The position numbers and the translations under genes are program-made. DNA of 59,949 nucleotides from Candidatus Bathyarchaeota archaeon (GTDB lineage: Archaea; Thermoproteota; Bathyarchaeia; Bathyarchaeales; Bathycorpusculaceae): assembly GCA_963720565.1 (NCBI GenBank), contig CAVRFW010000010.1, positions 1 to 59,949 of the forward strand, in the 5' to 3' direction. Each line of letters begins with the position of its first letter. Positions within the stretch are counted from its first letter, which is position 1. Shown here piece after piece: positions 1-59,949 of the stretch. Under the pieces are notes generated by a model. It saw only the letters and a list, made by a program, of their open reading frames with translations. It did not search any database and was not told the DNA's origin.

Positions 1-2
1 GT

Positions 3-143
3 TATGTCCTCTACTTGGTTAGATTACGTATTGCTGAAGTTTACAGAAACGTGACAAATAGGTATGGCTGGTACATTGAAAACTTAACCGTTACCGTACG
101 GCTATCGCCACAAACATGTGGAGCCCTCAGATTCAGGGGATAG
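3..143 (+). CDS. Possible 3' end of a gene entering from the left edge
   Basis: Frame 3 is open from base 3 to TAG 141-143 (YVLYLVRLRIAEVYRN...); no recognisable motif. Confidence 0.25.
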   Translation, partial: YVLYLVRLRIAEVYRNVTNRYGWYIENLTVTVRLSPQTCGALRFRG

Positions 144-151
144 ATCAGACG

Positions 152-751
152 ATGTTCTACTCCCTGGCCGCAGTAAGCATTACGCTGGCAGCATTGACCT
201 TGTCTTTGGCAGTGGTTGTTGCGAGGAGAAAGAAGACAAGAAAAGGAAAGACAGGGGCACTTGAGGTTCTCGTAGTCCTCTTGCTGGCAGTTGAGGCGTT
301 TGCTGTGACCTCGCTGTTGTGGAGTGAATTTGGCTGGGGCGCAGCCGGTATTAATCTAATTATGCAGACTTTTTGGACGGCTTTGGTCGTGGCAAGCATG
401 TGGTTCAGGAGAAAAGGCAACTATTTCTTGCATGGCATCATAATGATAGTTGTAGTCGGCGCAACGTTAGTCAGTTTTTCTTCGGTGCTTCTAATGTCTC
501 CGCCCAGCGGCGGTTCGATGGAAACCTATTTCAGTTCACCTCTGAAGTTGGCTGAATTCGTTTCCCACGCTGTCCTTTCGATCCCAGCAATAATCTTCGG
601 AGTATGGCTTGTTGCATTATGGCGTCCAAAATCAACGTCATTCCCAGCTAAAAGCAAGAGAATAGCAGAAGCAGCGGCAATCTTATGGGTCTTGTCATAT
701 GTGGTGGGCGTTTTGGGTTTTATAGCAGATTACACCACCTTTTTTGGATAA
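152..751 (+). CDS. Multi-pass membrane protein (DUF420-like)
   Basis: About 6 hydrophobic segments with His residues in TM helices (LHGIIM, SHAVL); ATG 152 chosen within ORF 116..751. Confidence 0.6.
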   Translation: MFYSLAAVSITLAALTLSLAVVVARRKKTRKGKTGALEVLVVLLLAVEAFAVTSLLWSEFGWGAAGINLIMQTFWTALVVASMWFRRKGNYFLHGIIMIVVVGATLVSFSSVLLMSPPSGGSMETYFSSPLKLAEFVSHAVLSIPAIIFGVWLVALWRPKSTSFPAKSKRIAEAAAILWVLSYVVGVLGFIADYTTFFG

Positions 752-856
752 AGCAACAAATCTTACCTGATAATGAATGCATTTCTTTAATTATTGAGCT
801 GAACACAAAAGAGTAACAATTCCTTAAAGAATTACTATGAGACAGCGCGCGCGCTC

Positions 857-1741
857 TTAGTCTTTTTGCGTTTCTTGAGGTAAACCAGCAAGCCAGCACA
901 TAGCAAAATTAGACGAGATGACAGTGGCAACAGCGACAGGAACAATTGGAAAGGGTTCAGGCGAGTTCACATTGAAGAATAGTGTTTTTGAAGATACAGC
1001 ATTTCCAGCAAGTCAGCCACATACAAAGTCAGGCTGTGCTCTCCGTTAGGCAAGTCCTGTTAGAGTGGTGTTCCCGGATATCGTTTGATTTCCTTTGTTG
1101 TCCAGACTGTATAGAATCTGGGAAACATCTTCATTGACTGTGAAATCCAACTTGACATCGGGTGCAGTGTAGGTTGTGTTTTGAGGGGACAGAATCGAGA
1201 TTCTTGGCGGAACAAGGTCTTTAATGAAACTAACGGTTGAATAACTCGCCATCTCAAACCTATCGTAATAAATGTACATATAAGGATTGACAATTTCTTG
1301 TCTCGTTAAAATGGAGCCTAAGCCCACAGCGTAAACTGTAATCGACAGGTTACCTCCCCGAACATCTGACAGGTCTATTGAATACGAAGTATTGTCATAG
1401 AATTTCTCCGGGAAGTGTGCGCGCGTGATGACTGTGATTTCTGTGTTCCAGCTGCCCTTATAGTACAATTCTGATAGTCCGTAGTACGCTTGCTGTTCAC
1501 CGTTCGTTTTCGGAATGATTACGTCAAAAGTCAGCGTTACATTCTTTGGATGAAATGAGCCGTTTTGAGGTGTTTGGATGATTATTATTGGGGCTTGGGT
1601 GCCTTCTGGAGGTGGGATGTCTGTGTAGACGGGTGTTTGATAGTAAGGGTTTGCTTTTGACACTTGAATCTCGATAGCAGCCAGAGATGTTGCTGCGAGA
1701 AACACGAGAGCAAGTGTTATGGTCGTGGCTGTCTTCTTCAT
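857..1741 (-). CDS. Secreted Ig-like/FN3-type surface protein with C-terminal EPFP-TM-KKRK anchor (frameshifted near the 3' end)
   Basis: Signal peptide MKKTATTITLALVF; PPRISILSPQN...LDFTVNE...YSLD Ig-like repeat; shifted frames continue NGEHSLTLYVAD, LAGN...PEPFPIVPVAVA and GLLVYLKKRK to TAA at 857. Confidence 0.75.
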
Positions 1742-1768
1742 TTCAGCAATCACAAGATACACTATATC

Positions 1769-1807
1769 ATTCCAAGCTAAAAGGGGTTTTTGTAAAGGCT
1801 TCTTGAC
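1769..1807 (-). promoter_or_regulatory. Conserved upstream element, copy 1
   Basis: 37/39 identical to 3541-3579; lies 28 nt upstream of ATG 1741. Confidence 0.6.
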
Positions 1808-1858
1808 CGAGTTTCCTAAACTAAAACTAAGCGGACCTAATCCCTCAGAAATTTCCTA

Positions 1859-2149
1859 TTACGCAGGCAGTGGTTTGTAAGATTCCCAAGAGAGATACCC
1901 GCTTACAAAAATTACTACAATAACAAGAATTAGAAAAATAATTGACCGTATTTTCTTTTGTTTTTTAAGAAGCCCCTGCGTATGAATAATGCTAAAACAT
2001 AGCAATCCAATAAAATCAAGCACCGCCAACAATTCTATGAAAGAGAAAAGTGATGAATGAACGTAACTAATGATCATGAAAGGCGTACAAAGGGGCAAAC
2101 CTATGAGAACAATAAATTCTTCGACTAATTCCCTGAATGAATAAAGCAT
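1859..2149 (-). CDS. Small membrane protein
   Basis: 96 aa with three hydrophobic segments; AT-rich. Confidence 0.5.
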   Translation of the reverse strand: MLYSFRELVEEFIVLIGLPLCTPFMIISYVHSSLFSFIELLAVLDFIGLLCFSIIHTQGLLKKQKKIRSIIFLILVIVVIFVSGYLSWESYKPLPA

Positions 2150-2207
2150 TTGGCTTTCCGTAAGCGTAAATGTTTTTGATTTTCTGGGAAGTTTTCATTT
2201 GCATTTT

Positions 2208-3517
2208 TTAAGATAAAGCGCGCGCCATGGCGTTTTTTGAGGTAAACCAGCAAACCCAAACAGACAACAGCAGCCACTACAACAATTGCGGAGACCGATG
2301 ACTAGTGTTGTTGGGAAAGGCTCAACTAGTCAGGTGAAGGTGTTGGCGCTAATGGTGCCGAATTCAATGTCAAAGGCGCCATAATGGGTAATTGTCTTGG
2401 CCAATAACAGCGCTCACATCCCCACCGACATCGTTGTCCCATTTGACTCCAGTTATTACGTATGGGGAATCGCCTATGCCATCCCCGTTGCTGTCTGTCC
2501 CGTTATAATCACCCCAGTAGTTGCCTATGGTTCCGTTGTCCCAGAAAGTGGCTCCTGCATCATTAAAGCGGACACTACAGTTTATTGGGAAGGTGTTTGC
2601 GTAAAAAGTATTGTTTACAGTCCCCTGGTCAAGTTCTAAAGTATCGCCCCCCAAGCTTATTTGCCATGTAGTTGCCAAAAATGGTGTTGTTTGAACTAAA
2701 GATGAGTCGCATGCCTGTTAGATTGTTTCCGAAGATTATGTTGTTTGAGCAACTAACGAGGGATATGCCACCTGCGATGTGGTTTCTTGCGATTATGTTG
2801 GAGTCTGCTTCTCCCATTCTTATTGAAGGGGAAGCCGTTTCGATTTTGTTATCTGTTACTATATTTGATGAACCTTCAAGAGCTATACTGCCATCGATGC
2901 CGTCTATTATATCGATTAGAGAATTACCCCTGATTGTGATGTTTGTCCCATTGCAGGCGATAGCTGGGCCATCGGATGCTTGTGAAGTTGTTGTTTTCAA
3001 TTAGAACATATGATGAGGTTTCGATTACTATTCCGGTTGGTGTGTCAAAAACCGCGGTTTCTTCGCTAAAGCTATTGCCGACTATGTTGATGTGTAAAGA
3101 ACCAGAGATTCTAACTCCAGCAGTAAACCTTTCGATATTTAGGTTGGTAATATTTACGTTGTTTCGCCCTGTTATGATTATGCCGTTGTTTCCTGCATCG
3201 CCAAAATGCGGGGCGAGCCCCATCCAACTTTTGTTTCCCTCAATCAAGTAATCGGAGCCATCAAGAACAATATTATCGCGTTGAATTACAATCGTATGCA
3301 TAATTATGTTGTCTGTAAGTTTGTAAGTGTTGCCTGTTCTCTCGATGGGCGCCGTCGCTGGTTCAACGTTTCCGTTGCTTCTTATGTAAATTCGTTGGAG
3401 GTCTGGACCAGGGTCTGGAAAGAAATTCGCGGAACAGAAATGAATTATCTGTGATCCTGTTAAGGCTGAGAACAAGAGTGCAAAGATGAGTATTAGCGCT
3501 AATGCTGTTTTCTTCAT
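2208..3517 (-). CDS. Secreted NosD/CASH parallel beta-helix protein with C-terminal TM anchor, split by several frameshifts
   Basis: ORFs 2924..3517, 2629..3000 and 2370..2678 join up: signal peptide, IYIRSNGNVEP..API..GNTYKLT, SNNIIFGN repeats, GNYWGDYNGTDSNGDGIGDSPY, then EPFPTTLV...GLLVYLKKRH; 3' end approximate. Confidence 0.8.
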
Positions 3518-3540
3518 TTCAGCATCAACCTAACTAGCGT

Positions 3541-3579
3541 ATTCCATGCTAAAAGGGGTTTTTGTAAAGGTTTCTTGAC
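3541..3579 (-). promoter_or_regulatory. Conserved upstream element, copy 2
   Basis: 37/39 identical to 1769-1807; lies 24 nt upstream of ATG 3517. Confidence 0.6.
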
Positions 3580-3604
3580 TAAAGCTTTTGGACACGCCTT
3601 TCTG

Positions 3605-3626
3605 TCAGTCAAGGTTTTTTGACTGA
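3605..3626. promoter_or_regulatory. Inverted repeat TCAGTCAA-N6-TTGACTGA, possible operator or hairpin
   Basis: Perfect 8-bp arms in intergenic DNA. Confidence 0.35.
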
Positions 3627-3750
3627 TCAAAGTTTTTCCAAGACGTGATATTCGATTTCGTTACTGAACGGTTTAAGTGCTTTTAATAATCTCTTATCTA
3701 ATGTTGCAATGAAGACCTTTTCCTTAGTTTCATCGTCTGCAACAAGGCAG

Positions 3751-4209
3751 CTAGGCATCAATTGCGCCTGCTTCGTCCAGGAGGGAGACAAACTCGTAGT
3801 AGCTTATTCCCAGAGTTGCAGCTGCTTGTCTAAAAGTCATCTTTCCAGCCTTCACTTTGGCTGCGACTCTGTTAAATTTCTGCATTCCTTCCTTCCCAAA
3901 TCTTGCTTTGTAAAGCTCCAGGATAGTTTGTTCTTCGAATGCTTCCATTAGCTTTTCAGGTGAAATCTCAAGCTTGAAATCGCCGGCAAAGTAGACTCGC
4001 GTGTTGCCTTTGGCTTCGCTTTCCACAGCTCGTGCAGCTTCAAGCTCCCTTAGGTACTTGTAGACTGTTGGCAGAGGATAGCCTAAATGCTTTCCAATGC
4101 CCTCCGCGGTCTCGCCTCTATGCTTTGCCAAGTGAGCGATTATTCTGGCTTTGTTCGGGTTGCCTATCGCTCTGAGGATTGAGACTGTTTTCTCAGCCAT
4201 GCAAATCAC
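3751..4209 (-). CDS. ArsR-type wHTH regulator with C-terminal UPF0175-like HTH
   Basis: LRAIGNPNKARIIAHL...LPTVYKYLRELE; C-terminal GKMTFRQAAATLGISYYEFVSLL. Confidence 0.7.
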   Translation of the reverse strand: MICMAEKTVSILRAIGNPNKARIIAHLAKHRGETAEGIGKHLGYPLPTVYKYLRELEAARAVESEAKGNTRVYFAGDFKLEISPEKLMEAFEEQTILELYKARFGKEGMQKFNRVAAKVKAGKMTFRQAAATLGISYYEFVSLLDEAGAIDA

Positions 4210-4802
4210 TTAATAAAATATATAATGTCAACAATAAATGTTTCGCACCAAAAACCAACGTTTAACCCGGAAAAGGTAAACCTTGTCTTAACGAAGCATT
4301 CCAACAGCTCAGCCAGCTCAGAAGTCTTCGACAAGATCGGCGCTTTGAACGCGCTTAATGCAGTCGGATGTTTTCCCGAAAAATTGATGAGGGCTAACCG
4401 CAAAATCCCTTCTGAACCTTAGATGCCTATTCCTGATGAACACAGCCCTAACCTTGCTTAACTCCCCAGAGCTTAAGCCCTCAAGTCACCCCAGAACAAA
4501 ACGTTCACTGTTCCAGAAGCGAAGGCCAACCCAACGATAAGAAAGCCAAGTCCCAAATTCAAGCTGTATATTTGAGCCATTAAGCTCTAAAAGAGAAACA
4601 AAACAGAAAAAAAGGGGATTTTTTCAGCATAAATACTCTTCCGGATTTGGGTTTCCCCTCGGACCCGCTAAACTATCTAAGTCTGCTGCATTGCAGCAGA
4701 TGTCTGACCAATTGTGTTTCTACCTGGACGCTTTGGATTTTTGGTTGGAGCTCTACAAAAAGTTCATATGTTTTTAATCTGTTGTACTAATTGAGTGGGT
4801 TT

Positions 4803-5243
4803 ATGACTAGGATATTGATATTCTATTATAGCAGAACGGGGAACACTGAGAAAATGGCTAAAGCTGTTGCTGAAGGGGTACAAAGCTCTGGCAACGCTGA
4901 AGTCGAATTGAACTATTACGTGGATGTTGACGATCTTGCCGGTTTTGATGCGATACTCGTTGGGGCGCCGACCTTCAACAAGGACATGCCTATGGATACG
5001 AGGAAACTTTTCGAACAAGCAGAAGCTAAGGGCGTAGACTTGAAAGGCAAGATTGGTGGAGCTTTCGGATCTTACGGCTGGAGCGGTGAGGCAACAAAGC
5101 TGGTGATTGATATCATGACTAACAAGTTTGGGATGCGGGTTGTTGAGCCGCCGTTGATGGCTAAGAATGCACCTGACAGTAACATGCTTGAATCGTGCCG
5201 CGCGTTTGGAAAGCGCGTTTCCGAAACCCTAACCCCGAAATAG
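4803..5243 (+). CDS. Flavodoxin domain protein (FprA/WrbA-like)
   Basis: YYSRTGNTEKMA FMN-binding loop, GAPT, AFGSYGWSGEA. Confidence 0.9.
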   Translation: MTRILIFYYSRTGNTEKMAKAVAEGVQSSGNAEVELNYYVDVDDLAGFDAILVGAPTFNKDMPMDTRKLFEQAEAKGVDLKGKIGGAFGSYGWSGEATKLVIDIMTNKFGMRVVEPPLMAKNAPDSNMLESCRAFGKRVSETLTPK

Positions 5244-5271
5244 CAAATTTTTATGAAGGAAGGAAAAAACC

Positions 5272-5758
5272 ATGACCTCAGACTCAAACCTTGAACTGAT
5301 TGACTTCATTAAACGCCAGATAAACATAGAGAAGGAAATTGTCACTTCACTCAACAAGGGGTTGGTGGACATAAAGAATCCGCCTGTCAAGGGTGTTTTG
5401 AAAGGCATATCTTTAGACTCTGTCAAGCACGCGGAATTGTACGCCTCAGCCTTGAGCTTGTTGACTAATGTTTCCCAAGCATTGACTCAGGAAAACCTCG
5501 ACGCTCAAAGAGACGCTTGTGGAAAAGCACATTCAGTTGGAAGCGGATCTCATCGGCAAAATAGAAAATATTTTGCCCAAGATCGATAACGAGAAGGTCA
5601 AGTTCCTGGTAGAATCAATACTCACCGACGAAAAAAGGCATCATGCGATGTTGAAGACAGTTCTTGACTTAATTGTTCATGGAGAGACTATAACAGAGGC
5701 GGACTGGTGGGAGCTCCTCTGGGAGAATGCTCCCTTTCACGGTGCTCCAGGAGGATAG
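5272..5758 (+). CDS. Ferritin-like/rubrerythrin-like protein (one frameshift near 5515)
   Basis: Two di-iron helix-pair motifs, DSVKH and DEKRHH, in ORFs 5272..5589 and 5519..5758. Confidence 0.8.
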
Positions 5759-5900
5759 CCTCGAAACCCCTGTTTCTTTTCCAACGCTGCACCGGGGTAA
5801 GAATTAGTTCTGGTCTTGAGCGTTGCAGGTGTTGGTTTTTCTAAAAGTAAATAAACAAGCTGCGGATAGATTACAGAAAACTTGGACTTGGTGATTTGAG

Positions 5901-7649
5901 GTGAAGAGAGCGGCGAAGCTAATTGGGTTCTTGTTCTTCTTAATGATTGTTCTCTCTTCTGTTTCTCTTTGCATCGAGCCCGTTTCAGCTCAGAATGGCA
6001 GCTACAGTATATCCAAGGTTGACCACCAAGTTGAAATTATGGATTCTGGGCATGTGATTATCCGTGACAAGATATATGTGACCGGTCAATTATCGGGCGG
6101 TTTTCTGATGGGCTTTCCGTACACGTATGGCGCAAACCTTCTTGAGGCAATGGCCTATGACGCGGACAAAACTTATGCGGTGAGTCTGGGTGAGCAGATG
6201 GAAGGTCACGTGGGTTTTTACGGCGTAAAAGTTGACTTTGGGCAATCCAATCCAAGTGTCTTTACAGTGGTTTTTGTTCTCTCGAACAAGCTTGTTAGCG
6301 AGGTTTCAAACGTTCTTACGGGTTCCACTATTTTCACTCTCGACTTCCCAGCTTACCCAAGTTTCATGGAAGATGTTGGAAGCTGCAACGTTACAATCGT
6401 TCTCCCAGTGGCTGCTCAAAGCATCACTGTTAAGAAGGATGATGGCGAAATCCAAACTTCTAGCTATGTTAGGGCAAACTTGCCTGCGTTTACTTACGCT
6501 CGTGCAGAGGCTAAACTTACTCTTGCTATTGGCTATATCAATGTGTTAACAGTAAACGAACTTGATCGTCAAATTGCGATAGGTTCGTTGGGAGAGGTAG
6601 CGGTCACAGACAACTATCTGGTTACCAGCAAGATGGTGCGGACAATAGGTTCTCTGAATTTGGGTGTTCCCATTGGCGCCTTGAATGTTGTGGCTAGAGA
6701 CGAGTTTGGTAGACTATTGACAACCAGCACTCTTTCCAGCAGCACCACTTCAAAGTTGTTGAACGTCACTCTCGCGTCGACTTTAGACAGTGGCAAGACT
6801 TTAGCGCTTTCCCTAAGTTATAGTCTGCCCAGCGCTTCGTCTGAAGGCTCACGCTTCACTTTAGATTTCGTTCATTTTCCGGATTTTGATTACTACGTTG
6901 AAAAAGCAAGAGTTACTTTTGTTCCTCTCGAAGGCGCGAAGTTCATATCGCCAAGCGTTTCCGAGTTGGATTCCTTGTCGAGTTTGAACAGGGATGTTTT
7001 TCAGGAAAAGCTTTCATTCGGCAAGGAAGGAATAAGCTACGTCGACTATGAGGGACCCTCTGAGAATGTTTTATCGGTTACATATGACTACAATCCGTTG
7101 TGGATAGCTTTTCGTCCTACAATGTGGGCATGGGTCATAGTTGTAGTTGGAGCTGCAGTGTTTGCTGTTTTGCGAAGACCCAAGGCTTCCGCTCCGGAAA
7201 GGATAGTGGGATCCAAAGGCTCAGTAAGCCTCAGTCCCGACCAGGTCAGGTCGTTCACCGAAGCATATGCAGAGAAAAACAGGTTGACTGAGGAGTTGAA
7301 GTCTCTTGAAGTTAGGGCGCAGAAGGGCAAGATTCCGAGACGACAATACAAAGTGCAGAAGAGAACATTGGAGGTCCGCTCCGAAGCATTGTCAAAGCAA
7401 ATTAGCGGGTTGAAAGCTAATTTCCGGAGCGCTGGAGGGGTCAATGCAGATTTGATCCGGCAGCTTGACATGGCTGAGGTTGAACTCGCTGAGGCTGAAA
7501 CAAACATTGGAAAAATCGAGGTTCGGCAAAGCCGCGGTGACATCCCGCTGGAAACATACAAGAAGCAGCTGACGGATTTCCAACGGCGAAAAGAGAAGGC
7601 GGAAACATCGATTAACGGAATAATGCTTCGACTCCGTGAAGAACTTTAG
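5901..7649 (+). CDS. Ribophorin I (RPN1/Ost1)-like type I membrane protein
   Basis: Signal peptide, two luminal beta domains, motifs LDRQIAIGSLGEVAVTD / ARDEFG / LSYSLP / PLEGAK / YDYNPLW, one TM, cytoplasmic helical bundle. Confidence 0.7.
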   Translation: MKRAAKLIGFLFFLMIVLSSVSLCIEPVSAQNGSYSISKVDHQVEIMDSGHVIIRDKIYVTGQLSGGFLMGFPYTYGANLLEAMAYDADKTYAVSLGEQMEGHVGFYGVKVDFGQSNPSVFTVVFVLSNKLVSEVSNVLTGSTIFTLDFPAYPSFMEDVGSCNVTIVLPVAAQSITVKKDDGEIQTSSYVRANLPAFTYARAEAKLTLAIGYINVLTVNELDRQIAIGSLGEVAVTDNYLVTSKMVRTIGSLNLGVPIGALNVVARDEFGRLLTTSTLSSSTTSKLLNVTLASTLDSGKTLALSLSYSLPSASSEGSRFTLDFVHFPDFDYYVEKARVTFVPLEGAKFISPSVSELDSLSSLNRDVFQEKLSFGKEGISYVDYEGPSENVLSVTYDYNPLWIAFRPTMWAWVIVVVGAAVFAVLRRPKASAPERIVGSKGSVSLSPDQVRSFTEAYAEKNRLTEELKSLEVRAQKGKIPRRQYKVQKRTLEVRSEALSKQISGLKANFRSAGGVNADLIRQLDMAEVELAEAETNIGKIEVRQSRGDIPLETYKKQLTDFQRRKEKAETSINGIMLRLREEL

Positions 7650-7716
7650 TAGAAGACCTAAACGCTTTTATTTTACCTATGGGCTCGTAGTAAAAAAACC
7701 CGTGAGGTAATAAAAA

Positions 7717-7899
7717 ATGGTAAAAATAGTAGTAGATAATGCTAAATGCACCGGATGTGAAACATGCGTCAACACTTGTCCCGTAGGCGTCTATGAAATC
7801 AAAGATGGCAAATCTGTGCCAGTCAAAGTTGATGAATGCTTAGTCTGCAGAGCATGCGAAGCCCAGTGTCCTGAAGGTGCAATACAGGTTATCGAGTAA
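7717..7899 (+). CDS. 2x[4Fe-4S] ferredoxin
   Basis: CTGCETCVNTCP and CLVCRACEAQCP; RBS GAGGT upstream. Confidence 0.95.
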   Translation: MVKIVVDNAKCTGCETCVNTCPVGVYEIKDGKSVPVKVDECLVCRACEAQCPEGAIQVIE

Positions 7900-8074
7900 A
7901 AGTTAGAGATTCGATACACTCCCTAGCGGAGCGCTTATTCTCCACATTTATTGGAATCTCTTCTTTTCTTTTATTGTATTTACTTAGTTTGTGGTTTTTC
8001 ATTTTCATCTGAAAACAAATTCAGCGCTAGAAGTTGTGAAGCTCGAGTTTTCCCGGTGGGTGTCTATTTTGGGT

Positions 8075-8824
8075 TTATGTTGAATTGCTTGAGTCCCATA
8101 GGAACTGGAAGTACTCTCTGGCGAATCTTACTAGACCCACGTGATTGCTCCAGATGACTAGGCTGGGTTTGTCTTCTCCAAGGAAAAGCATGGCTTCCTT
8201 TTCGTCAGCGATTATTCCGCCGCCGAACATGTGGTCTCTGACGCGGAAATCGTTTACGCCGGAGTTTTTCTTCAGGAATAGCCAATCGGATGTTTTTCCG
8301 GCGACCATTAGTTTGACGTTAGTGTTTTTCTTTAGGTCGGTGAGTAATGTGCCTGTGGAGGCGACTATGGTTCTGGCAAATTCTGGTGCTGCGATCATGA
8401 TTTCTTTTGTGGCTTTCTTGAGGACTTCTTCCATTTTTGTGAGAACTGCCTGTTGCCCACGAAGTATTAGCATATCTGGACGTTCAACCAGTTCTGTTTT
8501 TTCGTACAAGGGCTGTAGTTCTTCAGCTAGAGCGTTTTCCCATCTTTGGTATTTATCTTCGAGTCTGAGTTTTGTGGATGTTGCAGCTTCAAGAGGCGGA
8601 ACAGGATAGTACTTGAATGGTCGGCTTTCTGAGCTTTTGATCCAGCCTTTTTCCTTTAGTGAGTTGAGGGCTTCGTAGATTTTTGAGTAGGGAACATGGG
8701 CTTCCCGGCTTATTTCCATGGCTGTTTTCTGTCCGTGCTCTAGCAGTGTGATGTAGGCGTCGGTTTCGTGGGTGTTTAAGCCCATTTCGCGCAGAATTTC
8801 CCGGGTATTTTCGCTAATTGTCAT
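8075..8824 (-). CDS. TrmB family transcriptional regulator
   Basis: MGLNTHETDAYITLL...VPYSKIYEALNSLKEKGWI, plus a PLD-like effector domain. Confidence 0.9.
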   Translation of the reverse strand: MTISENTREILREMGLNTHETDAYITLLEHGQKTAMEISREAHVPYSKIYEALNSLKEKGWIKSSESRPFKYYPVPPLEAATSTKLRLEDKYQRWENALAEELQPLYEKTELVERPDMLILRGQQAVLTKMEEVLKKATKEIMIAAPEFARTIVASTGTLLTDLKKNTNVKLMVAGKTSDWLFLKKNSGVNDFRVRDHMFGGGIIADEKEAMLFLGEDKPSLVIWSNHVGLVRFAREYFQFLWDSSNST

Positions 8825-8921
8825 GGCATTCCCCTGAATCACCGTGGTAAAGTTCTGGAAACCTTATTATGGTTATTTCAGCTCTTAAGCACTTCGAGAA
8901 TCACTATTAGCTTAGATTAAG

Positions 8922-10421
8922 GTGAATAACACGAAAACCATTAAGAGTACTAAGAGTATATGCCCTGAATGTTTGAAAGTTTTAGATGCATCCATATTTG
9001 AGGATGAGGGCAAAGTCTTCATTTCGAAAGAGTGCAAAGAACATGGTCCTTTCAAGGAGCTTTACTGGTCGGATTATGACCAATACGTGAGAGCTGAAAA
9101 GCTTAGGTGTGACGGCGAGGGTCTCAAGAACCCGCGTACGAAAACTGTTAATGGCTGCCCATACGACTGCGGCATATGTCCCGAGCATAAATCTCACACT
9201 GCCTTGGCGATTATTGATATAACGAACAGGTGCAACCTTAAGTGTCCTGTCTGTTTTGCGAATGCTTCCGCAGCCGGATACGTTTATGAGCCCAGCGCAG
9301 AGGCCATCACGGGAATGCTTGAGAACCTGAGGAAGAATGATCCTGTGCCTGCCACGGCGTTGCAGTTTTCAGGTGGTGAGCCAACTATTCGAAATGATTT
9401 GCCTGATTTGATTCGAAAAGCGAAGGAGCTCGGTTTCCGTCATGTTGAGGTTAATACGAACGGAGTTCGAATCAGCCAAGATGTAGAGTTTGCCAAGAAG
9501 TTGAAGGCGGCTGGCGCGAGCACGATCTATCTACAGTTCGACGGGTTGACGTCTGATGTTTACAAGTTCATCCGAGGAGTTGACCTTCTTGAGACCAAGA
9601 TGAAGGCGATCGAGAATCTTCGCAAGGCAGGCATACACAGCGTTGTACTTGTTGTTACGCTAATCAAAGGAGTGAACGATAGTCAACTGGGTGACATAAT
9701 CGACTTCGCAGTTAAGAACTTCGATGTGGTTAGGTGCATAAATGTTCAGCCTGTTTCTTTGTGCGGTCGGCTTCCAGCTGAGGAACGTGCTAAGATGCGC
9801 ATCACCATTCCAGACTTCATGAGGCTTGTGGAAGAGCAGACTAATGGGAAGGTGAAAGCTTCAGACTTCTATCCTGTTCCCACTGTGGTTCCAGTCTCGA
9901 AAAGCGTCGGTGCATTGAAGGACAAGAGGTATGTGGAGTTCACGGCGCATCCGCACTGTGGCATGGCAACTTACTTGTTTGTGGAGGACGGAAAAATCAC
10001 TCCAATAACAAAGCTCGCTAACGTGGATAAATTCGTGGAAAGCATGGGCAAGGTTGCTGAGGATGCGTCTAAGGGAAAGAAGAGCAGTGCTAAACTGCGT
10101 TTGGTAGGCGCTGCCAGGCACGTTAAGCTTAGTTTTCTGAGAAAGTACGTGCTGAAAGTGTTGATGGACGGGAGCTATGAGTCTCTTGGTGATTTGCAGC
10201 GGAAGTCTCTGTTGCTTTCGTCGATGCACTTTATGGATCCTTACAACTTTGATTTGGAAAGGGTGCAGCGGTGCGTGATTCATTATGCGGTGCCTGATGG
10301 ACGGATTATTCCATTTTGCTCAATGAACTCCATTCACAGGCCTAAGATTGAAAGAGAACTTGGGGTTCCACTTAAAGAGTGGACGAGAAAGCATAAAGTT
10401 GAAATAAGTCAGCCCTTATAG
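8922..10421 (+). CDS. tes: Radical SAM tetraether lipid synthase (MJ0619/Tes family)
   Basis: N-terminal SICPEC...CKEHG, CPYDCGICPEH, CNLKCPVC radical SAM motif, C-terminal HPHCG / MHFMDPYNFD / RCVIHY / PFC. Confidence 0.85.
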   Translation: MNNTKTIKSTKSICPECLKVLDASIFEDEGKVFISKECKEHGPFKELYWSDYDQYVRAEKLRCDGEGLKNPRTKTVNGCPYDCGICPEHKSHTALAIIDITNRCNLKCPVCFANASAAGYVYEPSAEAITGMLENLRKNDPVPATALQFSGGEPTIRNDLPDLIRKAKELGFRHVEVNTNGVRISQDVEFAKKLKAAGASTIYLQFDGLTSDVYKFIRGVDLLETKMKAIENLRKAGIHSVVLVVTLIKGVNDSQLGDIIDFAVKNFDVVRCINVQPVSLCGRLPAEERAKMRITIPDFMRLVEEQTNGKVKASDFYPVPTVVPVSKSVGALKDKRYVEFTAHPHCGMATYLFVEDGKITPITKLANVDKFVESMGKVAEDASKGKKSSAKLRLVGAARHVKLSFLRKYVLKVLMDGSYESLGDLQRKSLLLSSMHFMDPYNFDLERVQRCVIHYAVPDGRIIPFCSMNSIHRPKIERELGVPLKEWTRKHKVEISQPL

Positions 10422-10453
10422 TCAGGAAACATCAGTTACGGGAAGAGAGAAAT

Positions 10454-10780
10454 ATGGGTGGAAAAAAGAAGCTCGGCATGAAGCAAATGGAACGGATGCA
10501 AGACAAGAAGGACGACGAAGATAAGTCGAAGAAGAAGGAAAAGGCTGGAGCGCCGAAAGAGAGACGGACAATAGGAGTTATTCCTCCGGACGTGAAAAGC
10601 GATAAGGTTCTTAGCGAAGTGAAGAAGATGCCCGTTTTAACGCCCTACACTGTTGCTACTCGATTCGGTGTTCGAATAAGCGCGGCCAAGGATTTCCTGG
10701 AGCAGCTTGAACAGAACGGTACAATACAGCTCGTGTCGGGAAGTCACAACATAAAAGTCTACAAGCCCATAGCGGGCTAA
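10454..10780 (+). CDS. rps25e: Small-subunit ribosomal protein S25e
   Basis: Basic N-terminus, then wHTH VLTPYTVATRFGVRISAAKDFLEQL. Confidence 0.9.
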   Translation: MGGKKKLGMKQMERMQDKKDDEDKSKKKEKAGAPKERRTIGVIPPDVKSDKVLSEVKKMPVLTPYTVATRFGVRISAAKDFLEQLEQNGTIQLVSGSHNIKVYKPIAG

Positions 10781-10829
10781 TAACCCCATTTGTAGAAGTA
10801 GTTTTTCATTCAGATTTTGAAAAGGAGCA

Positions 10830-11315
10830 TTGGTCATGGATTTTCCGGAGAGAGTGTACACTACAAGTGAAGTGCAAGAGGCGCGTGAGCTCATTGATAG
10901 CGGTTATAAGCACCAGTTGGTAGTTGAAGGGAGCCTGGATTTCAAGCAAAAAGTGTATAGAATTCTTGAGTTGACAAAGACAGCTGATTACTACGAGTTT
11001 GTGCGGACATACATACGTAGAATATTGGAGATCGATGGTTTAACGCAGCTGCGCGAGACAGAAGTGGAGATATGGGCGAACAAGTTCGCGGTTGAGAATC
11101 CTGTTGATGGGGCGAGTCTTTTTGTGCAAAAAGCTTTTTCGATGAAAGAGTATCTGGACGGTGATCTCTATTACGGGGGTTTGGCTGAGAAACGCTCGAT
11201 TGAGAAGCGTTTAGAGTTTTTGGAGTCGTTGAAGAACAGGACTGAGGAAGAAAGCGTTAGGGCTGAGTGTGAACGTCTTCTGGAGATGTGGGCGGAGAGT
11301 TCTCTGGCTTACTGA
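10830..11315 (+). CDS. Hypothetical protein
   Basis: 161-aa ORF with natural composition and RBS GGAG upstream. Confidence 0.7.
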   Translation: MVMDFPERVYTTSEVQEARELIDSGYKHQLVVEGSLDFKQKVYRILELTKTADYYEFVRTYIRRILEIDGLTQLRETEVEIWANKFAVENPVDGASLFVQKAFSMKEYLDGDLYYGGLAEKRSIEKRLEFLESLKNRTEEESVRAECERLLEMWAESSLAY

Positions 11316-11694
11316 TTAGCTGCTCGATTTTAACTGTTGTTCCGCTTTTGACTTGGCTGAACAGTTCTAGGTTTTTGGTGATTTTGCCCAGAATACTTAC
11401 TGGACTGTAGGGTTGTGATTTTCCGTAGAATACGCAGAGTGCGCTTCCCATTGGCCAGAAAGCAATGGTTCCTGTTTCGACCGAAGGTTTGGCTTTTTCT
11501 TCGCCCATTTTGATTGGGATTTCGAAGTAAATTTCCTCTTTCCACAAGGCAGCGCGTCCTTCCATGGGGAGTTTGCGGATTATTGTGTCGATGGTTCTGG
11601 GTGCCAGGAACCGTACGAGTTCGCCTTCCGCTTCGCCTAAATCCTCTAAATGGAATTTTACCTTAATCCTTGAAATGGCTTCTTCATTGCTCAA
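11257..11694 (-). CDS. Cyclophilin-like fold protein (TM1367/DUF369-like)
   Basis: APRTIDTIIRKLP...WKEEIYFEIP...GTIAFWPMGSALCVFYG. Confidence 0.85.
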   Translation of the reverse strand: MSNEEAISRIKVKFHLEDLGEAEGELVRFLAPRTIDTIIRKLPMEGRAALWKEEIYFEIPIKMGEEKAKPSVETGTIAFWPMGSALCVFYGKSQPYSPVSILGKITKNLELFSQVKSGTTVKIEQLISKPENSPPTSPEDVHTQP

Positions 11695-11811
11695 TATACC
11701 ACTCTCACCAATTGAAAAGTGTCCAATACTTCGAAATAGACTGGACCTAAATACTTAGGGTTACATATAACTCTTACAGTTGGGCTTATCCAGCCATAGC
11801 CTTGGAGCGGG

Positions 11812-13014
11812 CTAGAGCAGTTTTAGCAGGGTTTCACCGATGTAATCTATTTGCTCCTCTGTTACGCCGGGGTGAATTGGTAGAGAGAGTACTTGTTTTG
11901 ACGCTTTCTCTGTCTCTGGCAGCTTCTTGCTGCCGAAGCTGTCGCGGTAGTAGGGCATCGTGTGTACGGGGTGTACGTAGTAGGCTTCGGCTCCTATGTC
12001 CTTCTTTTTTAGCTGGTCCACAAGCGTGTTTCGTTCGTTTTCGCTGCTGTCTTTTATCCTTACCGTGTAGAGATACCAGCTGTGCTGGCGGTCTTTTGTT
12101 TCTTGGGGCAATTGGAGTCTATCTGTTTTGGCTAGTATGTTGGTGAGTTTTTTGGCGTTTTCTCGGCGTTTGTTTGCGAAAGAATGTAGTTTTCGCATTT
12201 GTGCGAGGCCGATGGCTGCTTGAATCTCGGACATACGGTAGTTGTAGCCGAGCATGAGTGATGCGTATTTGGCTTTTTCTCCGTGCGTTCTCATTAGCCG
12301 CAACAAGTCGTTGGTTTCGTCGTTGTCGGTTGTTATGACGCCGCCTTCGCCTGTTGTTATGTTCTTGCTTGCGTATAGGCTCCAGCAGGCGGCTTTGGAG
12401 AATGATCCTGCTGGTTTGCCCTTGTAGGTTGCGCCGTGTGCTTGGGCTGCATCTTCGACGACCGCTAAGCCATGCTTGGTGGCTATTTCGTTTATCGGGT
12501 CAAAGTCGGCGGAGAAGCCGTAGAGGTCCACGGGCAATATGGCTCGGGTCTTTTTTGTTATGTTCTTTTCAATTTCAACCGGCGCGATGTTGTATGTTAC
12601 AGGATCTATGTCTGCAAACACGGGTTTTCCGCCCGCTAGAACGACTGCTTCGGCTGTGGCTACGAACGTGAAGCTGGGCAATATTACCTCGTCGCCATAC
12701 TTCACGCCGGCAGCCACGATTGCGGAGTGCAGCGCTGCGGTGCCAGTGTTAACTGCGATAGCGTGCTTCACGTCGCAGAAATCTGCAAATTCCTCTTCGA
12801 ATTGCGTGACCATCGGTCCCGCGCCAAGCGCGTTGGTTAAAGGTCCCTTTCTTAATACTTTGACGACGGCTTCGATTTCTTCCTCGCCGATAATTGGAGA
12901 ATTAATTGGAATCACGTCATCAGCCTCGATAGTGTTGAGTGTATTGTTCAAGGGAACTATATTTTGATTTACCCAAAATCTCAGCGGATAATCAGGCTGG
13001 CTTGGCTGTTTCAC
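11812..13014 (-). CDS. DegT/DnrJ/EryC1/StrS PLP-dependent sugar aminotransferase
   Basis: NTGTAALH, PSFTFVATAEAV, EDAAQAHGA, SLYASKNITTGEGG, GYNYRMSE; true start probably later than 13014. Confidence 0.95.
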   Translation of the reverse strand: MKQPSQPDYPLRFWVNQNIVPLNNTLNTIEADDVIPINSPIIGEEEIEAVVKVLRKGPLTNALGAGPMVTQFEEEFADFCDVKHAIAVNTGTAALHSAIVAAGVKYGDEVILPSFTFVATAEAVVLAGGKPVFADIDPVTYNIAPVEIEKNITKKTRAILPVDLYGFSADFDPINEIATKHGLAVVEDAAQAHGATYKGKPAGSFSKAACWSLYASKNITTGEGGVITTDNDETNDLLRLMRTHGEKAKYASLMLGYNYRMSEIQAAIGLAQMRKLHSFANKRRENAKKLTNILAKTDRLQLPQETKDRQHSWYLYTVRIKDSSENERNTLVDQLKKKDIGAEAYYVHPVHTMPYYRDSFGSKKLPETEKASKQVLSLPIHPGVTEEQIDYIGETLLKLL

Positions 13015-13163
13015 ATGCTCTTATCAATGAGTCTATGGAAGTCTGTCGCGCAACCTTTGTGTTCTTGTCGAAGGTGGATTGCTCCGTTCAGCGTTCGAGC
13101 CTTGTAAAATAGGTTTTTCCTGAATGTTTCCAAATCCCCGGCTGGTTTAGCCAGTGCGGATAG

Positions 13164-13652
13164 TCATGAGGATAAACGCATGAGGGTGGCTGTTTTTGGG
13201 CAAGTGCTTTTGAACTCAACCGATTCCGCTATGCCCCCGGTTGCTTTTTCTCGGTTTTCCTCTTTAAATCCTAATCTCTCGAAAAACGACGGAGCTGTTG
13301 TTGTCAGCAAAAACAAGTCTTGCACCTTCCTCTTTTTTGCCTCGGCTACTACGTAATTTGTTATGGCGGTTCCGTAGCCTTGGTTGTGCCTGCTATTTTT
13401 TATCGCCACAGAGCGCAGCAAACCTTGATTTTCATGCACTTCTAGTCCTGCAGCGCCTATGACTTCGCCATCTCTCGACTGAAGAACCCACAGTTTTGTT
13501 TCTTCGAGCCCATCCAGCGGCAACTTGAAAGTGGAAAGAAGGGCGTGGATGATTTCTTGGTCACGAAGTTGAGCTGGTCTAATTTTGAAAGCGGGCTCTG
13601 TCTTGTTCGTTCTCTGCTCTACCATATTTTCAGTTGCATTTGGCTTTGTCAA
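13164..13652 (-). CDS. GNAT N-acetyltransferase (ArsN2-like)
   Basis: GLLRSVAI...QGYG, LFLLTTTAPSFFERLGF, EFKSTCPKTA. Confidence 0.85.
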   Translation of the reverse strand: MTKPNATENMVEQRTNKTEPAFKIRPAQLRDQEIIHALLSTFKLPLDGLEETKLWVLQSRDGEVIGAAGLEVHENQGLLRSVAIKNSRHNQGYGTAITNYVVAEAKKRKVQDLFLLTTTAPSFFERLGFKEENREKATGGIAESVEFKSTCPKTATLMRLSS

Positions 13653-13776
13653 GTTTTACTTCTCCAGTGTCGGCCGGTGTTATTGAGCCTGAATAGTCAA
13701 CTTCGCTGTTCTGGGGTTAATGCATTTGCGGAACAGCCGAGTTTGCATGTGCTGCATTCCTGCCCGAAGCAAGCTG

Positions 13777-14961
13777 TTATTCGATTGGTACGAGATATTC
13801 GACCTTGTAGTCGGCTACTACTTTGATTTTGGCTGCTCGGAATTCGTCGTCTAAGATGGGGTCGCCTGTGTCTACCTTTAGTGAGCCTTTGAGGCTTCTG
13901 AGTTTGGATTCGGTTGCTACTACGAGGATGTTGTTGATGCCTACTTGGCGAATGACTTTGGCGCTGATTTGCTGGTTTCCTCTGCCGAAGACGAATCCTT
14001 GCCCGCCGATTGGCGTGACGATGATTCTGGCGGTTTTTTTGCGGATTGCTTCTAGGATTTGGTTTTCGTTCACGTCTTTTGCCGCTATCTGTTTGTTGAC
14101 GAATAGGTCTACGCCTAGAAGGGTTTTCTTTGTGTCTAGCAGGTCCGCTATTGTGCGTGTGGTGGTTCCTGGACCCATTATGTAGATTACGTTGGGTTCC
14201 ATGTTTTCAATTATGTATAGTGCTGTGGCTGCTTGGTTTCGCAGTTCACTCTCCGTCATGGAGGTTGCTAGCTTGTTTGCTTGTATCAGGTGAGGTTCAT
14301 AGGGAGTAAGGACGTATCCGTGGAGTTCAGCGGATAGACGGCCTAATCGGAAGGCTTCCTCGTCGACATCCATTACTTCTGCTTCTCTGAGTGGCAATTG
14401 ACCGGTCATAAAGCGTTGGACTACTCTTGCCGCGGCTTGTGGGTTCACTGCAAAAACTGAGCTGTGCATTTTGACTCCTGTTGGGACACCTAATACTGGA
14501 ATGGCGGTGCCTACTGCTTCGAGTATGTCCCGGGCTGTTCCGTCTCCCCCGCAGAAGACGATGAGGTCCACTCCTGATTTGATCATTTTTCGGGCGATTT
14601 CTCGCGTATCTTCGGCGCTAGTTTCCGGTTTGCTTTCGCCGACCACTGAAAAAACGTGATGAGAATGCGTGGCTTCGTTTTCTCCCATGCTTCCGGCGCC
14701 GACAACGAGCTGTGTGCCCTTTTCTTGGAGGTTTAGCTCTGAAAGGAAAGTTTCCGCTCTCGCCGGCGCGGTGGGTTTGGCTCCTAGTGATATTGCTTTG
14801 TTTAGGATTTCTTGGCCGTCTGTTCCTTTGAGCCCGACTGCTCCTCCCATTCCTGCTACGGGATTTACGATTAAGCCGATGGCGTTTGCTCGGAGAACTT
14901 CGGCGAAAGAGGTTTTTGCTTCATTATTCACCGGTGGCACCAAGTGGACATTACTTTCCAA
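13777..14961 (-). CDS. ATP-NAD kinase family protein (AcoX-like)
   Basis: NPVAGMGGAVGLKGTDG, GGDGTARD, GVKMHS, GGQGFVFGRGNQQIS. Confidence 0.9.
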   Translation of the reverse strand: MESNVHLVPPVNNEAKTSFAEVLRANAIGLIVNPVAGMGGAVGLKGTDGQEILNKAISLGAKPTAPARAETFLSELNLQEKGTQLVVGAGSMGENEATHSHHVFSVVGESKPETSAEDTREIARKMIKSGVDLIVFCGGDGTARDILEAVGTAIPVLGVPTGVKMHSSVFAVNPQAAARVVQRFMTGQLPLREAEVMDVDEEAFRLGRLSAELHGYVLTPYEPHLIQANKLATSMTESELRNQAATALYIIENMEPNVIYIMGPGTTTRTIADLLDTKKTLLGVDLFVNKQIAAKDVNENQILEAIRKKTARIIVTPIGGQGFVFGRGNQQISAKVIRQVGINNILVVATESKLRSLKGSLKVDTGDPILDDEFRAAKIKVVADYKVEYLVPIE

Positions 14962-15043
14962 ATAATATTGACGTTAGAAAGGATTTTGGTTGAAGAAAGG
15001 TGGGGTGAGAGGCTTGTTTGCTCTCTACAGTTTTTTCAATGGT

Positions 15044-16456
15044 TTACATGGGGCCGCAGCCGATGTATTTCTTGTTGACGTCTTCTAGCCATGGATAGAG
15101 TTTGTGTAGTTTTGCCATTGATTCTGCGACTTTTTCTGTTGGGTACTCGTAAGGCTGTAGTCTGCCGTTGAAGTATTCGTCGTAGGCTTGCATGTCGAAG
15201 AATCCGTGTCCGCATAGTAGGAACAGGATGGTTTTCTCTTCGCCTGTCTGTTTGCATCTTAGTGCTTCGTCTACGGCTGCTTTTATGGCGTGTGATGGTT
15301 CTGGCGCGGGGATTATGCCTTCGGTTCTCATGAAGAGTTTTGCTGCGTCGAAGACGTCGATTTGGCTGTAGGCTTGTGTTGTCAATTGGTTCTCGGATGC
15401 GAGTAGGCTTATGGTGGGGGCTATTCCGTGGTAGCGTAGGCCGCCTGCGTGTATGGGTGCGGGGATGAAGTCGTGGCCCAGTGTGTGCATGGGTACTAGG
15501 GGGGTTATTCTTGCTGTGTCGCCGTGGTCGTATTGGTATTCGCCTTTGGTGACTTTGGGGCAGGCTGTTGCTTCCGTTGCTACGTAGCGTGTTTGTTTCG
15601 GGGCTTTCCCTGTTACTTTGTCGTGGTAGAATGGCCAGAACATGCCGGAGAAGCTGCTTCCGCCTCCTATGCAGCCGTATATGACGTCTGGGTAGTCTTC
15701 GGCTATTTTGAGTTGTTCTTGTGTTTCTAAGCCTATTACGGTCTGGTGTAGTAGAACGTGGTTGAAGACGCTGCCTATTGTGTAGTTGGCTTCTTTTTCG
15801 TTGACTAGAGCGTCTTCGACTGCTTCGCTTATTGCGATTCCGAGGCTGCCTTTGTTTTCTGGGTCTTCTGCTAGGATTTTTCTGCCGCTTTCGGTTTGTT
15901 TGCTGGGGCTTGCGTAGCATTGTGCGCCGAAGGCTTCCATCATCATTCTTCTGTATGGTTTTTGGTCGTAGCTAGCTCTGACCATGTAGACGGTGGCTTT
16001 TAGTTCGAACATTGCGGCGGCGAAGGATAGTGCAGATCCCCATTGGCCTGCTCCGGTTTCTGTGGTTAATCTTTCGGTGCCTTCTTTGAGGTTGTAGTAA
16101 GCTTGGGGAATAGCGGTGTTTGTTTTGTGGCTTCCTGCTGGGCTGGTGCCTTCGTATTTGTAGTAGATTTTCGCTGGGGTCTTCAGTGCTTTTTCGAGTC
16201 CGATTGCTCTGAAGAGTGGTGTTGGTCGGTAGATTCTGTAGATTTCTCGGACTTCTTCGGGGATGTTTATCCATCGTTCTTGGCTGATTTCTTGTCCGAT
16301 GATTTCTCTGGGGAATATTCTTGGGACGATTCCTACTCCCGGTTCCTTTGTTGCGGGGTCGATGAATGGGGGTAGGGGTTTGGGTAAGTCTGGGACGATG
16401 TTGTACCACTGTTTTGGTATTTGGTTTTCGTCTAGCATTATTTTTCTTTGTGGCAT
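15044..16456 (-). CDS. trpB2: Tryptophan synthase beta chain, type 2 (TrpB2)
   Basis: [14 protein letters not shown] lysine, [36 protein letters not shown]. Confidence 0.95.
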
Positions 16457-16546
16457 GTGTTTGTCTTCCGTTTTATGTTTCCATTAGGATTTTAAACAAC
16501 ACATTTATACTTATCTGTACATAAATGTACATTGTGGGTTTGACTC

Positions 16547-17050
16547 TTGTGGAACACTATCAAAAAGTACTTCGAAGGATACCCCGAACGGCTCAAAGTA
16601 GCCCGAGTCCTCGTTGAGAACGGGCTGAGCGCAAAAAACCATAAAATCTTCTTAAACCAGATCGAGGTTCCGCCCGTTCGCGTCGCCAGAGTCGCTGGAG
16701 TTGATAGGAGAACAGTTAACGAGACGTTGAGTCTAATCATGGAAAACCGTGAAATCAGGCTGATCTTTGAAGAGCTGCGGCCTGCAGGGCATTCGCTTAA
16801 AGAAATAGCCAAACATCTGAGTTTGGGTGTCGTTGAAATTACTCCTGTGGATGCAAAAATGCCGGGTATACTGGGGCGGTCTGCTATGCTTCTTACCACG
16901 GCTGGTTTGAGCATTAGGCAAGCGATTGTGGATGATCCTGAACTTTCGCCTGAGCCAAAACTCACGTTGATAGTGGAGAAGAAAATTCCTGGCGAGTTAA
17001 TCTCTGAATTGTTGAAAATCAGCGGCGTAGCCAAGATTTCAGTCTACTAA
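16547..17050 (+). CDS. HTH + ACT-domain regulator of amino acid metabolism (COG2150-like)
   Basis: ARVAGVDRRTV HTH and C-terminal ACT domain (PGILG...LSIRQAIVDDPEL). Confidence 0.85.
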   Translation: MWNTIKKYFEGYPERLKVARVLVENGLSAKNHKIFLNQIEVPPVRVARVAGVDRRTVNETLSLIMENREIRLIFEELRPAGHSLKEIAKHLSLGVVEITPVDAKMPGILGRSAMLLTTAGLSIRQAIVDDPELSPEPKLTLIVEKKIPGELISELLKISGVAKISVY

Positions 17051-17174
17051 TCCTTTGTAGCTTCGTGGGTGCGTAAATTTTGCTAGGATAGGCTCATTTC
17101 TTCGTTGTGCTCCTAGAAAAACTTATATTGCAAATGTGTTTTGTTGTTCTTCGCATTAAAGAGGTTATGTTGAT

Positions 17175-18836
17175 TTGTCATCTTCTAGACAGTCTGGTGG
17201 CGTACCTGTTCTCGTGTTGAAGGAAGGCTCAGATCGTACTCGGGGAAGAGATGCCTTACACGGAAACATTACCGCGATAAAAGTAGTGGCTGAAAGCGTT
17301 AGAAGCGCTTTAGGGCCTAAAGGTATGGATAAAATGCTCGTTGATAGTTTTGGTGATGTAACCATAACAAGCGACGGTCGCACGATACTGGATGAGATGG
17401 ATATTCAGCATCCAGCGGCAAAGATGCTTGTTGAGGTCGCCAAGGCACAGGACAACGAAGCAGGTGATGGCACCACATCTGCCGTAATAATCGCTGGGGA
17501 ACTGCTTAGCAAGGCTGAAGAGTTGGTTGAGAAAGGTGTTCATCCAACCGTAGTAATTGAAGGTTACAAGAAAGCAGCGGAAAAGTCGCTGGAGACACTT
17601 GACAAACTAGCTATGTCTATAGATTTGAAGACAGGTAAAGACTATCTGAAGAAAGCTGCAATTACGGCGATGGCGAGCAAACTTGTAGCTGACCACAAAG
17701 AGTACTTGGCGGACATAGTGGTTAAAGCGATGATGGCGGTTGCGGAGAAACAAGGTGACGTTTACAAGGTGGACGTTGATGACGTCAGGATTGAAAAGAA
17801 ACCTGGCGAATCCATCGGAGACACGACGCTGATTAACGGCATAGTTCTAGACAAGGAAGTTGTGCAGTCAGGAATGCCCAAACGGGTGGAGAACGCCAAG
17901 ATCGCGTTGCTTGACACTTCACTGGAAATTGAGAAGACCGAGTTTGATGCCAAAATTAGCATTGAAAAACCCGAAGAGATCGAAGCTTTTCTGAACCAAG
18001 AGGAACTAATGCTGAAAGCTATGGTGGACAAAATCGTTGGGGCAGGAGCAAATGTTGTCATCTGCCAAAAAGGCATTGACGACATGGTGCAGCATTTCCT
18101 GTCGCGCAAGGGAATTCTCGCAGTGCGCAGAGCCAAGAAGTCAGATATTGAAATGTTGGCAAAGGCTACAGGCGGAAAAATAGTCACCAAATTGGACGAT
18201 ATCAAGGCTTCAGATCTTGGGTATGCAGCTCTGATTGAAGAGCGGAAAATCGGCGATGACAAGATGACTTTCGTCGAAGGTTGCAAGCACCCGAAGGCAG
18301 TTACTCTTTTAATAAGGGGTGGGACGCAGCGGATGATTGCTGAAGCAGAACGTTCAATTCACGATGCCTTATGCGTAGTAAAAGATGTGCTTCAAGAACC
18401 TAGAATGGTTGCTGGTGGCGGTGCTCCAGAACTTGAAATGGCAAATGTGCTCAAGGGTTATGCTGACACTTTGCCTGGCAGAGAGCAACTTGCCGTCAGA
18501 GTATATGCAGAAGCCTTAGAGGCAATCCCAACAATACTGGCGGAAAACGCTGGATTAGACCCGATCGATGTCCTTTCAGAACTGAGGTCGAGACATGAAA
18601 AGGGCGAAAAATGGGCTGGCCTAGAAGTCTTAAGTGGAAAAGTTCAGGACATGTCAAAGGTTGGCGTTTTCGAACCGATCACAGTGAAAAAACAGATTAT
18701 CAAATCCGCAACTGAAGCAGCTACGATGATTCTGAAGATCGACGACATGATAGCTGCTGGAAAAATGAAGACTCCTCCTATGCCACCGGGCGGAGGGGGT
18801 CCAGGCGGAATGTATCCAGGCGCTGGAGAGTATTAG
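17175..18836 (+). CDS. ths: Thermosome (group II chaperonin) subunit
   Basis: [25 protein letters not shown]-rich tail. Confidence 0.97.
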
Positions 18837-18863
18837 ATTACGTTAAATCCAGAAAGAGTTGTT

Positions 18864-19097
18864 GTGGGTCCTCCGAAAATCACGCGGTTTGAGAAAGCTC
18901 GGATAGTTGGAGCGAGGGCTCTTCAGATTTCTATGGGAGCTCCAATACTTGTGGACGCTGAAGGAATTATTACAAATCCGATTGATATTGCCCTGAAAGA
19001 ACTTGAAGCCAACATACTGCCCATCACCATCAGAAGAACGTTGCCCGACGGAACCTTCCAAGACATCCCGTTGAAGTGGCTTATAGTAGCAGTTTAA
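18864..19097 (+). CDS. rpoK: RNA polymerase subunit Rpo6 (K)
   Basis: [21 protein letters not shown]...PITIRR. Confidence 0.95.
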
Positions 19098-19579
19098 CCT
19101 GCTGAGCCTTTCCTAAGTATTTCTTCTGCTTTTTCTAGAGTAGCTTGGATATTTCCCCAGTGGGCGCCCTGCCAGTATATCTTGCTGCATTTGGGGCATG
19201 TCCAGAACTCGTTGTAGAAGGCAAAAGTGTTTTTCTCCACTTTTTCCGCTACATCTTTCTTGGGTATCGGTTTGATTCTTGAGTTGCATGCTGGGCAACG
19301 GGACTTTTCCATGTTTATTTTCAGCGGAATCTTGAATCGGCCTGCTATTTCAGCTACTTTTTCGGCTTCTGTTCTGCCCTCTACGTAGAAGGTTTCGATG
19401 TTTCTGGCTGCGGCGCGTTTATACAGCTCCAGATCTCTTGTCAATAAAACTCTGCGTTTTTTGTTTGAGGTTTCTAGAAGCTCGTCGTCGTCCATTTGGT
19501 TGGAGTATTCTACGTCTTGTCCGAGCATGCGGAGCCATCTGGTGAGTTTTCCCAGCATGCCGTCCGCAACGAATTTCAC
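19094..19579 (-). CDS. Mut7-C RNase domain protein
   Basis: [28 protein letters not shown]...[13 protein letters not shown]. Confidence 0.93.
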
Positions 19580-20919
19580 TAAGGGTTTCTCCGGATTATT
19601 TTGCCGCTTCCCGGTTTCGCTACGATCTCCTGGTTTTCCATGACAAGTGCGCCGTTGACGTAGGTTTTAACGGGTTTTCCTTGCACTTCCCAATCGTTGA
19701 AGGGTGAGAATTTGGCTTTGGACTTGAATTTGCTGGCTTCAATCTTGAATCTCTGATTGTAATCTACAACCGTTAGGTCTGCCTTTTTTCCCTGCTCCAG
19801 GCGGCCGCGGTCTTTTAGGCTGAAGATTTCCGCTGGTTTTTCCGCGAGCAAATGAACGATTTGAGCGAGTGTTAAACGGTTTTTCTTAACCATCGTTAAC
19901 ATTAATGGTAGAGTTGTTTCTAAGCCGGGCACGCCAACTTTTACATCCCAGACGTCGCTCGCACACTTCTCGCTAAGAGAGTGTGGGGCATGGTCTGAGC
20001 CTAATGTGTCTATTGAGCCGTTTGCTATGCCTTTCCAGAGTGCTTCAATGTGGTTTTCGCTTCGGAGGGGTGGCATCATCACCAGCAGTTGGCCATACCT
20101 TGGAACGTCCGCGCTTGATAGCAGAAGGTGGTTAGGCGTCACTTCACAGGTTACTGTGGCGCCGCTTTTTTTCGCTTCAACAACGGCGTTTAGTCCTTCT
20201 TCTGATGTTATATGGCAAAAGTGTAGGTGAACGTCGGTTTCCTTGCCGATTTTTAGCAGGCGCTTTATGGCGGTGGCTTCGACTTCTTCTGAGTGTGCCT
20301 TAAGGAAGGCGGTCGCGTCGTTTCGATTGGCTTTTTTCATGCTCTCTACGTTTGCGGCTAGTAGTGTCTTGTCTTCTGCGTGGACGGCGACTGGAATTGT
20401 TTTGCCTACTTTTGTGAAAGCTTCTTGGAGTTTTTGGTCATCATCGATGTTTAATCCGCCTACTTGGTTGGCCATGAAAAGCTTGAAGGCTACAGCTCCC
20501 TGATCCACTATGTTTGAGACTTGGTCTATGTCTGTGGGGAATTCGGAGTAGAATCCGACGTCGACGAGAACTCTCCTCTTTGCTTTTTGCATGCGGTTCT
20601 TCAGCGCTGCCGCACTCATGGTTACGGGGGTGTTGTTGGGCATATCCAAAACGGTTGTGAAGCCGCCGGCTGCTGCTGCGGCGGTGCCTGTGTAGAAGTC
20701 TTCTTTGTAGGCTTTCTCTTCGTCTCTTAGGTGCACGTGAGCATCGATTAGGCCTGGTAGGACGAGGTGTTTTTGCAGGTTGACTTTTTCGTCGGCGTTT
20801 GGCATCTGTGTTTCTTTGCCGATCTTAAAGATTTTTCCGTCTTCAATGGCTATGCTGCAGTCAACTACCTCTTTGTTTAGGTAGGCTTTGGCATTGGCTA
20901 AAACGGAATCGACGATCAA
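19579..20919 (-). CDS. pyrC: Dihydroorotase (type I/allantoinase-like)
   Basis: PGLIDAHVHLRD, DMPNN, HAED, HFCH, SDHAPH. Confidence 0.9.
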   Translation of the reverse strand: MIVDSVLANAKAYLNKEVVDCSIAIEDGKIFKIGKETQMPNADEKVNLQKHLVLPGLIDAHVHLRDEEKAYKEDFYTGTAAAAAGGFTTVLDMPNNTPVTMSAAALKNRMQKAKRRVLVDVGFYSEFPTDIDQVSNIVDQGAVAFKLFMANQVGGLNIDDDQKLQEAFTKVGKTIPVAVHAEDKTLLAANVESMKKANRNDATAFLKAHSEEVEATAIKRLLKIGKETDVHLHFCHITSEEGLNAVVEAKKSGATVTCEVTPNHLLLSSADVPRYGQLLVMMPPLRSENHIEALWKGIANGSIDTLGSDHAPHSLSEKCASDVWDVKVGVPGLETTLPLMLTMVKKNRLTLAQIVHLLAEKPAEIFSLKDRGRLEQGKKADLTVVDYNQRFKIEASKFKSKAKFSPFNDWEVQGKPVKTYVNGALVMENQEIVAKPGSGKIIRRNP

Positions 20920-20994
20920 GTTGACGCGCTCTCTAATCTAATTTAGTTTAATTGATTGATTAGAGCGTGTAAATTAAAAAGGTTGTTTTCGGCG

Positions 20995-21579
20995 TTAGTC
21001 TGTTAGTTCTATTCGGCAGTCTTCGCAGAGGTTTTGTCCGTTGACTTCTTTGAGTTCTTCGGAGTAGGCGCCGCAGTGGTCGCAGTATCCGGCGAAGGGT
21101 GCTTCTTCTTCGGTTTTGTCCTCGTCTGCGGATTCTATGCGTGTTCTTTCTTGGATTATCTCTATTAGTTCAGGCATTACGGCTAGGATGTCTTTGCTTG
21201 AGACTAAGCCTACGAGTTTGTCTTTGTAGAGGACTCCTAGGCGTCTGATGTCTAGTCTGCTCATTCTTCTGGCTGCTTCGCTGATTGTAGCGTCTGGTTC
21301 TATGGTGACAACTGGTGAAGTCATGATGTCTTTGGCTTTTATGGCGTCGGGCATCAGGTTCTTCGATAGGACTCTTTTGACTAGGTCTCTTTCTGTGATG
21401 ATGCCGATGGGTTTTTGGGATTTGTTTACTATGATTACGCAGCCGAGGTTGTGTTCGTCCATGACTTTGGCGACCTTGTTTGAAGGTGCCTCTTCGTCCA
21501 GGGTTACTACTGGGCTGCTCATGGCGTCTTTAACCAGCATCCTTGTTCTCATTCCAATTTCAGACATTGCTTGAGTCAC
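20995..21579 (-). CDS. CBS-pair protein with C-terminal Zn ribbon
   Basis: Two CBS repeats (VKDAMSSPVVT, GIITERD, AKDIMTSP) and CDHC...CEDC. Confidence 0.9.
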   Translation of the reverse strand: MTQAMSEIGMRTRMLVKDAMSSPVVTLDEEAPSNKVAKVMDEHNLGCVIIVNKSQKPIGIITERDLVKRVLSKNLMPDAIKAKDIMTSPVVTIEPDATISEAARRMSRLDIRRLGVLYKDKLVGLVSSKDILAVMPELIEIIQERTRIESADEDKTEEEAPFAGYCDHCGAYSEELKEVNGQNLCEDCRIELTD

Positions 21580-21789
21580 TCCAGCGGTTTAACTGAGTTT
21601 ATTTTTTCTCAAGTCAACAGATTAATACCCATGAATTTAAGAGTTGCTTAAGTTCACCCGCAACCCGTTCTAGCTTTTTGCTTGTTGATAACCAGTCCTT
21701 AGAATTCTACCGTTTATCAACTTCTATGAGCCCTACTTTCTAGTCTGGTATAGAAGTGTTAATGTCTTGTTGTGCTCATAGTGTTAGCT

Positions 21790-23149
21790 ATGAGCGCTGA
21801 CGAGGGTGCCTTGAAGAGTCTGGTTACCCGGTTCGTTTACATTTACAGTGTCGTTGTTGATGCGGGGCTGGATCCTTTTCTGCAGCTTTCTGAGGGATTT
21901 TTGCCGTTGGACAGCGATCTTGCCAAGAGGAAGGCTGCGCATTATTTTTTGTTGACGGCGGCGCTTAGTGATTCGGAATTGACTGGCAACGCTAGGAACA
22001 TTCAGTTGCTGATGAATCATCTTCACTCTGCTTTCGGCGACAAACTTTACACGGCCATTAAGCCAGAGGCTTTTGAGTCTGAGGTTGGCAGGTGTGAGGT
22101 CGAGCTTGGTAGTTTGGATTCGCTGGGTCCAAAGAAGAAGGAGATTCCTGAGGTTTTGGCTTCGGTTAACCGGTTTGTGGCCAAGAAGGCTCATGGTGAT
22201 CTTGTGGCGCATAGTTCCTCGTTGGCGTCGGAGGAGTTTGAAGCCGGAGGTTTTGGTGAAGGAGCTTTCTTATGGAATCAAGAGGATGAACGGGCCTGGC
22301 AAGGCTAAGGCTTGGCTTTACTTGCGTTGGATGGTTCGAAAGGATCCCGACTTGGGAATTTTTGACTTTGACCCCAAAGACTTGATGGTGCCTTTGAGTA
22401 CGCCGAAGTTGCGTGTTGCGGTGGCTCTGGGGCTAATTGATAAGGAGAACTTGGCGCTTGACTTGAATTCGCGGTCTAAACCAACTAGTTGGTGGAGCAG
22501 TACCGCAGAGTTTGACAAGGCACAAGAATCGTTGACGTGTTATGCGCGCTCGCTTTTTCCGGAGGATCCTGCGAAGGTTGATTTTCCATTCTTCATATTG
22601 GGAACCTGGCTGGAAGACTTTGACCTCACCCCCGCTTCGCTTGAAAGGTGCTTGAGGTATTTCATCAAAAAGTTCTCGGTGTTGCATAAGCCGCCTATCC
22701 GCTACTTAGTGGCAGTTCCCCATTACAGCCGAGGCTTCCTGGTTCCTGAGATGGGTCCTTTCGGAGGTTTTGAAAGAGAAGTCTACGATTTCCTCAGGAA
22801 GAGGCAGATCAAGTTTGACTATGAATTCATAGAGTTCCAGTTGCCCAACACGGGCGGAGTAACCTGGGCTTCACCAACTTTCACTCCAGATTTCCTTTTG
22901 CCACAGAAAACTCTTAACGGACGAAAAATATTGTTGGAGCCCCACGGCGTAAGAGACGGCCTACAAGGATTCTTAGACAAGCTTTCTGTTTTCAGGGAAT
23001 TTCACGGGGAACACTTCGCTGTAGCACTAATCATACCGGATGAATTTGCTGACCTGGTTGAAACGCTAGACCCAAAGCGTCAAGCTTACGATCTGTTCTG
23101 GAAACATAGCAACTACAAAAACGAGCTTGAAAATTACCGTAGCACTTAG
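21790..23149 (+). CDS. DUF2400/TIGR02757-like HhH-fold protein fused to a PD-(D/E)XK nuclease-like domain (frameshift near 22230)
   Basis: LYLRWMVRKDPDLGI...PKDLMVPL...RVAVALGL and FPEDPAKVDF; C-terminal FEREVYDFL...YE...FTPDFLLP...LLEPHG. Confidence 0.7.
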
Positions 23150-23170
23150 AACCCGCAGACTAGCGCGCAT

Positions 23171-23300
23171 GGCTGTTGAACTTGTAAAACTATTTTCAAC
23201 TTCAGAAAATTGCAAGGTTTTAGCGAAACGATAGGCTCAATGACGTGTTTCACATACAAGACGCAACTTCCTGAAACTAATTTGACTTTTCAACAGTCTC
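23171..23300. mobile_element. Possible MITE/IS-end remnant (~130 bp)
   Basis: Imperfect terminal inverted repeats GGCTGTTGAA(CTTGTAAAACTA) and (TAATTTGACTT)TTCAACAGTCTC; no ORF inside. Confidence 0.4.
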
Positions 23301-23599
23301 TGTTCCTTATTTGGTTAAAAATGGTTTTAATTCCTCTAAGTCTTCTCTTTTTCCTCTAACCCGCACGCACTTGGATTTCAACGTTTGATCTAGAAATCGG
23401 AAAGCAGAATTATAGCCATTTTTAGGAACAAACACGCGCGTCTAAACACTGAAAATTAAATTTTGATCCACAAACCCAAAAAAAGGAGATAGCATCCTAC
23501 CGTCGTATGCGCGCGTGGAAAAGTTCAGTGGTTTATAAGTGTCGGGGCTATTATATAATTGAGGATTTTAGTAGCATTTTTTGAGGAGAAAAAGGAATC

Positions 23600-23734
23600 T
23601 TGACTTACAAGAATTGGTATACTGGAACAACGTATGAGTCGTTTAAGTGTAGAATGTGTAAGGTCTGTTTTTCTAATCCTGATGAGTTGAGAATGCACAG
23701 TATGGTAAAGCATAAGGGGCATATGCTCCTCTAA
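23600..23734 (+). CDS. Small C2H2 zinc-finger protein (44 aa, absent from the ORF track)
   Basis: MTYKNWYTGTTYESFKCRMCKVCFSNPDELRMHSMVKHKGHMLL fits F-x-C-x2-C-x3-F-x5-L-x2-H-x4-H; GAGGAG upstream. Confidence 0.7.
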   Translation: MTYKNWYTGTTYESFKCRMCKVCFSNPDELRMHSMVKHKGHMLL

Positions 23735-23860
23735 AAAAGAAGCTGATTAGGAGTATTGCTTTTGTCAGCCACGGAAACCACGGCTAAATCCTCACTTTCG
23801 TAGCGTTTTACTATTGAGATTACCTAGCGTGTGAATGTAAAAATTGTTGAGTAGATTGAT

Positions 23861-24052
23861 ATGAAAAATTTTGAAAGATTAAGTAATAAAGTTCTCAGTA
23901 GAAGTTGCCCTTGTGGTATCGTATTCGAAACGTATGATCCAAATAAAATGTACCATTCAAACAATTGTATGGCAAGTGCGCGCGCTAAAAGATGTGGAAT
24001 CAGGATAGCCCAAAGAAAGAGAACTAAAGCGCGTGCGCTAACAAGCGTATGA
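23861..24052 (+). CDS. Small Cys/His Zn-finger protein (CGNR-like)
   Basis: RSCPCGIVFE...MYHSNNC followed by a basic helix. Confidence 0.5.
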   Translation: MKNFERLSNKVLSRSCPCGIVFETYDPNKMYHSNNCMASARAKRCGIRIAQRKRTKARALTSV

Positions 24053-24329
24053 ATATGTTTTTTCCATGCTTTTGTACATGCAACAAGTCTTTTTGAGTAT
24101 ACGTTCAAAAAATAGAAGGAGCTCAAATATTTTGTTCCCCGGCAAAAGAAGCCCGAAACAAGCCCGAAATACCAGCATTGATGATTAAAACGGGCTCCGA
24201 AGCACAACAGAAAGTATAAAATGATAGAAAATTAAGTTTTAGTTCCAAATCTAAACCATTAGATTTTAATCCAAATTTCGTCTAATTTGGAGATCAGAAA
24301 CGACTGCTTGGGAAAGGTGAAGAGGGATT

Positions 24330-24705
24330 TTGAAAACGAAATTTGTGACTGTAGGAATCAGAGTCAAAGACCTACAAAATCCATAGATTTCTACGTGAAA
24401 TTGCTAGGCATGAAAATAGTTGGCAGAGGAAAACTTGAAGAAACCAAGGGAGAATGGGTAGAATTGGTCAGCGAAAAAGATGGTATAATTCTTGAGCTAA
24501 GCTACTACGAAGCAGCCAGTCCTTACCACGTTGAATATTTGGTGAGCGAGGGACTGGATCACTTAACATTCAAGGTTAATACCCTTAACGAAGCTCTTGA
24601 GAAAATTGAATCAGCTGGATATCCCGTGAAAGAAGAACAGGAAAAAGGAAAATTCAGATGGGCTTATGTTGTAGCCCCAACGGAATTTGGGTCCAATTCT
24701 ACTAG
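24330..24705 (+). CDS. VOC/glyoxalase family protein (two frameshifts)
   Basis: VGIRVKDL / SIDFYVKLLGMK...LEL...DHLTFKV...AYVV(D)PNGIWVQF. Confidence 0.8.
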
Positions 24706-24779
24706 GCAATTCCAGTTCTGGTTGGTTGGAATAAAATTTAGTCCCCAAACCCAACTATTACTTCGAACCGTACCGTAGA

Positions 24780-25067
24780 CTATTCTTGTTCTTCTTCAAC
24801 GAACTTTGCGATCTTCAACTTGATTTCGTTTGCCCAAGGCTTCGCTCTGATTATGAAGTATTCTCCGCCTTTTAGCCCAAATAACTCTCTTACTTCTTTG
24901 GGAATAACAACGTAGTAGGATGTTTTATCGGGACGCATGTATCCTTTAACAATTACCCTCTGAGGATGCTTTCCATTTCCTTCACAGTGATTTCGCATTC
25001 CCATATGATGCTTTCTCATTCGTTCAAAGCCTTTTTCCTCTGAGCGTTCTTCTTTGTGTTCTTCCAT
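24780..25067 (-). CDS. AbrB/MazE/SpoVT-like DNA-binding protein
   Basis: SYYVVIPKEVRELFGLKGGEYF; RBS GAGGTGA. Confidence 0.75.
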   Translation of the reverse strand: MEEHKEERSEEKGFERMRKHHMGMRNHCEGNGKHPQRVIVKGYMRPDKTSYYVVIPKEVRELFGLKGGEYFIIRAKPWANEIKLKIAKFVEEEQE

Positions 25068-25204
25068 TCATTTCACCTCTTAACATGTTTAGCATACTGA
25101 GTATGTTGAACAAACACTTAAAGTTATTGCTCACCATCGCTAGAAAGTGACGTCATAGAGAGCAAGTCCAAATTGGTTGGTTGGATTAAGTGCGCGCGAA
25201 AACC

Positions 25205-25360
25205 TCAACAGTAGAACCAACACCAACGCTAACACCAACCAGCCGGTCGTCAGGAATAGGAGACTTTTGTTTTCCTCCCAAAGGCTTCTACGTCATCGCA
25301 GCCATCGGCGTGGGAATAATCTTCGCCGTTACCTTTGTAGCCCTCAAGAGAAAAAGATAA
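25205..25360 (+). pseudogene. Orphan C-terminal PT-linker + TM + KRKR anchor fragment
   Basis: [13 protein letters not shown]...FYVIAAIGVGIIFAVTFVALKRKR*; no start codon; begins just after GCGCGCG at 25192. Confidence 0.6.
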
Positions 25361-25607
25361 GTAGCGAACTGTCAGTTACTTGAAGACTTCAAGTGAAAAT
25401 CTGATTCGCGCTCTCAACGCGCCCGCACTTCACTTCATGCTACTGATAGACTAAGAAAGAAGAAAAAGTGGTTGTTGAGCGTTGCCGACTTGTATTTGGG
25501 TTTGTGGTGCTGCTTTGAAGAGAATGGCCTCATCTCACACAAAATCAAAGATTTGTGGAATAGTCGCCTATAAATCGGGATGCAAAATACAATACTCTGA
25601 GCGAGTG

Positions 25608-26651
25608 CTATTTCTTTGGTCTCTTCAGGATCAAAAACATTGTTGCTGAGGCTATGATGGCCGCTATTAGAACGGTTACACATGCGATGACGAAGAAGGC
25701 TTCTAGATGCGAAAACATGCCTGCAGTCGTCGGTTGAGGCGTTGGGGAAGGTTCAACAGTCGGCGCAGGTGAAGTAGTCGGCGTGGGAGTAGGAGCATCT
25801 GTTGGAGTAGGTGTTGAGGTCGGACCAGATGTTGGGGTTGAGGAAGGACTGGGAGTAGAAGTGGGCGATGGTGATGGAGAAGGGGTAGGCGTCGCTGTGG
25901 GTGTCGGAGTGGGAATTGGCGTCGGCGTTGGAGTCGGTGTTATAGTCGGGGTAGGCGTGGGAATCGGGGTCGGTATGGGTGTTTGTGTAGGAGTAGGTGC
26001 AACCGTTGGAGTGGGTTTTGGAGTTGGTGTGGGAGTAGGTTCAGTTGTTGGAGTCGGCGTTAATGTTGGAGTAGGTGTTGGATTTGGATTTGGAGTGGGG
26101 GAAACATGATCTGTTGAAACTACTGAAACATCATCGAAGTAGGCTGTTGCAAAACTGTAAAATCTGAAGTCAACCCAACATCTGGTGTATGATGGCAAAG
26201 CTGTCGTTGTAAATGAAACAAAATTCCAAGTTGATGATGATGAACAAGCAAGCATCTTGTAATACGTGGTTTCCTCTACTGGATAATTGTCACAAATCAA
26301 AAATGCGTTAAAGTTGTCAGTTGATTTATAGGCAAAACTAACAACGTAAGCTTTACCAACGGTTGGTGTGACAAAGCCTTGCATACAGACATAGCCTAAT
26401 GGTTCAGGAGAAACATAATTGGCAACTTGCATTAAACCACAACCAGAACCTGAATATGGACTTGAGGTTGACATTGCGAGTGAAGCCGTGTTTCCTCCAG
26501 TGACATACATGCTCCAACCTGAAGTACTTGAGTCAAAACTGCCATTTGAGAGGATTGTGCCCGGAACTGACAATCCAAAGATTGGTGATGCTGCTAAAAG
26601 GATACCTAGCATCATCAACGCAAGTAGAACAGTTTTGACTTTAATCTTCAT
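25608..26651 (-). CDS. Secreted carbohydrate-binding (CBM4/9-like) protein with Pro/Thr linker and C-terminal TM anchor
   Basis: Signal peptide, ILSNGSFD...W, AYFDDVSV, ~120-aa PT repeat, TM + KRPKK. Confidence 0.85.
25735..26100 (-). repeat. Pro-Thr coding low-complexity repeat
   Basis: Degenerate 6-nt periodic repeat encoding (PT)n. Confidence 0.9.
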
Positions 26652-27229
26652 TTTCTATTTTCCTCTTAGAAGCGCTCACGCTCAAAGACATGGAGGAAGC
26701 TACTAACAACCAGCGCGCGCTTAATTTCAGAGAAAAACATGATAAACATAACGGCAAGAGAGCTAACACTATTTCAGAATAAGTTCTCCTGCTCAACGCT
26801 CTCCCTAGTTGACACGTAGTTACTAGACTCATAAGCGTTATGGAACTATCTTCTATAGCTACTTTCATCAACTCCAGCCTTATGAAGACCAAGCTATTGT
26901 CCTAGAAACTCTGCTTGAGATTCTGGAAACTCTTTTACTAAGAAAAGCCCACGTTACCTTCGCGCCCCACAGTGTCCGGGGTAAAAAGAGCTCAAGAGAT
27001 TGGACTTTTTCAAAAATATCAGTTTTGTCCAGTTTCGCCAAAATAGGCTTGCGGAATGCTTGGTTGCCATCGAGACAACTTTTCCTGAGAGATGTCTTTT
27101 TTCTTTTTTGTGATAGAACAACAAATGAGGTTTGCAGAAGTAGTTGACTGTTGTTCTTCTTCTCTGCGGGGTTAGGAGCTCGCGCTTGCAGTCTCAAGTT
27201 AGTTAAACTTTCGGTGTGATCGGATTCTG

Positions 27230-27691
27230 CTAGAGTTTGTAGTCGGTTGCGTTTCCCCATGGTTCAACTTTGCAGTCTTGGGATTTTGGCTTATGAAAAT
27301 GCACGAGTATTTCAGCTCGGTCAAGCCTTGGGTCTTTAAGGAAAAGTTCGCGGTCGCCGTGTATGATTGCTTCGAGTGCGAGCGGTAGCTCGCGGCGAAA
27401 TATGGACTCTCGAAGAGAAGCCGTTCCGAAGACTAAGCCACCGCAAACGTGGCAATAAACATGCAAAGAGAAACGGTCTTGCTCTGTTTTCCATTCGGCT
27501 AGAACTTCGTCTCGCATGAGCCGCGTGTACAATCCTGAAATCTGCTTGTCATCGAAGTCTGAGCTGACTTTGAGAAACAGGTCACCCGTCTTGTCCGAAT
27601 GCGTAAGTGTATAACGCCTGGGCAAAGATAGGATATCATGCGAAACGCTGTCAAAATGAACGTGAAGCTTCTTTGGGTCCAAGCGGCTCAA
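27230..27691 (-). CDS. Staygreen (SGR) family protein
   Basis: LPRRYTLTHSDKTGDLFL, RDEVLAEW, LHVYCHV, IFRRELPLALEAIIHGD; TTG start with GGAGGA RBS. Confidence 0.9.
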   Translation of the reverse strand: MSRLDPKKLHVHFDSVSHDILSLPRRYTLTHSDKTGDLFLKVSSDFDDKQISGLYTRLMRDEVLAEWKTEQDRFSLHVYCHVCGGLVFGTASLRESIFRRELPLALEAIIHGDRELFLKDPRLDRAEILVHFHKPKSQDCKVEPWGNATDYKL

Positions 27692-27814
27692 TCTAGGGTG
27701 TCCTCCATTATTTGAGTTCCAGTTGAGCAAGATAAATCTCGTGCGGATTATGTCTTTCCGAAAATGTAGGCTATAGCGCACAGGATTCTGCGCATCGAAG
27801 ACGGCGTCATAAAG

Positions 27815-28039
27815 TTGGCGTTGACGCCTTCAGAGGTTATTGTTGAAGAAAAAGCTGTTTCCTACACTGACCAGTTGAGGGCAAGAATCGGCGAAATTAG
27901 CGGGCAGATGCTGCAACTGGACCAAGACTTCAGGTCAAACAGAATAACAGGGGACGAGTATACCGATAAACGAATAAAACTTAGACAGACTCTTGGCAGC
28001 CTACGAGAGGAACTAGCGAGGATGGGCATGGTAACATAG
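27815..28039 (+). CDS. Small coiled-coil/SHOCT-like protein
   Basis: LDQDFRSNRITGDEYTDKR helical hairpin. Confidence 0.55.
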   Translation: MALTPSEVIVEEKAVSYTDQLRARIGEISGQMLQLDQDFRSNRITGDEYTDKRIKLRQTLGSLREELARMGMVT

Positions 28040-28069
28040 CCTGCCCTTTAAACAAGAAGTGACTCTATT

Positions 28070-28243
28070 CTATTCTGTTGGGCTGTATTCTATTCTGCTG
28101 TGGCATCGCCTGTATTCTGCTGAATGTTGCTCCTTGACATTTCCAAATGCGGACATGTGCTTCTCCAAATCAGCAACGCTGCAAAAGACGCATGGGCAGA
28201 AGGGACACCTATAGAAACCCTTCTCAGACCGTCCTTCTTCCAT
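28070..28243 (-). CDS. Small C2H2-like zinc-finger protein
   Basis: FYRCPFCPCVFCSVADLEKHMSAFG..H. Confidence 0.6.
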   Translation of the reverse strand: MEEGRSEKGFYRCPFCPCVFCSVADLEKHMSAFGNVKEQHSAEYRRCHSRIEYSPTE

Positions 28244-28373
28244 AACAACCCCGAATACACAATTGCACTGCAGACGTATTAAAAGACCGCTTCCAACCAC
28301 TATCCCTCACGAAGCGCGCGATTTTGGGCTTGCGCTAATCCAGCCAATCATACGCTGAAGCTAAACAAACGAG

Positions 28374-28517
28374 TTACTTTGATTGCCAGAAAGCTGCTGT
28401 TGTGAAATGAGCCCCACAGGCGTCGCAGTCCCCTTCTGCACACATTCTCCATCGGGTACTTCTTTTCGCTTTTGACTCAGTTCCGCACTTTGGGCATTTC
28501 GCAAAGATTTGGGTCAT
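28374..28517 (-). CDS. Small Zn-ribbon protein
   Basis: CPKCG...CDACG. Confidence 0.55.
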   Translation of the reverse strand: MTQIFAKCPKCGTESKAKRSTRWRMCAEGDCDACGAHFTTAAFWQSK

Positions 28518-28659
28518 GCGAATGTTTCTGTTAGTTTCAATATTTAAGGGATTTTGAACCGAAGAAACACATGCTACGCGTAAACACATAAATCAATACA
28601 CTTATAAGCAAGTATGTACATTATGTATTATGTGGATAAGCGGATAAGGTGAATTAAAA

Positions 28660-28722
28660 ATGATTACAAAAACAAACATGAAACTTGGCATCTGGCAATT
28701 CGCTTATTGGAAAAACTTCTGA
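28660..28722 (+). CDS. Possible 20-aa micropeptide
   Basis: MITKTNMKLGIWQFAYWKNF preceded by AGGTGA RBS and TATA-like CTTATAAG near 28601. Confidence 0.3.
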   Translation: MITKTNMKLGIWQFAYWKNF

Positions 28723-28774
28723 CACGTCGAAACGTGCACAAAAAATCTAAAATAAAAATCGGTGAACAAAAAAA

Positions 28775-28918
28775 ATGGGTCGTATATGCGTGGAGCTTCC
28801 GGACGAGCTAGAAAAGCAACTAAGATTCAAAACAATCGAGAGATTCAGCGGGAAAAAAGGCGACTTAACCCGAGCCGTCGAAGAAGCCGTAAAAACATGG
28901 ATTGCCAAAGACGAGTAA
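28775..28918 (+). CDS. Ribbon-helix-helix (CopG-like) protein, 47 aa (absent from the ORF track)
   Basis: MGRICVELPDELEKQLR...KKGDLTRAVEEAVKTWI; GGTGA RBS. Confidence 0.75.
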   Translation: MGRICVELPDELEKQLRFKTIERFSGKKGDLTRAVEEAVKTWIAKDE

Positions 28919-29153
28919 GCCCACGTCCCCGCCATCTCCAAATAACTCCATTTTAAGTCCCTTTCGAAAAAAGGCATTAGGGGAAAGCCAGCCAGCCTCG
29001 ACACCTAAAAAGGCTATGAGCGCGTGAGGGGCCAATAGCTGAGGTCCTCCCTGTTTCAAAATGTGGAGTTGAAAAAAATCCATTTTTCAGGAATAGTAAG
29101 AAGAGATAGCACATAGTAGAATTCTATTAATAGTTTAATCGAGGTGAAAAAAA

Positions 29154-29723
29154 ATGAACAAAGAAGAGAAGAAGACGCCGGTTAAGGCGATCGCAAAAAC
29201 TGGAATCGCAGAAAAACCTGCAAAACCCGTAACTGCCAAAAGTATTCCTTCTAAAAACATAATTGCCAAGCATATTCCTGCAGTTCATGTTCTGACGACC
29301 TTTGACGATTTGATGGGTGATTTTCGCAGAAACTTCTTTGAAAGCATAGCTTTTCCGTGGGATTGGATTAGTGCTGAGCCCCTTGTTCCGGTACGTGAGG
29401 CAACTGTAGATTTGGTTGATGAGGGAAAAATGTTTGTGGTGCATGCTGAGCTGCCTGGCGTGGCGAAAGACAAGATCGATGTGGCGTTAACGAAGGATGG
29501 TATCGAAATCTCGGCTGAAACAGATGTTCATACGGAAGACAAGGGAAAGAACTTTGTTGTCAGAGAACGCACTTACTCGCATGTTTACAAACAGCTTTCG
29601 TTCCCAGAAGAAGTAATCCCTGAGAAGGCTGAATCTACATTCAAGGATGGATTACTTGAAGTCTGTATCCCAAAGAAGACGATTGCGCCCGTGCCTAAAA
29701 AGCACAAAGTAACAGTGAAATAG
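29154..29723 (+). CDS. hsp20: Hsp20/alpha-crystallin small heat-shock protein
   Basis: VDLVDEG...AELPGVAKDKIDV...FKDGLLEV.IPK. Confidence 0.95.
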   Translation: MNKEEKKTPVKAIAKTGIAEKPAKPVTAKSIPSKNIIAKHIPAVHVLTTFDDLMGDFRRNFFESIAFPWDWISAEPLVPVREATVDLVDEGKMFVVHAELPGVAKDKIDVALTKDGIEISAETDVHTEDKGKNFVVRERTYSHVYKQLSFPEEVIPEKAESTFKDGLLEVCIPKKTIAPVPKKHKVTVK

Positions 29724-29822
29724 TTGGTGTGTAGTGGCATTTTTTTGCTCACTATGCGCACGCTTTTTGACAGCTACTGGCAGAGACAAAATTGAAGTTT
29801 GAGGTAGCTCCATAAAAGTTGG

Positions 29823-30320
29823 CTAGAAACTGTTGAAGCTAAACAATTCCTCAAATGGTTTCTTCTTTCTTGGCTTTGGCTGCTCGGCAGGATAGCCAAA
29901 GGTTATCAATGCAACAACTTTCCATTTATCAGGGATTTTCAGCAATTCCTTGACTTTTTCTTCGTTGCAAGCTCCTATCCAACATGAACCGACCCCTAAA
30001 GTCCACGCGGCAATAACCATGTTCTGCATTGCAATTGTGGCGTCAACAACAGCCCATTTTCCAGTCAAAAGCGATTTTACGTCTGCACACCCAACAATAG
30101 CGACGGGAGCATATTTGACAAAACGGGTAATCAAATTATCGCACAAGTTCTTTAGTATATCATGGTCCTTCACAATGACGAAACGAATAGGCTGTCTATT
30201 AACTGCAGAGGGAGCCTGTCTGCCAGCCTCAAGAATTTGCTGCAGAACCTCTTCAGGTATATCCTTGGTTTCATAGCGTCTAATGCTTCTGCGAGTGAGA
30301 ATATCATCTATTAACGACAT
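29823..30320 (-). CDS. Nitroreductase family protein
   Basis: RRSIRRY, APSAVNRQP, LGVGSCWIG, FGYP. Confidence 0.95.
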   Translation of the reverse strand: MSLIDDILTRRSIRRYETKDIPEEVLQQILEAGRQAPSAVNRQPIRFVIVKDHDILKNLCDNLITRFVKYAPVAIVGCADVKSLLTGKWAVVDATIAMQNMVIAAWTLGVGSCWIGACNEEKVKELLKIPDKWKVVALITFGYPAEQPKPRKKKPFEELFSFNSF

Positions 30321-30450
30321 AAGACTCATCAAAACAAAACGGATTATAATATCTTTTATGCTTCAAGCGTGCGAATCGTTCAGCTTGCTTGCATACGCAA
30401 ACGCGCGTTTGTTTTCGAGAAAGATGGCAAGCAGCAGTGTGCGAGAGAAA

Positions 30451-30745
30451 TCAGTCGATTTGGCGAGTGTTCCTCATCTTCCAGACTCTCCAGAAAACGG
30501 TTGCCCACGATAAGAGAGTCAGAGCCGCGCGCACTCCGGATTTGATTATGTACCGTAGTACTGTGCGTCTGCCGTTTAATTCGGTGAGCACTTGAAGCGC
30601 GAGTCCTGTTGGTAGGTACGGCCATGGATAGAAAGACCCGCCAGTGAATTGGGCCACCAGAGCGTCCTTCGGACTCGTAGACGTGAGAAGCAACGTAGTA
30701 GGCACTTGCGGTGTAGGCTGTGATAGATAGCGAAATTGAAATCAA
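30451..30745 (-). pseudogene. Frameshifted small membrane protein remnant
   Basis: Hydrophobic segments spread over two overlapping ORFs. Confidence 0.3.
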
Positions 30746-31055
30746 GACAGCTAAGCTATTTTGATCTGGTGATCTTCAAGTTTACCGATTAAACGTTGGA
30801 TTTATCGACTTTTATTTTTTGCCTGAATGCGGTTGCTGAGAGATTTGAGTGCTCACTTTCACTCACCCCTCCACTAGTTAGAGAAGTCGTTTCTTCAGCT
30901 GCCTTTTATTCGCACAAGTCAACTGTGCTTCGGAGTTTGAGAGACTTGCTTTCCTCAGAGAAAGGATATCCAAAAAGGCTCTTTCGCGCGTTACCTCCTT
31001 GCCTGAGTGTAAAGCATGCTTCGTCAAGCTCGTTCTCCTTTTTTTGAGTGGTGAA

Positions 31056-31319
31056 ATGGTGATGGAGCTGGAGGACTTTTTCTGCTCTAAAGTGAGGATG
31101 AAAATCTTGAAACTGCTGTTTAGACTGGGGCAACTGACCACTTCAGACATGGCGAAGCGGGTTGGAACCAACTACGCTTCCACGAGGAAGCACTTGGAAC
31201 TGCTGGAGAAGGAAAACATGGTCGAACAGCGTTTGAGCGGGAGAACACGGTACTTCCGATTTGCCAACAGCGTGAAGGCGCAAGCGACGAAAAAGCTCTT
31301 GGAAGAATGGGAGACCTAA
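31056..31319 (+). CDS. Winged-helix (ArsR-like) regulator
   Basis: FCSKVRMKILKLL...TNYASTRKHLELLEKENMV...GRTRYFRF. Confidence 0.85.
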   Translation: MVMELEDFFCSKVRMKILKLLFRLGQLTTSDMAKRVGTNYASTRKHLELLEKENMVEQRLSGRTRYFRFANSVKAQATKKLLEEWET

Positions 31320-31444
31320 TGGCGTGCAAGCGCGCGTGGGATTATTGTAAGCCTGAGGTTGACGCGTGGACTTTTTGGTTTCAGGCTCGAATTTCTGTAG
31401 CTCAAAAAAAAGGGGAGAGTGAAGATTTTCTCTTCTTTGAGAGT

Positions 31445-31566
31445 TTACTTCTTTCTGAACATCAACAGCACTATTACGGCGCCGACTATTGCGATTGCGG
31501 CGATTATGCCTATCACTGACGGCAGGAAGTACTGTTCAGACAGTGTTGCTGGTGCTTGTGTTGGTG
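31445..31566 (-). pseudogene. Orphan C-terminal anchor fragment of a surface protein, with its oligo-T terminator
   Basis: TPTQAPATLSEQYFLPSVIGIIAAIAIVGAVIVLLMFRKK* followed on the minus strand by CTCTCCCCTTTTTTTT; no start codon. Confidence 0.7.
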
Positions 31567-31740
31567 TGCGCTTTGGTAAGCATTTAGGAAGAGTTTTTGT
31601 GAAAGAACTACAGCCCCTCGTTAGGCATAAGAAAAAAGTCCTTCTCTAGAAAGAGGAGAGTAGAGTTTGAGCGCGCTTGTTTAAGCAGAAAAAACCTTAT
31701 CTAGACTAAAATTGATTTACGATCTTGGGGGCAATAGGTT

Positions 31741-32367
31741 GTGGGTCAGAAAACAAAACCTTGCATAGTTTCCTGTAGCGTTCTAAAAGATGAAATAGAG
31801 AAGCTCGTCAAGGAAGGCGAGTTGGATGCTGATTTGCTTTTTGTCAGCAAATACTTTCACGTCGATTACGCTCAAATAGAAAAACACCTGCGCCCCGTGA
31901 TTGAAAGAGCACTCAAGAGTCATCCTGGGAACGTTATACTGGTCTATGGTGATTTGTGCCTTGGCATGGATAACGAGATGAAAAAACTCGCTGAAGAATA
32001 CGGCATTGTCAAAATTGACGCGTTAAACTGCATTGATTGTCAACTTGGCGGGAAAGGAGAATTCCTCGAAGCTGACCCTAACCACGACCTCTTGTTTCTT
32101 TCTCCGGGAATGACGGATTTCTTTAGTCACGCTCGGGATATGATGCGGAAAGAGGGTATGGATGAAGCTTCTCTCAAACAGTTCTTCAGTGGACTCAGAG
32201 GAATCATAGTCCTCGACACATTAGGAAACGATGAAAAGCTGAAATTGGAAATTGCAAAACTAGATACGGGTCTTGAGATAGTGGAAACCTGGCGATTAGG
32301 ATGCGGAAAAGTGAAGAATGTCATCCAAGAAGCCATCCGAAGAAACTCGGGTCTGAATAATCCATAG
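31741..32367 (+). CDS. DUF1638 domain protein
   Basis: CIVSCSVLKDEI, FH, LVYGDLC, NCIDCQLGG, FLSPG. Confidence 0.8.
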   Translation: MGQKTKPCIVSCSVLKDEIEKLVKEGELDADLLFVSKYFHVDYAQIEKHLRPVIERALKSHPGNVILVYGDLCLGMDNEMKKLAEEYGIVKIDALNCIDCQLGGKGEFLEADPNHDLLFLSPGMTDFFSHARDMMRKEGMDEASLKQFFSGLRGIIVLDTLGNDEKLKLEIAKLDTGLEIVETWRLGCGKVKNVIQEAIRRNSGLNNP

Positions 32368-32386
32368 CGCGCTCGGACATCGACTG

Positions 32387-35300
32387 CTATTTTTTCATTA
32401 CTCGTTCATCGACGTATCGCTTGATTGTTTCTTTTTCGTAGGGGATTCGGACTTTGAGGATGTTGCCTCCTCTTCCGCGTTCTCCCTGGAAGATTCTGGA
32501 TTCGACTATTCCGCGTCTCTCTAGCTCGGCTATGTGTCGTCCTCGATGTCCTCCGGCGCCGTAGACGCTTGATTTGGGTATTTTTCCTTGCCTGATTATG
32601 TCCATGAGTGTTCTCCATCCGGATTTTTCCAGTGATAGTTTTCGTTTCATGTAGTCGTCGGCGAAAGAGCATACCAGGTAGTTGAATATTGCTTCTGCTT
32701 CTTTGGTGTTGAATTCAAAGGTGGTTTTCGGGTGGACTGACACGTTCACCGGTTCTGGCGTGCTTGTTCGGAAACGGCCTTTGTCGTCGACGTATACCAC
32801 GTTTGGTTTTAGGGTGATCGGGCCAGTTTTAGTTGCTTGCAGGTTGATTTTGATCGTCTCGAGTTTAAGGGGTTCAATCTTTTTTCCCCTTAGATTTGCT
32901 GAGCTGTTTTCAAGGTCGTACTGGGGTGTTAGGCTGGTTAGCTTTGTGCCCGATGGAGCAAGGTGGTCGAGCCTGACCAATAGTCCGTGGTTGTTTCCAA
33001 TGTTCACTAGGTCGAGCATAACTTCGAATTGTTCTCCGATTTCTACGTCTTCAGCCGCCTTAAGGTTGGTTTGAATGTCTGCGTGCTCAAACCGGTCCGA
33101 GCCAACTGCACTCTCAATGGTAGCTGAAGGAACCGGAAAAGACGTTGTGGAGACTACGAGTGGAGTGTGCAATACTTCTGCCAGGGACAGGGCGAATTCT
33201 TTTTCCTTTTCTATCTCTTTCATCAGGTTGCGGGCTTGTGTCCGCTTCTCAGGGTGTTCTGCCTTCTCAAAATGGTCGGCCGAAGCTTCAAGGACCTTCT
33301 CTGCCATGATGTAGAGCTTTGTTTTCTGTTCAGGATCCGTTTCTTTTTTTGCTTTGTCGATGTAAACGTAGGCATTAAATAGCAGTCCCGTAGCCTTGGT
33401 GAATTCTGAGGCATTCTCGAAACCGGCTTTTGTGTAGTAGTTCCCCGCTGCATCTAACTCTTGAATCGCTGTGTTCCAGTTTGCCATGTCTCTGGTGTCG
33501 ACGAATTTTGTTCCGGCTTCCAAGGCTTTGCAGAAGTGGCTGTGCCCCATTGCAAGCATCCTTGTTTTTTCGTCTGAGCCCAGATCCTTTGCTTGCTGGA
33601 AGAGTCGTGAAGCTTCTGCGTAAAGAACTGGTGATATTTCTGTTTCTGCTTGGGTCATTTTTTGCCACGCTTCTGCGAGAGTGGCAATCAGTTCAAGATC
33701 TTTTCTTTCCAGCTTGTTTTTTAAGGCATGTGCAATTTTCTTGAAGATTTTGCTTGCTTCGCCGAATTTTTCCGAACTGAGAAGGTGGTCACCCTTCTTG
33801 TCAAGGGTTTTTGCTTCTTCGAGGATTATCCTTCCGACGCAGTATTCGTGTCTGATTTCGGTTACTCTGGCAAGGTCTTCTGCCAGTTCTTTCTCGTCAG
33901 GGTTCTCGATCTTGGCAACAGCGTCTTTGAGCGTCGCGTTGCTTTCGACGAATATTTTTGCTGCCCGTTCGAAGTTTTGGATTGCCTGTTCGTTTCTTTC
34001 TTTTCTGCTCAGGTCTTCTGCGTTCTCAAGTGTGGCCCAAGCGAGATAGTTTAGTGTCAGGTAACTCCATTGCTTCAGGGATCTGTGGATTTCAGCGGCT
34101 TTTTCATAGTATTCCTTGGCTATCCCATATTCTTGTCTTGCGTGGTGTTGTCTTGCCATCTCAATCTGGCTCCATGCTTCCATGTACGCAGCATAATTTT
34201 GGTAGAAGGTTTTCAGTTGTGGGATTTTGTCAGATGCTTTTCTATAGCTGGCGGAGGCCTGTAGGAAATTCTCTGATGCTTTCAAGTGTTCTCCTAGACT
34301 GTCTTGAATCTTGGCGATTTTCCAGTTTGATTCGGCAACTTGGCTGATTGTTTCCGTTTTTTCTGATGATTCTATTGCTTTCCGTGAGGCAACTATTGCC
34401 TGTTCTAGAAAGTTAGTATCGTTTGTCAGTTCATACAGTTTGGTTAGCTGTATCACGTGGGAATCCTGTATCCTATAGAGTGACGAATAAAGTTCCGTGC
34501 GACCCATGCCCTCAAAATAGGGCATAATTTTCCCAATCAGATCGAGGCTTTTTTCAGTTTGGGCTATTGCCTCCTCTAGCAAGTTCTTCTTTTTTTCTTG
34601 GTCTTTTTCCATTGAGCTTAGCTGATAATTTATTTTGGCTAAGCCAGATAGTTCCACTCCTCGATCCCAGTAGTCGTATGGTGTTAGTTGTTCAGCGATT
34701 TCGATTGCCCTTTCTCTGTACTTTAGGGCTCTTTTTAGCAGGCTCCTTTTCACGTCAAAATCCTGTTCCAGTCTTGCTCGAGCCGCAAGTGTTTTGCTTA
34801 CAACGTGAAGTACGCAGTCTACAATCAACGGTATGTCTGAATCCTCGGCGGTTTTCAAGGCTTCTATCCCTGATTTCTCGGACAACGCTAGGAGCTCTAT
34901 TTTCTTCTTTTGATCTGTTTCCAGCTCTGCCCATCCGAGATAGTATTCTGCATATCCTGCAGGGGCTGGCAAGGCTCCCCATCTGGGGCTTTGATACGAC
35001 AGTACGTTGAAGTGACGCTTTGCTCGGTCATAGAATCTCATGGCTCCATCAGCCAAATCTCTTATTCGGTCTGGATCCTCAGCAGCAGCGCATTTCCAAA
35101 ACCTAATGTAAGCTAATAAGTCCAGCGCAGAAGCTTGCAGGTAGTTGTCCTGTGCTTCTTCGCCGTATTCAAGAGACTTCTGAACAAGGCTTTCATGTGC
35201 TCCTGAATAGAGTCCCAGCCAGTAATAAGACAGACTCAGTGAATATGCGTCGTTGGCTTTTTCGGAAAATTCGATTGCTTTGCGAAAATGTTCAATGACC

Positions 35301-36001
35301 TTCAGCCGCAGCTGTTCTTGATTTTGTGGATCTTCAATGAAGTAGTAGCCAAGAAAATCACCTACGCAAACAAGTCCTAAACCGAGGAAAGCTCTGCCAG
35401 TTTCATATGAATCGCCGCTTTTGACAACAAGTTCAACTGCTTTTTCTGCCCAGGAGCTTCCTCTCTCGAGCATGGACTTTAGAGTCTGCCTATTCCATTC
35501 AAGAAACGATCGGTGCCAGATCGCAGGTGCAAGCAAGTTGAAGGTTCTGATGTATTCTGAATTATTTCCCGAATCCAAAAAAGCAGCAAGTGCTCTCTCT
35601 TCAAGGTCTAGGCATTCGTCAAGAAGTTTCCTCTTATCACCCGGAGAAGGGGTGAGCCAGTAACAAAGGTATTTGGAGATGGCTTGAAATAGAAGTGTTC
35701 TTGCCTTCTGTTTGACTTCCAGTTGATTGTGTAATTCATGGGCTTCTTGATAGTCTCTTACTGCTTCTTGAATTCTTTTTTTGAATTCTTCTTGACTTTT
35801 CGCTTGCATAGCTGCCCGATAGGAGGCGTATCCTAATCTCTCATTTAGGTCAGCCATGGCTGAGAAATTAAGTTTTTCTGTTAGGCTTAGTGCTTTCTTG
35901 TATGATTCGCATGCCCCCGACCAATCGTATGCTCTTTCATGTTCTACAGCCTGTGCGAATATTGCTTCTACTCCCTCTGACTTCGGGGGCATAATAAGCA
36001 C
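32387..36001 (-). CDS. Giant TPR/alpha-solenoid protein with C-terminal Ig-like (CARDB-like) and wHTH-like domains
   Basis: About 940 aa of TPR-like repeats; LDLVNIG...YVDDKG beta-sandwich; GWRTLMDI...ELERRGIVESRIFQGERGRGG wHTH. Confidence 0.85.
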   Translation of the reverse strand: MLIMPPKSEGVEAIFAQAVEHERAYDWSGACESYKKALSLTEKLNFSAMADLNERLGYASYRAAMQAKSQEEFKKRIQEAVRDYQEAHELHNQLEVKQKARTLLFQAISKYLCYWLTPSPGDKRKLLDECLDLEERALAAFLDSGNNSEYIRTFNLLAPAIWHRSFLEWNRQTLKSMLERGSSWAEKAVELVVKSGDSYETGRAFLGLGLVCVGDFLGYYFIEDPQNQEQLRLKVIEHFRKAIEFSEKANDAYSLSLSYYWLGLYSGAHESLVQKSLEYGEEAQDNYLQASALDLLAYIRFWKCAAAEDPDRIRDLADGAMRFYDRAKRHFNVLSYQSPRWGALPAPAGYAEYYLGWAELETDQKKKIELLALSEKSGIEALKTAEDSDIPLIVDCVLHVVSKTLAARARLEQDFDVKRSLLKRALKYRERAIEIAEQLTPYDYWDRGVELSGLAKINYQLSSMEKDQEKKKNLLEEAIAQTEKSLDLIGKIMPYFEGMGRTELYSSLYRIQDSHVIQLTKLYELTNDTNFLEQAIVASRKAIESSEKTETISQVAESNWKIAKIQDSLGEHLKASENFLQASASYRKASDKIPQLKTFYQNYAAYMEAWSQIEMARQHHARQEYGIAKEYYEKAAEIHRSLKQWSYLTLNYLAWATLENAEDLSRKERNEQAIQNFERAAKIFVESNATLKDAVAKIENPDEKELAEDLARVTEIRHEYCVGRIILEEAKTLDKKGDHLLSSEKFGEASKIFKKIAHALKNKLERKDLELIATLAEAWQKMTQAETEISPVLYAEASRLFQQAKDLGSDEKTRMLAMGHSHFCKALEAGTKFVDTRDMANWNTAIQELDAAGNYYTKAGFENASEFTKATGLLFNAYVYIDKAKKETDPEQKTKLYIMAEKVLEASADHFEKAEHPEKRTQARNLMKEIEKEKEFALSLAEVLHTPLVVSTTSFPVPSATIESAVGSDRFEHADIQTNLKAAEDVEIGEQFEVMLDLVNIGNNHGLLVRLDHLAPSGTKLTSLTPQYDLENSSANLRGKKIEPLKLETIKINLQATKTGPITLKPNVVYVDDKGRFRTSTPEPVNVSVHPKTTFEFNTKEAEAIFNYLVCSFADDYMKRKLSLEKSGWRTLMDIIRQGKIPKSSVYGAGGHRGRHIAELERRGIVESRIFQGERGRGGNILKVRIPYEKETIKRYVDERVMKK

Positions 36002-36196
36002 TCTAGAGACTATGAGGCTTTAACTCTGATAAGATTTATGCACTATTGCCTCGTGTTATTCGGGTTTTGCTAGGGCTAATCCTCTATTTAGACTGGTATC
36101 GGGCTATTTGCTTCGCATTTAGGAAGGAATACTTTAAGAGCAAGATTCGGCAGCCACCTGATTGGATCAGTAAGCCCGAAAGCTGCGTGAGAGCAA

Positions 36197-38755
36197 ATGT
36201 CTGAAGTGACGGCTGGTAAGTATTGGGCACTAGATAAAGCTGAGCTTTTCAGGGAGCTCAATTCGTCTGTAGCTGGAATTGATGAAGAGGAAGCGGCACG
36301 CAGACTAAAGAAGTATGGGCTTAACGAGGTCTCTCCAATCGAGCATAGAACCTCACTGAAGATATTTGCGTCTCAGTTCAGGAACCCGCTCGTTTATGTG
36401 CTAGTTTTTGCCTCGTTGGTAGCGGGTTTCTTGGGAGATTCGTCTGAAGCGATCATAATTATAGCGATTGTGCTTGCGAATGCGGCGTTAGGTTTTGTTC
36501 TGGAGCATCGATCTGAGAGGGCTGTTGACGAGCTCAGAAAGTACCTATCATACACGACCGTCGTTACAAGGCACGGAAAGAAGTTGGTGATGCCAGCGCG
36601 CGAATTGGTGTTAGGAGACCTTGTTCACTTGACTACGGGCGATGTTATTCCCGCAGATATCAGATTGTTTGAAGCTTGCGAATTCGAGGCAAACGAGTCT
36701 GTCCTCACGGGTGAATCGACGCCGGTCGACAAGAACACTGCTCCCGTCGCGATTGACAACCCACATCCACATGAACTTTCTAACATCGCCCTCATGGGGT
36801 CGAATATTACCAACGGCTTCGGGGCGGGACTGGTGATTGCCACTGGAAAAATGACCTATTTTGGCCGCATAGCCTCTACTCTCTCCCTGTTTCCCCCGAA
36901 GACCGATTTCCAGAAGAACATGGCTAGTTTCGGAAGTTTCCTTGTAAAGATGATTCTTGTGTTGACAACATTCGTCTTTCTGGTGAATTCGATTCTTAAT
37001 CATGGAATTTTCGAGTCGCTGCTGTTCTCACTAGCCTTAGCCGTAGGCATAATCCCCGAAGCCTTGCCCGTGGTAGTCACGGTTGGATTGTCCGAGGGGG
37101 CCCTCAGATTGGTTAAGAAGAAAGTCATTGCCAAAAGACTTGAGGCTATAGAAGACCTGGGAAACGTCGATGTACTCTGCACAGACAAGACCGGGACCCT
37201 TACGCAAAACGCGACGCAGGTGCAGAGTATAATTAATTCCAAGGATCAGACGACCCCTGATCTGACTAAGTATGTATTGCTCTGCAATTCGGCCGTGATT
37301 CAAGGAGACAAAATCCTTGGCAATCCAATTGATGTTGCGATCTGGGAATACGCTCGGAGCACTAACTTCGACGATGCGAGTCTAACTCCATATGCGCATG
37401 TTCAGGAAATTCCTTTCGGATTTAGCAGGAGAAGAATGAGCGTTGTAGTCCAGATAGGTGATAGAAGACTCCTGATCTCAAAGGGGGCGCCGGAGGCAAT
37501 ACTAAGCGCATCGACCGAGGTCGGAGATGAAAACGAAACTCGGCCTGTGCGATACGCGAAAACAGAGCTTGATTTACTAGTTGCCAAGTATGTTCAAACT
37601 GGAACCAGGCTAATAGCAATTGGGTTCAAAGATATCGAGGAAAAAAGAGAATATTCAGCAGCAGACGAGATTGGCTTAACGCTTGCGGGATTTGTAGTTA
37701 TTTCTGATCCGCTTAAGGAAGACGCGGCTGATGCCGTCTCAAGACTAGGATCGCTGGGGATCAAATTGAAAATTCTGAGCGGCGATGATCCCGTAGTGAC
37801 GGCGGAGGTCTGCCGAAAACTCGGAATTGAATTTCGGGGAAGCGTAATCACGGGAGTAGACATTGAGAGAATGCGTGAAGATGAACTCCGGAGGGTCGTG
37901 GAAGAGAATGATGTTTTCGGCCGGGTGGCTCCTGACCAGAAATACGCTATTGTCGCTGCTCTGAAAAAGAATGGGCATGTGTTGGGTTTTCTCGGAGACG
38001 GCGTCAATGATGCGCCTGCCTTGAAGCTGGCGGACGCGGGCATCTCGGTTGACACGGGTGTTCAGGTGGCTAAAGAGGCGTCGTCGATTATCCTTCTTCA
38101 AAAAAGTTTGGATGCTGTGGCTGACGGCGTCACTGAGGGAAGAAAAGCCTTTGCCAACATGATCAAGTACATCAGGAACACGATAAGCGCAAACTTGGGC
38201 AACATGATCACTCTGGCGTTGGGTTCGCTGTTCCTGCCGTTTATACCACTGTTACCGGCTCAAATACTCTTGACTAACCTGCTTTCTGATGCTCCATTGC
38301 TCACAATAGCGACCGATAACATAGACGGGGAGGATCTACGGACGCCAAGAAAGTGGAGTATAAAATCGATCGCTCGGTTCGCCTTGTTCTTCGGGCTGAT
38401 CAGCTCGCTCTTTGATTTTGTCACAATCTCTTCTCTGATTTACCTTCTTCACGCTGGTCCAGAACTCTTCCGAACGGCTTGGTTTATTGAATCCGTCATG
38501 TCTGAAATGTTGGTAACTTTCTCCATTAGAACCAAGAAGAAATTCTACGAATCAAGACCCAGCACCCTCCTGATTATCGCCTCAATCATAATGGCGTTAG
38601 TTACCCTTGCAGTTGTGTATTCTCCGGTCGGACCCCTGCTTGGGTTTGTGTGGCTTCCACTATGGTTTTTGGGGCTTATCTTCGGTATCCTCTGCAGCTA
38701 CTTTGTTTTGGTTGAAGGCTTGAAGCACTTGTTCTTTAGGAGATACAAGGATTAG
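36197..38755 (+). CDS. mgtA: Mg2+-transporting P-type ATPase (type IIIB)
   Basis: TGES, PEALP, DKTGTLT, PFGFSRRRMSVV, KGAPE, GDGVNDA, FLPFIPLLPAQILLTNLL. Confidence 0.88.
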   Translation: MSEVTAGKYWALDKAELFRELNSSVAGIDEEEAARRLKKYGLNEVSPIEHRTSLKIFASQFRNPLVYVLVFASLVAGFLGDSSEAIIIIAIVLANAALGFVLEHRSERAVDELRKYLSYTTVVTRHGKKLVMPARELVLGDLVHLTTGDVIPADIRLFEACEFEANESVLTGESTPVDKNTAPVAIDNPHPHELSNIALMGSNITNGFGAGLVIATGKMTYFGRIASTLSLFPPKTDFQKNMASFGSFLVKMILVLTTFVFLVNSILNHGIFESLLFSLALAVGIIPEALPVVVTVGLSEGALRLVKKKVIAKRLEAIEDLGNVDVLCTDKTGTLTQNATQVQSIINSKDQTTPDLTKYVLLCNSAVIQGDKILGNPIDVAIWEYARSTNFDDASLTPYAHVQEIPFGFSRRRMSVVVQIGDRRLLISKGAPEAILSASTEVGDENETRPVRYAKTELDLLVAKYVQTGTRLIAIGFKDIEEKREYSAADEIGLTLAGFVVISDPLKEDAADAVSRLGSLGIKLKILSGDDPVVTAEVCRKLGIEFRGSVITGVDIERMREDELRRVVEENDVFGRVAPDQKYAIVAALKKNGHVLGFLGDGVNDAPALKLADAGISVDTGVQVAKEASSIILLQKSLDAVADGVTEGRKAFANMIKYIRNTISANLGNMITLALGSLFLPFIPLLPAQILLTNLLSDAPLLTIATDNIDGEDLRTPRKWSIKSIARFALFFGLISSLFDFVTISSLIYLLHAGPELFRTAWFIESVMSEMLVTFSIRTKKKFYESRPSTLLIIASIIMALVTLAVVYSPVGPLLGFVWLPLWFLGLIFGILCSYFVLVEGLKHLFFRRYKD

Positions 38756-39156
38756 CGTACTGCCTTTCGTGAAAGCCCTGAATTTGCCAATCGGCCGTTT
38801 CTTTTCAGCTTCTTCAGTCTCAAGCCAAGAATAAACATGAGTGATAATGGTGTCGCAGTGAACTGACCTAGATGCTCTAAAAATGCGTTGGAGGCAATGG
38901 TGGAACCTTGAATTGATTGCTAACTCGCGAAAAATGTGGAAAAATCAAATAGGCTGATTTGGGTTTCAAACAGCGTTTTAGCCTGTCAGCTCACTTAATT
39001 GTTATTTTTAGGCTACTGAGAACCTCTTTTGGGTTTGAAAGTTGTTATTTTTTCTTTATTGTGCGTTTTAGTGTGTTCTTGGGTTTTTTGTCGCTGCAAA
39101 AATGGTTACCTATTTTTCCATGGTAATAGTGTGGTCAGGGAACAAAAAGGAGGAAT

Positions 39157-39387
39157 ATGATGGAAATAAAATTGAAGAAAAAATTGCTTCCAAACCTCAC
39201 GTTGCCAGCGAATAACCATAGGGAGGTTAACACGAGAATCGCCGGAGTGACTCCTGGGAATGTTGCTGGGATTTCTGTGCAGCCAGTCGCTTACGAGCGT
39301 TCCAGAGAGTATTTGGCTCACATCGCTGAGGTCGAAATCAGACGTTCACTAGCTTTAGCTGATGCTTATCGACTATCGCTGCGTTAG
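39157..39387 (+). CDS. Hypothetical protein
   Basis: Strong GGAGG RBS; co-oriented with the next gene. Confidence 0.55.
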   Translation: MMEIKLKKKLLPNLTLPANNHREVNTRIAGVTPGNVAGISVQPVAYERSREYLAHIAEVEIRRSLALADAYRLSLR

Positions 39388-39398
39388 GAGGTGATTTT

Positions 39399-39671
39399 GT
39401 GCCGAAATTTTTGGTTGTCCACCCGATACCAACACCCGTAACGATTGAAGAAGCTACTCCTGTGGCTAAGGCGGCGAAGGCGAATTCGACGGTTGATGCT
39501 TACTGGGTCCAGAGTTGGGCTCAGCTCAACGAAGAGGGCAAGATTGTCAAGATTTTATGCCAGTGGAATGGTGCAAGTGCTGGGGCGGTCGTTGAGGTTC
39601 TCAAGAAGGTTCCAGCCCCGTCTGAAGGGCCTTATCCAATGGTTGCAGTGGACTCGGAAGACTATAGATGA
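39399..39671 (+). CDS. DUF4242/SCO4226-like small protein
   Basis: MPKFLVVH...AYWVQSW...GKIVKILCQWNG; RBS GGAGGTGA. Confidence 0.7.
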   Translation: MPKFLVVHPIPTPVTIEEATPVAKAAKANSTVDAYWVQSWAQLNEEGKIVKILCQWNGASAGAVVEVLKKVPAPSEGPYPMVAVDSEDYR

Positions 39672-39699
39672 AGCGTTACGATTGGGGTGCTTAGGTAAT

Positions 39700-39711
39700 T
39701 CCCCTTTTTTT
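39700..39711 (+). terminator. Oligo-T terminator
   Basis: TCCCCTTTTTTT about 30 nt after the stop at 39671. Confidence 0.5.
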
Positions 39712-39838
39712 CTATGGTGTCCGCTTCTACGAAAGATCGAGGACTCATAACATGGGCTTTAGCCTACCACAATTCGTTATCGAAAAATGATATATGAAGA
39801 GAAAAACAATTGTCATTTTGGTGGATGAGTGATTTTTA

Positions 39839-40552
39839 ATGGTCAAGTTGGTGGCTATTAATGGCAGTGCAAGAATGGAGAAAGGCAATACTGCGAGAGT
39901 TTTGGAGCACTTTCTAGATGGCGTTAGAGATGCTGGGGCTCTCGTTGAGCTTTTTTATGCGAAGCGTTTGAACGTCGAGCCATGCACAGCTGAGTTTTAC
40001 TGTTGGAATGAGAAGCTAGGTCAGTGTTATCAAGAGGATAATATGCAGTTGCTCTATCCCAAGCTGCGGGAGGCGGATATTCTCGTGTTGGCGACGCCGG
40101 TGTACATTCCGTTGCCTGGGGAAATGCAGAATCTGATAAACAGGCTTTGCCCATTAATCAATCCGGTTTTGTCGTGGCGGGGAGGTCGTACTCGAGCCCG
40201 GTTTCACGATGACGTCAAGATTCGCAAGATAGTTTTATTGTCTGTTTGCGGTTGGTGGGAGATAGGCAACTTCGGCACGGTAGTTCGAATTGCCGAGGAG
40301 CTTGCGAAGGACGTTGACGTGGATTTTGTTGGTCCTATTTTGCGTCCCCATGCGTATCTTATGGCTCAAAACAGCAAGAAGGCTCAGGAAGTTGTTGTGG
40401 CGTTGAGGGAGGCTGGTTACCTGCTTGTGACGAAGGGGGTAGTTTCCAGGAATGTGCTGGACACGATTAGTCAGCCTTTGATGTCCGAAGAAGAGTACAG
40501 AAGAGACCTTAGCGACGACTATGAGAGAGTTAAGAACAAATTAGGCGATTAA
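39839..40552 (+). CDS. Flavodoxin-fold NADPH-dependent FMN reductase / iron-sulfur flavoprotein
   Basis: INGSARMEKGNT, PCTAEFYCW...C, LATPVY. Confidence 0.9.
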   Translation: MVKLVAINGSARMEKGNTARVLEHFLDGVRDAGALVELFYAKRLNVEPCTAEFYCWNEKLGQCYQEDNMQLLYPKLREADILVLATPVYIPLPGEMQNLINRLCPLINPVLSWRGGRTRARFHDDVKIRKIVLLSVCGWWEIGNFGTVVRIAEELAKDVDVDFVGPILRPHAYLMAQNSKKAQEVVVALREAGYLLVTKGVVSRNVLDTISQPLMSEEEYRRDLSDDYERVKNKLGD

Positions 40553-40584
40553 GGCAATTGTCAGAATAGGCTGGCATTCACGTA

Positions 40585-40636
40585 GAAGATAGAGATCGCG
40601 GGAGACATCTCTATTAGTCCCAGGTTCAAATCCCGC
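40585..40636 (+). repeat. Cassette-boundary repeat R1
   Basis: GATCGCGGGAGACATCTCTATTAGTCCCAGGTTCAAATCCCGC. Confidence 0.85.
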
Positions 40637-41190
40637 TATTTGTCGAGTTCTTTTCCTACACTCCAAGCCTTAGCGAATTTCTTACCAAGACTCCAGTAGC
40701 TCCTATCATTCATCACAAACAGGATGGGCTGCACCTTATCAAAATCGACCACTCCATCCGTTAGAACGAGTTCGTCACAGTAAGTGGCTACAACTTTGCC
40801 TATGAATGCGTCATGATTTGGAAAATCAATGGTTTTCACTAGTTCGCATTCTATGTTTATGGTGCATTCTTCAATCATTGGGGCAGTTTTGAGCTTGCCA
40901 AAAAAAGTCTTGAACATTGCCGCTTTGTTTTGGTCTACTCCTGAAACTAAGCCGCAGTAATCGGTTTCCTTAACTTGTTTTGTTGAGGGAATGTTGATGC
41001 TGAAGGTCTTGTTTGCCTTGATACCATTGTTAGTGTAATGGGTTTTGTTCATTCCTAGTGAGACGGAGTTAGGCTCCATTATGCCAACATGTGCTATTGT
41101 CGTGTAGTTTGGTTTATGATTCACTAATGCTCCAACTAGTACGGTTGGCAAGGGATACAGGCAGTTTTTTGCTCCAAGTTCAATTTTCAT
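40636..41190 (-). CDS. Flavin reductase family protein (flavoredoxin-like)
   Basis: LYPLPTVLVG, HYTNNGI, DYCGLVSG, APMIEEC, HDAFIG. Confidence 0.92.
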   Translation of the reverse strand: MKIELGAKNCLYPLPTVLVGALVNHKPNYTTIAHVGIMEPNSVSLGMNKTHYTNNGIKANKTFSINIPSTKQVKETDYCGLVSGVDQNKAAMFKTFFGKLKTAPMIEECTINIECELVKTIDFPNHDAFIGKVVATYCDELVLTDGVVDFDKVQPILFVMNDRSYWSLGKKFAKAWSVGKELDK

Positions 41191-41288
41191 CTTTAGGAAC
41201 ACCTAGGAATTGCGTTTTTGCTTCAGGTGAAGATTATTGTTTCTAGTAGATAAACAAGTAACTGCAGTCTACCAAACGCACCGATATA

Positions 41289-41340
41289 GAAAAAGAGGGA
41301 AATGCGGGAGACATCGCCACCTGATTGGGGTTCAAGATTT
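41289..41340 (+). repeat. Cassette-boundary repeat R2
   Basis: AAAAAGAGGGAAATGCGGGAGACATCGCCACCTGATTGGGGTTCAAGAT. Confidence 0.85.
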
Positions 41341-41377
41341 ATATCGAAACAATATATTTCGTGCTTTGGGTGTCTGT

Positions 41378-41917
41378 ATGCCCTATACACCTATTCACTG
41401 GAGCATAGCTTATCTAGCGAGAGAAATCAGACCCAGTTTGAGCCTTCCAGCTCTGATTGTAAGCACCGTGGTTCCTGACTTAGAAATTCCATTCATCTAC
41501 ATTATTACTGGCGGTCAACTTGGTAGGCTTGTTCTGCACAGCTTGTTGGGAGCAATTACACTTGCGACTTTGTTGTCGGTGTTCTTGACAGTTTTCGTCT
41601 ATTCCCCAGTAGTTTCGCATCTTTTTAAGGTGGACTCCAAAATTGTCAAAGGCAGGTGTCGGTTCTCCTGGAGTCTATTTGCGGTTTGTCTGTTGGGGAG
41701 TCTTTCTCACGTGCTAATCGACTCGTTGCATCATGAGTATAATCCCTTGCTGTTTCCGTTTACTTATGACTCTTTTGACGCTTTGGTATTCATGCATAAC
41801 TGGACCCTGGCGTCTGTGATTATTCCGTTGTCGTTTTTGGCTCTGCTGGTTTTGTTTGTCGCCAAAGAGGTTAGGCACGGAACTAAGAACATCTGGGTGA
41901 GGTTGCTTGTCGAATGA
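41378..41917 (+). CDS. DUF4184-like membrane protein (metal-dependent hydrolase-like)
   Basis: MPYTPIH, VPDLE, LHSLLG, SHVLIDSLHH, PLLFPF. Confidence 0.8.
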   Translation: MPYTPIHWSIAYLAREIRPSLSLPALIVSTVVPDLEIPFIYIITGGQLGRLVLHSLLGAITLATLLSVFLTVFVYSPVVSHLFKVDSKIVKGRCRFSWSLFAVCLLGSLSHVLIDSLHHEYNPLLFPFTYDSFDALVFMHNWTLASVIIPLSFLALLVLFVAKEVRHGTKNIWVRLLVE

Positions 41918-41953
41918 ATTTGGATGCAAAGACAGTTAGTGCTTCTTCAAAGA

Positions 41954-42021
41954 GAAAAAAAGTGGATTGTGTGCAGCAACTATCGAAGTGAGTAGTTTTT
42001 CAAAGTGCGGGGTGCACGCCA
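41954..42021 (+). repeat. Cassette-boundary repeat R3 (degenerate)
   Basis: AAAAAAAGTGGATTGTGTGCAGCAAC...TTCAAAGTGCGGGGTGCACGCCA. Confidence 0.55.
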
Positions 42022-42034
42022 AAAAATAATATTC

Positions 42035-42283
42035 CTAAACTGTCGATGGCTCTAACAGTTTTTGAAAATCCCTATTGATCCTAACTTTTCCGTCTTCAAC
42101 ATCAAACTTCGCCAAGTCAAACTCGTTCAAGAAATCAAGCCTTGATTCTACCTCACAGCCAGCCAGTCTCAACTTCTCTGTCAACTCCGAGATGCTGTGC
42201 CATTCTCCGTCACTTAGCAAATCGAGAATCATCGTCATCTTGAAAACCATAGGCTGCCCCTTCTCTTTGCTACTGATTGCCAC
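42035..42283 (-). CDS. Small winged-helix protein
   Basis: ILDLLSDGEWHSISELTEKL...LDFLNEFDL. Confidence 0.75.
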   Translation of the reverse strand: MAISSKEKGQPMVFKMTMILDLLSDGEWHSISELTEKLRLAGCEVESRLDFLNEFDLAKFDVEDGKVRINRDFQKLLEPSTV

Positions 42284-42438
42284 AAGCCTGCTCTTAAATG
42301 CCTATGGAATTATCCTTCAGTATTACCCTTTAGAAAACTCTAGGTGTTTGTCCATTCGACAAACAAGAAAGTTGGCGTGCCATAAGCGTGAACAATCCAA
42401 AAGCACTCCATAGTGTACGCTGCAACGGAAAAAAAGAG

Positions 42439-42486
42439 AAAAAGGGATTGTGCGGCAGACGTCGTCACAAGTATAGGCTTAACCCT
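42439..42486 (+). repeat. Cassette-boundary repeat R4
   Basis: AAAAAGGGATTGTGCGGCAGACGTCGTCACAAGTATAGGCTTAAACCC. Confidence 0.75.
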
Positions 42487-42618
42487 TTAGCCTTGGGCAG
42501 CGAGTATCTGCCTTTAGGAGCTTCTCCCTTCTCCGCCAGAAATAACACAAGCACCTATGTGCCATACGTCGATTGAGCGAGAGAACTTAACCTATCCAAT
42601 AGTTAAAAGCAACTGTTA

Positions 42619-42948
42619 CTATTGCTGGAGCAAATTATGCGGTGGAAGTTTCACCCCGTTTTTGCCGTTTGTTTCCTCAACAAGCAACCCTGCCAGTTCT
42701 CCGTGTCGATGCAAGAAGTCCAGCCCCTTCTGAGTAACTGCATAAACGTCTTTTCCGTTGTCGTCGAATTTGTTGAGCAACTGAATTTTCATCATGAACG
42801 TAAGATACTCATTCAGCTGGGCGAAGCTCATGTTTGCCCTATACATTATCTGAGTCTTCAATGTTCCCTCTTTTGCAATGCCCAAGATTTCAGCTATAAT
42901 GCTAAGCTTGTCTCTTCTCTTGGATGATTCCGCCGTCGACGAGTTCAT
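42619..42948 (-). CDS. Archaeal winged-helix regulator (HTH_45 family)
   Basis: RRDKLSIIAEIL...KTQIMYRANMSFAQLNEYL...YAVTQKG. Confidence 0.9.
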   Translation of the reverse strand: MNSSTAESSKRRDKLSIIAEILGIAKEGTLKTQIMYRANMSFAQLNEYLTFMMKIQLLNKFDDNGKDVYAVTQKGLDFLHRHGELAGLLVEETNGKNGVKLPPHNLLQQ

Positions 42949-43077
42949 CTCTATTTTCCTCTTTCAGAACTGTTTTCTATAATTGAGTTATGGAAAAGAA
43001 TACTTTAAGTCCTATTTCGCTGGCCTGCATATTCTAACAACTGTAATATTCCACTTAACACAACTCGAAACAGTAGG

Positions 43078-43138
43078 AAAAAAGGGAAATGCAGGTGATA
43101 TCTCCACCTGAATCGGGGTTCAAATCTCGCGACTCACA
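43078..43138 (+). repeat. Cassette-boundary repeat R5
   Basis: AAAAAAGGGAAATGCAGGTGATATCTCCACCTGAATCGGGGTTCAAATCTCGCGACTCACA. Confidence 0.85.
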
Positions 43139-43167
43139 ATTTTCCTAAGGAAAAGGGGTTTTGTTAT

Positions 43168-44022
43168 CTAACCATCATTGGGTTTCCGTCCTGCCAATAT
43201 CACCTGAAAAATGTATTTCGCGGTAGGTCGGTTTTGATAGAGCACCCTTTTCACAAGTCCCACTTGGAGGAATTTCTTCCTAAGCACTGGGCTTTCCCGC
43301 ATTAACTTAAGCATAACTATTGCGATTTTGAAGAGGTTTTTCCAACCTCCGACGTCTTTTATCTTCTCAAGAAAATTCAGTTCAGAAAAATGTTCAGCTA
43401 CATGAATGCTCTTAAAACCCGCTTTTGTCAACCATTCGATATAGTCAGTAATCAGGGGGATGTGAAACTTGTACCCTAATACTTCGGAGTATGTTTGTTC
43501 TGCTGATAGGATTTTCGCATCCGCTTTGGCATTAACGTTCGGGTCTTTCATGAGTTCCGCCAACGCGATTTGCCCACCGAATTTTAGTGTCGAAAAAAAG
43601 CCCTCAAATGCACTCTGCTGTAGGAAAAACGCCATGAATTCGGTAATAACCACATCGAAAGTGTTAGGTGGAAAGGGTAGTGCATGTGCGTCCCCTATTT
43701 GGAAATGCACTTTTTCATGGGCAAGCGACTTTGATGCAAAGGCATTAGCGGTGCTTATCGATTCCGGCGATATGTCAATTCCATACACTATTGCTCCTGT
43801 AGTTTCTGCAAGGTGCAAGGCAGTACCACCCGCCCCACACCCGACTGCCAATACCATACTGGAATCCGTGATTCGGGCCAATTTGGCGATGAGTTCTACC
43901 GGTTTCTTCCCTTGAGTGTTAAATGACAGTAGCCCCAATTTGCTGACTATTTCATACCAAGAAAGACCTTCAAGGGTCTTTGACGAGGCTGCCCAGAACT
44001 TGTCAATCTCCAACATGCCCAA
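43168..44022 (-). CDS. Class I SAM-dependent methyltransferase
   Basis: VLAVGCGAGG, GIDIS, GDAHALPFPPNTFDVV. Confidence 0.92.
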   Translation of the reverse strand: MGMLEIDKFWAASSKTLEGLSWYEIVSKLGLLSFNTQGKKPVELIAKLARITDSSMVLAVGCGAGGTALHLAETTGAIVYGIDISPESISTANAFASKSLAHEKVHFQIGDAHALPFPPNTFDVVITEFMAFFLQQSAFEGFFSTLKFGGQIALAELMKDPNVNAKADAKILSAEQTYSEVLGYKFHIPLITDYIEWLTKAGFKSIHVAEHFSELNFLEKIKDVGGWKNLFKIAIVMLKLMRESPVLRKKFLQVGLVKRVLYQNRPTAKYIFQVILAGRKPNDG

Positions 44023-44158
44023 TACCTCAGCATCGAGCTAGCTAGTGACCTGTATTGATAGCTTAGTTTGATAGCTAGCTAGACTGCTATTTTATAATGC
44101 CTGCCCATAAAAGAATATCTCCAACACTCATCCTGAACCTGACAGGGAGAGAACAGAG

Positions 44159-44204
44159 AAAAAAGGGGATTGAGCGGCAGACATCTCAGCCTGAATGGGT
44201 TTCG
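44159..44204 (+). repeat. Cassette-boundary repeat R6
   Basis: AAAAAAGGGGATTGAGCGGCAGACATCTCAGCCTGAATGGGTTTCG. Confidence 0.85.
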
Positions 44205-44210
44205 TGGAGT

Positions 44211-44603
44211 CTACTTTTCTTGTTTCTTCGATAGGTAGGCTTCGACTTCAGCAAACTGTTTTTTGAATTCGCCTAAGTCTATGCTGGTCGCATGTATCAT
44301 TTCGCTCCAACCCGTTGTAAAGCGGGCTAGAAAAGCGGTTTCAGCGATTTCGTCGTCAGTAGCTCCGTTCATTTTAGCTGCCCGCGTATGGAAATGAATA
44401 CAGTATGGACACTTGATTGTTGCTGCAATAGCCAAGCCCATTAGCTCTTTGTACTTGGCAGGTATCTTAGTCTCCGAGAAAGAGTATTCTTTCATTAGAG
44501 CCCATTCGTGGGGAACAACGTCGTGCGGAATCCTTTTGAACTGGTCGAGAACAACGCCCATAGTTTTCTTGATGTCTTCAAGAGTTGACTCGTACTCTGA
44601 CAT
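44211..44603 (-). CDS. Carboxymuconolactone decarboxylase/AhpD family protein
   Basis: KYKELMGLAIAATIKCPYCIHFH...GATDDEIAE. Confidence 0.92.
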   Translation of the reverse strand: MSEYESTLEDIKKTMGVVLDQFKRIPHDVVPHEWALMKEYSFSETKIPAKYKELMGLAIAATIKCPYCIHFHTRAAKMNGATDDEIAETAFLARFTTGWSEMIHATSIDLGEFKKQFAEVEAYLSKKQEK

Positions 44604-44778
44604 ATTCTATAAACACCTAGTTTTTCCTACCGGAAATCAGTCTATAAGCGTTTGTGATTGCACCCCACCTATCACATTGAGAATGGTAGAGAAGAAACGA
44701 CCTATTTTCCAGTATTAGCTAATTCCCAATAATTGCTTTGAGTTATTCATTCTAATCAGTTTCAAAAAGGTGCTATGG

Positions 44779-44846
44779 AAAAAAAAAGGGGATTGTGCGG
44801 GAGACATCTCCATTTGTCACAGGTTCAAATCCCAGTGGCCTCACCA
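44779..44846 (+). repeat. Cassette-boundary repeat R7 (best tRNA-3'-like copy)
   Basis: A9GGGGATTGTGCGGGAGACATCTCCATTTGTCACAGGTTCAAATCCCAGTGGCCTCACCA. Confidence 0.9.
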
Positions 44847-44935
44847 CGATTATCCAGGTTCAGGTAGCGTGCGAGTTGTTCTTTTGGTGGAAAGCTTATT
44901 ATGAGACATTATATATTGATTATAGACGATATATA

Positions 44936-45166
44936 ATGAGCGAAGAAGCCACCACCATACAACTAAAAAAATCAGTGGTTGAGCAGCTAAAAACCATTAG
45001 AAGGTATCCGAGAGAAACTTATAACGAGATTATTTCCAATCTGATAAAAATGGCAAAGGATTCCCGAAACAGAAGGCAATACGACGAATTCATTCACACA
45101 ATACAGCAGGCAAAGATGAAGGAATTATGGGATAACGAGGAAGATGAGGCTTGGGAAAATGTTTAG
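44936..45166 (+). CDS. Antitoxin (RHH-like N-terminus, acidic WDNEEDEAW tail)
   Basis: TTIQLKKSVVEQLK...ETYNEII; overlaps the toxin start. Confidence 0.8.
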   Translation: MSEEATTIQLKKSVVEQLKTIRRYPRETYNEIISNLIKMAKDSRNRRQYDEFIHTIQQAKMKELWDNEEDEAWENV

Positions 45167-45473
45167 AGCCGGAGACGTTGTCGTTGCGAGCGTGCAGTTC
45201 ACAGATACTGCAGAAGTGAAGACTAGACCGGCGGTAGTTCTGTTCGAAGAGCTAGGAAACGTCGTGATCGCTGGCGTGACCAGCAACCTCAAGATGAAAG
45301 GAATACCCTTGACCAAGAGTGAGGGCGCTATAAAAGAAAGCGTAATAAAACTAAACTACATCTTTACCATCTCCAACGAAATGGTATCCAAAGTCATTTT
45401 TCACTTAAGCAAAGAAAAGAAGCGCCTCATATTTGAGGAACTTGGCAGAAGACTTGATGGACTCAAAGCATAG
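45159..45473 (+). CDS. mazF: PemK/MazF family toxin
   Basis: GDVVVASVQFTD...KTRPAVV...IAGVTS...SVIKLNYIFTI. Confidence 0.88.
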   Translation: MFRAGDVVVASVQFTDTAEVKTRPAVVLFEELGNVVIAGVTSNLKMKGIPLTKSEGAIKESVIKLNYIFTISNEMVSKVIFHLSKEKKRLIFEELGRRLDGLKA

Positions 45474-45589
45474 CTTTCATGTTTTGTCTTTTTCAGGTGA
45501 AAACACGTCTAACAAGGATAGCAAGATGTAGGCTGAGACTGGGCAGTTCAAGAAAGCAAGCAAGACAGGATAACCTTGAAGACAAATAA

Positions 45590-45629
45590 GAAAAAGCGGA
45601 TTGCGGGAGACATCTCTGCTTGGTTCAAG
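45590..45629 (+). repeat. Cassette-boundary repeat R8
   Basis: GAAAAAGCGGATTGCGGGAGACATCTCTGCTTGGTTCAAG. Confidence 0.85.
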
Positions 45630-45670
45630 TTGGCATGTGCCCCATCCAAACATTGAGAGAATTTTTCTTG

Positions 45671-45743
45671 ATTTTTTCATTACTCGTTCGTCGACGAATC
45701 GTCTAATTGTTTCTTTCTCGAAGGTAATTCGGACTTTAAGGAT
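45671..45743 (-). pseudogene. Orphan copy of the 3' tail of the TPR-Ig-wHTH gene family
   Basis: About 63/73 nt identical to 32389-32461; ILKVRITFEKETIRRFVDERVMKK vs ILKVRIPYEKETIKRYVDERVMKK. Confidence 0.85.
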
Positions 45744-46026
45744 AGGACTTCGTTTCTCCTCTTTTTCCTCCAACTACCTGAAGTGCTTTTCTAACGATTC
45801 ATAGACTTGATTGGCGCAAGCCCACCGCCCAAGAGTTTAATCTGAGATAGCATCGATTATTATCAGAGTGGAGTCGCGACAACCAATAGGTCCCAAATGG
45901 TCTTTTTCCAAGTGAGTATCTAGCGCGCTAACCCGTCCGTCGGGTTTCTTGATAATTGTGAAGAGCACGTTGGCGCAGTGTTTTATATTGCTTTTTTGAT
46001 ACAAGTAGCGGGAGCAACTGGTCTGT

Positions 46027-46461
46027 TTGAATGACCCAACGAAGGTTTCTTGCCCAAGCTGTGGAAACAAGACAGATGCAGAGAACGGGTTATGCTCTGT
46101 CTGCGGAAAAGCCCTGAATGCTGAACCTGAAAACGAAAAAGTGCTTCTATCTTTCGGTCCCATGGACGTCAGCGTGTGCTTCAAGCGTCCGGGCTTCTTT
46201 GTTCTGACACAGCGAAACGACACGAAAATCGTTCTGACAAACAAACGAATTTACGGCCTCTCCTCGTTCTCAGGCAAGCCCCGCTTCGATGTCCCATACA
46301 ACGCGATAACCTCCAAGGAGAACACCAAGTACAATTTCTTCAGAGTCCTTTACCTTCAATACCTGGACGACAAAAACGCCAAGGAAGTGTCCATAATGGG
46401 CGGACCAACAAACTACAGCAACGTTGCTCGTGCCCACGAATTGATTCCAGCGCCAGGATAA
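46027..46461 (+). CDS. Zinc-ribbon + bacterial PH-like domain protein
   Basis: CPSCG...CSVCG, then KIVLTNKRIY...DVPYNAI. Confidence 0.75.
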   Translation: MNDPTKVSCPSCGNKTDAENGLCSVCGKALNAEPENEKVLLSFGPMDVSVCFKRPGFFVLTQRNDTKIVLTNKRIYGLSSFSGKPRFDVPYNAITSKENTKYNFFRVLYLQYLDDKNAKEVSIMGGPTNYSNVARAHELIPAPG

Positions 46462-46528
46462 ATTGATTATTTTGGCTTGTGAACTTTTTGAGCACGACTT
46501 TTTTTAACAATTTTTTAGTGAGCGTTCG

Positions 46529-47416
46529 CTATAGGGTGAATCCTGTGTGGTATGGGTAGAATAGCATTAGGATGATTATTATGATGGTTGCGGCGAAGAT
46601 TACGGCGGTTAGGGTTTTGTCGTGCCGTGTCATTTTTAGTTCTTCGTAGCTTACTTTTTGTACTTTTGCGCCGAAGCCTCTTGTTTCCATGGCTAGGGCG
46701 AGGATTCGGGCTCGTTTTATGATGTTGACTATGAGTGTGGTTAGTGTTGTGGTGAGGCCTTCGAAGATGCTTTTCGGGTTTAGTTTTTTGATTTTTAGGC
46801 CTCTTGCTTGTTGGGCGTTCATTATGGTGTAGTATTCTTCCATTACGACTGGGACGAATCGTAGGGCGGTCATGGCTACGAATGTGATTTTGACTGGGAT
46901 GCCTATTTTGCTTAGGGATAGGAGGATTTCTTTGGGTTTGGTTGTCATTATCATTAGGTTGCTTGAGAAGAGGGCTATGGAGAACTTGAGGGTTGTGACG
47001 GTGCCCCAGACTAGGCCTTCTTGAGCTATTACGATGCCTCTTCCCCCGGTCAACCATAGTAGGAAGGGTCCGAGGATAGGCATTGATTCTGCTTGTTCGG
47101 GCCGGAAAATCCATGTCAAGATGGTGATGGTGCCTTCGGGGTGCTGGTAGAATCCGAAGTAGAAGAACATTCCGAAGAAGAAGAATGAAAGTGAGCTGAA
47201 TAAGCCTATGATGAGTATGGCTCGGTATCGGGATCGGGGTATTCGCGCAAGAAGGTAAAGACTCAGCACGAACGCGAATACGAATAGAAGGGTTACGATG
47301 CCGTTTGCGGCTATGGCGAGCAACAGCACGGGGAGCAGCATTAGCAGTTTTACCTGGGGATTTAGTCTGTGGATTGGAGAGTTGGAGTCGACGTACTGGA
47401 ATAGCCCTCGAAACAT
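46529..47416 (-). CDS. ecfT: ECF transporter transmembrane T component
   Basis: SPIHRLNPQVK, ALRFVP, AQQARG, AMETRGF. Confidence 0.92.
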   Translation of the reverse strand: MFRGLFQYVDSNSPIHRLNPQVKLLMLLPVLLLAIAANGIVTLLFVFAFVLSLYLLARIPRSRYRAILIIGLFSSLSFFFFGMFFYFGFYQHPEGTITILTWIFRPEQAESMPILGPFLLWLTGGRGIVIAQEGLVWGTVTTLKFSIALFSSNLMIMTTKPKEILLSLSKIGIPVKITFVAMTALRFVPVVMEEYYTIMNAQQARGLKIKKLNPKSIFEGLTTTLTTLIVNIIKRARILALAMETRGFGAKVQKVSYEELKMTRHDKTLTAVIFAATIIIIILMLFYPYHTGFTL

Positions 47417-47420
47417 GCCT

Positions 47421-49154
47421 TTATCCTCCGGCCTCTTCTCTGTTCTGCAGTGCTTTGCTGATTTCGTCCACCGTTAACATGGGCGGTAGTCCTAGTAGTT
47501 TGCTTAGTCTGACGGAGCCAGGAGGTTCAAGGCTTGCTGAATGCAGAACCTCTTCTTGGGATAGGACCATGTGTGGTTCGCCGTCTAGGAGGATTTTTCC
47601 GTTGTTGATTATGACTACTCTGCTTGCGTGTTCGGCTGCGAAGTTTATGTCGTGAGTGATGACGACTATGGCGAGACCCTCTTTACTCATGCCTTTGAGC
47701 ATGCTTACGAGTGAGTTGATTCGGCTTGAGTCTTGTCCGAGCGTGGGCTCGTCGAGTATGAGCACTTTAGGCTTCATGGATAAGACAGAGGCAACGGCTA
47801 AGCCGATTTTTTGTCCTCTGCTCAGCGTCTGTGGGTCACGGTCCCTGAACTGTTCAAGCTGCATAAGTCTAAGGGTGTTCTCAACCCTGGCCTCTGTCTC
47901 TTCTTTGCTGAGGTTCAGGTGTCGAGGACCGAATGCGATTTCGTCTTTCACAGTCCTGCAGAAAAGCTGGTTATCCGGGTTTTGGAATGTGTAGCCCACG
48001 GTTCTTGCGAGGTCAGCTTTACCCTGACGGGCGATGTCTCCGCCGTTCATGACGATTCTTCCTTTGCTTGGTTTAAGCTGTCCTGCCATTAGGCGCGCGA
48101 GAGTGGTTTTGCCGGCGCCGTTGCTTCCTAGAATTGTGATGAACTCGCCAGGTGCTATCTGGAGGTTGATGTCTTCTAGTGCTTTGGTGCCGTCCAGGTA
48201 AGTGTAGCTTAGCCCCTCAATTCTCATCAACAGATTCTTCGGAGGGCTCTTTTCGCCCTGCAAGCCAAGAGAGGACGCGTCAATGCCGTTTTTGGGTCTC
48301 GTGCCTGCGGCGAAGGTTAGCGGCAGTTGGGCTTCGAATTCGGTGGTGTTCAAGGTCAGGGTGTTCATTAGTCCTTTTTTGACGAGTTCCTGGCTCAGTT
48401 TCAGGGCCTCGGGCACTCTTAGGTCTAGCCATTCCTCGTCTAGTTTTCCTTTTTTGAAAACCTCATCAGTTGGACCGTGTGCAACGATTTCTCCGTCTTT
48501 CAATAGTGCGGCGGTCTTGACGTAGCCTAAAACGTGCTCGAGTTTGTGCTCTATTAGGATCACGGTGATGCCGTATTCCTCGTTGAGGATCTTGAGGGTG
48601 CGTAGAATTTCTTGGCATCCTGTGGGGTCAAGTTCTGAGAGAGGCTCGTCGAGCACCAGGATTTTAGGCAGCATCGAGAGGCTTGACGCGATGACGGTTT
48701 TGTGTTTCTCTCCGCCTGACAAGTTGAAGGTGTACTTGTGCCGCAGATCGTTCAGTCTAACCGCGTTCAAAGCCTTTTCTACGCGATTTTCAATCTCCGC
48801 TCTTGGCAGGCCAAGGTTTTCGGGGCCGAATGCGATTTCGTCTTCCACGTCTAAGGCACAGAGCTGGTTTTCTGCGTTCTGAAAAACCAGTCCAATATAC
48901 TGGGCCATCTGGTAGACTTCGTATTGCCTGGTGTCTTTTCCGTCGACGAGGACGGTTCCTTTCATGTCGCCAACTATTACCTGGGGAATTAATCCGGTTA
49001 GGCATAATGCTAGGGTTGATTTGCCGGATCCTGTTGGGCCGGCGATGAGTGTGAAGTCGCCCTCTTTCACTTCCAAGTTTATGTTTTTCAGAGCATACTG
49101 TGTTGCTCCGGGGTGTGTGTAGTAGAGGTTCTCGGTTGAGAGAATGCTTGCCAT
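47421..49154 (-). CDS. ecfA: ECF transporter fused double ATPase (A-A')
   Basis: Two ABC domains: GPTGSGKS / LSGGEK / LDEP and GSNGAGKT / FQNPDNQ / LSRGQK / LDEPT. Confidence 0.93.
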   Translation of the reverse strand: MASILSTENLYYTHPGATQYALKNINLEVKEGDFTLIAGPTGSGKSTLALCLTGLIPQVIVGDMKGTVLVDGKDTRQYEVYQMAQYIGLVFQNAENQLCALDVEDEIAFGPENLGLPRAEIENRVEKALNAVRLNDLRHKYTFNLSGGEKHKTVIASSLSMLPKILVLDEPLSELDPTGCQEILRTLKILNEEYGITVILIEHKLEHVLGYVKTAALLKDGEIVAHGPTDEVFKKGKLDEEWLDLRVPEALKLSQELVKKGLMNTLTLNTTEFEAQLPLTFAAGTRPKNGIDASSLGLQGEKSPPKNLLMRIEGLSYTYLDGTKALEDINLQIAPGEFITILGSNGAGKTTLARLMAGQLKPSKGRIVMNGGDIARQGKADLARTVGYTFQNPDNQLFCRTVKDEIAFGPRHLNLSKEETEARVENTLRLMQLEQFRDRDPQTLSRGQKIGLAVASVLSMKPKVLILDEPTLGQDSSRINSLVSMLKGMSKEGLAIVVITHDINFAAEHASRVVIINNGKILLDGEPHMVLSQEEVLHSASLEPPGSVRLSKLLGLPPMLTVDEISKALQNREEAGG

Positions 49155-49308
49155 TCTGATCACTGGTGAAATTGGAAGACTGCGGGCGCGCTAGAATTTT
49201 TTGACATTTGCTGGTTCCGTGCCGATTAATGGATTGTTTGGCGCGATTCATATAAGAGTTACTAGAAAAACATAATAACCAAAAGCGCAAAACAACCCTT
49301 GAGGAGAA

Positions 49309-50025
49309 ATGGATTTGAAGGTTTCGAGTATAGTAGTTGCGGCTATAGCGATAATAGTGTCTTTAGGTTTTCTGTTGTTTTTCACATCTTATTGGGAGAC
49401 TGTGGGTTGGGTTGGCCTTTGGGCCTATGTGGGCATCATGATCGCTGTTTTCGGCGCCTTGTTACTCGTAGCTATGAAGATGGGTGTTGAGAGGAGCCCG
49501 TTGAAAACCATTGACTTCGCGATAATCGCGATGTTTGTTGCTTTGATGACTGTGGTTGATTTCGGGTCCATGTTTGTCCCTGGGCTTACGATGCTCTGGG
49601 TTGCGATTCCGCAGATTGCGGGTGCAGTCCTGTTCTATTTCCCATTGGGCATTGCCATGGCCGCGGCCTTGAAGCTTAGTCCGAAGCCGGGATCGGCCTT
49701 CACGCTTATTCTCGTTTACAGCATAATAGGTCAGGTGTTCTTCTTCAATCCGATATGGTTTGCTAGAAGCATCATAGCCGCCTTGGCGATTGAAGCTTTC
49801 TATCTCTCCTCAAAACGCGGCACGGTGAGCTCGCTCACGCTCATGGGCCTCATGTTTGGAATACTCTACAGCGTGACGGGAATAATATTCCAGATCTACA
49901 CCTGGGGCTACTGGCAACCCCTATTCGTGACGCTTCCAGAGGCAGTAATAGCTGGTATCCTGATGGCGGTCGGCAGCTTCCTTGGCTTCGCGCTGGGAGA
50001 ACGCGCCAAAACAGTAATGTACTAA
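49309..50025 (+). CDS. Probable ECF substrate-specific S component
   Basis: About 7-8 TMs, LKTIDFAIIAMF and LSPKPGSA motifs; divergent from ecfAT. Confidence 0.7.
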   Translation: MDLKVSSIVVAAIAIIVSLGFLLFFTSYWETVGWVGLWAYVGIMIAVFGALLLVAMKMGVERSPLKTIDFAIIAMFVALMTVVDFGSMFVPGLTMLWVAIPQIAGAVLFYFPLGIAMAAALKLSPKPGSAFTLILVYSIIGQVFFFNPIWFARSIIAALAIEAFYLSSKRGTVSSLTLMGLMFGILYSVTGIIFQIYTWGYWQPLFVTLPEAVIAGILMAVGSFLGFALGERAKTVMY

Positions 50026-50051
50026 GAAAGGAATGACAGAGGGAAAACAAA

Positions 50052-50267
50052 TTGGACAAAAAAACGGTCTTTGCAATTATTGTCGGCATAGCAGTCGTAC
50101 TCTATGCTATACTCATCGTGAACCAAACGGGCATCCTGAACGTCGGCGATCTTTTCGGATACATATACTACGTGTTAATCGCCGTTGCAGTAATTGCGGC
50201 CGTATGGCTTCTGGTTGGCAAACGTGGAAAAAGCTCGGTTCCCCCACAAGCCGAAGCCGAGAAATAG
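50052..50267 (+). CDS. Small two-TM membrane protein
   Basis: Two hydrophobic helices; directly follows the S component. Confidence 0.65.
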   Translation: MDKKTVFAIIVGIAVVLYAILIVNQTGILNVGDLFGYIYYVLIAVAVIAAVWLLVGKRGKSSVPPQAEAEK

Positions 50268-50448
50268 CGCCTTCGCGCAAAGATCCGTCCTATCAGCAAG
50301 AAAAGCAAACACTGACAGTGAGAGCAGCCCGCTCTCAAACCAGCATTGGAAAAGTGCTGCACTTTTAGAACTTGGCTTGTTTGCTTTAGTGTTTCTCTTA
50401 GGTGTGTTGAGTGCTTGAGGGAGAATATTAGACAGCGCGCGTGCAGAC

Positions 50449-50604
50449 TCAGTCGCTTTCACGAGTAGCTTCTTGTTCTCTCTGTTTTCTTTCTTTTTCT
50501 TCTTTCTTGAATTTTGTCGATGTGGTGTATACTTCTATGCCTTCAGGTGGTGTACTGAATCGTTTTTCGGGGATGCGACGCTTGTTTTTAGGAGGTTTTG
50601 CCAT
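50449..50604 (-). CDS. Small charged protein (51 aa, absent from the ORF track)
   Basis: MAKPPKNKRRIPEKRFSTPPEGIEVYTTSTKFKKEEKERKQREQEATRESD*. Confidence 0.5.
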   Translation of the reverse strand: MAKPPKNKRRIPEKRFSTPPEGIEVYTTSTKFKKEEKERKQREQEATRESD

Positions 50605-50983
50605 AATTATCGTTTGTAGATAGTTTTTTTAAGCAAATAACTTTTGTGTAACTTTCCATAGCTTGCGCTAGGCTGGACTTTGGGCCTTTTTTTTCCTGAA
50701 TTCTTCAATTGTTTGAGGCTTCTTTCGTCCATCAAGCGCATGATGAAACGCCAAACCAGGAGCGCGCTAGACGGAAAAATTGCTTAAAAAGATCTGTAGA
50801 AGAGTGTTCTATTGCTTTAGTTGTCCACGAATTTTCTTGATATCTTCTAGGCCTTTCGCTTCTCCTCCGCGCGGTTCCTCGGGCATACACAGGGAATGGA
50901 CGTGTATGTGTGCCGCTACAGTCACATTCCTTTATACCACTCCAAGCCTATCTTTTGGATGACTTGGAATAGGTGTTTTAGCT

Positions 50984-51265
50984 TTGAAAGTTGACAAGAT
51001 GAAAGGAATGAGAGTGATTACTGCCGATGCTTTCGCTCTCGGAGAAGTTGGAGGAGCTGTTGCAGACCCAAAGACTTGGCAAATAACCCATTTGGATTTA
51101 GAACTTAGCAAAGAGGCCATAAAGGAATTTGGGTTTAAGAAGCCCATGCTCGGTTCTTTGTACGTTTGTTTGCCCGTAACTGCAGTTAATCAAGTCGGCG
51201 ACGTAATAACCCTCAACCAATCTCTTCTGGAGTTTAAGAATCTTCCAGAATGCAAACCTGAGTAA
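50984..51265 (+). CDS. PRC-barrel domain protein
   Basis: MKGMRVITADA..LGEV...DPKTWQITHL...VNQVGDVITL. Confidence 0.85.
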   Translation: MKVDKMKGMRVITADAFALGEVGGAVADPKTWQITHLDLELSKEAIKEFGFKKPMLGSLYVCLPVTAVNQVGDVITLNQSLLEFKNLPECKPE

Positions 51266-51372
51266 ACACTCAACTTACTCTCTTTTTTTTCAAACGAAAA
51301 TTACGAATGGGTCTCACAGTTCCTTATCAGTCATCACAAAACTGAAATATTCCAAGAATGTGAGGTCTTAAT

Positions 51373-51949
51373 ATGAAACCTCTGAAGCGAGTTTTGATTT
51401 TAGCAGCAAGCCCGCGTAAGAATGGCAATAGTACCATTCTGGCATTAAAAGCTGCAGAGGGGGTCAAAGCCGAAGGCGGCGAAGCGGATGTAGTAGAGAT
51501 AGGCCATCTAAAGATTGCCCCCTGTAATGCGTGTGATTCATGTATAACCAAACCAGAGGCTGGATGCGTCATCAAGGACGATATGCAGCCATTATATCAA
51601 AAAATCAGAGACGCACAGGGAATCATATTCGCCACCCCAGTCTATTGGTTCAACATGTCCGCGCAGATGAAACTACTCATCGATCGAGCATATGCGATAC
51701 AAGACAAAGGCTACTGGGCATTTACAGGGAAAGACGTTGGAGTGATCCTGACTTACGGCGACGAGGACGTTTTCGCCTCAGGCGGGATCAATGCGTTACG
51801 TTCTTTCCAGGATATATGTGCTTTTGTCAAAGCCAATCTCGTGGGAACGGTCTACGGTAGCGCAGATAAGGCGGGAGATGTTCAAACCAACGGAAGAACT
51901 ACTGCAAAAAGCCTATGATTTGGGCAAAAAACTTGTAAATCCAAAATAG
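51373..51949 (+). CDS. Iron-sulfur flavoprotein / FMN reductase family (3' frameshift)
   Basis: ASPRKNGNS, CNACDSC...CVIKDDM, ATPVYWF; tail LQKAYDLGKKL lies in another frame. Confidence 0.88.
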
Positions 51950-52103
51950 TGCAAGCGTTGTTCTTTCTCAAACAAATACCGCTGGATTGGCGGTTTTTAA
52001 TGGAGGTGGGAGAGGCCTTCTCCTTTGTTCCTCGTTTCTTTCTTGCGAGGGCGTTTCAAGATGGGGTGCTGACTGCTTTCTGGGGTTTGGTGTATTTTTG
52101 GCT

Positions 52104-52502
52104 TTAGGCTTGAATGGTTGGGTTTCTTCTTGTTCGGCCGTAGGAGGGGGAGGGCATTACAACGGTGGCTTCAGGGGTAGAGGTTTTTGATAGGGTTCTG
52201 GTGATTAGGTTTAGTGAGTTTTCGGTGAAGGATAGCAGGTTCTGGCCTTCAGCGGTGAGGGCGTAGACTTTGCGTGGTCTTTCATGGGTCATGTCCCATT
52301 CGCTTTTTACTTGTCCTTTCTTCTCTAGCATACCCAATAGGGGGTAGACGGTGCTTGGGCCGAAGTAGACGCCGAAGCTTCGACGTATGTTGGTGATTAT
52401 CTGGTAACCGTGCATGGGCTCGTTTCTCAGCAGTTGGAGGACGATCATGTCGAGTAGGCCTTTGGTTAGTTTTGTTTGGGCTTCTTTTTGGGGGTTGTTC
52501 AT
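52104..52502 (-). CDS. PadR family transcriptional regulator
   Basis: KGLLDMIVLQLL..EPMHGYQI...GPSTVYPLL...RPRKVYALTAEG. Confidence 0.92.
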   Translation of the reverse strand: MNNPQKEAQTKLTKGLLDMIVLQLLRNEPMHGYQIITNIRRSFGVYFGPSTVYPLLGMLEKKGQVKSEWDMTHERPRKVYALTAEGQNLLSFTENSLNLITRTLSKTSTPEATVVMPSPSYGRTRRNPTIQA

Positions 52503-53041
52503 TTTTTGTTTTTCTCCTTGTTGTATTTTTGTTCTACACGTGTACGATAGGTCTTTCTTGAGACATATGTCGTACGATACTATCAATGCACGAACATCGA
52601 TTTAACGATAGAGGCATACACCAAGCATACCGAAACATACTTGGAGGAGCCTGAAAACCGAAAACGCAACATATCAGACCCCGAAATAGCCCCAAAACCA
52701 GCATATCACGAAGCATGATTGAACTGTACAACAGGTACGCGAAAAACCGTTAAAACTCCATCAAAAACATACACTATCAATACAGATCCAAAATCCATCA
52801 AAAACCATAGAAAGAGCACTATAGGAAGCTGCCCGCGCAACCTGCAAGCCAAGTTCAATCCCGCAGGTTCAAAACATGAGCTTTGCGGGCTATGTTCTTA
52901 GCCTGCGCTTGAGACAAGTATTTTGCGATTGCTAACATCAGAATTTTACTTTTTGAGTATCTACTTTTTTATAGTTTGAAATTATTTGTTTATGATAGAC
53001 TAACACGTCAATTAGAAGTGTCGGGTGAAGGGTGACGTTAT

Positions 53042-55635
53042 ATGGATTTGAATAATTTTACTATTAAGTCGCAGGAAGCCATTCAGAAAGCAACGGAAAT
53101 TGCCTTGGCAGCACAGAATCAGGCAGTTGAGCCTTCGCATTTGCTGAAGGGAATATTGATGGTTGATGAGAATGCGGCTCCCTATTTGCTGCGGAAGTTG
53201 AATGTGAACTTTGAGGCTTTTTCGAAGGCGCTCGATAAACAAGTTGATTCCCTGCCTAAGGTCAGCGGTGGACAACAGTATCTCTCCTCTAATTCTAATC
53301 GGGCTCTTCAGAAGGCATCTGGAGATAGCTTCAGAATTCAAGGATGAGTTCATTTCTATCGAGCATCTGTTGTTGGGAATCTTGGCTCAGAATGATGCTG
53401 CTTCGAGACTGCTTGTGAGTAATGGGGTCTCTGAGAAGGGTTTGAGGGAGGCTATCAAGCAGTTGCGTAAGGGATCGACTGTTACTTCTCAGACTGCTGA
53501 GGAGACTTATAATTCGCTGAACAAGTTTGCGTTGAACCTGAATGATTTGGCTAGGAGAGGTAAGCTTGATCCGGTTATTGGTCGCGACGAGGAGATACGC
53601 AGGGTCCTTCAGATCTTGTCGCGGAGAACAAAGAATAATCCGATTCTGATCGGGGAGCCTGGTGTTGGCAAAACTGCGATCGTGGAGGGGCTTGCTCGCC
53701 GCATAATTGATGGTGATGTGCCGGAGAATCTGAAGTCTAAGCAGATTTTTTCGTTGGATATGGGTGCTTTGATTGCTGGTGCGAAGTTTAAGGGTGAGTT
53801 TGAAGAGCGGTTGAAGAGCGTTGTCAAGGAGGTTGTTTCGGCTGAGGGCGATATTGTGCTGTTTATCGATGAGATTCACACGCTCGTCGGAGCTGGTGCC
53901 AGTGAGGGGGCGATGGATGCGGCTAACATTCTGAAGCCTGCGTTGTCTAGGGGGGACTTGCGTGCGATCGGTGCTACTACTCTGAAGGAGTATCAGAAGT
54001 ATTTTGAGAAGGACAAGGCTCTTGAGAGGCGGTTCCAGCCGGTTATGGTTAATGAGCCGGACACGTTGGATGCTATTTCCATTCTTCGAGGTCTGAAAGA
54101 GCGTTATGAAACGTATCATCACGTCAGGATCAAGGATGAGGCGATAATTGCTGCTGTTGAGCTTTCGCAGAGGTACATTTCGGACCGTTTCCTTCCGGAC
54201 AAGGCGATTGATTTGATTGATGAGGCGGCCTCTAAACTTCGGCTTGAAATTAATTCTGCTCCTGAAGAACTGGAGACGATAGATCGGAAGATTCGCCAGC
54301 TGGAGATTGAACGTGAAGCCATTAAACGCGAGAAAGATGAGGAGAAGCTAAAGTCGCTTAATGAGGAGATCGCGAACCTCAGTGAAAAACGTGGTCAGCT
54401 GAAGGCTAAGTGGCAGTCTGAAAAGGATCTGGTTGAACAGATTCAGATCAAAGAAGAATGAGATCGAACAACTCAAGTTTGAAGATGAGAGGGCAAACCG
54501 TGCTGGTGATATTGGAAAGGTTGCGGAAATTCGCTACGGCAGAATTCCGGAAGCAGAAAAAGCGATTGAGAGTTTGAAGAAGAAGCTGTCTGAGTTGCAG
54601 AAGGATTCAGCCCTGATCAATGAGGAAGTTGATGCTGAAGAGATCGCTGAAGTAGTTTCCCGCTGGACAGGTATCCCGGTTAGCCGAATGCTCCAGACTG
54701 AAAAGCAGAAGTTGCTCAACATAGAAACGGAGCTTCACATGAGGGTTGTCGGGCAGGAAGAAGCAATCAGTGCGGTGTCAGATGCTATTAGGAGAAACCG
54801 TGCAGGTTTGCAGGATCCGAAACGGCCGATTGGGTCTTTTATCTTCTTGGGTACCACAGGGGTTGGCAAGACCGAGTTGGCGAAGGCTCTGGCTGAATTC
54901 CTATTCAACAACGAGAATAACATGGTTAGGATTGACATGTCTGAGTATCAGGAGCGGCATACTGTTTCAAGACTCGTTGGTGCACCTCCTGGATACGTGG
55001 GTTATGAGGAAAGTGGACAGTTAACCGAGGCTGTTAGGAGAAAGCCTTACGCTGTTGTGCTTCTCGACGAGATTGAAAAGGCGCATCCGGACGTGTTCAA
55101 TATTTTGCTTCAGGTGCTTGACGACGGCAGATTGACTGATAACAAGGGCCGAACCGTGGATTTCAAAAATACCATAATCATAATGACCTCAAACATTGGC
55201 TCTCACATAATTCAGGAGAACATGGAGAAATTGAACGAGCGAAATCGTGAAGAAATCTTAGATCAGACACGCGAACAGGTCTTTGATTTGCTGAAAAAGA
55301 GCATAAGGCCGGAGTTTTTGAATCGTGTCGATGAGATAATCATGTTTCAAGCGTTGACTCGGGAGGAAGTGCGGAGAATAGTAGAGCTTCAGCTGGAAAG
55401 AGTCCAGAAGATGATGGAAAAGAGCGGCATCAAACTGTCTGCCACTAAGAAAGCCGTGGATTTCATCGCCAATATCGGTTTTGACCCTCAGTTCGGTGCC
55501 AGGCCGATAAAACGTGTTATCCAAAAGAACGTGTTGAACGAACTGTCAAAAATGATCCTAGAAGAAAAAGTCGATAAAAACTCGGTAATTGTTGTCGATG
55601 AAAAGAACGGAGCATTGATATTCAAGAATAAGTGA
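53042..55635 (+). CDS. clpB: ATP-dependent disaggregase ClpB (frameshifts near 53320 and 54452)
   Basis: Clp-N domain, [27 protein letters not shown], long M-domain, [24 protein letters not shown]. Confidence 0.95.
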
Positions 55636-55775
55636 CTTAGCAAAAGGATTTTGAGCGTTCGCTAATTCTATTTTTAATCTTTTCTAGAGGGTTATAGAGT
55701 CCTATTCTATCTGAGTAATATTCTCGCTGTGAAACCTTCCTTATATGCAGTTTCTCTCTCTGTGTATTGTGAAGG

Positions 55776-56009
55776 TTGAGGAGAATGGAGAAGGCATTTC
55801 TCAACGAAGAAAAGCTAATAGAGATTCTATCCCGTAGAAAGAAGCTCACAGAAGGCCAGACTGTAATACTCGACAAGCTAAGAAACAGGGAAAAACTCAC
55901 TGCTACCGAGTTCTGGAGCGTCTTCGAGTTGATTCGGCAAGAAGGCCCGGAAGTTCACTTCCCCTATCCAGATAGCAAGATCCGCACTCTTGAGTACTTC
56001 AATAACTGA
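55776..56009 (+). CDS. Hypothetical protein
   Basis: 77-aa ORF with natural composition. Confidence 0.5.
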   Translation: MRRMEKAFLNEEKLIEILSRRKKLTEGQTVILDKLRNREKLTATEFWSVFELIRQEGPEVHFPYPDSKIRTLEYFNN

Positions 56010-56236
56010 ATGTGCACGCGCTAATACCGCCCGCGCTCGCTGGCCAATAAGTGTTCTCTTTAGCAGGCGGCTTTCTTGTTCTGAATCCTAGGTTAGCATT
56101 TTTGACTTTTTTGGCTGCGTCGAAGCTGAGTTGGTGCTGTTGCAGTATGAAAAGCCTTTTCAGCGCTCATTGAATACTAAGAGTTCGGAGGAGCGCAGGA
56201 ATTTCAATTGGAAGCTACGGTTGGTGATGGACAGGC

Positions 56237-59200
56237 TTGAGGGCTGGAGTTCTGGCTGAACCGGTTCTGGTTGGCAGAGAACACGAACTCGACCTGCTAC
56301 AGTGTTTTCTGACTTCAACCTTGGAAGGGAAAGGCAAGACAGTGTTCATCTCGGGCGAGGCAGGTAGCGGAAAAACGAGGCTTGTCCGAGAATTCTTAAA
56401 ACTATCGAATGGGAAAGGCTTGAGCGTGATGACCGGTTGGTGCCTCAGCGATTTAGCACGCGCCGTATTTTCCGTTCGTTGAGGCCTTCAACTCGTACTT
56501 TTCCTCCTCCGAGGAGCAGCAAGAACAGTCAGCAAATCTGCAGCTGCCTAACGCTCTATCGAGCGTTGCTGGACCGGAGAGGATTGTGAGTAGAGAAAAA
56601 GGAATAACTTCATGGCTTACTGGACCGGCGAATCTCGGGAAGACTGTGAAGCAAGAAACGGTTTCGCCTCAAGTTTGGAAAGATCAGGTCTACGCGAGTG
56701 TTGTTGGAATGCTTCACGAAATTTCCGCTCAGACACCAGTTATCTTGTTTCTTGAGGATGTTCACTGGGCTGACTCTGCCTCTATGCGTTGCTGCATTAT
56801 GTTGCACGATCTGTGAGTGATACCGAAAGAATACTTGTATTGGCAACTTTTAGGAGCGACGAACTTACAACTGATGCTGAAGGGCATCCGCACCCACTCG
56901 CCGAGACCTTGCGAATGATGAAGCGCGAAGACCTGTTCACGGAAATCAAACTGCAAAACCTCAGTCAGGCGAGCGTTGCAGAAATTGCGAAGAACATGAT
57001 TGGCGGCAACTTGCAGCAGCAGTTGGCGGAGAGATTGGTGACTGAAAGCAGGGGCAACCCGCTGTTTGTTGTGGAATCGCTGCGGATGTTGAACGAACGC
57101 AGAAGCCTGGTTGAGGAAAACAATGAGTGGCGCCTTGCCATTGGCGAATTAGGCATCCCCTCCAAGATTAGGGATATTATCCTGCGAAGGTTAGCTGCGC
57201 TGAATTTTGCCCAGAGAAGAGTACTTGATGCTGCTTCGGTCATCGGTGAGAAATTCGATGTGGCACTCCTCAGCGCTGTCCTTGGAATGGACAATCTGGA
57301 AGTTCTGGAAACATTGAATATGATTTCGCGTTCCACTTTGACTAGTCAGCATAGAGGAAAACTGTTACATGTTTGACCACGCTCGATCTAAAGAGAAACA
57401 CTTTACACAGAGCTTTCACCGCCGCTGAAAAGGGGATACCACCTGCGCGTTGCGGAGAGGCTGGAGAGCATGGCCCGAAAAGAGCAGTTTACCGTACGCT
57501 GAAAAATGGCGCATCATTTCTCTCAAGCTGGAAACACTCAGAAAGCTGTGAAATGCGCTTTGTCGGCCGGAAAAGCTTCCCTGGAAAGATTCAGCAATGC
57601 TGAGGCAATCAAGCATTTTGCCTATGTGCTGCAGGCAATACCCGAAACGCAAGAGAACACTAATTCTAGAAGAATTGCGCTGGAAGGGCTAGGGGACGCT
57701 TACTACGCCAACCGCAGATATGAAGACGCTATAAGAACGTTCGAAATCCTTGCCAATTCAGCCAATGGGGCACTGAAACAACGAGCCTACATAAAAGAGA
57801 TGGAAGCAGTTTGGTTCAAAGGCTCCGACCCTAAAGTTCTGTTTGAATTAGCCAAGAAAGCTGAGGCTGACATCGGTTCAGTACGTCTGGGGAGAGCATA
57901 TGTTCATCACAACAAGGGTCGCGCGCTTCTCCACATGAAGGACCTTCCGGGAACCTTGAGGGAGCACGAAGAAGCCCTCCGTATTTTTAAGGAAGAGTAT
58001 TTTCTTCCAAAAGTTGCCGATTTAACCTTTGCAATTGGAACCATCCACGCGATGCTTAAAATGCTGAAAAAAGGGTTTGGCGAGATGCTGCAAGGGCTAA
58101 ACATGTTTCACGAATTGGGAGATTCGCGCGGAGAGATGATGGTGGCGCGTCTAGGATTGGGTCAATTCTTCTTCACAGCTGCCTTTTTCAGGATGCTGCA
58201 GGGTATTTCCGACTTGCGTTTCAGATCGGTGAAAAGATAGGTGCATACGATGATACTGGCCAGGCATACGATTGGCTAGGCTCGAGTCAAGTATTCACAC
58301 ACCCAGAAAAAGCGGACGTCGCATTATCTCACACACTTAAAGCTTTAGAATACGTCCAGAAGACAGATGCCGAAAAAAGGAAATGGGAGCTTTATTGTTC
58401 CCTTGTTATCCGATACGCTATGCTTGGAGATTCGGCCAGGGCAGAAGAATTCTTTGCCAAGCTCATGATAGCACCGAAACAACAGAAACATCTTGAAGAG
58501 TCACTATACCTCGTCTTTCCCAAATAGCCATTCTCTGCGTTAAGAGGGCGGTGGGAAGAGGCAGAAAAGGAATTTGAAAAAAATGAAGCTTCAAGTTACT
58601 CGCTCGGCTGGCAAATGATATTAGTAGTTCTCATGCGTGGGCTTTGGACAAACAGGGCAAGGTTGAAGCTGCAAAAGCTCAGTTGAGCGAAATTCAACGT
58701 TTGACGCGGGAAGCTGAAAGGAGTTTTGCGCATGTCAATCTGCAGGCAAGCTTGATGGTGAAAAAGGAACTTGTAGCTGGTGAAGAGTTTGAATTGCGTC
58801 TTGACTTGGTTAATGTCGCAAGGAGCTCTGGTAGCGTCGTTAGAATCGAAGGTATGGTCCATGCTGAGTTCCAAGTCCAAGCTCTGCCTGCTTTTTGCAC
58901 TTTGCAGGGAAGTTCCCTTATAACCACGGAGAAAATCATTGGTTCTTTTCAGGTAGTGACAATTAAGGTCAAGCTAAAGGCAACGGAAGGCATCTACAGG
59001 CTTGCTCCTAAAATCACTTATATCGATGATTTAGGTGAAAACAAAACATGCCAAGTAGAGCCAAGCACAATTAATGTCCGTTCAGCAGAGCCAGCATATG
59101 AAGTTTTGCCAAACCGGATGACAACTGGCTACTCGGCGCTAGACCATCTTCTGTTTGGGGGCATACCTCAAGACAACGCCGTCATTCTGTCTTCGCCTTC

Positions 59201-59790
59201 CAGCAACGAGCGGGAACTGCTTGCCAGAAAATTCCTTGAGGCTGGGCTCCACGCTCAGGAAACAACGTTTTTCGTCACCGCTGAACCAGGAACTACTAAG
59301 GCTTTTGTCAAGCGATACCCCTCTGGCTTTCATCTCTTGAGTCTGCAATTCCCAAGCCGACAGCATCATACAGAACATGCCCAACGTATACAAGCTGAAA
59401 GGTGTAGAAAACCTTACCGATATAGATATTGCACTAACCAAAATGTTTCGTATTCAGAAAACCCAAGCCACTGGTCCGAGGCGACTGTGTATCAATAACA
59501 TATCAGATATTCTTCTCCAACATCACGCTTTGGCTACAAGACGATGGCTAACCTCGCTTTTGCCAACGTTGAAGTCTAATGGCTTCACTGTTCTGGCCGT
59601 TATTGACTCTGGGATGCACACCAGAGAGGAAATGCAGGCTGTTCTAAGTGTTTTCGACGGGGAAATAATGCTTTCAGAAAGAGAAACTCCAGAAGGCACA
59701 AAACAGGTCCTGAAGGTCAAAAAACTTTGTAACCAGAGATTCTCTGACAAAGAGCTAATTGTCACCAGCGAAAAACTTGCAAAAAAATAG
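56237..59790 (+). CDS. STAND-class AAA ATPase - TPR - Ig-like - degenerate KaiC/RAD55 multidomain protein (many frameshifts)
   Basis: LVGREHEL, GEAGSGKT, LFLEDVHWAD, GNPLF, AASVIG, AHHFSQAG TPRs, LDLVNV...YIDDLG Ig domain, TGYSALDHLLFGGIP KaiC-like C-terminus. Confidence 0.8.
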
Positions 59791-59949
59791 ATCTAAAAAG
59801 TGTGAGCGTCTTTCTAAACAATTTTCTCATTGAGATGTTACTAGCAAACACGGCACAGTCAGCCCAGGCGACATCGCCAACTGTTAACAAAGAAAAACGG
59901 GGCGGTTGTTATGGTTCGTTGGGTCTTTGGTGAAGAAGAAGATAATGGC

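Follow-up and report, generated by a model that had tools for sequence, protein, structure and literature searches.

Single-gene units in a Bathyarchaeia genome are separated by probable att-type junctions of a tRNA-targeting integrative-element family

In streptococci, CIMEs are att-flanked, integrase-less stretches of DNA that lie in tandem with related ICEs or IMEs and are expected to be mobilised by a related integrase. Family 2 casposons insert at tRNA 3' ends, form tandem arrays and copy tRNA ends; they depend on Cas1, are bounded by inverted terminal repeats and make target duplications of only 14-15 bp. Tycheposons build tRNA-anchored genomic islands in Prochlorococcus (bioRxiv 10.1101/2020.12.28.424599). 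They are reported to combine a site-specific tyrosine integrase, a replication module and cargo at tRNA genes; partial tRNA copies divide their successive insertions, and most of an island is cargo that was left behind, the integrases being in fragments. Cryptic integrated elements of Thaumarchaeota carry tyrosine recombinases, occupy mostly tRNA genes and form arrays by re-use of the site; the accessible sections of the report describe no conserved arm motif and no integrase-less single-gene arrays (PMC6563490). Integrons are also reported in archaeal MAGs, according to the accessible text of that work (10.1101/2022.02.06.479319; PMC9668308).

The window analysed here is a 59,949-nt stretch of contig CAVRFW010000010.1 from a Candidatus Bathyarchaeota archaeon (assembly GCA_963720565.1). 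Eight repeats (R1-R8), all on the plus strand and all found where a preliminary description had placed them, partition seven gene units between 40575 and 45647 (Table 1). With a probability of about 0.72, we regard each repeat as an att-type junction that arose when integrative elements of a single Bathyarchaeia family recombined site-specifically. Core start-to-start distances from R1 to R8 are 706, 664, 484, 639, 1083, 623 and 806 nt. With up to three mismatches allowed, the 15-mer GCGGGAGACATCTCC had 7 matches in the window versus 0.89 expected, a count equalled by none of 100 shuffles, and six of the seven lay inside the array, all on the plus strand. R3 and R4 were missed at this cut-off; R4 is unmistakable in the alignment, and R3 has diverged so strongly that its nhmmer E-value is 4.7e-4 even against a profile built with R3 in it. 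The ORF positions bore out that R1 and R6 adjoin stop codons (ORF ends 40636 and 44211) and that R2 and R7 lie between divergent gene starts.

Table 1. Positions of the repeats, gene units and flanking genes in the window
Feature	Position	Strand	Description
Left chromosomal flank	39839..40552	+	FMN reductase-like gene; kept in empty-site contig
Island	40564..45939		5376 nt in all; right boundary from empty-site contig
R1	40575..40634	+	Diverged arm without clean A-run; tail GGTTCAAATCCCGC; adjoins stop codon of next gene
Unit 1	40636..41202	-	Flavin reductase-like (Pfam Flavin_Reduct, E = 7.6e-19)
Unit 2	41237..41917	+	YdjM/DUF4184 membrane protein (Pfam YdjM, E = 4e-8; DUF4184, E = 1.6e-7)
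R2	41284..41335	+	Arm, short tail GGGGTTCAAG
R3	41951..42016	+	Strongly diverged arm, no tRNA-like tail
Unit 3	42035..42283	-	82-aa ORF; no Pfam match at E <= 0.001
R4	42430..42496	+	Arm, tail of different type CACAAGTATAGGCTTAACCCTTTAGCC
Unit 4	42619..42948	-	HTH_45 winged-helix protein (Pfam E = 2.4e-19)
R5	43071..43136	+	Arm, tail GGGTTCAAATCTCGC
Unit 5	43168..44022	-	Class I SAM methyltransferase (Pfam Methyltransf_31, E = 2.9e-19, among others)
R6	44153..44210	+	Arm, no tRNA-like tail; adjoins CMD stop codon
Unit 6	44211..44603	-	CMD/AhpD-like protein (Pfam CMD, E = 2.2e-19)
R7	44776..44847	+	Best-preserved arm (44776-44816), spacer, near-complete tRNA-Pro(GGG) 3' end
Unit 7	44795..45473	+	Toxin-antitoxin pair, DUF7557 antitoxin-like and PemK/MazF (Pfam)
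R8	45582..45628	+	Arm, short tail TGGTTCAAG
Truncated last unit	45641..45939	-	45671-45743 86% identical to 3' end of 1204-aa ORF (32389-32461)
Right chromosomal flank	46027..46461	+	144-aa ORF, weak DUF7575 match; kept in empty-site contig

The repeat has two parts. The conserved arm, of about 40 nt, consists of an A-run followed by GGGGATTnTGCGGGAGAyATCTCCAC, with the palindrome GGAGA-nn-TCTCC; its conservation across the 66 aligned copies is partly by construction, because the set was picked by a pattern that covers the palindrome. A decayed tRNA 3' end, overlooked in the preliminary description, comes after the arm. In R7 the tail agrees with the host genome's tRNA-Pro(GGG) 3' end, CCA included, at 24 of 26 nt, and the tail of another copy in the host genome (C9:500800) matches this end at 27 of 27 nt. 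Preservation varies among the repeats: the tails of R1 and R5 have 15-nt T-arm matches, those of R2 and R8 retain GGTTCAA only, and those of R3, R4 and R6 are not tRNA-like. One correction applies to the consensus first proposed: its 'N~9-GGTTCAAATCCC' part is not general, the T-loop-like GGTTCAA being present in five of the eight repeats (R1, R2, R5, R7 and R8). The R4 type of tail, CACAAGTATAGGCTTAACCCTTTAGCC, also occurs in copies on contig C11 and in a same-genus genome.

Pfam agreed with the gene content first proposed except for unit 3, which had been called a wHTH gene. The listed ORF start of unit 2 overlaps R2 and its real start probably lies further in; the antitoxin of unit 7 probably starts at ATG 44938. 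Unit 3 has a paralogue at C6:82620-82822 (73% DNA identity). Unit 4 and its promoter region have one at C9:258061-258506 (82%), and the homology stops where R5 starts. The toxin-antitoxin pair of unit 7 is also present in a same-genus genome (72-83% amino acid identity), with no arm detected adjoining it. As had been claimed, the window appears to hold no recombinase: none of 28 ORFs scanned from 29 to 56 kb matched Phage_integrase, and the host genome's three matches are on other contigs.

The array is accessory DNA missing from a relative. A metagenome contig of 1367 nt joins position 40563 to 45940 without the array; it is about 92-94% identical to 40201-40563 and to 45940-46459, and 14 unrelated letters separate the two matches. 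No tRNA gene was found to the left of the array or at this empty site, which places the island off the family's normal target. Contigs of two other runs share the flavin-reductase unit from exactly 40635, the 3' edge of R1, and their sequence to the left differs. Both the absence of the array from a relative and the occurrence of at least one unit elsewhere with its break at a repeat edge support the interpretation first offered. Many metagenome contigs match the R7 arm alone, with varied flanks.

Arms share one flank, either the left or the right, with different partners. Left flank, arm and spacer are common to the paralogous junctions C4:64636 and C5:182108, which diverge from the T-loop onward; one of them retains a full tRNA-Leu-like tail. 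Positions 44157-44718, which comprise R6, CMD and the promoter region, are duplicated at C7:12960-13523 (96%) beside another arm. In this pair, as in the pair of loci L130 and L147, palindrome, spacer and right flank are common and the left flanks differ, which puts the breakpoints inside the arm, where a crossover in the core would not predict them.

The link to integrases came from relatives. A tRNA gene adjoined 16 of 20 integrase loci fetched; 17 loci were examined, 12 of them with 15 kb or more. In 4 of the 17 (4 of the 12 long ones), the tRNA end is directly repeated 8-19 kb from the tRNA, namely in L235, L237, L246 and L251, with direct repeats of 20, 28, 21 and 33 nt, respectively. The starting point of these complete elements is a tRNA gene, followed by a tyrosine integrase that passes the Pfam Phage_integrase cut-off (4/4), and in all four the conserved arm lies on the element side, directly 5' of the direct repeat at the far end. 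Prim-Pol and/or PriCT_1 adjoins the integrase in three; L246 has the arm and no Prim-Pol match. All carry defence cargo, which comprises a CRISPR-Cas set and an R-M system, both of type I, and a BREX-like ATPase together with a methylase. Three further loci (L124, L132 and L096) have an integrase-less layout of tRNA, cargo, then arm and direct repeat (18 to about 30 nt), and L124 and L096 retain decayed C-terminal integrase remnants adjoining the tRNA. An arm followed by a core that is a direct repeat of the tRNA gene was thus present in seven loci. In 8 of the 12 long integrase loci, neither arm nor direct repeat was found within 20 kb. The window itself holds no tRNA gene and, in place of the direct repeats of the relatives, only tRNA-like tails. 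We read the repeat as combining the distal att arm with the tRNA-derived core found in a large family of tRNA-targeting tyrosine-integrase elements.

Across the order, the arm model matched 131 of 151 genomes, with 22 arms in the host genome, and the C-terminus of the family integrase matched 133 of 151. The co-occurrence of repeat and tyrosine recombinase that had been anticipated was loose: both are absent in only 5 of the 151 genomes, and within one genus several genomes match the integrase and give no arm match. In the host genome, a 59-aa C-terminal integrase remnant directly follows the arm and tRNA-Pro tail at C9:500800, and a second remnant lies at the real tRNA-Pro gene; no full-length family integrase was found in this assembly (88.8% complete), only fragments.

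The features of tycheposons described above recur in this family, which differs from them in its archaeal host, in an unrelated integrase lineage with a conserved C-terminal extension ending ...FEYVC...KLFRKRK, in a sharply conserved 40-nt arm at every junction, in units that are single genes and, for the present island, in a position away from any tRNA gene. Like CIMEs, the window array and the three integrase-less loci are att-flanked DNA without an integrase, the window array in tandem with related units; unlike CIMEs, they have no conjugation module, many very small units stand in a row, and mobilisation in trans is here only proposed. Integron arrays and CALINs likewise have co-oriented sites that delimit units of roughly one gene, some of them reversed; toxin-antitoxin units are a further common feature, as is, in CALINs, the lack of an adjoining integrase. 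Integrons differ from the present junctions, which lack attC structure, R''/R' cores and IntI, appear to be double-strand att junctions with a tRNA-derived core, and separate units that appear to carry their own upstream regions. In the full-text literature on Bathyarchaeia integrases, archaeal integrons, archaeal cis-mobilizable elements and thaumarchaeal integrated elements, subscription journals aside, we found no description of such an arm or array.

Each junction is made of three pieces: the element arm (A-run, G-run and palindrome), a spacer of about 10 nt, and a core copied from the end of a tRNA gene, from the T-loop onward. Autonomous members sit at a tRNA gene, with the tyrosine integrase facing the tRNA end, usually a Prim-Pol replicase adjoining, then cargo, and terminate in arm and core. 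We propose that elements inserting again and again into the core of a copy already in place would stack head to tail, so that each internal border reads arm, core, next unit. The window would hold such a stack of 5376 nt, in which each unit is reduced to one gene or one toxin-antitoxin pair without an integrase. The T-loop may be where crossover takes place, and the two halves of the T-stem may act as core binding sites; the arm may be bound by the integrase or a partner protein, and on the opposite strand its palindrome and T-run may terminate transcription of the neighbouring minus-strand gene. The island is an accretion of integrase-less modules that were probably moved in trans, presumably by integrases of incoming elements. 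Of the gene capture or accretion system first proposed, accretion, recombination-site junctions and the claim that the repeats are not simply terminators hold up; a stand-alone new system does not, the arm being shared with tRNA-targeting integrase elements.

A more far-reaching reading, which we offer tentatively as somewhat less than an even prospect, is an integron-like cassette economy, in which single genes with a 40-nt arm and tRNA-derived core would leave as excised circles and be captured singly, the tyrosine integrases coming in trans from int/Prim-Pol elements. In that case arrays could arise even away from tRNA genes, and the arm would be both an integrase-recognition module and an insulating terminator between cassettes. 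Judged from the sequence, independent capture of single cassettes is plausible, and decay of stacked larger elements is a live alternative. According to this alternative, which we consider rather unlikely, full-size integrase elements were stacked, deletions left the last gene and arm of each, and the units were never mobile alone. The integrase remnants that adjoin tRNAs and one arm in the host genome and that persist in L124 and L096 fit such decay, as do the truncated gene end that forms the island's last unit and the uneven erosion of the tails. However, all seven units are intact genes with space for their own upstream regions, where random deletions would be expected to leave fragments, and in contigs of two other runs the flavin-reductase unit is found again, its break lying exactly at the tail edge. 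The duplication of the CMD unit beside another arm and the exchange of partners at common flanks also argue against decay alone.

It is very improbable that the arm is mainly a functional signal (a terminator or insulator, a site for a regulatory protein or a Prim-Pol replication origin) with REP-like dispersal and a secondary link to recombination. The arm is conserved across an order, reads on the minus strand as a palindrome then a T-run, and lies just downstream of five minus-strand genes in the array, and Prim-Pol/PriCT genes are present in three of the four complete elements. Yet R2 and R7 lie between divergent starts, the arm precedes tRNA-derived cores in the seven loci, L246 has it with no Prim-Pol match, a scan for bacterial-type terminators flagged R5 alone, and the repeat had no Rfam match. 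Tandem arrays and insertion at the 3' ends of tRNAs are both reported for family 2 casposons (PMC6563490), and the present repeats could be their scars, with tRNA-end repeats as target-site duplications and the arm as terminal repeat of a Cas1-driven transposon. We consider this extremely improbable, because no Cas1 and no inverted ends were found: Cas1 (PF01867) had no match in the host genome at 88.8% completeness, with a control search positive in 7 of 14 reference genomes, and the eight arms are all co-oriented with no inverted partner in the array. Each of the four complete elements carries a tyrosine integrase beside the tRNA, the sole Cas1 seen belongs to the full CRISPR-Cas cargo set, and the direct repeats of 20-33 nt exceed the 14-15 bp of casposons. 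The claims that the array is neither a classical integron nor CRISPR were confirmed. An integron fails for want of attC and IntI, with GTTRRRY in 0 of 8 repeats, RYYYAAC in 1 of 8, no common long hairpin in folds of 23 genomic repeat copies and no integrase beside the array, and it is matched only by co-oriented sites with about one gene per unit. A CRISPR array is ruled out by a spacing of 484-1083 nt and by intervals that are whole genes.

Bathyarchaeia are archaea that abound in sediments and are hard to culture, and to our knowledge gene exchange among them has barely been described. Across 151 genomes of one order, well over a thousand junctions bear a single conserved 40-nt arm, which connects defence-carrying int/Prim-Pol elements with rows of small accessory genes. 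The arm is therefore a sequence handle with which to map the flexible genome of Bathyarchaeia and to locate mobile cargo. It also lets one ask whether archaea practise a cassette capture that parallels integrons in function and is built from ordinary tRNA-targeting integrase parts.

The preliminary description of this DNA had claimed eight co-oriented repeats separating single genes. These repeats (R1-R8) were confirmed by their positions and by counting a core 15-mer (up to 3 mismatches), which occurs 7 times in the window versus 0.89 expected, a number reached in 0 of 100 shuffles. Six of the seven matches lie inside the array, every one on the + strand. R3 is highly divergent, with an nhmmer E-value of 4.7e-4 although the profile itself contains this repeat. 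The list of genes between the repeats was upheld by Pfam, except for an 82-aa ORF labelled wHTH, which had no Pfam match at E ≤ 0.001.

The HTH_45 gene is the most broadly matched part of the array: related DNA occurs in many genomes across the family and the order. It is a possible recombination directionality or regulatory factor of these elements. Just past R8, a stretch of 73 nt shares 86% identity with 32389-32461, where a 1204-aa ORF without a Pfam match has its 3' end, and looks like the truncated end of a paralogue within the island. Elsewhere in the window, a ClpB-like chaperone (53211-55635) is broken into two overlapping ORFs, possibly by a frameshift or an assembly error.

Table. 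Features of the array, its surroundings and related loci (L-numbers, loci from other genomes)
Feature	Position	Strand	Content
Island	40564-45939		5376 nt
Repeats R1-R8	40575-45647		eight repeats, one orientation
Unit 1		-	flavin reductase (Pfam)
Unit 2		+	YdjM/DUF4184 (Pfam)
82-aa ORF	42035-42283
Unit 4	42619-42948	-	HTH_45 winged-helix (Pfam)
Unit 5		-	methyltransferase (Pfam)
Unit 6		-	CMD (Pfam)
Unit 7		+	DUF7557 plus PemK/MazF (Pfam)
Stretch past R8	45671-45743		possible paralogue end
1204-aa ORF	32387-36001	-
ClpB-like ORF 1	53211-54461		Clp_N, AAA, AAA_lid_9
ClpB-like ORF 2	54433-55635		AAA_2, ClpB_D2-small
L124			tRNA-Leu; 18-nt direct repeat
L132			tRNA-Ala; direct repeat about 30 nt
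L096			tRNA-Ser; direct repeat about 28 nt
L237 (G132:C4:60800-80700)	about 9000-17600		cargo: complete type I CRISPR-Cas set
L246			cargo: type I restriction-modification system
L251			cargo: BREX-like ATPase, DNA methylase, Csa1

Each repeat begins with a conserved arm (about 40 nt), continues through a spacer (about 10 nt) and closes with a variable tail. Across 66 aligned genomic and foreign copies the arm has the consensus ...AAAAAAAGGGGATTnTGCGGGAGAnATCTCCACT, which includes the near-palindrome GGAGA-nn-TCTCC; as this copy set was selected with a pattern spanning the palindrome, conservation of the latter is partly by construction. The tail, overlooked in the preliminary description, is the end of a tRNA gene. 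In R7 it matches the T-loop, acceptor strand and CCA of the genome's own tRNA-Pro(GGG) at 24 of 26 nt, and in a further copy, at position 500800 of contig C9, the identity to the end of this tRNA is 27/27 nt. R1 and R5 retain T-arm matches of 15 nt, R2 and R8 retain GGTTCAA alone, and no tRNA-like tail was found in R3, R4 or R6. In other genomes the tails derive from the ends of tRNA-Leu, -Cys, -Ala, -Ser, -Pro and others.

ARAGORN detected 0 tRNAs in the window, relaxed settings yielding implausible intron models only, and an Rfam scan of the window gave no match. A structured RNA or attC-like hairpin was rejected: when both strands of 23 copies were folded by minimum free energy, the structures agreed only in the short palindrome. 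Also on C9, an arm (495607-495760) begins 12 nt past the end of a tRNA-Gln gene; its tail does not match this tRNA, which was rejected as its source. The next arm, 5.1 kb beyond, bounds a STAND ATPase, a KaiC-like ATPase and an MFS transporter.

The arm recurs well beyond the array. The genome itself (a 2.09-Mb assembly of 13 contigs, 88.8% complete) contains 22 matches to a sequence-only model, or some two dozen when a cruder profile is used, distributed singly or in small clusters over nine contigs. A 23-nt arm core (up to 3 mismatches) was found in 18 of 41 related genomes, with 0 matches to a reversed control pattern. Of 151 genomes sampled across the order, the arm model matched 131, giving at least about 1229 matches with at most 41 candidates scored per genome. 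A scan with a 17-nt degenerate pattern returned 122 stretches, mostly chance matches in bacteria, from which 26 Bathyarchaeia/Thermoproteota loci having the full arm were retained. In IMG/VR, the arm lies near the end of three contigs, all fragments.

In three public Bathyarchaeia loci (L124, L132 and L096), an arm lies 3-4 kb past a tRNA gene and is followed by a direct repeat of the end of this tRNA; the DNA in between is cargo without an integrase. In L124, L096 and L153, the DNA directly after the tRNA encodes, on the opposite strand, decayed ends of a protein. Its C-terminus (...YTQL...DEYVCK..A....EA..LIEAGFEYVC....KLFRKRK) is the catalytic-tyrosine region of a tyrosine recombinase with a conserved extension behind it. 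Relatives of this fragment were present in 133 of the 151 genomes, with roughly 600 matches that included many full-length frames (380-450 aa) and many stumps. A tRNA gene adjoins the integrase end in 16 of 20 loci examined that have full-length frames. Among the 17 integrase loci of at least 6 kb, a further copy of the tRNA end was present in four (L235, L237, L246 and L251). These copies are 20, 28, 21 and 33 nt long, respectively, and located 8-19 kb from the tRNA, and in all four loci the arm immediately precedes the copy. The integrases of these four elements all score above the Pfam Phage_integrase cut-off, and in three a Prim-Pol and/or PriCT_1 protein lies beside the integrase. The cargo of L237 (Cas6, Cas8b-like TM1802, Cas7, Cas5, Cas3, Cas4, Cas1 and Cas2) is placed between the integrase/Prim-Pol module and the arm.

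Since in complete elements the integrase lies at the tRNA and the arm directly before the tRNA-end repeat, the arm is the att arm distal to the integrase in a family of plasmid-like integrative elements that target tRNAs. Two of the repeats, those in L235 and L246, are reverse complements of the tRNA 5' end, a second targeting mode within the same family. The N-terminal parts of integrases of this sub-type align to the window's own genome at C3:28698-28832 and C1:3766-3969, DNA that overlaps tRNA-Cys and tRNA-Arg genes; this suggests an att site inside the integrase gene, as with SSV-type integrases. At integrase-proximal att sites, the acceptor 3' strand of the tRNA (8-10 nt) recurs 5-25 nt past the tRNA gene in L240, L243, L244, L249 and others, and likewise at C9:500800. 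These second copies (for example CAGCGGCCCC after tRNA-Pro and CCCCGCCCG after tRNA-Arg) may be core-type binding sites.

A recombinase acting in trans had been postulated for the array. The family integrase is widespread in the order, but its co-occurrence with the arm across the 151 genomes is loose and the array's own genome holds fragments only; as it is not tight, co-occurrence was not used as support. One such fragment, a 59-aa C-terminal stump, directly follows the arm and tRNA-Pro tail at C9:500800; others lie at the true tRNA-Pro(GGG) gene on C8 and at tRNA-Arg and tRNA-His. One intact tyrosine recombinase (478 aa) was found beside tRNA-Trp on C5. It was rejected as the array's enzyme, being of another type than that of the element family, with no arm or direct repeat in the 29 kb up to the contig end. 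Cas1 was not found in this genome.

Contigs from four public metagenome runs were compared with 39800-46500 at 90% likeness or more; among the sequencing runs searched, at most 17% of the array's sampled words were present in any one run. A 1367-nt contig from run X3 matches 40201-40563 and 45940-46459 (about 92-94%), with 14 other letters between the two matches and the entire array absent. No tRNA was found at this empty site. A 515-nt contig from run X1 carries the flavin-reductase gene (9 differences in 361 nt) behind another arm and spacer, and homology begins exactly at 40635, the first base past the R1 tail; the match of a contig from run X2 begins at the same base, with unrelated sequence ahead. 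Dozens of contigs match the R7 arm alone; their matches start at 44781/44782, stop at 44812-44816 or 44831-44835, and lie between flanks that vary on either side. Two arm-to-arm joints (43118 to 44782; 44684 to 45601) have short sides of 21-23 nt and, like the stretches that no contig covers, carry no weight.

Within the genome, a second copy of 44157-44718, a stretch comprising R6, the CMD gene and the region upstream of this gene, lies on C7 at 96% identity among unrelated neighbours. The junctions at C4:64636 and C5:182108 have the left flank (400 nt), the arm and the spacer in common and diverge at the T-loop start, past which one has a full tRNA-Leu-like tail and the other unrelated DNA. 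At the flavin-reductase unit the breakpoint falls at the tail edge. In the R6/C7 pair and in the pair L130/L147, palindrome, spacer and right flank are shared and the left flank is not. This places both of these breakpoints within the arm and points to homologous recombination between arms or to a second site of exchange. Same-genus genomes have a DNA identity of only about 73%; in one (G002) the P-type ATPase neighbourhood is rearranged and lacks arms, and no arm was detected alongside the toxin-antitoxin unit in a same-genus genome. The G002 orthologue of the window's P-type ATPase (L076, on contig C5, 3447-6001) aligns in three separate frames and is therefore possibly broken.

Tandem accretion through site-specific recombination is the best-supported model. 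An incoming circle carrying arm-core-P' would recombine at a core, either that of a tRNA gene or that of a junction already in place, and the resulting internal borders would read arm, core, next unit. The arm-core-integrase order at C9:500800 is that predicted for an internal border of a tandem stack. The common portion of the tail stops at or just past GGTTCAA in R2, R8 and the C4/C5 pair, which fits a crossover inside the 7-nt T-loop, the two halves of the T-stem serving as inverted core sites. Such a crossover is a general preference of tRNA-targeting integrases. The arm is more conserved than the core, and probably binds a conserved part of the integrase that is independent of the tRNA target, or a partner protein. 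Read on the minus strand, it presents the palindrome and then a T-run just downstream of five minus-strand genes, and so may also end the transcripts of these neighbours; a scan for bacterial-type promoters and terminators gave counts equal to those of shuffles, flagged R5 alone and was uninformative on this role.

Several observations do not fit the accretion model: there is no tRNA gene at the island, the two breakpoints named above lie within the arm, 8 of 12 long integrase loci showed no arm within 20 kb, arm and integrase co-occur loosely, and no arm was detected alongside the toxin-antitoxin unit of a same-genus genome. The single units may move independently, as first proposed, or may be the remains of larger elements; the intact genes and the breakpoint exactly at 40635 favour independent movement.

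The array is neither CRISPR nor a classical integron, as had been stated; IntI and attC are absent, with GTTRRRY in 0 of 8 repeats and RYYYAAC in 1 of 8. Nor is it a casposon: Cas1 and inverted ends are lacking, and the direct repeats measure 18-33 nt. Of an integrase and a casposon reading, the results support the former. Closest in working are the tycheposon-built islands of Prochlorococcus. As far as the portions consulted of the preprint describe them, tycheposons combine integrase, replication module and cargo at tRNAs, and their islands hold partial tRNAs between stacked elements and mostly left-behind cargo (bioRxiv 10.1101/2020.12.28.424599). The array also resembles the cis-mobilizable elements of streptococcal accretion, in so far as the sources consulted describe them, and in the consulted part of a study of Thaumarchaeota, archaeal tyrosine-recombinase elements re-use integration sites in tandem (PMC6563490). 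Two Bathyarchaeia papers mention integrases in passing only, in the sections consulted (PMC10848311, PMC11697101), and a full-text literature search found no account of the arm or of such arrays.

The interpretation as site-specific gene accretion is supported in part, in the form of accretion at tRNA-derived att sites, in an island absent from a relative. The array is an integron-like extreme of this process. Accretion at tRNA-derived att sites is known; what is new are single-gene units that lack an integrase and are set off by a conserved arm.
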